Shown here one piece after another: positions 1 through 24,000 of a stretch of DNA of 24,000 bases. Within the stretch, counting starts at the first letter, position 1. Each line of letters starts with the position of its first letter. Source of the stretch: Pseudomonadales bacterium (lineage in GTDB: Bacteria; Pseudomonadota; Gammaproteobacteria; Pseudomonadales; Azotimanducaceae); the NCBI GenBank assembly GCA_028280225.1, contig JANQMF010000025.1, forward strand, positions 1 to 24,000, given 5' to 3'. The translations under genes were made by a program, and so were the position numbers. The notes beneath the pieces were generated by a model. It had not been told where the DNA came from. It made no database searches and was given only the letters and a program-made list of their open reading frames with translations.

Positions 1-32
1 GCTAACGTTGGGGTCAGACCCCAGCGTTGGCG
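1..32. repeat. REP-like extragenic palindrome, copy 1 (touches window edge)
   Basis: Sequence is gctaacgTtggggtcAgaccccagcgttggcg. The arm aacgttggggtc pairs with gaccccagcgtt around a single-nt loop, with one T:G position. Its reverse complement matches the copy at 614-645 almost exactly. Confidence 0.75.
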
Positions 33-75
33 AATTATCGCTGGCTGCCGGTGGGCATATCCGCGCATTAAAACT

Positions 76-107
76 GCTTACGCTGGGGTCTGACCCCAAC
101 GTTAGCG
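76..107. repeat. REP-like extragenic palindrome, copy 2 (inverted relative to copy 1)
   Basis: Sequence is gcttacgctggggtctgaccccaacgttagcg. It shares the core ACGCTGGGGTCTGACCCCAACGT with copies 3 and 4. With copy 1 it forms an inverted pair separated by about 43 nt. Confidence 0.75.
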
Positions 108-108
108 G

Positions 109-516
109 TTACGGCTGTGAGGGGAAATCTTTGGGATATTGGATGCCGGTATCGCCAATTTTGTCCCAGTGGGCTTTTGATGCTACGTACACGTGGGCGC
201 CGACTTTGATATCCGGAAGTTGTTGCGGGTCGATTAGACCCGCGGGAATCCAGTAGGTGGTTTCTTCCGGATCACAATGCGGTACCGGGCTGCCGCAGTT
301 TTGGCAGAATGTGCTGCGGTAGTTGCCCTTGGAAAATACGCGGATTTGGTCTTCACCGGATATCCAGGAGAAATCCCGCGCGCTGGCCAGGCACATGGAA
401 ATGCATGCGGAACCCCGGGCCCGCCGGCAGAGCGAGCAGTGACACTGATAGATGTCTGTTACCGGACCGGCAACTTCAAACGTGACCGCGCCGCAAAAAC
501 ATTCCCCGTGGCTCAT
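109..516 (-). CDS. GFA family (glutathione-dependent formaldehyde-activating enzyme-like, CENP-V/GFA domain) zinc-Cys protein
   Basis: The translation MSHGECFCGAVTFEV...YQCHCSLCRRARGS...FCQNCGSPV carries the typical GFA cysteine pattern (C-x-C-G, C-H-C-x2-C, C-x2-C). I placed the start at the internal ATG (514-516), because the longer ORF to 585 adds a non-homologous N-terminus. Confidence 0.8.
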   Translation of the reverse strand: MSHGECFCGAVTFEVAGPVTDIYQCHCSLCRRARGSACISMCLASARDFSWISGEDQIRVFSKGNYRSTFCQNCGSPVPHCDPEETTYWIPAGLIDPQQLPDIKVGAHVYVASKAHWDKIGDTGIQYPKDFPSQP

Positions 517-613
517 TAACCAAATTCCTGGACCTTGAGCAATCAGGCTAACACAGGTGATCTGTTGGCCAGCTGAGAAAAACACATCTTCGTCTTGAAT
601 TAGAGGCTAATTT

Positions 614-645
614 GCCAACGCTGGGGTCTGACCCCAACGTTAGCG
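614..645. repeat. REP-like extragenic palindrome, copy 3
   Basis: Sequence is gccaacgctggggtctgaccccaacgttagcg, the reverse complement of copy 1. It lies in the intergenic gap between the GFA gene and the next minus-strand gene. Confidence 0.75.
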
Positions 646-656
646 AATTGGGGGAG

Positions 657-1160
657 TTAGAAGCCTGCCTGAATCACTTTTCGAATTCGAGCCCGCACCG
701 AGGCTGGTTCATCCCGCAAGCCCATGCGGAAGAATGCCCGGGCTTCATCCTGATATTCCGGGAAGCGCCGGGCCAATTCGTAAAAACCGCTGTAGGACCA
801 GGCTCTGACAAATTTAACCTCGTGGGTCAGGCTGTCTCTGACAAATTTCTCCACGGTCGCCTTTTCGGTTGGGGGTATGGGTAAATAGGCCATACACTGC
901 AACAGGTGAAGTTTGCTTTGCCAATGGGTCAGCAGCGGGCAGAGCCGGTAAATCTCCGTAATTCCGTCCGCTTCAATTTGACCGGCATGCTCCAGATAGT
1001 GTTTTAACAGCCAGGTTGCCCCCTTCTGCGTAGCGTCCAGAGCAGCCAAACGAATAATTTCCCGGCTAAAATTGTTGTTTGCGCGCTCAGATTGGTAAAT
1101 AGCCTCGATGTCGTCAGCGGATTTTCCATCCCACCTGCGTAGCCTGTCTTCCAAATTCAC
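657..1160 (-). CDS. Hypothetical all-alpha protein (possibly HEAT/ARM-like, DNA-alkylation-repair-like superfamily; function not supported)
   Basis: 167-aa ORF with a GTG start, 21 nt downstream of the DUF3604 stop on the same strand. Its composition is helix-rich (…ATWLLKHYLEH…KFVRAWSYSGFYELARRFPE…). Only a vague resemblance to AlkD-like HEAT proteins, recalled from memory. Confidence 0.55.
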   Translation of the reverse strand: MNLEDRLRRWDGKSADDIEAIYQSERANNNFSREIIRLAALDATQKGATWLLKHYLEHAGQIEADGITEIYRLCPLLTHWQSKLHLLQCMAYLPIPPTEKATVEKFVRDSLTHEVKFVRAWSYSGFYELARRFPEYQDEARAFFRMGLRDEPASVRARIRKVIQAGF

Positions 1161-1181
1161 GGTCTGTCCCGCCCGGTCGGG

Positions 1182-3080
1182 CTAAGGTACAAACCAAATG
1201 GGTGATGACCAAACCCGCTCTTGAATGGTGGCTGGCAACCCCTCACGAGGCGCTACACCCGCACGTACCGCATCCCAGGTGGACCAGCGGCAGGTTGGAT
1301 TTTCCAATCCGCGTACGTAGTAAAAAGCCCTTTGTTCCGGGTTAAAGCCCGGGTCGGTCCAGATGGTTTCCAACTCTGCCGCACCGGACCCTCCTGAAAT
1401 TTCACAGGTTGTGATGTCCACCGTGGCGCCATTGTCCGGGCAGCGGTGGGTCTGCGCATCCACACTCAGTCCATCAGCACAGGCCACGTCAAAAACCTGC
1501 TCACGGGGTGAGCCGTCCTCTATCCAACCCTTAACAATCTGCAATCTTTGCAGCGGTGCTGAACGGGCATCTTTAGCCGCCCAGACAAAAAACTCAGGGC
1601 CGGCATCCCCATCAGCCACTAAGTCACCGCCCATGGGAACCGCTGACGCATAGAATCTGGATATCCGGTCTTCAGCATCAACCAGCTTGGTCAAACCATA
1701 ACCGGCAAAAAAGCGCACCTGCATTCGGGGTCCGGAAGTGGCAAAGGTTTCCTTGCGGCGAAACGCCGCGTAGATGGAACCGCGGGTATTCTCTTCGGCC
1801 CAGACACCCGCCAGGCCCGATGCACCCCAGGTGGGGAACGAGGCGATGTCACCCCCCATATACCGGCTGCCGTCAGGCCCCGGTTCCGGCAATGGCACCG
1901 AGCCACGCATCACCGGCGTGCCATCGATAATGCCAGCCTTGCTCCAGTAATTGTCCTCATCAAATCCACCAGCCCCCACGTGGGTATCCGATGAGCCGAT
2001 CAAACCAAATTGATAAGGATTAAAACCTTCGTTGGCGGCAAACCGCAGACCATTCAGATACGCTTCCCGGACATAGCTGCCCTGGGGTTTGCTGGGTTCC
2101 GTGGTGGCAACCTTCACCTCCATCAGCTCGAAGTTTGCCCACTCATCGTTCGGCGACAACAGCGGATGAGTCTCGGATGTACCCTTGACCTGGGTAATTT
2201 CCACCAGCGGTTCGTTACGCATCCGCTGCTCGGCATAAGCCGGCGAAAACCGGGTGCCATCAGTTTCCGCCAGCGCAAACATCAGGCCATTCGAACCGTT
2301 GGAGTTGTGCGGTATGGCCAGACCCTCTATGCCCGCAGCGCGTTGTTGATCCAACCAATCCCATAAGTCTTCCGGATTGGCGGAATCCATGCTGGAAAAC
2401 GGCAGATCCGGAGGCGTATCCCGAAAAACAACGTTTCTGTGCAGATTTTCCCGTTCAGCGCCCGCAGCGGTATATTCATACGCCACAAAGGTGGTGAACC
2501 TACCCGGATTGTTGTGGCGCCGGGCCGCCGCCACCGTGGTTTCCCATGCAGAGCGGACAACCGCCGGATCGAGCAGATCATCGGGCTTATCCAACTGTTT
2601 TCTTAAATACGGAAACATGGCCTGAAACGCTTCCACCCGCTCCTGGGAATTCGAGGCTTCACGAATCGCCACCGCAATGGGATGTTTGCCAACGGTGGTC
2701 TCAGGATTGTCCATGGCCGGCAGCATACCCATATACATGGCGTGATCGGTTACACCCAGAAAATCCAAGGGTTGAGCTAATTGCATCTGAAAACCCGAAG
2801 GGTGCGCCAAGGCTGCACCCTTGGCATATTCATACGCAGAATCCGGTGTACTACGGGTACCGAATATAAAGGCATCAAACGACAACTGAGTATGAATGTG
2901 CAAATCACCAAACAATGCCCGCCTGCTCCCGGGGTCTATTGGCGCCTGCTGTACAGCAGCTGGCTGACCCACCTTTGCCGCCGCTTCTTTTGTGTTGTCA
3001 GCCCGGTTGTCTTCCTCTTGTCCGCAGCTCATCAGTCCAAGAATGATTAGAACCAGGCCCAACTTTGTGCAAGTTTTCAT
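1182..3080 (-). CDS. DUF3604 domain protein (PHP-like metal-dependent hydrolase fold), predicted lipoprotein
   Basis: The N-terminal FGDLHIHTQLSFDAF motif, the approximately 630-aa size and the later ...GSSDTHVG... segment are typical of DUF3604. The start is taken at ATG 3078-3080, giving MKTCTKLGLVLIILGLMSC with a lipobox-like LMSC. The ORF-track start at 3125 is a TTG. Confidence 0.8.
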   Translation of the reverse strand: MKTCTKLGLVLIILGLMSCGQEEDNRADNTKEAAAKVGQPAAVQQAPIDPGSRRALFGDLHIHTQLSFDAFIFGTRSTPDSAYEYAKGAALAHPSGFQMQLAQPLDFLGVTDHAMYMGMLPAMDNPETTVGKHPIAVAIREASNSQERVEAFQAMFPYLRKQLDKPDDLLDPAVVRSAWETTVAAARRHNNPGRFTTFVAYEYTAAGAERENLHRNVVFRDTPPDLPFSSMDSANPEDLWDWLDQQRAAGIEGLAIPHNSNGSNGLMFALAETDGTRFSPAYAEQRMRNEPLVEITQVKGTSETHPLLSPNDEWANFELMEVKVATTEPSKPQGSYVREAYLNGLRFAANEGFNPYQFGLIGSSDTHVGAGGFDEDNYWSKAGIIDGTPVMRGSVPLPEPGPDGSRYMGGDIASFPTWGASGLAGVWAEENTRGSIYAAFRRKETFATSGPRMQVRFFAGYGLTKLVDAEDRISRFYASAVPMGGDLVADGDAGPEFFVWAAKDARSAPLQRLQIVKGWIEDGSPREQVFDVACADGLSVDAQTHRCPDNGATVDITTCEISGGSGAAELETIWTDPGFNPEQRAFYYVRGLENPTCRWSTWDAVRAGVAPREGLPATIQERVWSSPIWFVP

Positions 3081-3187
3081 GCTCCATCCCCATTGACAAT
3101 ATGCCGCCTGCCTATCTTCACCCAAAGTTGCCTGAGGATCACCGACTAATTGCAGCCCACATTCGGAGCGCGTTTGAGCGAACTAAT

Positions 3188-3206
3188 GGTAATGATTATC
3201 ATTTGC
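3188..3206. promoter_or_regulatory. Fur box in the divergent DUF3604 / secreted-protein intergenic region
   Basis: GGTAATGATTATCATTTGC matches 15 of 19 positions of the GATAATGATAATCATTATC consensus. It sits in the spacer between a possible -35 TGGTAA (3187-3192) and -10 TAAAAT (3210-3215) for the + gene. Confidence 0.7.
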
Positions 3207-3245
3207 GTCTAAAATAGACCACCTTCAACCAAGGTTACAAAGCAG

Positions 3246-4379
3246 ATGAACTTGCCCGCCGCCACCGCCATTGCTGTCCTTTTCACCCTATTGTCCACTC
3301 CGGCACGGGCTGAAGCATCCGCTGATGCAACGCTGAAGGAACCATCCCGGCAATATACCTTTACCTGGCGCTTTCAACCCGAAAGCGAAATGGCGCCCAG
3401 AGGCGGCACCACCCAGGGTGCTGAAGTGACATTGGTTTCCGAACCTACCCCGGCCTGGCGCGCCCTTCAGGAGCCCGGTATCAGCCGAAAAGAAAAAGAC
3501 CGCCGGGCCATCCTGGCCATGGCGGGCCCCTACCGGGCTTCTTTTGACTTTATCGAAGCTGTTGGCCTGAATCCGGGTTATACCCCGCCCCGGCCATATC
3601 AATCCTGGGGCACAGAATATGTTTACGTGGTCGCAGACCAGCCGGACTTTATCAGCTTGCAACACATTCTCGTGATGTTCATGACCCAACCCGATGGCAG
3701 CCAATCCGAACCCATTGTGGTTAAACACTGGCGTCAGGACTGGCAATACGAACAACGCCGCTACTATGCTTATACCGGGCACAATCACTGGCGCGCTAAG
3801 AAAGTACCCCGGGGGCAACTGTCCGGCACCTGGGTGCAGAGTGTGTACCAGGTGGACGACTCTCCCAGATATGCTGCTTTCGGCCGTTGGGAGCATACAA
3901 AAAACTACTCCAGCTGGATCAGCAGCGAAACCTGGCGGCCCCTGCCCCGGCGGGAATTCAGTGTCCGCTCAGACTACGACACTCTGGTGGGCACTAATCG
4001 GCACACCATTACCCCCACGGGCTGGGTACACCTGGAAAACAACAAGAAAGTGGTGCTATCACGGGCCGAAAACCCGGAACCTCTGGAGGTGTTGTCTGTA
4101 GAAGTGGGACTGAACCGTTACGAACAAATTACCCAACACGACTGGAGCGCCGGGGATAATTACTGGGCGCACACCGGTGCATTCTGGGCCAACGTAAGAA
4201 ATCAGTGGGCACAACTGCTGCGCGAAGGTCGTGGGGTAAAATTGCACACCCGGACAGGAGAAAAGTCTCTATTTGCGGAAATGTTCTCGCTTGCCAGCAC
4301 CTATGCAGCAGACGCCTACGACGCCCAAGCCGCGACTGACGCTATTGCCCGCACGTTAAGGGATCACACTGCACCCTAG
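3246..4379 (+). CDS. Secreted protein of unknown function
   Basis: 377-aa ORF with a clear Sec signal peptide (MNLPAATAIAVLFTLLSTPARA/EA). It is Trp- and Tyr-rich (…VVKHWRQDWQYEQRRYYAY…WEHTKNYSSWISSETWRPLPRRE…). I do not recognise a family. Confidence 0.7.
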   Translation: MNLPAATAIAVLFTLLSTPARAEASADATLKEPSRQYTFTWRFQPESEMAPRGGTTQGAEVTLVSEPTPAWRALQEPGISRKEKDRRAILAMAGPYRASFDFIEAVGLNPGYTPPRPYQSWGTEYVYVVADQPDFISLQHILVMFMTQPDGSQSEPIVVKHWRQDWQYEQRRYYAYTGHNHWRAKKVPRGQLSGTWVQSVYQVDDSPRYAAFGRWEHTKNYSSWISSETWRPLPRREFSVRSDYDTLVGTNRHTITPTGWVHLENNKKVVLSRAENPEPLEVLSVEVGLNRYEQITQHDWSAGDNYWAHTGAFWANVRNQWAQLLREGRGVKLHTRTGEKSLFAEMFSLASTYAADAYDAQAATDAIARTLRDHTAP

Positions 4380-4392
4380 GCTGCCCGCCGCA

Positions 4393-4698
4393 TTACTCCA
4401 CAACAGATTCAAACGTTTCCAACTCCGGATGCCCCAGATAGGTCCCCTTAGGGGCACTGGCCTGGGCGTGGGCTTTGCGAAAGGCATCAGACTCCGTCCA
4501 CGCCTCAAAAGCAGCCCGGCTCTCCCAGATTGTGTGTGAGGCATAAAGTGTATGTTCGTCGCTGCTGGGGCCTTTAAGCAGACGAAAGGATGAAAACCCA
4601 GGCACACTTTCCAGGTGGCTGTCCCTGGTGCGCCAGACATTTTCGAAGCCTTCTTCGAAGCCCGGGGCTATTCTGAAACGATTCATGGCAATAAACAT
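4393..4698 (-). CDS. ABM-fold monooxygenase, IsdG/HmoB-type heme-degrading enzyme
   Basis: 101 aa. AMNRF...HTIWESRAAFEAWTESDAFRKAH aligns with the S. aureus IsdG pattern ENR...T[IV]W.S..AF..W..SD.F..AH. This preserves the Asn/Trp/His catalytic triad (N6, W67, H77 here). It is the last gene of the hmu operon. An AGGAG lies 6 nt before the ATG. Confidence 0.85.
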   Translation of the reverse strand: MFIAMNRFRIAPGFEEGFENVWRTRDSHLESVPGFSSFRLLKGPSSDEHTLYASHTIWESRAAFEAWTESDAFRKAHAQASAPKGTYLGHPELETFESVVE

Positions 4699-4699
4699 A

Positions 4700-4743
4700 G
4701 TAATCTCCTGTTAAATTCTATGTAATCTCCTATTAAATTCTAT
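4700..4743. repeat. 22-bp tandem duplication (2 units, 1 mismatch) spanning the hmuV stop and the monooxygenase RBS
   Basis: gtaatctcctGttaaattctat (4700-4721) is followed by gtaatctcctAttaaattctat (4722-4743). On the coding (-) strand each unit carries AGGAGATTAC. Confidence 0.9.
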
Positions 4744-5513
4744 TGTGCGTAAACCATCAGCCGGTTGAGCCCGCCATGGTGTTCTACCGTCAGCGGTGTC
4801 CCATAAACACCACTCAACCGGGGCCCTTCCAGTACTTCGCCGGGAGACCCCGAGGCTATCAGAGCACCCTTGCACAGCAGATAAATATTGTCTGCATAGC
4901 GGCTGGCCAGGTTCAAATCGTGCATGACAATGATCACGCCTATACCCTGAGCCGCAGCGTCCTGCACCAGTTCCAACAACATAAGCTCATGCGCCACGTC
5001 CAGACTGGATGTCGGTTCATCCAACAACAAGAAGGCAGGCTGTGTCAGCGGCGCCATGGGACACACCTGCAACAAAGCCCGGGCAAACTGCACCCGCTGC
5101 TGTTCACCGCCAGACAAGGAATTGAAGGGGCGGTGAAGATAATCCGCAATATGACATTGCTCTATAACCGCCTGCATTTGCGTCTTCATCATGCCCTGGT
5201 TCGGGCGCACCCAGCCCATGGCCAGAATATCCTTAACTAAAAAATCAAAAACGATGTGGCTGGCCTGGGTCATTACCGCCCGTGCCAGAGCTTGTTCCAA
5301 CAGGCTCATATCCGTCAGCTTGCGGCCATGATAGCTGATGTTTCCGGCTCCACATTTCAGTTCACCACTTATAAGCTTGAGCAGGGTGGTCTTACCCGCA
5401 CCATTCGGACCGACAATAATGCTGACCTGACCGGCGGCAAACTCGGTACTGACGTCATTCACAAGAGTATCCTGGCGATAGGCAAACGATACATCATGCA
5501 AACAGATGCTCAT
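4740..5513 (-). CDS. hmuV: Heme ABC transporter ATP-binding protein
   Basis: Walker A GPNGAGKTTLL, signature LSGGEQQRVQFARAL and Walker B LLLDEPTSSLD are present. The ATG at 5511-5513 overlaps the hmuU stop in an ATGA arrangement. The ORF-track start at 5540 is a GTG. Confidence 0.9.
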   Translation of the reverse strand: MSICLHDVSFAYRQDTLVNDVSTEFAAGQVSIIVGPNGAGKTTLLKLISGELKCGAGNISYHGRKLTDMSLLEQALARAVMTQASHIVFDFLVKDILAMGWVRPNQGMMKTQMQAVIEQCHIADYLHRPFNSLSGGEQQRVQFARALLQVCPMAPLTQPAFLLLDEPTSSLDVAHELMLLELVQDAAAQGIGVIIVMHDLNLASRYADNIYLLCKGALIASGSPGEVLEGPRLSGVYGTPLTVEHHGGLNRLMVYAQ

Positions 5514-6544
5514 CTGCGGCGCATCCGCGCAATCAGCCACAGGAAAAAAGGTGCGCCAAGGGCGCTGGTCACCAGGCTGACCGGCAATTCCGCCGGAACA
5601 ATCACGGTGCGTGCTAACAGGTCCGCCAGCACCATAAGCCCGGCACCCAATAAAAGTGAGCCGGCCAACAGATACCGGTGCAGCGGCCCAATCATCAGCC
5701 GGACAAGATGCGGCACAATCAAACCCACAAAGCCAATGATGCCGGACAACGCAACCCCGGCACCCACCGCCACCGCCGACATCAGGATCACAACCCGTTT
5801 CAAACGCCCAACGTTAATACCAAGGTGCGCGGCTTCCGCCTCGCCAAGCTGCAACAGATCTAACTGCCTGCCCTGGCGAATCAGCAATATGCCGGCGGCG
5901 GACATGACCAACAAGGCCGGAATAACCGTATCCCAGCCCGCGCGGCCAAAACTCCCCATCATCCAGAACACCAGGTTACGTAACTGACGATCATCGCTGA
6001 GATATTCAAAAGCCCCAATGCCCACCGTAGACAGCGCATTAACCGCAATACCTACTAATAACAGGGTCACAATACTGAATTGACCAAACCAGGCAGCAAA
6101 TCCATATAAGAAACTGGTCACCAGCAGTGCTCCGGCCACCGCCGCCAGCGGCACCGCGTAGGCTGCCCAGCCCGCAGGAAGATCAATCAAGTCCCCCAGA
6201 ACAATCATGGCAATCGCCCCCAGCGCCGCCCCCGCAGAAACACCAATAAGCGTGGGATCGGCTAACGGATTGCGAAACAATCCTTGCAGGCAGGCACCGG
6301 ATAACCCCAACATGGCCCCCACCCCGGCGGCCAACAGCACCCGGGGGGCTCGAATTTCAAAAAATACCGTGTGTTGCAAATCTGTCGCCTGCTGCCGCAA
6401 TATCTCCCAAACCGGCAGCGGAATTGCGCCCACTGAAAATGCCAAAAACAAACTGATAACGGTCAGGGCCAACAAGACCCACAGCTTGCTGACCTGTGCT
6501 GTCAACATCGAGACAGACGCAAGAGACGAGGCCGGTACGCTCAA
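5510..6544 (-). CDS. hmuU: FecCD-family heme ABC transporter permease
   Basis: Polytopic membrane protein with the typical FecCD/BtuC pattern (…LGLSGACLQGLFRNPLADPTLIGVSAGAALGA…). The start is ambiguous: TTG at 6544 overlaps the hmuT stop, and ATG at 6508 is the alternative. Confidence 0.9.
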   Translation of the reverse strand: MSVPASSLASVSMLTAQVSKLWVLLALTVISLFLAFSVGAIPLPVWEILRQQATDLQHTVFFEIRAPRVLLAAGVGAMLGLSGACLQGLFRNPLADPTLIGVSAGAALGAIAMIVLGDLIDLPAGWAAYAVPLAAVAGALLVTSFLYGFAAWFGQFSIVTLLLVGIAVNALSTVGIGAFEYLSDDRQLRNLVFWMMGSFGRAGWDTVIPALLVMSAAGILLIRQGRQLDLLQLGEAEAAHLGINVGRLKRVVILMSAVAVGAGVALSGIIGFVGLIVPHLVRLMIGPLHRYLLAGSLLLGAGLMVLADLLARTVIVPAELPVSLVTSALGAPFFLWLIARMRRR

Positions 6545-7419
6545 CCCGGGTCACCTTGTGGTTTGAACTGTTGTGCCAGATCCCTTGCCGCCACCAGGGT
6601 GCGGGGGCCAAAACCCAGCAGGGTCATACCATCCACAGCAATTATTCGAGCGTTTTTTCCCGCCTTGGTCAGGCGTACACTGGGGTGGGCCAACACGGCC
6701 TCACGACCACCCGCCGCTTCAATCCCACGCACAGGCATAACAATAAACTCAGGATCAGACTCTGCCATGGATTCCAGCGAGATGGGTTTCCAGCCGCTGA
6801 AGCCGGCAAATACATTATTTGCCCCAGCCATAGTCAACACGCCGTGGGCTGATGTATCGCGCCCACCTCCGGTGGGCACACCATCCGCCAACGATAGTAA
6901 TATACCCACCCTGGGGCGTTCACCCCCCTTATCAACCTGAAGCTGGTGGACCATGCCATCCATGGCATCCCTGAGCTTTGCTACGGCATTCGCCTGGGCG
7001 TCCATTATCTGAGCGATACAGGCAACCTTTTCGTAAATACCCTGGACGGTGTGCACCTCCGGCAGCACCACAACCGGCAGGCCCGCCTTGCGCACCTGTT
7101 CCACAACTTCCCCGGGGCCCATGTCATGTTCACCCAATACAAGCGTTGGGTTCAGTGCCAGCAGTCCTTCGGCGGAAACCGCGCGCACATAGCCTATAGA
7201 CGGCAGCCGGGTAGCTGCCTGGGGGAAATTTGAGGTACGGTCCACCGCCACAATTTTATCTTGCGCACCCAGCGCATAAATGATTTCCGTAATGGAACCA
7301 CCCGCCACCGCCACCCTGCTGGCATCCAGATCCCGGGTTGGACAAGACCCAGCCTCTGGTGCGGCAAAAGTCCGGGCCGTCAGCAGCACCAGGACGCAGA
7401 CGGCCAAGTAGTTGTTCAT
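6541..7419 (-). CDS. hmuT: Periplasmic heme/hemin-binding protein of ABC transporter
   Basis: Signal peptide MNNYLAVCVLVLLTARTFAAPEA. The body is a cluster-A/class-8 substrate-binding-protein-like sequence (RVAVAGGSITEIIYALGAQDKIVAVD…). It sits between the receptor and the permease. Its ATG directly abuts the receptor stop codon (7419/7420). Confidence 0.85.
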   Translation of the reverse strand: MNNYLAVCVLVLLTARTFAAPEAGSCPTRDLDASRVAVAGGSITEIIYALGAQDKIVAVDRTSNFPQAATRLPSIGYVRAVSAEGLLALNPTLVLGEHDMGPGEVVEQVRKAGLPVVVLPEVHTVQGIYEKVACIAQIMDAQANAVAKLRDAMDGMVHQLQVDKGGERPRVGILLSLADGVPTGGGRDTSAHGVLTMAGANNVFAGFSGWKPISLESMAESDPEFIVMPVRGIEAAGGREAVLAHPSVRLTKAGKNARIIAVDGMTLLGFGPRTLVAARDLAQQFKPQGDPG

Positions 7420-9669
7420 TTAGAAAACAACCTTAAGTGTTGCCCCGGCATTAAAACCGGGTTGGGTGAACCGCTCCGGCGCATCGCCGCCAATGGAAAG
7501 GGTGTCCGCCCAGCGAATGTACTCCCGATCCGTGACGTTAAAGAGCCCAACATTCAGCGTAATGCTGTCTGTGATATCAACGTAGGCCAACACGTCAACA
7601 ATGCCGTAGCCCGAGGTGGCCGGGCGTTCGCTGTCCGAAGCGATGTCACTTTCGTCCTTGCCTTCCACCAGGGTCATCACCACCTGGCCTCCCCAACGTC
7701 CACTTTGAGCGTCATACACCAGGCCCAGCACCGCAGTTAAGGGGTTAATCGTCTCCAGCGGCTCATCCCGCTCCAGATCTTCGCCGTCGGCATAAGCCAG
7801 TGAATAGCGCAGGCCAAACCCGGCAAGCGCTTCACTCAGCTCACCCAGCTCCACTAATCCGCTCAGCTCAACACCGTCTATTTCCACCTCCGCTCGGTTG
7901 ACCGACTGAAAGGTGCGAAAACCATCTACAGGGTCTATGCCACCGGTTGCCAAAAATTGGGGGGCCAGGGATAAGGGGTCAATAAAATCTTCGTACTCGT
8001 TGCTGAATACGGTCAACAGCATGTCACCGTAGCGGCCGTCCCAACGCAGGCCCAACTCGATACCTTCACTGGTTTCGGACACCAGATCGGGATTGGCAAT
8101 GGTTTTATAACCCCCCAGTGGATTGGTAAAACCAACGTTCACATCGTCGTAGGGGGGTGCACGGAAGCCTTCGCTATATCGGGCAAAGGTAGACCACGCC
8201 TCATTAAGCTGATACACCACGGACAAGGAGGTGGTGACCTCGGAGTCGTCATAGTCCTGGGGCAACTCGGTGCCCGGATTACCCGCCAGATAGATGGCAT
8301 CCGCCTGGGTGTCCGCATCAAATTGATCGTATCGTACCCCCGGGGTGACCCGGAGCTTGCCGTCCAGGAATATGATTTCGTCCTGAATAAAGTAGGCTAT
8401 CTGCTCAACCTCGGTGATGGGGAAGTCCCGAGTCGGCAGCGGAGAAAACTCAAACAGCGGGGTGCCGTCCAGGCTAAAGGTACCCCCGTTCCGCAAGGAC
8501 TTGTTGTCCGTCGCGTAATAATCCACACCATAGGTCAGCGTGTGGGCTACTTCCCCAGTGTTGAACGAAGACCCAAATTGCACCAGCGCCCCTTCAATTT
8601 CCTGTTCAAACTCTGAATAGCGGAACCGGGTTTGTGGCCCGCTTGCCGCAGTACGCATTTCGTTGGTGAGTTGCTCGCTGGTACCGGTTTGCTGATATAC
8701 CTTCAGCGCCAGGTGATTCAGCCAGCCTTCCTCACGGTCGTAGTGATAGTCAATGACCCATTTCTGCCGCTCGCGTTCGTCCCGGGCATCCCGGCTGTTA
8801 ATCAAGGTGCCGCGCACAAATGCACCGTAGTCGGACAATATTTGCGCATCGTTGGTGTGCTCAAACTGTTCATAAGAGAGCAGAAAGTTATGTCCCTCCC
8901 AGGGTGTGAATTCCAGTTTCGCCAGAATGGAATCCACCTCAATATCCTGGGGATCCGCCTCCTGGCGTTGCGCGGCGGTGTACCCTGACGAGCCTTGAGT
9001 CTCTGTCTCTTCAGCATCCCGGTGGGTATACGATATCAGGCCGGCAATCTGTTCGTTGCCCAGCGCCAGGGTGGTGGAAGCATTTAAGCTGCTGTCGTCA
9101 CTGGAATAACCGGCGTTGATGTCAGCATAAAACCCTTCTGCGTCGCTGACATAGTAGCTGGGTTTTTTGGTGGTAAAGGAAACAATGCCGCCCAGGGCAT
9201 CGCTGCCGTACAGGGACGATATGGGTCCCCGGGCAATCTCCACCAGTTCGATGCTGTCAACATCCACAAAGTCCCGGCGGGAATCCAGGAACGGGCCAAA
9301 ACTGAATTCATCCGGCACCCGCACACCATCCACAATGGTCAGCACCCGATTGCCTTCTATTCCTCTGATATTAAAACCGGATAAGCCGAACCGGCTGCCG
9401 GTGCCACTGACCGACACCCCCGGCTCGAAACGCACCAGATCAGCAATGTCCCGGGTGATCTGACGCTCAAGTTCTTCTGCGGTGATAACGGATATAGATG
9501 CCCCAACTTCGTTCACCTGCCGCTCGGTCCGGGTGCCTACGACTGTCATTACCTCGGTTTCCTGGTCTGCAGCCGCCTGTCCAGTCTCAGCAAAAATATG
9601 CCCTGAGGAAACCAGCGTCAGCAATGTCAGCCATGTGGCGCAAAGTGAAATGGTTTGTTTGTGAGCCAT
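7420..9669 (-). CDS. TonB-dependent heme/hemoglobin-type outer-membrane receptor
   Basis: The plug region reads TVVGTRTERQVNEVGASISVIT…IEIARGP.S.LYGSDALGG. FRAP (8155-8166) and an NPDL variant of the NPNL box (8083-8094) are characteristic of heme receptors. The C-terminus is …ATLKVVF. The start is chosen at ATG 9667-9669, preceded by AAGGAG 6 nt upstream and giving signal peptide MAHKQ…GHIFA/ET. An alternative ATG at 9702 overlaps the upstream ORF stop (ATGA). Confidence 0.85.
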   Translation of the reverse strand: MAHKQTISLCATWLTLLTLVSSGHIFAETGQAAADQETEVMTVVGTRTERQVNEVGASISVITAEELERQITRDIADLVRFEPGVSVSGTGSRFGLSGFNIRGIEGNRVLTIVDGVRVPDEFSFGPFLDSRRDFVDVDSIELVEIARGPISSLYGSDALGGIVSFTTKKPSYYVSDAEGFYADINAGYSSDDSSLNASTTLALGNEQIAGLISYTHRDAEETETQGSSGYTAAQRQEADPQDIEVDSILAKLEFTPWEGHNFLLSYEQFEHTNDAQILSDYGAFVRGTLINSRDARDERERQKWVIDYHYDREEGWLNHLALKVYQQTGTSEQLTNEMRTAASGPQTRFRYSEFEQEIEGALVQFGSSFNTGEVAHTLTYGVDYYATDNKSLRNGGTFSLDGTPLFEFSPLPTRDFPITEVEQIAYFIQDEIIFLDGKLRVTPGVRYDQFDADTQADAIYLAGNPGTELPQDYDDSEVTTSLSVVYQLNEAWSTFARYSEGFRAPPYDDVNVGFTNPLGGYKTIANPDLVSETSEGIELGLRWDGRYGDMLLTVFSNEYEDFIDPLSLAPQFLATGGIDPVDGFRTFQSVNRAEVEIDGVELSGLVELGELSEALAGFGLRYSLAYADGEDLERDEPLETINPLTAVLGLVYDAQSGRWGGQVVMTLVEGKDESDIASDSERPATSGYGIVDVLAYVDITDSITLNVGLFNVTDREYIRWADTLSIGGDAPERFTQPGFNAGATLKVVF

Positions 9670-9698
9670 GCCCAACTCCTTAGAAAATACAGACGGCA

Positions 9699-10019
9699 TC
9701 ATCCGTCTAAGCGGGTTAAATCAATGGGCCGTTCGGCGGTGGGAAGTTGCCGGGAGACCATGGCATCAGCCAGCCGGATTAAGATAGCCGCAGTGCGCTC
9801 GTGGCCTTCTGCGGCAATAATCCGATTCACCGCCATGTTCAACAGGGCATTATCGAATCTTGCCTGAATATTTGGGCTGACATCGAGGAACACCTTGGGC
9901 ATCACTGCTTCCAGCAGGCTCATGGCAGTTTTTGTATCTTTAACCTCCTGATCCAGGACGGTTCTGTCACCGGCTTTAACCAGATCTCTCGCTAGTGCTT
10001 CCACGCGTCGTATTCCCAA
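9699..10019 (-). CDS. Hypothetical small protein, first ORF of the heme-uptake operon
   Basis: 106-aa ORF with a TTG start as drawn. The internal GTG or ATG starts are also possible. It has no signal peptide and I recognise no family. It is retained because of its position and its stop/start overlap with the receptor ORF. Confidence 0.45.
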   Translation of the reverse strand: MGIRRVEALARDLVKAGDRTVLDQEVKDTKTAMSLLEAVMPKVFLDVSPNIQARFDNALLNMAVNRIIAAEGHERTAAILIRLADAMVSRQLPTAERPIDLTRLDG

Positions 10020-10053
10020 CCGTTAAACGAAGCGCTATTCGAACCTATTTTAA

Positions 10054-10080
10054 TTGCAAATGCAAATCGTTCTCATTAAT
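10054..10080. promoter_or_regulatory. Overlapping Fur boxes between the heme operon and the MFS gene
   Basis: GCAAATGCAAATCGTTCTC (10056-10074) matches 13 of 19 consensus positions. An overlapping GCAAATCGTTCTCATTAAT (10062-10080) matches 11 of 19. The site is an AT-rich patch in otherwise GC-rich DNA. It shares the GCAAAT…TTCTCATT flavour with the other boxes in this window. Confidence 0.6.
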
Positions 10081-10246
10081 ATTCGCGAAATGAATGCCGT
10101 GTCCAAGGCAAACTCAAGTACGTGAGTCACCCACAGCCCAGATCAACCCATGATGCAAGCGATGGATCAACAACAACCCCAGCACACCATGTTGGGTTGC
10201 GCCGGCCACCCAAATGGAGCTGCACCACATGCATAAGGGGCGGGTA

Positions 10247-11431
10247 ATGGCCGTGTTAGCACCCGGGCTTATTGCCTATTCCATGGGGCAAACAGTGCTA
10301 TTCGCCGTGGCCGGACCCGCTTTTCGGGAAATGGGGCTGCGTGAGTCTCAACTTGGGCTGATCATTTCCGCATCCGCTGTTGTATTTGTCTTTTCTTCCG
10401 CATTCTGGGGCAAAATTGCAGACCGCTGGGGCCGCCGTCCCTCCATCCTGTTTGGGCTGACCACCTATGGTTTAATCAGCCTGGCCTTTGCGGGGGTGAT
10501 GCAGCTTGGGCTGACCGCCCAGATGGCGGCAACAACCGCCTTTGTGTGGCTGCTGGTGTTGCGCCTGCTATACGCTGCCCTGGGGGCGGGTATTCAACCG
10601 GCATCCGTTGCGCTGATGGTGGACTTATCCGATGAAAACAACCGCTCTTCCGCAATTGCGGTTGTCGGCGCCGCCTTTGGCATCGGCATGGTTCTGGGCC
10701 CGGCTTCCGCTGCGGGATTGGTCAGCTTCGGCTTGTTGACACCCTTATACGCCATTGCCCTGTTTGGCATATTTGCCGCCATTCTGGCCGGTCTGTTTCT
10801 GCCATCGGATCAGATTCGTGAATCTGATGACGCGGAGGAAAGGGATATGGACAAGGGTCCTCTCCTGCCACTGATCGGCGCGGGCTTGTGTTTTTATGTG
10901 GCCATGTCGATCCTGCAACAGACCTTTGCCTTTAACCTGCAGGATGTGCTGGATACAAACAGCACCGATGCTGCCCAGCTGACCGGCTACTGCTTTATGG
11001 CCATTGCCATCGGCACCTTGGCGATGCAGGGGGGTGTCATTCAAGTGCTGAAGCCCGAACCGAAAACGCTGCTGTTTGTGGGGTTTCCCTTTGTTCTGGC
11101 CGGGATCATCCTGTATGCCCGGGCAGACGGTTTTGCCCTGATGCTCACCGCCGCAGTACTGATGGGTTGCGGTTTTGGCCTGACCACCCCCGGGCTGCTG
11201 TCCGCTGCCTCCTTACTCAGCGACAACACCCAACAAGGCAAGATTGCCGGCATTATGCAAGCGACCATGTCCGCCGGATATGTCATTGGTCCCCTCTGCG
11301 GCACCCTGCTGTACGAGGCAAACCGGCTTTTTGCCGCCGGCGCTGCTGTCGCCACCACCGCTATCGCCGGTATTCTGGTCTTGCTGTGGGCCCTCAAAAT
11401 AAGGCACCCGCAACCCGGACATTCCGCTTAA
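10247..11431 (+). CDS. MFS transporter (12-TM, DHA1/TCR-Tet-like)
   Basis: Hydrophobic 12-TM pattern with the MFS loop motif GKIADRWGRRPSILFG (the G-x3-D-R-x-G-R-R type between TM2 and TM3). The start is taken at ATG 10247, preceded by AAGGGG. The ORF-track start at 10214 is also an ATG. Confidence 0.85.
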   Translation: MAVLAPGLIAYSMGQTVLFAVAGPAFREMGLRESQLGLIISASAVVFVFSSAFWGKIADRWGRRPSILFGLTTYGLISLAFAGVMQLGLTAQMAATTAFVWLLVLRLLYAALGAGIQPASVALMVDLSDENNRSSAIAVVGAAFGIGMVLGPASAAGLVSFGLLTPLYAIALFGIFAAILAGLFLPSDQIRESDDAEERDMDKGPLLPLIGAGLCFYVAMSILQQTFAFNLQDVLDTNSTDAAQLTGYCFMAIAIGTLAMQGGVIQVLKPEPKTLLFVGFPFVLAGIILYARADGFALMLTAAVLMGCGFGLTTPGLLSAASLLSDNTQQGKIAGIMQATMSAGYVIGPLCGTLLYEANRLFAAGAAVATTAIAGILVLLWALKIRHPQPGHSA

Positions 11432-12093
11432 CCGGGCTTCAGGCCGTTCACTATGATATTCGCCTGACGCGCGTAACTCTGCTCAAAATCCGGCGGCAAC
11501 ATCTGGTTCAGCGCAGCCTCCAGATTAGGAAACTGTTCCAGCTCGTCTTCACTCAATTGCAGGACCTTATAGCCGTATTGGCCATTTTCCTCTTCCAGCC
11601 GCACAAGCTGTTCCTCCTTTTGCACAAAGGTAAAGACATGATCCAACACCAGGCCATAGGCCTGAAACGCGCCCAGGGGCGAAAAGCCATCGCGGATTAA
11701 CACCGCTAGAGAATATTCAACAATGGTGAACGCAGCAGGGGTTGTTGGGCCAATTTTTATGCCATAGGCGCTTGCACCCGGGGTGCGTTTCAGCGCAACT
11801 CTGAAGCTCTGTCCCAATTCCAGCAGATAACGATCCCAGGGCAGGCCGGCATCCGGCAGCGACACCCGGGCACAAAAAGTATCCATACACTCATCCAACA
11901 ACGCTTCCCGGGACGCTACATAGCGGTATAGCGCGGTGGTGGAGACGCCCAATTCTCTGGCCAAACCATGCATGGACAGATTGTCGACACCCATCCTCAG
12001 GGCAGCTTCGACTATTTTTTCTTTGTTGATCAGCGGTGGCCGCCCCCCAACCGAAGGCGGTTCACTTTGCAAAGCTCGTCGATGCCGTTTCAT
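11428..12093 (-). CDS. TetR/AcrR family transcriptional regulator
   Basis: The N-terminal HTH reads KEKIVEAALRMGVDNLSMHGLARELGVSTTALYRYVASREALLDE. It is divergent from the RND operon and convergent with the MFS gene. Confidence 0.9.
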   Translation of the reverse strand: MKRHRRALQSEPPSVGGRPPLINKEKIVEAALRMGVDNLSMHGLARELGVSTTALYRYVASREALLDECMDTFCARVSLPDAGLPWDRYLLELGQSFRVALKRTPGASAYGIKIGPTTPAAFTIVEYSLAVLIRDGFSPLGAFQAYGLVLDHVFTFVQKEEQLVRLEEENGQYGYKVLQLSEDELEQFPNLEAALNQMLPPDFEQSYARQANIIVNGLKPG

Positions 12094-12187
12094 ACCTGTG
12101 TCCTGAAACCATGTGTACTAGAGCAAGAGGCCAGGCCCGCAGCCGGGAGATCCATAATCATAACAATCTTTGGCTCCACGCTGCATT

Positions 12188-12206
12188 GATAATGATTCTC
12201 ATTCGT
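12188..12206. promoter_or_regulatory. Fur box overlapping the RND-operon promoter
   Basis: GATAATGATTCTCATTCGT matches 14 of 19 consensus positions, with the first 9 nt perfect. It lies inside a sigma70-like promoter: TTGATA (12186-12191), a 17-nt spacer, then TTTAAT (12209-12214). A weaker second site (12 of 19) containing ATAATCAT lies at 12147-12165. Confidence 0.7.
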
Positions 12207-12244
12207 TGTTTAATAATATTAACTAATCAAGTTGACGCCTCAAC

Positions 12245-14590
12245 ATGTCCATCGAATCAAGATCCATGCGCACAGCCCGCGTCATCATTCAACATCGCTG
12301 GTGGTATCTGTTACTCACAACCCTGTTGACCTTCCTCACGGCCAGTCAGCTTCCGCACCTAAAGATCGACAACTCCAACGAATCATTTTTTCAGACCGGC
12401 GATCCCACTAAGTTAAGGCTGGACCGGTTTAAAGAGACCTTTGGCAACGACGATTTTGTCTTTGTCCTGGTTGACGTGAACAACGCATTTGATCCGCAAA
12501 CTTTACGGGCACTCCAAGGGTTGGCCGAACGCCTGGATCGGGAAGTCCCACACTTGCTGGACCTGACCTGGATCGGCAATGTGGAATGGATAGAGGGGGT
12601 CCCCGGCGGCATTGTCATCGACGAGCTGATTCCCGACTTGAATTTACCGGCATCCGAACTGGGTGAGATTAGCGCCAGGGCATTGGCAGACCCCTTATAT
12701 CGCGACCGCCTGGTGTCCGCTGATGCCCGCACCGTAGGAATACTGTTGGAGTTCGAAAACTACCCGGAATTGGGTATTGATCCACGCAAAGAAAGCCCAC
12801 CGGTCATCCAGGCCATTGTTGACGACTTTAAGACTTTCGAAACCCATCTGGTGGGTGGCCCGATCATGGACTACGACATGGACAACCAGACCGCAGTGGA
12901 GGCACCCCGCTGGATGATGGGTGCGCTCCTGGGCATGTGTCTGGTACTTGCCTTTACCACCCGATCTGTTTTGGGTGTTCTGGTACCCGCCGCCACCGTG
13001 ATCCTCAGCGTCATCTGGACCATGGGTTTTGTCTCCATGCTTGGGTTCACGCTGAACCTGCTGGTTATCCTGGTACCTACCCTAATTCTGTGTGTGGGTA
13101 TTGGCGATACCATGCATGTGGTTGCGGAACTCCAGCAGCACGAGCGAACGGGATTAAGCCGCAAAAACGCCTTGATCGCTACCTTGGATTTAGTCACCCG
13201 GCCCATCATCCTCACCACGTTGACCACCGCCATAGGCTTTTTAGCCTTTGTCGCCACTGATCTGATCCCCTTACAACAATTGGGTGTCCAGGCGGCGCTG
13301 GGGGTGGTAATTGCCTTTGTTTTGACCTTCATTTTTGCCGTCCCCGTGCTGTCCTTCAGGACCGCGCGCTGGCGCAAGGCGGAAACGGCACCTAAGGAGG
13401 ATAAAAAGACGGACCTATTTGATCGTCTGCTGACCCGGACCGGCAACTTTGTCACCGCCAATCCGCTGTTGATCGGCGGCACATTTTTGGTTTTGACCGT
13501 CGTGGCCCTGGTTGGCATGTCCCGGCTGATTGTCGAAACCAATACCATCCAGGATCTGCCTAACGATAACCCGCTGCGCGTGGCGTTCGAATATGTAGAC
13601 AGCAAAATGGGCGGATCCATGTCCATCGAAATTGTTGTTGATACCCGGCAACCCGATGGCATTAAAAATATCGATTTATTGCGCCAGGTTGAGCGCCTGC
13701 AGACCTTCCTTGGACAACAACCCGAGGTTACCCAGACCTCCAGTGTATTGGATCAACTCAAACAGATGCACCGCGCGGTACATGAGAATAACCCGGCCGC
13801 TTACCAACTGCCCGACGGCAGCAACCAGGTTGCCGAATATCTGTTGCTGTACGAGAGTGGCGGGGGTAACCAACTGGACAGTTTTGTCAGCTTTACCTAC
13901 GACCAGATCAGGGTACAAGCCAGAACCAAGTCCATTGCGCTGCGTGATGTTGAACGCCTGCAACAGGCTATCAACAACTTTGTAGAGGCAGAATTTTCCG
14001 GCAACGTGAGCGTCTACGACACCGGCACCCTGAGTATGTTTGCACGGATTGCCGATTTGATCGCCAAGGGGCAGTTGCAAAGTTTCTCCCTGGCATTTGT
14101 TGCCATCGCCCTGGTGATGATTGTCACCCTGCGGTCAATTGCGCTGGGCGCTATTGCCATGATCCCAAACGTGCTGCCCGTGGTTTTTGCCCTGGGCGCC
14201 ATGGGCTGGTTCGGTGCTCAATTAAATATGATCGGGATGGTTCTGGCCCCCATGATCCTGGGGGTTGCGGTAGACGATACCGTCCATTTCTTTGTTCGCT
14301 ACCGGCGCTATTTTCACGAAACAGGAAACTACACACAGGCTTACCTCAAAACCCTGAGAACCGTTGGCCGACCACTGCTCTTTACCACCCTGGTGCTCAT
14401 TGTTGGCTTTAGCGGCTTTCTGCTATCAATTTTCGCCGGACCACGGAATTTTGCCTTGGCGTCCATGCTCGCCTTTTCTACCGCTTTGTTGGCGGAATTC
14501 TTACTGGTCCCCGTATTGTTGTCCTGGCTCAAACCCCTGGGCCGGGAAGAAGCAGCCAATACCGTCAACTCACCGCTGATTACCACCTGA
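12245..14590 (+). CDS. RND-superfamily transporter, MMPL/HpnN-like (COG1033-type, two 6-TM bundles)
   Basis: 781 aa. N-terminus …RVIIQHRWWYLLLTTLLTF… The architecture is duplicated, with two hydrophobic blocks each preceded by a large soluble loop. The motifs …ILCVGIGDTMHVV… and …ILGVAVDDTVHFF… are typical of the exporter family. An alternative start is ATG 12266. Confidence 0.85.
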   Translation: MSIESRSMRTARVIIQHRWWYLLLTTLLTFLTASQLPHLKIDNSNESFFQTGDPTKLRLDRFKETFGNDDFVFVLVDVNNAFDPQTLRALQGLAERLDREVPHLLDLTWIGNVEWIEGVPGGIVIDELIPDLNLPASELGEISARALADPLYRDRLVSADARTVGILLEFENYPELGIDPRKESPPVIQAIVDDFKTFETHLVGGPIMDYDMDNQTAVEAPRWMMGALLGMCLVLAFTTRSVLGVLVPAATVILSVIWTMGFVSMLGFTLNLLVILVPTLILCVGIGDTMHVVAELQQHERTGLSRKNALIATLDLVTRPIILTTLTTAIGFLAFVATDLIPLQQLGVQAALGVVIAFVLTFIFAVPVLSFRTARWRKAETAPKEDKKTDLFDRLLTRTGNFVTANPLLIGGTFLVLTVVALVGMSRLIVETNTIQDLPNDNPLRVAFEYVDSKMGGSMSIEIVVDTRQPDGIKNIDLLRQVERLQTFLGQQPEVTQTSSVLDQLKQMHRAVHENNPAAYQLPDGSNQVAEYLLLYESGGGNQLDSFVSFTYDQIRVQARTKSIALRDVERLQQAINNFVEAEFSGNVSVYDTGTLSMFARIADLIAKGQLQSFSLAFVAIALVMIVTLRSIALGAIAMIPNVLPVVFALGAMGWFGAQLNMIGMVLAPMILGVAVDDTVHFFVRYRRYFHETGNYTQAYLKTLRTVGRPLLFTTLVLIVGFSGFLLSIFAGPRNFALASMLAFSTALLAEFLLVPVLLSWLKPLGREEAANTVNSPLITT

Positions 14591-14605
14591 GCCTTGGAGG
14601 GCACC

Positions 14606-15379
14606 ATGCATATCCGCATTCTAATCTGCATAAGCACTTTGTTGCTGACCCATATCGCAAACGCCACGCAACTCAGCGGCAGGGAAGTTGCGTTAAAAAT
14701 GGATGCCATCGACACCTCTTCGGACGGCACCCGGGATGCCACCATGGTGATCCAGCGGGGTAACCAGCAGTTGGTCAGAAAGCTGGCCATTTTGAATAAG
14801 AAATTTGGTGAAGACGAGCGATCACTGATCCGTTTTGTGGCACCTGCGGATGTCCGCGATACGCAATACCTGTCCTGGACCTATGAGGATCCCCAGCAGG
14901 AGGATGATATGTGGGTCTTCTTCCCCTCGGACAATCTGGTTCGCCGCATCAGCGGTGGGGGCAAAAAGGGTTCCTTTATGCGCAGCGATTTTGCCAACGA
15001 AGATATTGAGAACCGCGCGGTTGACGACGATGTCCACACCTTTGTTGAGCTGTCTAAGCTGAACACCCGGGATGTCTATGTGATTGAATCAAAACCCATA
15101 GCCGCCAAGGCCAAGGATTCAAACTACCATCACCGTCGGTCCTGGGTGGATCAGGAGTATTGGATTCCGCTGCAGATTGAGTACTACGACACCAGGGGAC
15201 GGTTGATCAAACGGCTGTCTCAAGGGGACATCCAACACATTGATGGCATTTGGACCGCTACTAAACTGGTTATGGAAACACCGCGCAGAAAGTCCAAAAC
15301 ACTCATGCAGTACGACAATGTGCGCTTTAACGTTGGTCATGCCACCAGCCGTTTTGAGCAAAGTGCCTTAAAGCGTTAA
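14606..15379 (+). CDS. LolA-like outer-membrane lipoprotein-sorting/carrier family protein (periplasmic)
   Basis: Signal peptide MHIRILICISTLLLTHIANA. The body (…RKLAILNKKFGEDERSLIRFVAPADVRDTQYLSWTY…MWVFFPSDNLVRRISGGGKKGSFMRSDFANEDI…) matches my memory of the LolA_like family that accompanies COG1033 transporters. GGAGG lies 5 nt before the ATG. The ORF-track start at 14594 is a TTG. Confidence 0.65.
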   Translation: MHIRILICISTLLLTHIANATQLSGREVALKMDAIDTSSDGTRDATMVIQRGNQQLVRKLAILNKKFGEDERSLIRFVAPADVRDTQYLSWTYEDPQQEDDMWVFFPSDNLVRRISGGGKKGSFMRSDFANEDIENRAVDDDVHTFVELSKLNTRDVYVIESKPIAAKAKDSNYHHRRSWVDQEYWIPLQIEYYDTRGRLIKRLSQGDIQHIDGIWTATKLVMETPRRKSKTLMQYDNVRFNVGHATSRFEQSALKR

Positions 15380-15383
15380 ACCA

Positions 15384-16616
15384 ATGCCTTACCCCATCGT
15401 GGCGTATGTCCTCTTGTTGGTCTTGTGCCCAACCATTGCCGCGGGAGCGTCGACGGACTTATTTGACTTTGATCTTAACGCCGCCGCCCCAAGCCAGGTG
15501 GATGATCGCTGGCGTATCGCCGGATTCGCCGAATCCAGACTGCAATATACCCAATCCGGAGACTGGCTCTCGCGGCGCCACGCGGGTCAAATTGAAGTAC
15601 GCTACCAGCACAGGCAATGGCGCAGCTTTGTGGCCGGCCGGGTCCAGTACGACGGTCCCACACGATCCTACAGCACCCCCCTGCGCAGCGAGCTTGTGGA
15701 AGCCTACATTACCCATGCCGGTCAAGACCGGGATATCACCCTGGGTAAACAGCGGGTGGCATGGGGTACCGCGGATGGGGTCAGCACCATCGACCGGGTC
15801 AACGCCATCGACCTGCGCGACCCTGTCGGAAATGCACGCACCGCTTCGCGCAGACCGTCCTGGTTAGTCAAATGGCGCCAGAAAGTTGGGGCGGGTGATC
15901 TGGAAGCGGTTTGGTTGCCCCGGGGGCGGGACCGCAAACTCCCGGAGTTCGGCAGCCCCTGGGAGCCATCCAGTCTGCACACCTTGCGCGCCGGGGCAAA
16001 GTCCAATGGTACTGTACTTGATATCCGGGACTTTCACCGGCCCGAAGGCGGGCTGCGCTACACGGTTTACGGCCGGGGGGTGGACTGGGGCGTTGCACTG
16101 TTTGAAGGTTATACCGACGCACCCGTCATTTTGGCCGCAACACCGGATGGTCTACGCCTCTCCCCCGAGAAAATCCGCACCTGGAACGTAAATACCGCCT
16201 TTGCCTACGCCGGCAGTACTTTTCGTGCGGAAATCGCCTATACCCCACAACTTACCACCGCGGGCACGCGCAGTAAGCTGGTCCAGGCCGTGGTCGGCTG
16301 GGACCGAACCTTTTTTGCGAATCTATACATTAACGTACAACTGTTTGCTGACCGGTTTACCAGCATTGACAGAACCGATCAGGGCATCACCTTTGCCGTC
16401 ACTAACAAAACCTTGAACGATTCCGTCACGTACGGTACCCGCGGGCAGGTGACCAGTGGTGCACAATCTGCCGTTGAAGTTTTCGCCGATTACAACGTTA
16501 ACGATGCCTGGCTATTGTCTTTGCGCACCTTAAAGTTCTCAGGGCGTAGCGGCACCGCGCTTGATGACTTTGACAACAACGATCTTGTTGAGCTGACTGC
16601 CCGTTGGTCGTTTTAG
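15384..16616 (+). CDS. Predicted outer-membrane beta-barrel protein (DUF1302-like/porin-like)
   Basis: Signal peptide MPYPIVAYVLLLVLCPTIAAGA. Alternating beta-strand-like segments. …LVEAYITHAGQDRDITLGKQRVAWGTADG… resembles the DUF1302 motif. The C-terminus …LTARWSF ends in an aromatic residue, the usual OMP signature. It starts 5 nt after the upstream stop. Confidence 0.6.
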   Translation: MPYPIVAYVLLLVLCPTIAAGASTDLFDFDLNAAAPSQVDDRWRIAGFAESRLQYTQSGDWLSRRHAGQIEVRYQHRQWRSFVAGRVQYDGPTRSYSTPLRSELVEAYITHAGQDRDITLGKQRVAWGTADGVSTIDRVNAIDLRDPVGNARTASRRPSWLVKWRQKVGAGDLEAVWLPRGRDRKLPEFGSPWEPSSLHTLRAGAKSNGTVLDIRDFHRPEGGLRYTVYGRGVDWGVALFEGYTDAPVILAATPDGLRLSPEKIRTWNVNTAFAYAGSTFRAEIAYTPQLTTAGTRSKLVQAVVGWDRTFFANLYINVQLFADRFTSIDRTDQGITFAVTNKTLNDSVTYGTRGQVTSGAQSAVEVFADYNVNDAWLLSLRTLKFSGRSGTALDDFDNNDLVELTARWSF

Positions 16617-16641
16617 CCTGGCTCGTTTCGCAAGCCCAGCG

Positions 16642-16755
16642 CTAAAGCACCAGCACCCAACTGAGGGCATAAAGGACCACGGTTAATCCCGCCGCGGCTA
16701 CCCAGCCGGCAATCACGGAGATGCGCACCAGACGTTGATGTGTTCTTTGATTCAT
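16642..16755 (-). CDS. Small single-pass membrane peptide (37 aa), translationally coupled to the upstream 160-aa ORF
   Basis: Not in the ORF track because it is under 60 aa. My translation is MNQRTHQRLVRISVIAGWVAAAGLTVVLYALSWVLVL*. The N-terminus is basic and is followed by one TM helix. Its ATG (16753-16755) shares the A with the upstream TGA (16755-16757), giving TGATG. Confidence 0.4.
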   Translation of the reverse strand: MNQRTHQRLVRISVIAGWVAAAGLTVVLYALSWVLVL

Positions 16756-17237
16756 CAGGTCTTAACCAGTGAAAGTGCGCGGATACCGGTACAGTGCAGA
16801 TCCACCGCCGCCAGTTGTTCAACATAGTCGCCTGCTGCCCGGCGGAAGGTAAAGTTAAGCCGGCCACCAATCATCCCGGACAATTCCACCTGGGCCTTGG
16901 CGTCCTGGCCCCGCTGTATGGCCTGCAGCACACGAACCAGGATATGTTCATCCCCGCTTAAGGTTTCGCTGTTACAAAAGTGTATACACACCGGCCGATA
17001 CGCTGCTGCGGATATCAACATCATGATTTCATCAATGAGCGGCAAGGCGGCCACACAGCCAATTTCGTGGTAGCGGCCGACCAGCAGCCGCACAACACAT
17101 TGTCGCTGCCGTGCGGCCCTTACCCAGGTCCTGACACTCCAGACAAACAACTCTGCCCCCGGAGATAGCGCAGACAACTTAATTTGCGGCGCCGAATTGC
17201 GACTGCATTCAAGTGGTTTGATGTCCTGATTATCCAA
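16755..17237 (-). CDS. Hypothetical Cys-rich cytoplasmic protein, Fur-box controlled
   Basis: 160-aa ORF with a TTG start preceded by AAGAGG and a 6-nt spacer. It has six Cys and no signal peptide or TM segment. I recognise no family. It lies directly downstream of the best promoter and Fur box in the window. Confidence 0.6.
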   Translation of the reverse strand: MDNQDIKPLECSRNSAPQIKLSALSPGAELFVWSVRTWVRAARQRQCVVRLLVGRYHEIGCVAALPLIDEIMMLISAAAYRPVCIHFCNSETLSGDEHILVRVLQAIQRGQDAKAQVELSGMIGGRLNFTFRRAAGDYVEQLAAVDLHCTGIRALSLVKT

Positions 17238-17276
17238 TCTTGACCTCTTCTTAATATGGTGGCGAGATTGGCCTTG

Positions 17277-17305
17277 ATATTATTGCAAATGAGAATCATT
17301 TGCAA
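17277..17305 (-). promoter_or_regulatory. Sigma70-type promoter with embedded palindromic Fur box
   Basis: TTGCAAATGAGAATCATTTGCAA is a near-perfect palindrome; the core 19-mer is GCAAATGAGAATCATTTGC at 17285-17303. Read on the - strand it gives -35 TTGCAA (17305-17300), a 17-nt spacer, then -10 TAATAT (17282-17277). The Fur site therefore occupies the spacer. Confidence 0.75.
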
Positions 17306-17415
17306 TTAGTGAGCGGTTGATGTGCGATTGATGAACGATCGGCGAACAGGCAGGGTGGGTGGCTTAAGGCACACCACCCGGAGCATAGCCGGCTGTGGCC
17401 TGACAGCGGGTGCCT

Positions 17416-17445
17416 GTCCCAATACGAAGTAGTCCCGATACGAAG
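17416..17445. repeat. Direct repeat GTCCCRATACGAAG x2 (16-nt period) in the leader of the TBDR gene
   Basis: gtcccAatacgaag (17416-17429) and gtcccGatacgaag (17432-17445). A second direct repeat, ggcccacctc, occurs at 17476-17485 and 17529-17538. Confidence 0.5.
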
Positions 17446-17557
17446 CATCTGAGGACCGCAAATTCAGGCTAAAAAGGCCCACCTCGTTGGGGTTTCGTTG
17501 AGACATCCCAACCTTTTCTCATAACCATGGCCCACCTCTGTAAATGGTCCTGCCACA

Positions 17558-19759
17558 ATGCCAAAACCAACCTCCCATCTTGCCAGCCTGTGGGTGATTT
17601 ATTGCCTGACGTTTACCCTGAGCCTTATCCCTGAATGTCATGCTCAGGCTTCGCCCCAGAGCGCCCCCATCGAGGAAATTGTCATCCGGGCACAAAAAAG
17701 AGACCAGACCTTGCAAGACGTTCCCCTCAGCCTGAGCCTGGTTGACGCGCAGCAACTGGACCAGGGTGGCGCCGCAAGCCTTCAGGATGTGGGTTATTGG
17801 CAACCCAATGTGCGCCTCAGTCCGCAAATCACCGTCTCCCACTACGCCAACTTTTACATCCGCGGCATGGGTTTAAATGGTTCCGTGGTATCTGATGAGC
17901 CGGCGGTGGGCGTTTTTGTAGACGATCTTTATCTGGGTTTTGGCGGTGGAGTGCTCACCGACTTTGTCGACGTGGACAGCGTGCAGATACTGCGGGGGCC
18001 CCAAGGCACCCTTTACGGCCACAGTACCACCGCCGGGGTGGTTAAGTTGACCCACCAACCTCCGGTTTTTCACCCGGGATTTACAGCCAAGGTTAAATTG
18101 GGTTCCGATAAATTCCGCTCCCTGGCTGCGACCATGACCAATCAGCTGGACCGCAATGGCCATTGGGCCGGCCGTTTGAGTGTTTTGACCAAGGAACAAG
18201 ACGGCGCCTACCGCAATATTCACCCCCTGGGCGAGGACATTGGCGCCGCCAGGCTGAAAGTTATCAAACCAAGCCTGCGCTGGCTTCCGAACGATAACTT
18301 TGAGTCTTTGCTGCGCCTGGAGGCGGGCAAATCCACCAGTACCGTGGGGCCTCGCTACGCCTTGCTGGAAGGCAGCAATAACAGGGTGGAACGCCTCTTT
18401 GACCTGCACCAAGTGCCACGGCCGGATGAAGGCACCCTGATGCTCAACAACACCCCTGATCTTCAGGGCAGGTGGGCTCAGGCGGTCTTAACCGTGGATG
18501 TAGGTTTAACCCTGGGTGAACTTAAATCCATCACCGGCTATCGCACCTATGATCAGGAAATTGCCGCTGACGCTGACGGTTCCCCGTTTACCGTTTTTGA
18601 GTTTTCTGACGACACCGAAATTAATCAGCATCAAGTCAGCCAGGAGTTTGTTTTCAATATGGATAACAGCTGGATGGCAATAACCACAGGCGCCTACTTT
18701 TTCAAGCAGCATATACACTATCGGGAACACCGGCTGATGGACACGAATACCGATAGTTATAACGAACAGTGGAGCCTTGGCGAACTGGACCACAGCAGCT
18801 GGTCCTTGTTTGCACACACGGAATGGGACATCACCCCCCGTCTGACTCTGGGATTGGGGGCGCGTTACAATACCGAAACAAAATCCGCAGACTATGCCCT
18901 GCGCGCCAGGCAACCTGACCCGCCCTGCGTGAATGGATTTGCATCATGTGTACCCACATTTTCGGATCGTCACACCTGGCGCAGCTGGGTGCCCAAGATC
19001 AGTCTGCAACGGTACTTAAATGACATGAGTCATCTTTTTGCCCAGGTCAGCCGCGGCTTTAGAAGTGGCGGCTTTAACATGCGCGCGGTGCTACCGTCTC
19101 CGGTTGGACCCTATAAGCCGGAACAGGTTACCGCTTATGAGGTGGGCTACAAGATGCACCTGGCCGACCATGGCGCGAATCTGAATATAGCGGCGTTCTA
19201 CAACGTCTACGATGACCTGCAAAAAACGGCCCTGGACAATGATGGTAATCAATCCATCTTGAATGCCGCGGCAGCCAATATCCGGGGTATCGAAATCACC
19301 GGCACGCTGCAGCCGACAACGTATCTCGCCTTAAACATCAGTGTTGGGCGCATGTGGGCAGGTTATAAGTCCTTTGCGGGTTTGGATGTTGACGGTGACG
19401 GGGTGCCGGATCCGGAACTGGCAAGGTCTTTAGACTTGCCGGACGTCCCCAGTTGGACTGCCGCCTTTCAAGCTGCCCTGACACACGACTTGGGATGGGC
19501 CATTCTCGATCTGAATCTGGACTACAGTTTTACCTCCGGCTTTATGACCAACGAAGTGAATACCGCTGAAGTTGACGGTTACTCACTGTTTAACGCAACC
19601 ATCGGGGTCACCTGGGGTGACCACTGGAGCGCACGCTTATACGGCCGCAACCTGCTGGATAAATTGCACTATATCAGCAGCTTCAAAACCTCTTGCTGCA
19701 CCGTCGGTGACCGAGGCCCTGTCCGGGAGTATGGTCTAAGTCTGCAATATGCGTTGTGA
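17558..19759 (+). CDS. TonB-dependent receptor (non-heme subfamily; substrate unknown)
   Basis: Signal peptide …LIPECHA/QA. The plug reads IEEIVIRAQKRDQTLQDVPLSLSLV…ILRGPQGTLYGHSTTAGVV, and the barrel contains …RGFRSGGFN… This is the same subfamily as the receptor at 20643-23096. Confidence 0.9.
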   Translation: MPKPTSHLASLWVIYCLTFTLSLIPECHAQASPQSAPIEEIVIRAQKRDQTLQDVPLSLSLVDAQQLDQGGAASLQDVGYWQPNVRLSPQITVSHYANFYIRGMGLNGSVVSDEPAVGVFVDDLYLGFGGGVLTDFVDVDSVQILRGPQGTLYGHSTTAGVVKLTHQPPVFHPGFTAKVKLGSDKFRSLAATMTNQLDRNGHWAGRLSVLTKEQDGAYRNIHPLGEDIGAARLKVIKPSLRWLPNDNFESLLRLEAGKSTSTVGPRYALLEGSNNRVERLFDLHQVPRPDEGTLMLNNTPDLQGRWAQAVLTVDVGLTLGELKSITGYRTYDQEIAADADGSPFTVFEFSDDTEINQHQVSQEFVFNMDNSWMAITTGAYFFKQHIHYREHRLMDTNTDSYNEQWSLGELDHSSWSLFAHTEWDITPRLTLGLGARYNTETKSADYALRARQPDPPCVNGFASCVPTFSDRHTWRSWVPKISLQRYLNDMSHLFAQVSRGFRSGGFNMRAVLPSPVGPYKPEQVTAYEVGYKMHLADHGANLNIAAFYNVYDDLQKTALDNDGNQSILNAAAANIRGIEITGTLQPTTYLALNISVGRMWAGYKSFAGLDVDGDGVPDPELARSLDLPDVPSWTAAFQAALTHDLGWAILDLNLDYSFTSGFMTNEVNTAEVDGYSLFNATIGVTWGDHWSARLYGRNLLDKLHYISSFKTSCCTVGDRGPVREYGLSLQYAL

Positions 19760-19777
19760 ACAACTCAGCTCAAATGC

Positions 19778-20260
19778 TCAGGCCCCACCACCCTTATTCG
19801 ACAAAACCCCCATGGCGGCGATGATCAGCAGAACCACCACCAAAAATACACTGGGCAAACCCGGCAGGAAGCCAATGATGCTGATTAAACTGGCCTCGCC
19901 GAGAGGATTGTCACCCATGCTCAGCGCACGGTTGCCGGATGCATTCCCCAACCAGTAAAACAATGTGAAAGACCAGGCGATATATATAAAGCCGTAAGCC
20001 ATGAGCTTTTGTTTAAAGCCGGATAGATTCAACAAGGGCAACGTAAAGGCCACCGCCAACACCAGTAATCCATTTGTCACTCCGCCGGTATGGGCGCGTA
20101 CCCAGCCCTCGGTGGTGCCATATACGGGAATAGGCAAAATCCTGCCCGGCCATATTTCGAAACCGCCAATCAGATTAAACATCAGCATAAAGCCCGCCAG
20201 CATTGCCGCCAGCACCACCAATAAGCCATGGGCTATCATGGTTCGTTGTAGCTGCTCCAT
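19778..20260 (-). CDS. Styrene-oxide-isomerase (StyC/SOI)-like 4-TM membrane protein, predicted heme-b binding
   Basis: 160 aa with 4 TM helices. …MIAHGLLVV…MFNLIGGFEIWPG…TEGWVRAHTGGVTNGLLVLAVAFTLP…WSFTLFYWLGNASGNRAL… aligns along its length with my recollection of Pseudomonas StyC (…MAGHGILMI…WMNLVGGFEIIPG…PEGWARAHSGPALNGMMVIAVAFVLP…WSNVGFYLFSNFSPNRGL…). Equivalents of the SOI heme ligand and catalytic residues His58, Asn64 and Tyr103 are present as H57 (20090-20092), N63 (20072-20074) and Y102 (19955-19957). The assignment is from memory and needs HMM confirmation. Confidence 0.65.
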   Translation of the reverse strand: MEQLQRTMIAHGLLVVLAAMLAGFMLMFNLIGGFEIWPGRILPIPVYGTTEGWVRAHTGGVTNGLLVLAVAFTLPLLNLSGFKQKLMAYGFIYIAWSFTLFYWLGNASGNRALSMGDNPLGEASLISIIGFLPGLPSVFLVVVLLIIAAMGVLSNKGGGA

Positions 20261-20421
20261 CTTTTATCTCCCTCTTAAGATATCCACAAATCGTCAGGTT
20301 ACGCCCACCTCCGGCAGCATCCCCCAAGTCTCCCAAGCCTAAGACTTGCACGTATCGGCAACCAGTGCCAGCCAGTATGGTTTCTGAATGCCCCATGCAT
20401 GCAATCTGTTAGGACGAATTT

Positions 20422-20453
20422 GCTTACGCTGGGGTCTGACCCCAACGTAAGCG
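20422..20453. repeat. REP-like extragenic palindrome, copy 4
   Basis: Sequence is gcttacgctggggtctgaccccaacgtaagcg, with 15-nt arms, one mismatch and a 1-nt loop. It lies in the divergent intergenic region between the SOI-like gene and the TBDR. Confidence 0.75.
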
Positions 20454-20642
20454 GTTTTCAAGACTATTATCATAAATTATCCTTCACCGGAAATTCTTGG
20501 CGTTTCTACATTGCAATAGTTATCCCAACCCACTAGCCTTAGTGTTGACCCGCCTTGCGTATCCAGAAGTGACATGTGTCAGCAGACGCACCTAATTCCG
20601 TTTGTTTGCCGACAAGTAGCAAATTGTCTATCTGGAGGGATC

Positions 20643-23096
20643 ATGAACATATTGTCGTTTGGGGCAACCGCCTCAATCGTAGTGGCGCTGACCACAACGC
20701 CGGTTTTTGCCGCACCAGCCAGCGCACCAGCCAATGCCAATCAAGCCGGCGACATAATCGAAGAAATTGTGGTCACGTCGCGCAGGCGCAGCGAGTCCCA
20801 GCAGGATGTACCCCTGTCCGTAACCGCCTTTAACGCTGACGCCATAGAACAGATTAAACCCACCACATTGCGGGACTTCGACGGCCTGGCCCCCAATGTC
20901 TACATTGGTATGAATACCGCAGGCCCAAGCGCCAGTGCCCTTTACATTCGCGGCGTGGGCTACGCGGATATCGAAAAATCTCAAACCCCCCAGGTTGGGG
21001 TGATTGTCGACGGGGTACAGATGGGCTCTTCAACCGGACAGTTGATCGATGTATTCGATGTTGAAAGCATCGAAATTAACCGGGGGCCTCAAGGGGTACT
21101 GTTTGGCAAGAACACCATCGGCGGGAACATTGTGGTTAATCGGGTGCGCCCGGATTTTGAAGGTTTTGGCGTCAAGGCCAGCGTGGCGGCGGGTGACTAC
21201 CAGGCCCGGGATTACAAGCTGCGGCTCAACATACCCCTCAACGACAGTTGGGCGCTTAAGTTGGGAGCCATTCAACGGGAGCGCGACGGATACTATGACA
21301 ATGAGACTCTGGGACAAAGCGCCGGCGATGTTGATTTTGCCGCTCAAACCGTGGCCCTGCGCTTTAAACCCAACGAACGCATTGACGCCATCCTCACCTA
21401 CGATCGTATAGATGACACCAGCCAGATTCCCCCCCAGGACCCCCGTTATGACGGCGACGACCCCTTTGTCAATCTGGCAGACAAAGAAGAACCCGCCCTG
21501 TACCGGGTGGATCAGTTGGGGCTGCGCGTGGACCTGGACCTGAGCGATCGTGTCAGTGTGAACTCCATTACCGGCTGGAACGATGCCCACGACCGGGTCA
21601 ACCAGGACTTTGACGGCGGGCCCATTACCTCCCCCAATTTTCCATTTGCCCAGCTACACACTCTGCGCGACCAGGAATTTGAAACCTTCACCCAGGAGTT
21701 ACGTTTCAACTTTGCATTCAACACCCAGGTTGACCTGATGCTGGGCGCCTATTTCTACGACTCAGCCCTGGACTTCAACCAACGCACCAACAATATTCTG
21801 CAACTGGCTCCCAAGTTTTTTGGGGCGGGTTTGGGTGGCCTGATCCCGCCGGAAAATCACGGGGACTTTATAGGCCTGTCCTGCGCCGAAGCAGATTTGC
21901 AGTTGGAGCGCATTTTGGGGATACCCCTGGGCATCCGCCCCAACCCCGCCCTGGGTGATGCGCTGTGTCAGTTTCCCAACGCCCGCAGCACCCAGATTGC
22001 CACGGAAGATGTTGAGTCCACCTCGTTTTTTGGCGCCATCACCTATCGGCCCGTGGACACGGTGGAACTGAGCTTGGGTGCCCGGGCCATCGACGAGAAA
22101 AAGAAGGCCACCAATGCCTATTTTGATCACGGCAACGGCACTTTTGATACCGGCTCCAATGCCGACGAATTTAACTTTCAAGGCTTACCCACCACCGCGG
22201 GAACCAGCTATCAGGCCAAAGACGATTGGGACGATACCATTGTCATGGCTTCAGCAAGTTGGCGCCCCAGCAATGATATGAATCTATATGCTTCGTACTC
22301 GGAAGGTTTTCGCTCCGGTGGCTTCAGCATCCGCTCGGCCCGCAGCGCGGCTGAGGCGCTATTTGAACCCGAGACTGGAGAGCAGGTGGAAATTGGCCTA
22401 AAAAGCGAATGGTTCGACCGGCGCCTGCGGGTCAACCTGGCCTACTTCGAACTGAAAACCGAAGGGGTTCAATTCAGTTCCATCATCACCCTGCCCCCGG
22501 GCTCCATTCCCGGCACCACCACCCTGATCAACAATAGTGACACCACCACCATTAAGGGCTGGGAACTGGAAACCCGTTGGATCATCGACGAACAGTGGGC
22601 GCTGAGCGTTAACGGCGGCATCCTGGATGTGGATAACGAGCCCTTCACCATCGCCTGCGAACTGGTGGATGGCTGCGCCACCGATGACCCCGGTGTTGTA
22701 GATCCCACAGGCACCCTGCGTAACCTGGGGGGCCACGACAATTCCCGCCAACCGGATTGGAATGCCTCCGTCAACCTTTCTTTTGGCACCCAGGTTGGCC
22801 CGGGCTTTTTCAGTGCCCTGACAAGCTGGAAGAAGGTGGGGGACTTTCTATTGGTTGAAACCGGCGGGGGTGCGGATCAGCGGTTATTCGAAGGGGGTTA
22901 CAAATCCGTTGACGCCAGCCTGAGCTACGACCTTGACCTGGACCGTGGCGGCATCCTCAGTTTTTCCATTTACGGCAAGAATCTGACGGACGAGGAGTGG
23001 AAAGAGCAGGCGCTGTTCCTCGGTGGGCCCACCACCGGCTTCCAGGGCTGGGGGGCACCTAAAACCGTTGCTTTTGAGGTCCAGATTACCCACTAA
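20643..23096 (+). CDS. TonB-dependent receptor (non-heme subfamily; substrate unknown), immediately upstream of CYP153
   Basis: The start is taken at ATG 20643, preceded by GGAGGG, giving signal peptide MNILSFGATASIVVALTTTPVFA/AP. The plug reads IIEEIVVTSRRRSESQQDVPLSVTAF…INRGPQGVLFGKNTIGG, and the barrel contains …EGFRSGGFS… The C-terminus is …AFEVQITH. Confidence 0.9.
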   Translation: MNILSFGATASIVVALTTTPVFAAPASAPANANQAGDIIEEIVVTSRRRSESQQDVPLSVTAFNADAIEQIKPTTLRDFDGLAPNVYIGMNTAGPSASALYIRGVGYADIEKSQTPQVGVIVDGVQMGSSTGQLIDVFDVESIEINRGPQGVLFGKNTIGGNIVVNRVRPDFEGFGVKASVAAGDYQARDYKLRLNIPLNDSWALKLGAIQRERDGYYDNETLGQSAGDVDFAAQTVALRFKPNERIDAILTYDRIDDTSQIPPQDPRYDGDDPFVNLADKEEPALYRVDQLGLRVDLDLSDRVSVNSITGWNDAHDRVNQDFDGGPITSPNFPFAQLHTLRDQEFETFTQELRFNFAFNTQVDLMLGAYFYDSALDFNQRTNNILQLAPKFFGAGLGGLIPPENHGDFIGLSCAEADLQLERILGIPLGIRPNPALGDALCQFPNARSTQIATEDVESTSFFGAITYRPVDTVELSLGARAIDEKKKATNAYFDHGNGTFDTGSNADEFNFQGLPTTAGTSYQAKDDWDDTIVMASASWRPSNDMNLYASYSEGFRSGGFSIRSARSAAEALFEPETGEQVEIGLKSEWFDRRLRVNLAYFELKTEGVQFSSIITLPPGSIPGTTTLINNSDTTTIKGWELETRWIIDEQWALSVNGGILDVDNEPFTIACELVDGCATDDPGVVDPTGTLRNLGGHDNSRQPDWNASVNLSFGTQVGPGFFSALTSWKKVGDFLLVETGGGADQRLFEGGYKSVDASLSYDLDLDRGGILSFSIYGKNLTDEEWKEQALFLGGPTTGFQGWGAPKTVAFEVQITH

Positions 23097-23125
23097 CCGA
23101 CAGATGAAAGCCACTGTTTAGTGCT

Positions 23126-23157
23126 TGCCCCAAAAGCTCATCCGGGTTTTTGGGGCA
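23126..23157 (+). terminator. Stem-loop downstream of the TBDR (possible terminator or processing hairpin; no U-tract)
   Basis: TGCCCCAAAA (23126-23135) pairs perfectly with TTTTGGGGCA (23148-23157) around a 12-nt loop. It is followed by acaacgg, so it is not a canonical intrinsic terminator. Confidence 0.35.
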
Positions 23158-23214
23158 ACAACGGTTGAGAAAGTGTTACTCTTAACCCGCTACTTTTGGG
23201 AGAGAGGAGCCAAT

Positions 23215-24000
23215 ATGAGCGAATCCATAGCGCTGACCACCAACCTGCCCCTGGCGCATCTGAATCCGGCAAATCCAAAGCTGTTCAGCGAAGAGAAGAT
23301 CCTGCCTTATTTTAAGCAGATGCGGGCTGAACAACCTGTCCACTACTGCAAAGAAAGTCCCTACGGCCCTTTCTGGTCAGTAACCCGCTACCAGGACATT
23401 TTAGCGGTGGACAAAAATCATCAGCAGTTTTCCTCGGATGCCCACCTGGGCGGCATCATGATAGACGATGATATCGTCGGCGATGTGGACAGCGACTTTT
23501 TTGTCCAGAGTTTTATCACCATGGACCCCCCGGAACATGGACCGCAGCGCAAGGCGGTAAACAAGATTGTTGCACCCGCCAGCCTGGCCAACTTCGAAAC
23601 CCTCATTCGCCAACGTACTCAAGCCTTGTTGGACAGCCTACCGGTTGACCGTGAGTTTGATTGGGTAGATACGGTGTCCATAGAGTTGACCACCATGATG
23701 CTGGCCACCCTGTTCGATTTTCCTTTCGAAGATCGGCGCAAGCTAACCCGCTGGTCCGATGTTACAACCGCGGAAGCGGGTTCTCCGCTGGTACAGAGCC
23801 AGGCACACCGCCGCGCTGAACTTTTTGAATGCCTCACCTACTTTAAGCGTTTGCGCGAACAACGCCGGGACGGCCCACCCAACTTTGATCTGGTGACCAT
23901 GCTGGCCCAGGACGCAGCCACCGCAGATCAGGGTGACGCCCAGTTTCTGGGTAATCTGATGCTGCTGATTGTCGGCGGCAACGACACCACCCGCAATACC
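23215..24000 (+). CDS. Cytochrome P450, CYP153 family (alkane/terminal hydroxylase type), 5' partial; continues past window end
   Basis: Not in the ORF track because there is no stop codon in the window. My translation from ATG 23215 (GAGGAG 5 nt upstream) is MSESIALTT…PFWSVTRYQDILAVDKNHQQFSS…SFITMDPPEHGPQRKAV…DWVDTVSIELTTMMLATLFDFPFEDRRKLTRWSDV…FLGNLMLLIVGGNDTTRNT. The I-helix LLIVGGNDTTRN (23962-24000) and the FDFPFE[DE]RRKLTRWSD block are CYP153 hallmarks. The frame stays open for 262 codons to the end of the window. Confidence 0.92.
   Translation, partial: MSESIALTTNLPLAHLNPANPKLFSEEKILPYFKQMRAEQPVHYCKESPYGPFWSVTRYQDILAVDKNHQQFSSDAHLGGIMIDDDIVGDVDSDFFVQSFITMDPPEHGPQRKAVNKIVAPASLANFETLIRQRTQALLDSLPVDREFDWVDTVSIELTTMMLATLFDFPFEDRRKLTRWSDVTTAEAGSPLVQSQAHRRAELFECLTYFKRLREQRRDGPPNFDLVTMLAQDAATADQGDAQFLGNLMLLIVGGNDTTRNT

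Follow-up and report, generated by a model that had tools for sequence, protein, structure and literature searches.

What moves through an envelope system that joins an RND protein, a LolA-like carrier and a β-barrel in one gene cluster, and why should its promoter carry sequences resembling both a Fur box and a TetR operator? These questions are raised by a locus in a 24-kb stretch (hereafter, the window) of contig JANQMF010000025.1 from Pseudomonadales bacterium, an uncultured marine gammaproteobacterium. Its features are collected in Table 1. A check of the open reading frames found the coordinates, gene junctions, signal peptides and RWSF C terminus given in a first-pass annotation all correct, along with its description of the TetR gene as divergent and the MFS gene as convergent. 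The genes of the trio are tightly packed.

Table 1. Genes and predicted regulatory elements of the locus (positions in the 24-kb window)
Feature	Positions	Strand	Remarks
DHA1-type MFS exporter gene	10214–11431	+	convergent with TetR gene, 4-nt overlap
TetR-family repressor gene (TetR_C_1 type)	11428–12093	−	divergent from RND gene
Putative sigma-70 promoter	12186–12214	+	TTGATA 12186–12191, 17-nt spacer, TTTAAT 12209–12214
Predicted Fur box	12188–12206	both strands scored	over −35 hexamer and spacer of operon promoter
Candidate TetR operator TTAATAATATTAA	12210–12222	.	inverted repeat TTAAT-N3-ATTAA over −10 region
HAE3/MMPL-type RND inner-membrane transporter gene	12245–14590	+	781 aa
LolA-like carrier gene	14606–15379	+	257 aa; ORF 14594–15379, ATG at 14606
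Outer-membrane β-barrel gene, small DUF1302 relative	15384–16616	+	410 aa

Positions 12245–16616 form a single operon encoding an inner-membrane RND protein of the proton-driven HAE3/MMPL type, a soluble periplasmic carrier with the LolA fold and a porin-like outer-membrane barrel. The RND protein matches the Pfam families MMPL (PF03176; E = 4.3e-34, 118.4 bits over two segments, cut-off 20.5), Sterol-sensing (1.7e-15) and Patched (1.9e-15), as well as NPC1-type regions, and the first two of these matches bear out its earlier assignment as a COG1033/MMPL-type RND protein. The top-scoring NCBIfam model is TIGR00921 (HAE3; COG1033-type; 6.9e-59), at 199.6 bits under a curated cut-off of 351.9. 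Sequence matches in the PDB include HpnN (6WU0, 2.1e-12; 5KHN, 1e-08) and MmpL5 (2e-06). Kyte–Doolittle peaks at residues 225–369, 408–426 and 616–759 are compatible with a twelve-helix 1+5/1+5 transmembrane layout and two periplasmic loops of ~190 aa, with TM1 below the threshold. Two narrower assignments are not supported. The HpnN model TIGR03480 matches at 7.7e-41, but its score of 140 against 751.85, like that of 63.3 against 1100 for NF052374, is far below the cut-off for an HpnN equivalog. Nor is this an HAE1-type tripartite pump of the AcrAB-TolC kind: similarity to ACR_tran is weak (1.1e-08), and Pfam and NCBIfam profile searches found neither a membrane-fusion adaptor (MFP) nor a TolC-family channel encoded in the 24-kb window, as the first-pass annotation had stated.

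Canonical LolA is the lipoprotein chaperone of LolCDE–LolB. The carrier, predicted earlier to be a LolA-like protein with a signal peptide, matches Pfam LolA_like (PF17131, the TP_0789-like family, also named the 'LolA3' type) at 9.8e-57 and 192 bits (cut-off 30), over profile positions 2–184 of 184. This is far stronger than its match to DUF1329 (3.1e-13, 50.2 bits against 23.1, model covered in part), the family of the AmeB-type subunit of ~450 aa. Its PDB matches are 4Z48 (1.6e-54), 9TP6 (Porphyromonas gingivalis LolA3, 5.5e-31) and 3BK5 (3.2e-26), and its Sec-type signal peptide, MHIRILICISTLLLTHIANA, has no lipobox.

The third protein had been proposed to be an outer-membrane barrel, and three lines of evidence agree. 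First, it matches Pfam DUF1302 (PF06980; 1.5e-07, 31.3 bits, cut-off 23.2), with the match limited to profile positions 65–429 of 541. Second, an AlphaFold2 model is a porin-like barrel of ~20 strands (pLDDT 85.3, pTM 0.79). Third, the top Foldseek matches of that model in the PDB are OmpF, OmpC and OmpU porins (E ~1e-11, probability 1.00). The protein carries a Sec-type signal peptide without a lipobox and ends in ...TARWSF, with an aromatic last residue. A search at E ≤ 1e-3 puts the barrel family at 2,740 cluster representatives within one library clustered at 50% identity.

The promoter hexamers proposed earlier are present in the sequence, but a simple sigma-70 consensus scan calls no promoter because TTTAAT has no A at position 2. 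Promoters of orthologous loci share TTGCAA-17-TAACTT at an aligned position, and the true hexamers are uncertain because these conserved elements align to TCTCAT/TAACTA in the window. The Fur box had been reported as a 14/19 match; we find 14/19 on the plus strand and 15/19 on the minus strand against the consensus GATAATGATAATCATTATC, and 15/19 against the local consensus GCAAATGAGAATCATTTGC. The window has four Fur-type sites scoring 14/19 or more, all intergenic, against 0.13 expected from Markov shuffles.

A site scoring only 14–15/19 could be a chance AT-rich promoter element, leaving a conventional efflux system for solvents or drugs, under TetR control and unrelated to iron, and characterised relatives do respond to monoterpenes or alkanes rather than iron. 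Four comparisons make this very improbable. First, 15 of 17 orthologous loci have a site scoring 14/19 or better in the 220 nt ahead of the RND gene, 32–153 nt from the start codon, whereas the 245 kb searched hold 28 such sites in all, 13 of them outside RND promoters, or roughly one per 19 kb. Second, the same search upstream of the RND genes of 39 distant trios found none. Conservation in orthologs was the test that the first-pass annotation had itself set, and the result is positive. Third, the box lies in a conserved, co-linear block of the promoter alignment while the flanks diverge; it is kept in L124, a relative at 81% identity. Fourth, the same motif stands upstream of neighbouring iron-uptake genes; it precedes a heme receptor operon, a FecI-type sigma factor gene and a TonB-dependent receptor gene, where it forms a 19/19 palindrome at 17285, and is therefore probably the Fur motif of these genomes. 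On this comparative evidence, the predicted Fur box is real. By contrast, the 'weaker second site' noted earlier at 12147–12174 is not supported: it scores only 12/19, a level reached by 24 sites in the window against ~11 expected, and nothing corresponds to it in the aligned orthologs, whose intergenic regions are shorter. In agreement with the first-pass annotation, we found no characterisation of Fur control of an RND/LolA-like/barrel trio in the literature searched.

The TetR gene was initially seen as a divergent flanking gene, which it is, but it is more than that: a conserved candidate operator of its own lies inside the promoter. The protein has TetR_N and TetR_C_1 domains (Pfam), and its nearest solved relative is TetR(D) (4.5e-11), followed by ActR and SimR. 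The operator sequence has a single match at ≤1 mismatch in the window and nine in 245 kb, seven of which lie in RND promoters of loci with an orthologous TetR, the remaining two falling in the AT-rich L086. It is present in the RND promoter in six of the nine loci with an orthologous TetR and in none of the promoters of the eight loci lacking one. These orthologs (44–56% identity) adjoin the trio in 9 of 18 loci, divergently in eight. Some TetR adjoins the trio in 14 of 18 loci, and in 4–5 loci it is of a second type, to which the palindrome GTATACGCGTATAC is confined. The second subclade thus has a different TetR, a different palindrome and the same Fur box, so dual control appears to have been kept despite the exchange of repressor. 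At the sequence level, then, the promoter carries two adjacent repressor sites, a Fur box and a TetR operator, and their retention in related genomes indicates that the operon probably encodes a low-iron-induced transporter of a greasy molecule.

The MFS protein beyond the TetR gene (MFS_1, 3e-47; similar to the Tet(A) family and NorA) is possibly an accessory exporter, with a weak link to the trio. Its gene is also found in L124, and in L003 the RND gene is immediately preceded, with an overlap, by an ortholog (53% identity). Fur-like boxes precede the gene at 10047–10085; no TetR operator was found upstream of it in the window.

The trio itself is syntenic in all 18 orthologous loci and in ~60 distant ones across phyla; genes outside the TetR–trio core differ from locus to locus, and the genomes carrying the clade are nearly all uncultured MAGs. 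Several neighbours recur, among them genes for TonB-dependent receptors, PepSY_TM, FecIR and TonB–ExbBD. Together with the conserved Fur box, the MMPL-type RND protein, the Fur-boxed DHA1 MFS gene that in L003 is translationally coupled to the RND gene, and relatives within a PKS biosynthetic cluster, these neighbours would suit an exporter dedicated to an amphiphilic (acylated) siderophore, in which the MFS or RND protein extracts the siderophore from the inner membrane and the LolA-like carrier shields its acyl tail, as a Gram-negative counterpart of MmpL4/5–MmpS4/5. Siderophore exporters usually cluster with siderophore biosynthesis genes, however, and no NRPS, NIS or other such genes lie within 6–10 kb of ~20 orthologous loci. 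The additional TetR gating would be atypical, and no gene for an MmpS-like partner occurs in the window or in ~20 related loci. Siderophore export, raised in the first-pass annotation, gains no added support from these loci, and we regard it as unlikely.

In gut Desulfovibrionaceae, the trio (L087–L102, L121 and L122) lies inside a type I PKS cluster, with a PKS of more than 3,100 aa and a type II thioesterase preceding it and an LCM-family methyltransferase and a PPTase following. This context argues for export of a lipid-like product; to our knowledge, a PKS-linked trio of this kind has not been published. An LCM-family methyltransferase gene also lies directly downstream of the barrel gene in four clade loci, and a fatty-acid hydroxylase gene lies near the trio in L082. 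Both would be at home in a system that exports an endogenous, possibly methyl-esterified lipid for outer-membrane remodelling or vesicle formation in iron-starved cells; hopanoids are moved by HAE3 relatives such as HpnN, and for a related four-gene cofitness cluster Price et al. suggested that a cell-wall component is exported (bioRxiv 10.1101/072470). Lipid biosynthesis genes are not consistently linked to the trio, though, the methyltransferase gene is absent from the window, and TetR-ligand induction is commoner in the efflux of xenobiotics or products than in housekeeping lipid transport. We give this reading little credence.

Could the flow instead be inward? Fur regulons consist mostly of uptake systems, and heme-uptake genes adjoin the trio in two independent lineages (the window and L124; L085 and L123). 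Some hydrophobic source of iron, either heme or a lipophilic ferri-chelate, might be imported independently of TonB, through a FadL-like barrel to the LolA-like carrier and on to a sterol-sensing-type RND protein that inserts it into the inner membrane, on the model of the NPC2-to-NPC1 hand-over of cholesterol; the similarity of the RND protein to Sterol-sensing, Patched and NPC1-type regions would fit such a route. Bacterial RND systems characterised so far are outward movers, however, and we know of none that moves its substrate inward. The loci already encode TonB-dependent heme receptors, the nearest relatives of the TetR protein are exporter-coupled, and the Desulfovibrionaceae PKS context implies export. 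Among published relatives, deletion of ameABCD raised Nile Red accumulation, which indicates efflux (PMC6394551). On the other side, P. putida relatives are needed for growth on the fatty esters Tween 20 and butyl stearate (bioRxiv 10.1101/2020.07.04.188060), a phenotype that fits uptake as well as export, and a Thalassolituus pair is induced by n-C28 alkane with no iron link reported (PMC6304351). Import is therefore improbable, about as credible as lipid remodelling; were it true, it would constitute a third kind of Gram-negative iron-acquisition pathway and the first inward-acting bacterial RND system.

We thus favour, with a probability of roughly 0.6, a two-repressor RND–carrier–barrel exporter of an amphiphilic or lipidic molecule, induced by low iron together with a TetR ligand. 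Outward movement is the favoured direction because of the Desulfovibrionaceae PKS context; kinship of the TetR protein with the exporter-coupled repressors TetR(D), ActR and SimR supports an exporter, and published relatives act on hydrophobic compounds (PMC6394551; PMC6304351). In the proposed mechanism, low iron would cause Fur to leave its box and so permit transcription, with a hydrophobic ligand also needed to release TetR; by analogy with TetR/TetA, ActR/ActA and SimR/SimX, that ligand would most likely be the cargo. The RND protein would then pick up the molecule, amphiphilic or lipidic, in the inner membrane or periplasm and pass it to the LolA-like carrier, which would shield its greasy part, and the barrel would insert or release it at the outer membrane. 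The leading candidate cargo would be a membrane-partitioning compound tied to iron scavenging, above all heme or porphyrin overflow, for which the system could act as a safety valve co-induced with heme uptake; an amphiphilic siderophore would rank second and an endogenous lipid for outer-membrane remodelling third. A link to heme is suggested by neighbouring genes: heme-uptake genes adjoin the trio in the two lineages named above, a SOUL heme-binding gene follows it in L081, and the edge of L013 encodes a related periplasmic binding protein of unproven substrate. This adjacency may be mere clustering of Fur-regulated genes in iron islands.

The module of HAE3 RND protein, PF17131 carrier and DUF1302-like barrel is widespread, occurring in RND/LolA-like/barrel order from Gammaproteobacteria to Bacteroidota, Spirochaetota and gut Desulfovibrionaceae. 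The clade offers a regulatory handle on it, in the form of low iron together with a single small molecule that its dedicated TetR would bind, and this ligand could be used to identify the cargo. Should the cargo prove to be linked to iron scavenging, the operon would add a new envelope step to the iron physiology of abundant uncultured marine heterotrophs. The locus also yields a specific proposal for the orphan LolA3 proteins of Bacteroidota, which would extend to T. pallidum TP0790 if the Pfam name 'TP_0789-like' refers to the gene neighbouring TP0790.

How, finally, does the locus compare with known systems? With tripartite pumps of the AcrAB-TolC type (HAE1) and TetR-family regulation as in AcrR, TetR/TetA, ActR/ActA and SimR/SimX it shares a PMF-driven RND core and a divergent TetR-family repressor with a palindromic operator in the pump promoter, a soluble carrier and porin-like barrel standing in place of the adaptor and TolC. 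The mycobacterial MmpL4/5–MmpS4/5 systems are iron-regulated MMPL-type RND exporters of lipophilic siderophores; they are distant in sequence, have an MmpS partner and work in another type of envelope, and the window locus, unlinked to siderophore biosynthesis genes, does not fit their type, both these genes and MmpS being absent from the window and from ~20 related loci. The nearest solved RND relative, HpnN, is an HAE3 hopanoid transporter that likewise moves a lipid without MFP or TolC, but it has no carrier or barrel dedicated to it (PMC6394551).

The carrier directly matches LolA3 of P. gingivalis (PGN0947, PDB 9TP6; E = 5.5e-31), which lacks the conserved Arg of the canonical LolA β2–β3 loop and binds LolB only weakly (PMC13103446); Fjoh_0605 of Flavobacterium johnsoniae is a second LolA3 in the comparison. 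LolA3 is not a partner of LolB, and deleting it leaves gliding and type IX secretion unaffected (PMC13103446; PMC11885536). The LolA3 papers do not discuss genomic partners; those of the window carrier are the RND protein and the barrel. The Desulfovibrionaceae trio is 33–35% (RND), 36–41% (LolA-like) and 29–33% (barrel) identical to that of the window and has the downstream LCM methyltransferase of the four clade loci. It differs in its setting within a type I PKS, type II thioesterase and PPTase cluster, and has no upstream Fur box because the RND gene directly follows the thioesterase gene.

The whole architecture, an HAE3 RND protein with a LolA-superfamily protein and a DUF1302 barrel and without MFP or TolC, has been described before (PMC6394551; bioRxiv 10.1101/072470; PMC6304351). 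AmeABCD of Castellaniella defragrans joins an HAE3 RND protein to a LolA-superfamily protein of the periplasm and a DUF1302 outer-membrane protein, with no MFP or TolC, and handles hydrophobic substrates (PMC6394551). The same modules, again for hydrophobic substrates, make up the DUF1302/DUF1329/COG4447/COG1033 cofitness cluster (bioRxiv 10.1101/072470; 10.1101/2020.07.04.188060), represented by Sama_1588–1591 in Shewanella and by PP_0765/0766 with PP_2018/2019 in P. putida. Both have four genes rather than three: the COG4447 BNR/Ycf48-like β-propeller (AmeC) is absent from the window and from the conserved neighbours of the 18 clade loci. The carrier in these systems is of the DUF1329 type (~450 aa), against the 257-aa PF17131 type, and the barrel measures ~600 aa against 410. 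The window locus, unlike them, places the RND gene first, and its motif-predicted regulation by Fur and TetR contrasts with their control by substrate or a LuxR-type regulator. At the level of modules, TOL_3187/TOL_3188 of Thalassolituus oleivorans has the same three in the same order (PMC6304351); there the MMPL protein is fused to a LolA-like domain (TOL_3187) and followed by a porin (TOL_3188), whereas the window domains are separate. Such a fusion speaks for physical cooperation between RND protein and LolA-like domain. With AmeABCD, the cofitness cluster and TOL_3187/88 already described, the architecture is not new, and the locus is therefore a three-component variant of it with a new dual regulatory logic.

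The three genes transcribed away from the TetR gene encode an RND protein, a LolA-like protein and an outer-membrane barrel protein, in that order (see table below). An ORF map agrees with the gene coordinates and strands of the first-pass annotation, and Pfam matches place all three proteins in the families it had claimed. The RND protein matches MMPL (4.3e-34), Sterol-sensing (1.7e-15) and Patched (1.9e-15), the LolA-like protein matches LolA_like PF17131 (9.8e-57) and, more weakly, DUF1329, and the barrel protein matches DUF1302 with partial coverage of the model (1.5e-07; 31.3 bits against a cut-off of 23.2). Among NCBIfam models, HAE3 (TIGR00921) ranks top for the RND protein, yet under its curated cut-off, and scores for the HpnN equivalog models fall far under theirs. 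HpnN and MmpL5 are its closest solved relatives by sequence, and its hydropathy is compatible with a 1+5/1+5 layout and two short periplasmic domains. In the LolA-like protein the signal peptide is of the Sec type and lacks a lipobox; the protein is closely related to the solved structures 4Z48 (1.6e-54), 9TP6 (5.5e-31) and also 3BK5. The signal peptides predicted earlier for the second and third proteins are both present, the latter at the N terminus of a barrel protein that ends, as described, in RWSF. The 24-kb window holds no AcrA/HlyD-type membrane fusion protein (MFP) or TolC-type gene, again as annotated; an Rfam search of it gave no match, and no convincing terminator was found after 16616.

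Features of the window, and positions of a second candidate operator in related loci (handles beginning with L)
Feature	Position	Strand	Remark
DUF3604 gene	1182-3125	-	
Fur-like boxes, overlapping	3182-3206		up to 16/19; divergent promoter of the DUF3604 and DUF6607 genes
DUF6607 gene	3246-4379	+	
106-aa ORF, unknown family	9699-10019		heads heme receptor/hmuTUV operon; 43%-identical homolog in locus L005
Fur-like boxes, overlapping	10047-10085		at least 14/19 in part 10056-10080; between leading ORF of heme-receptor operon and MFS gene
MFS gene	10214-11431	+	convergent with TetR gene, 4-nt overlap
TetR gene	11428-12093	-	divergent from RND gene
Promoter hexamer TTGATA	12186-12191		as read; 17 nt to second hexamer
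Fur box GATAATGATTCTCATTCGT	12188-12206		intergenic, RND promoter
Promoter hexamer TTTAAT	12209-12214		as read
Candidate TetR operator TTAATAATATTAA	12210-12222		TTAAT-N3-ATTAA inverted repeat; directly after Fur box, overlaps -10 region
RND gene	12245-14590	+	
LolA-like gene	14594-15379	+	ORF limits; ATG at 14606
Barrel gene	15384-16616	+	protein ends ...TARWSF
160-aa ORF, unannotated	16755-17237	-	no Pfam match; on the opposite side of the 17285-17303 box from the receptor gene
Fur box GCAAATGAGAATCATTTGC	17285-17303		perfect palindrome; upstream of TonB-dependent receptor gene
TonB-dependent receptor gene	17558-19759	+	
Candidate operator GTATACGCGTATAC, L007	2630-2643		
Candidate operator GTATACGCGTATAC, L010	2645-2658		
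Candidate operator GTATACGCGTATAC, L011	2636-2649		same as L083 6678-6691
Candidate operator GTATACGCGTATAC, L013	2618-2631		

The Fur box reported in the RND promoter is real by the measure of conservation. First, the window has four sites that agree with the 19-mer Fur consensus at 14 or more positions, against 0.13 expected from Markov shuffles, and all four are intergenic. One lies between two genes of unassigned function, so that the DUF3604 and DUF6607 proteins appear from their shared promoter to belong to the Fur regulon here. Second, a search of GTDB species representatives by means of a barrel-homolog alignment yielded 14 orthologous loci (identity 46-52% for the barrel, 61-66% for the RND and 64-71% for the LolA-like protein), all with the same trio gene order; further loci came from metagenomes, whose scan added only two close orthologs, and from contig look-ups. 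The one cultured carrier is Methylophaga frappieri, with homologs of the LolA-like protein (56% identity) and of the barrel (45%). A site with at least 14/19 matches to the local Fur consensus, the perfect palindrome GCAAATGAGAATCATTTGC, lies 32-153 nt 5' of the RND start in 15 of 17 non-redundant clade loci. The exceptions are L003, in which an MFS gene cut off by the contig end stands immediately before the RND gene and overlaps it, and L086, the most divergent and most AT-rich of these loci. The 245 kb of clade loci hold 28 such sites in all, 15 being those in RND promoters; several of the other 13 adjoin iron-uptake genes, with one 5' of a FecI-type sigma factor and one by a periplasmic-binding-protein gene. 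By contrast, none of 39 distant trios, our negative control, has a site of at least 14/19 in the 230 nt 5' of its RND gene.

An alignment of nine promoters shows a co-linear conserved block of about 45 nt between diverged flanks, and L124, a relative at 81% identity, retains TTGATAATGATTATCATTTGTTATTTAATGATATTA. The weaker second Fur site claimed upstream, at 12147-12174, did not survive: it matches at 12/19, near chance, and is absent from the aligned ortholog promoters. The claimed TTGATA-17-TTTAAT promoter fared in between. Its hexamers and spacer are present, but a simple sigma-70 scan of the window calls neither this pair nor the pair aligned with the orthologs' conserved promoter, TTGCAA-17-TAACTT. 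Because the window's hexamers at the aligned position are weaker, the TTGATA/TTTAAT pair may be the one in use.

A second input is suggested by the inverted repeat next to the Fur box. Allowing at most one mismatch, TTAAT-N3-ATTAA occurs nine times in the 245 kb, and seven of these matches fall in RND promoters of loci with an orthologous TetR (six of nine such loci, two with tandem copies). The eight loci without an orthologous TetR have none, and the other two matches are in L086 (34% GC). The window has a single copy, and none lies 5' of the MFS gene. TetR is present in 14 of 18 loci. In a subclade of four loci it is of a second type, only 26-28% identical and co-directional with the trio, and right after its stop codon stands the 14-bp palindrome GTATACGCGTATAC, followed by a Fur box of the kind seen in the other loci and by the RND gene. 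This palindrome is confined to these loci among 121 and is probably the operator of the alternative TetR. Since regulator and operator were swapped together while the Fur box was kept, dual control by Fur and TetR is predicted to have been retained through the exchange. The closest relatives of the window's TetR are TetR(D), ActR and SimR, regulators that bind the compound exported by the adjacent pump.

Outside the TetR-trio core, neighbouring genes vary by locus and are often iron genes: TonB-dependent receptors, PepSY_TM (three loci), FecI/FecR, TonB-ExbBD and a SOUL heme-binding protein. Heme-uptake clusters adjoin the trio in two independent lineages, that of the window and L124 and that of L085 and L123, the latter with HemS/ChuX and HemP. 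At the edge of L013, a putative periplasmic binding protein is 36% identical to the binding protein of the window's heme cluster. AhpC/peroxiredoxin genes lie near the trio in three loci (L081 12320-14565, with AhpF; L123 17308-17835; L124 4989-5552), a recurrence that a connection with oxidative or heme stress could explain. An LCM methyltransferase gene lies directly 3' of the barrel gene in four Fur-boxed loci (L004, L009, L081 11306-12115 and L084 11248-12066), and a Glyoxalase_3 (VOC) gene forms an apparent operon with TetR in five loci (L001, L004, L008, L081 and L085/L123); the window contains neither. The L003 MFS gene (19-834), whose product is 53% identical to the window's MFS protein, overlaps the start of the RND gene (831-3155) by 4 nt on the same strand, which suggests that it is translationally coupled to the trio in that genome.

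Some 60 distant loci share the gene order RND, LolA-like, barrel; they belong to Myxococcota and other 'Deltaproteobacteria', Bacteroidota, Spirochaetota, WOR-3, Eisenbacteria, Aminicenantes and others. In Desulfovibrionaceae from human-gut and other metagenomes (L087-L102, L121, L122), biosynthetic genes flank the trio on both sides, with a type I PKS of more than 3,100 aa (MT, DH and ER domains) and a type II thioesterase upstream and an LCM-family methyltransferase and a PPTase downstream. Judged by gene content, such a setting is what one would expect around an exporter dedicated to a lipid-like polyketide. The corresponding barrel cluster, P0045, has 670 member sequences and is thus common in gut samples.

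The earlier impression that the third protein is a barrel was checked by structure modelling, and an AF2 model built from 34 homologs (pLDDT 85.3, pTM 0.79) is porin-like, with about 20 strands. Its best fold matches are the porins OmpF, OmpC and OmpU (E of about 1e-11, probability 1.00, TM 0.45-0.58); the fold search alone succeeded, a profile search against PDB sequences giving no match. Residues 121-160 (15744-15863; GKQRVAWGTADGVSTIDRVNAIDLRDP...RRPSW) form the most conserved stretch of the family, with many invariant columns, and are also the sole long low-confidence loop of the model (pLDDT 43-45). This segment may plug or constrict the barrel, or be where the carrier docks. Rosetta-stone evidence was sought among long barrel relatives, and no LolA-like/barrel fusion was found. 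Of the longer relatives P0152, P0171, P0194 and P0092, three bear AMIN domains at the N terminus and one bears TPR repeats there, which look like periplasmic parts of an outer-membrane protein. With the barrel profile, 2,740 cluster representatives are retrieved at an E cut-off of 1e-3, of which 782 also pass 1e-10.

Systems of this general kind have been described. AmeABCD of Castellaniella defragrans comprises a DUF1302 outer-membrane protein, a DUF1329 LolA-superfamily protein, a COG4447 propeller and an HAE3 RND protein; deletion mutants tolerate monoterpenes less well and accumulate more Nile Red (PMC6394551). Cofitness connects these four families in Shewanella, Kangiella and Pseudomonas as well, for which export of a cell-wall component was proposed (bioRxiv 10.1101/072470), and in P. 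putida the genes are important when cells grow on Tween 20 or butyl stearate (bioRxiv 10.1101/2020.07.04.188060). In Thalassolituus, the MMPL protein TOL_3187 carries a fused LolA-like domain and the next gene encodes a porin; growth on n-C28 alkane induces the pair (PMC6304351). Given AmeABCD, the cofitness cluster and TOL_3187, an RND protein that dispenses with MFP and TolC and relies on a LolA-fold protein together with a DUF1302 barrel represents a known kind of system. For the carrier itself, 9TP6 is 'LolA3' of Porphyromonas gingivalis, which has no LolB pairing and no assigned function (PMC13103446), and deletion of lolA3 in F. johnsoniae gave no gliding or type IX secretion phenotype (PMC11885536).

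Pfam now labels PF17131 TP_0789-like, and RND/LolA-like/barrel arrangements occur in the spirochaete loci L017, L038, L049 and L068. TP0790 of Treponema pallidum has been modelled as an AcrB ortholog that shares a MacA-like adaptor and TolC-like channels (PMC8407342). If the label refers to the neighbour of TP0790, that pump may work with a LolA-like carrier instead. Literature searches on TP0789 or PF17131 returned nothing relevant.

Export is the favoured direction of transport through the trio, which we infer from the PKS genes around its gut relatives, the efflux phenotype seen for ameABCD and a TetR of the exporter-coupled type. An inward route, by analogy with the hand-over from NPC2 to NPC1, has a low probability. 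A double requirement of low iron and a TetR ligand would suit a valve for a compound that partitions into membranes and arises only while iron is being scavenged. Our leading guess for the cargo is heme or porphyrin overflow. The two cargoes first proposed, a siderophore and outer-membrane lipids, are kept behind it, as an acylated siderophore in second place and an endogenous lipid in third; no siderophore biosynthesis genes occur in the neighbourhoods of about 20 loci.

Overall, the observation of a Fur-boxed, TetR-flanked RND, LolA-like and barrel operon is confirmed, and its cautious reading as an envelope relay for low iron is supported at the computational level. Searches of the literature for Fur or iron control of an RND/LolA-like/DUF1302 trio found nothing, in agreement with the first-pass annotation. 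The locus is of value for its conserved dual-input promoter and as a regulatory handle on a large, functionally dark family of envelope transporters. Compared with AmeABCD-type systems, it lacks the propeller and comprises three components, it uses a PF17131-type carrier and a smaller barrel and, as its promoter predicts, it is under the control of Fur and TetR.

Follow-up and report, generated by a model that had tools for sequence, protein, structure and literature searches.

An orphan styrene oxide isomerase-family gene between two TonB-dependent receptors and its relatives paired with PF10118 genes

The 160-residue open reading frame (ORF) lying between two TonB-dependent receptor (TBDR) genes in a 24,000-nucleotide stretch of a Pseudomonadales bacterium genome (contig JANQMF010000025.1; this whole stretch is called the window below) encodes a genuine member of the styrene oxide isomerase (SOI) family, with a similarity far beyond chance; it is a family member and not the equivalent of StyC. 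Judged by its sequence, the protein belongs to a distinct and widespread clade, the Phe98 clade, whose genes mostly follow a gene of the Pfam family PF10118. We regard it as an even bet that the window's gene encodes a protein resembling a Lewis-acid isomerase, dependent on haem b, whose hydrophobic pocket is remodelled and takes a substrate different from styrene oxide, and that it is an orphan copy lying only incidentally between the two receptor genes.

Results

Similarity to styrene oxide isomerase in sequence and fold

The first-pass annotation of this DNA had described a four-transmembrane (TM) protein that aligns end to end with SOI, and sequence searches bear this description out. Against the PDB, phmmer matched the ORF to SOI 8pnu with an E-value of 1.5e-26 and 37% identity (query residues 4-151, chain residues 19-164) in an alignment that is gapless through residue 105, and to a second SOI structure, 30tw, end to end with an E-value of 4.5e-25; it returned no matches beyond these two SOI structures. 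The NCBIfam StyC model NF045734 was matched by residues 8-151 over model positions 1-142 of 147 (E=1.1e-37), with a score of 129.3 bits that does not reach the curated StyC equivalog cut-off of 150. An assignment to Pfam PF26512 ('SOI') was precomputed for an identical protein (P0001), and a local Pfam scan of the ORF gave no match, the local copy presumably being without this newer model.

In an AlphaFold2 model of the protein (pLDDT 82), for which 27 clade sequences served as input, four long helices are accompanied by a beta-hairpin in the first periplasmic loop. Foldseek placed this model on 8pnu_A with an E-value of 9.5e-10, TM-scores of 0.88 and 0.90 and an r.m.s.d. of 1.9 Å, and the matches that followed were insignificant. 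Both the profile comparison and the mapping onto the SOI structure, which had been suggested along with the original assignment, agree with it.

Active-site residues

The N-terminus of the 8pnu chain is 14 residues longer than the native numbering (His tag), so that, in the gapless alignment, the native SOI number equals the window number plus one. In this register H57, N63, Y102 and R111 align with SOI H58, N64, Y103 and R112, which upholds the earlier pairing of the first three residues at a constant offset of -1. By correspondence with SOI, N63 and Y102 are predicted to be the oxygen-binding residues and R111 the contact to a haem propionate, while H57, aligned with the axial haem ligand H58 of SOI (PMC11374702), is the predicted axial ligand.

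The TM3 face is altered. Here the SOI stretch LDGWSNVGFYL is aligned to YIAWSFTLFYW in the window protein, and Asp95 and Asn99 are replaced by Ile94 and Phe98 in a gapless segment held in register by the neighbouring WS and FY; the face of the helix thus reads Asp-Asn-Tyr in SOI and Ile-Phe-Tyr in the window protein. These two replacements, as well as the StyC score below the cut-off, had been overlooked in the first-pass annotation. In SOI the substrate is positioned by a hydrogen-bond network of N64, D95, N99, Y103 and L104, and the N99A and Y103A mutants are inactive, with N64A and D95A being impaired (PMC11374702). In the Rhodococcus opacus enzyme H57 and R111 were found to be important and the D94A variant remains active (PMC12502698), so the loss of Asp95 may be minor.

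The Phe98 clade

The SOI family is small: clustering at 50% identity leaves 184 clusters for it in a set of 1.84 billion proteins. In an alignment of 72 full-length representatives, obtained by clustering at 50%, His58, Asn64, Tyr103 and Arg112 are near-invariant family-wide, as is Asn99 outside the window's clade, and Asp95 is restricted to the representatives nearest the two solved SOIs. Phe at position 99 is consistent in the window's clade only, barring a few weakly matching or partial sequences, and this clade forms a long separate branch in the neighbour-joining (NJ) tree. Among its 83 aligned members H57 is conserved in 82, and N63, Y102, R111 and F98 are each present in every one; position 94 is occupied by V, I, C, A or S, and by Asp in none. 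The close relative P0011 (locus L009) carries Asn in place of the axial His. His11 is replaced by Asn in 56 of the 83 members, and no second conserved His or Met that could be a candidate sixth ligand was identified in the clade.

At least 537 proteins in the protein database match at E<=0.001; the best 120 of these are 65-80% identical to the window protein, except for one exact match, and Tara ocean samples are the source of several. Scanning species-representative genomes gave 124 loci, nearly all in metagenome-assembled genomes, and the clade is thereby spread over aquatic and soil species, mostly uncultured, that number more than 120. Their labels are Pseudomonadales or Gammaproteobacteria, Binatia, Myxococcota and Rhodobiaceae/Parvibaculales, and the sample types include marine, lake, groundwater and wastewater. 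Clade proteins go under the database names 'isomerase', 'styrene-oxide isomerase' and 'hypothetical protein'. Literature searches on PF10118, COG3687 and SOI phylogeny found no published description of the clade, of the Phe98 signature or of the pairing with PF10118.

A PF10118 gene as the conserved partner

To survey the neighbours of clade genes, ORFs were called in 83 loci and the neighbouring products were clustered. By clustering, a family of proteins of about 300 residues lies directly upstream on the same strand at 65 loci, and tblastn recovered 8 further upstream partners that had been overlooked by ORF calling. With one duplicate and two contig-edge loci dropped, 79 non-redundant loci were assessable, and 72 of these have the PF10118 gene immediately upstream on the same strand. 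The gaps between the two genes are mostly 5-100 bp, and the pair is probably co-transcribed. It also occurs in L089 and in L088, whose SOI-like protein is, at 78% identity, the nearest full-length relative. Apparent fusions of the two proteins in L035, L044 and L079 were dismissed as ORF-calling artefacts, there being two genes in different frames.

The partner is assigned to PF10118, 'predicted metal-dependent hydrolase', with an E-value of 3.9e-57; it matches no NCBIfam model, sequence and profile searches against solved structures gave no match, and no discussion of PF10118 was found in the papers searched. The invariant residues of the family include E55, E85xxH88, E137 and E173xxH176, situated on four helices, together with additional invariant histidines. 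As read from the alignment, this E/ExxH/E/ExxH arrangement is the one by which dimetal-carboxylate enzymes that activate O2 ligate their metals. The model of the partner (pLDDT 91) is all-helical; its fold matches in the PDB are weak (E>=0.2, TM<=0.5), and the top of that list consists mostly of dimetal-carboxylate oxidases, namely R2lox, RNR R2, CmlI, CADD and ADO. From the motif and these weak fold matches it is reasonable to infer that the partner is a dimetal oxygenase or oxidase. At residues 191-220 the protein also has a borderline hydrophobic helix, where the Kyte-Doolittle value peaks at 1.54.

Orphan copies and other recurrent neighbours

A tblastn search with 65 partner sequences found no PF10118 gene or remnant in the window. 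Seven other lineages likewise have no adjoining PF10118 gene, including the close relatives L008 (79%) and L017 (75%). A single origin of the partner-less copies was rejected because the NJ tree has them in separate places, four of the eight being in the window's subclade; unlinking therefore happened several times. Orphan copies are intact without the partner in at least eight lineages.

Other genes recur near clade members at lower frequency. A short-chain dehydrogenase (SDR) lies no more than 100 bp downstream at 7 loci, a Baeyer-Villiger-type flavin monooxygenase (BVMO) lies within 300 bp at 5 loci, and glutathione transferases and family III CoA-transferases are also recurrent; aldehyde dehydrogenase is nearly missing from these neighbourhoods, and no recurring sty-like neighbours were seen in the 83 loci. 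The SDR and BVMO neighbours, taken with the near-absence of aldehyde dehydrogenase, point to a carbonyl product and hint that it is more likely a ketone than an aldehyde.

Genomic setting in the window

The features around the SOI-like gene are collected in Table 1. The gene is monocistronic, its stop codon lies 18 bp from that of TBDR1, and the CYP153-like ORF begins 118 bp 3' of TBDR2. The divergent intergenic region upstream of the gene contains a near-perfect 31-bp palindrome at 20422-20452. The same region has no Fur-box-like site (best match <12 of 19) and no convincing sigma-70 promoter match, an Rfam scan of the window, this region included, found no riboswitch or sRNA, and a search for promoters and terminators around the gene gave nothing convincing. 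With a GC content of about 0.51-0.52, against 0.50-0.58 in the adjoining genes, its composition gives no clear sign of a foreign origin. A second 160-residue ORF in the window (16755-17237) was considered as a paralogue and rejected; it matches no family.

Table 1. Positions of the SOI-like gene and adjoining features in the window
Feature	Coordinates	Strand	Remarks
SOI-family (PF26512) gene	19778..20260	-	160 aa, four TM helices, ATG start
Shine-Dalgarno-like GAGGGAG	20268..20274	-	7 nt 5' of ATG; sequence reading
Divergent intergenic region, SOI-like gene/TBDR2	20261..20573	.	313 bp
TonB-dependent receptor 1 (TBDR1)	17558..19759	+	733 aa; convergent with SOI-like gene
TonB-dependent receptor 2 (TBDR2)	20574..23096	+	840 aa; divergent from SOI-like gene
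CYP153-family P450	23215..24000	+	N-terminal 261 residues; cut by window end

Most of what the first-pass annotation had said about the surroundings stands. Comparison of the window's ORFs of at least 120 residues with Pfam and NCBIfam revealed no styA-, styB- or styD-like gene, as had been reported, and the neighbouring P450 is rightly placed in CYP153, its best PDB match over the 261 in-window residues being CYP153A7 (3rwl, E=1e-87), followed by further CYP153 structures. This gene starts 2.95 kb from the SOI-like gene, on the opposite strand and with a receptor gene in between. Both flanking genes do encode TBDRs, yet what had been described as a paralogous pair shows only 29% identity in the N-terminal part and 23% in the C-terminal part, which makes them paralogues of distant, not recent, origin; neither reached a substrate-subfamily cut-off in NCBIfam, haem and siderophore included. 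The description of the area as a haem and iron acquisition region holds for part of it. At 4740-9702, about 10 kb from the SOI-like gene, there is a TBDR passing the TIGR01785/01786 haem-receptor cut-offs together with an ABC uptake operon (binding protein, FecCD permease and ABC ATPase), and intergenic Fur-box-like sites are found at 3188-3206, 10056-10074, 12188-12206 and 17285-17303, the last of which, upstream of TBDR1, is a perfect 25-bp palindrome; the upstream region of the SOI-like gene itself, however, is without such a site.

These neighbours are not shared by the clade. A TBDR lies within 10 kb at 6 of the 82 surveyed loci and is adjacent in none, and identity to TBDR1 does not exceed 28%; a P450 was also found within 10 kb at 6 of the 82 and adjacent in none. 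CYP153-like P450s, 54-55% identical to that of the window, occur in L009 and L089 only, where they lie about 6 kb from the PF10118/SOI pair, with five genes between in L089; as L089 is outside the 82-locus survey, L009 is the sole such case within it. Between the window and its nearest relatives there is no synteny beyond the SOI-like and CYP153-like genes (L009, L089). The survey of homologue neighbourhoods that the first-pass annotation had recommended thus supports neither of the functions it had read from the neighbours, isomerisation of P450-derived epoxides or haem handling: neither a P450 nor a TBDR is a conserved neighbour, and PF10118 is. Since linkage to either is rare, the arrangement between two receptors is specific to this genome, and the position of the gene looks incidental.

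Discussion

The retained and altered residues suggest how the protein may work. It would be a haem-b-binding, four-helix inner-membrane protein, probably trimeric, in which His57 of one subunit would ligate ferric haem b at the subunit interface and Arg111 would hold a haem propionate; conservation of this His and Arg speaks for continued binding of ferric haem b. That Tyr and Asn are invariant speaks, in turn, for an oxygen atom still being brought to the open site of the iron, and this sixth site would act as a Lewis acid on the oxygen atom of a hydrophobic substrate positioned at the iron by Tyr102 and Asn63. With Ile and Phe in place of Asp and Asn, the pocket would be more hydrophobic and differently shaped, and styrene oxide is therefore most likely not what it takes; an epoxide of aliphatic or lipid-like character, converted to a carbonyl compound, is a plausible candidate substrate. 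In most genomes the substrate may be supplied by the PF10118 protein, and the presence of such a putative dimetal, O2-activating partner suggests that it is made in situ; the window's gene would then be an orphan, separated from this partner. This logic would parallel that of StyA/StyB and StyC, and it fits a theme of the SOI family, an oxygenase paired with an isomerase, which is also in keeping with the neighbours of other PF26512 members. More broadly, we put forward the tentative proposal, with somewhat less than even confidence, that the Phe98 clade and PF10118 form an undescribed two-gene module combining a dimetal enzyme that activates O2 with a haem-b Lewis-acid catalyst of the membrane; the change of Asn99 to Phe would retool the pocket, either for a substrate of aliphatic or lipid type or for a rearrangement different from the Meinwald reaction of styrene oxide, and the window's gene would be an orphan of the module.

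The main rival reading starts from the loss of Asn99 throughout the clade: as the N99A change abolishes SOI activity, the proteins of the Phe98 clade may no longer have any isomerase chemistry. They would then serve as a membrane anchor and/or a haem-b electron conduit for the PF10118 enzyme, and the window's copy would be a leftover or would work with an unlinked partner. The tight and probably co-transcribed pairing agrees with such a role, for which the partner would need both electrons and access to the membrane, and so does the borderline hydrophobic helix of the PF10118 protein. However, a pure electron carrier would need neither Tyr102 nor Asn63, both of which are fully conserved, the clade offers no conserved His or Met as a sixth ligand (His11 being mostly Asn), and partner-less copies remain intact in several lineages; we therefore consider this role unlikely, for the clade and for the window's copy alike. 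The true-StyC reading, that the gene is StyC simply unlinked from styABD, draws on the end-to-end similarity to StyC, on the conserved His, Asn, Tyr and Arg and on the 'styrene-oxide isomerase' label that some sources attach to clade members. It appears highly improbable in view of the score below the NCBIfam cut-off, the 37% identity to SOI, the long separate branch in the tree, the replacement of both D95 and N99 and the lack of recurring sty-like neighbours in the 83 loci.

Two further explanations take the window's neighbours at face value. Some alkenes are epoxidised by CYP153 enzymes, and the SOI-like protein might isomerise epoxides made by the nearby P450 from alkenes imported through the adjacent receptor. 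The CYP153-family gene lies just 3' of TBDR2, similar P450s accompany the PF10118/SOI pair in L009 and L089, and the window contains no PF10118 gene that could supply the orphan copy. Yet the two genes lie on different strands and are separated by a receptor gene, P450s are rare near clade genes and CYP153-like in L009 alone among the surveyed loci, five genes separate the P450 from the pair in L089, and the synteny with L009 and L089 ends at these two genes; a dedicated P450 supplier is thus doubtful, and we would rate it quite improbable. The other explanation, in which a small membrane protein that binds haem was repurposed for handling it, is suggested by the TBDR that passes the haem-receptor cut-offs, by its ABC uptake operon and by the four Fur-box-like sites, including the perfect palindrome upstream of TBDR1. 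We think there is very little chance that it applies, as the region upstream of the SOI-like gene has no Fur-like site, the flanking receptors fall below all haem and siderophore subfamily cut-offs, and TBDRs are seldom near clade genes and never adjacent; besides, the haem of SOI is a buried structural and catalytic cofactor and is not exchangeable (PMC11374702).

A Lewis-acid isomerase-like function of the Phe98 clade, if true, would have several consequences. The range of substrates known for SOI would be extended by a large natural clade in which the pocket is remodelled and more hydrophobic and the new partner is oxygenase-like, and PF10118, now labelled 'metal-dependent hydrolase', would gain a testable function. 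To our knowledge, SOI is the only natural enzyme family currently known for the Meinwald rearrangement, and it is wanted for biocatalysis. The clade-level result bears on enzymology and on the annotation of 'styrene degradation' genes in metagenomes, where counting clade genes as potential for styrene or polystyrene degradation probably over-calls it. For the window's own gene, the position between two TBDRs carries little functional information.

Among known membrane proteins, the MAPEG enzymes (LTC4 synthase, mPGES-1, FLAP) resemble the window protein in architecture only, with Foldseek TM-scores of about 0.5 and probabilities of 0.75-0.87. MAPEG enzymes are trimers of four-helix membrane subunits, have their active sites at the subunit interfaces and act on lipid epoxides or endoperoxides. 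There is no significant E-value in sequence or fold between them and the window protein, and MAPEG enzymes are without haem and use glutathione-dependent chemistry; this weak likeness was not counted as evidence of homology. Within PF26512, other members of the Thr/Ala95, Asn99, Tyr103 type are also found outside sty operons, but they keep Asn99. One of them lies beside genes for OmpW, an AlkB-type desaturase-family protein and an SDR, and another directly follows an aldehyde dehydrogenase gene; no PF10118 partner was seen near non-clade members in the few contexts recovered, which were mostly very short contigs.

The closest comparison is with the characterized SOIs. In the enzymes of Rhodococcus opacus 1CP (RoSOI1) and Zavarzinia compransoris, the numbering and proposed roles of His57 and Arg111 match those of the window protein, and the activity of RoSOI1 D94A indicates that loss of the Asp need not abolish function; unlike the window's gene, both belong to styrene-degradation clusters (PMC12502698). 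The SOI of Pseudomonas sp. VLB120 (8PNU/8PNV) shares with the window protein its family, four-helix fold and length class, as well as the axial His, the propionate Arg and the Asn and Tyr at the substrate oxygen. The two differ in sequence (37% identity, with the window protein below the equivalog cut-off) and in having Asp95 and Asn99 where the window protein has Ile and Phe; the family representatives nearest SOI likewise keep Asn at the position of Phe98. StyC, moreover, sits in a styABCD-type cluster, whereas the window is without genes for an epoxidase, its reductase or phenylacetaldehyde dehydrogenase. While the hosts of SOI are soil styrene degraders and its partner is a flavin epoxidase, the Phe98 clade is found mostly in uncultured aquatic Pseudomonadales, Binatia, Myxococcota and Rhodobiaceae, and is partnered there by PF10118.

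Gene neighbourhoods of the SOI family

Throughout the relatives of the window protein that carry Phe where styrene oxide isomerase (SOI) has Asn99 (the Phe98 clade), the SOI-like gene is usually accompanied by a gene for a PF10118 protein, which lies directly upstream of it in 72 of the 79 assessable loci (related loci L004, L009-L087, L088 and L089). This partner is a protein of ~300 aa annotated as a 'predicted metal-dependent hydrolase', with an invariant E/ExxH/E/ExxH pattern. The pair looks like a two-gene module that has so far gone undescribed. The PF10118 partner is absent from the window.

The partner is retained at locus L009, whose SOI-like protein P0011 (L009:10001-10465) is sister to the window protein in the NJ tree. 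In P0011 the axial haem histidine is replaced by Asn (RANSGG versus RAHxGG), which could reflect either a mistake in the assembly or genuine ligand loss.

Outside the Phe98 clade, the SOI-family members at loci L092 and L094 retain Asn99 and are found in differing contexts. One of the two genes follows directly downstream of the OmpW gene and has an SDR and an AlkB-type FA_desaturase-family gene in its vicinity; the other is directly preceded by an aldehyde dehydrogenase gene. These contexts suggest that the theme of an oxygenase plus an SOI-like isomerase extends beyond styrene.

In two lineages unrelated to each other (loci L008 and L002), the SOI-like gene has a ChrR-type cupin (Cupin_7) gene as its immediate neighbour; in L008, the cupin gene is itself preceded by a gene for a zinc-ribbon protein. 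This hints, in two lineages only, that the SOI-like gene is tied to a ChrR-like anti-sigma or oxidative-stress system.

Coordinates of features in the window and at related loci
Feature	Location	Strand	Remarks
PF10118 gene + SOI-like gene, example	L004:9024-9923 + L004:10001-10477
SOI-family contexts outside the Phe98 clade	L092:3712-6603; L094:2-1957
ChrR-type cupin (Cupin_7) contexts	L008:1989-2860; L002:10615-11100
DUF3604 (647 aa) + DUF6607 (377 aa)	1182-4379		divergent gene pair
TetR regulator	11428-12093	-	divergent from RND/MMPL operon
HAE3-type RND/MMPL transporter + LolA-like protein (also matches DUF1329) + DUF1302 protein	12245-16616	+	operon
160-aa ORF	16755-17237	-	also called as a gene on independent Logan contig L001
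Fur-box-like site	3188-3206		between DUF3604 and DUF6607 genes; 16/19, window's best
Fur-box-like site	10056-10074		between haem-receptor operon and MFS gene
Fur-box-like site	12188-12206		between TetR gene and RND operon
Fur-box-like site	17282-17306		upstream of TonB-dependent receptor TBDR1; perfect 25-bp palindrome ATTGCAAATGAGAATCATTTGCAAT

Regulatory sites and other genes of the window

The Fur-box-like sites of the window match 13-16 of the 19 consensus positions, every one of them in an intergenic promoter region; seven hits scored at least 13/19 against the Fur consensus, with 1.4 expected from shuffles. One such box is in the promoter region common to the TetR gene and the RND/MMPL operon, and the palindrome upstream of TBDR1 lies ~45 bp from the start of the 160-aa ORF, which is downstream of it. 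This ORF has no Pfam or NCBIfam match; kinship with the SOI-like protein, also of 160 aa, was considered and rejected, the two being unrelated.

Within the divergent spacer that separates the SOI-like gene from the second receptor gene, TBDR2, lies a 31-bp near-perfect palindrome (20422-20452), with 15-nt arms GCTTACGCTGGGGTC and GACCCCAACGTAAGC that are 93% complementary across a 1-nt gap. It is without an Rfam match and could serve as an operator or form a hairpin.

Fold resemblance to MAPEG enzymes

After SOI, the best fold matches of the model of the window protein (19778-20260) were the MAPEG enzymes LTC4 synthase, mPGES-1 and FLAP (TM ~0.5), all of them insignificant. MAPEG enzymes are trimeric four-helix membrane enzymes that act on lipid epoxides or endoperoxides. 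Their likeness to the SOI-like protein is limited to architecture.
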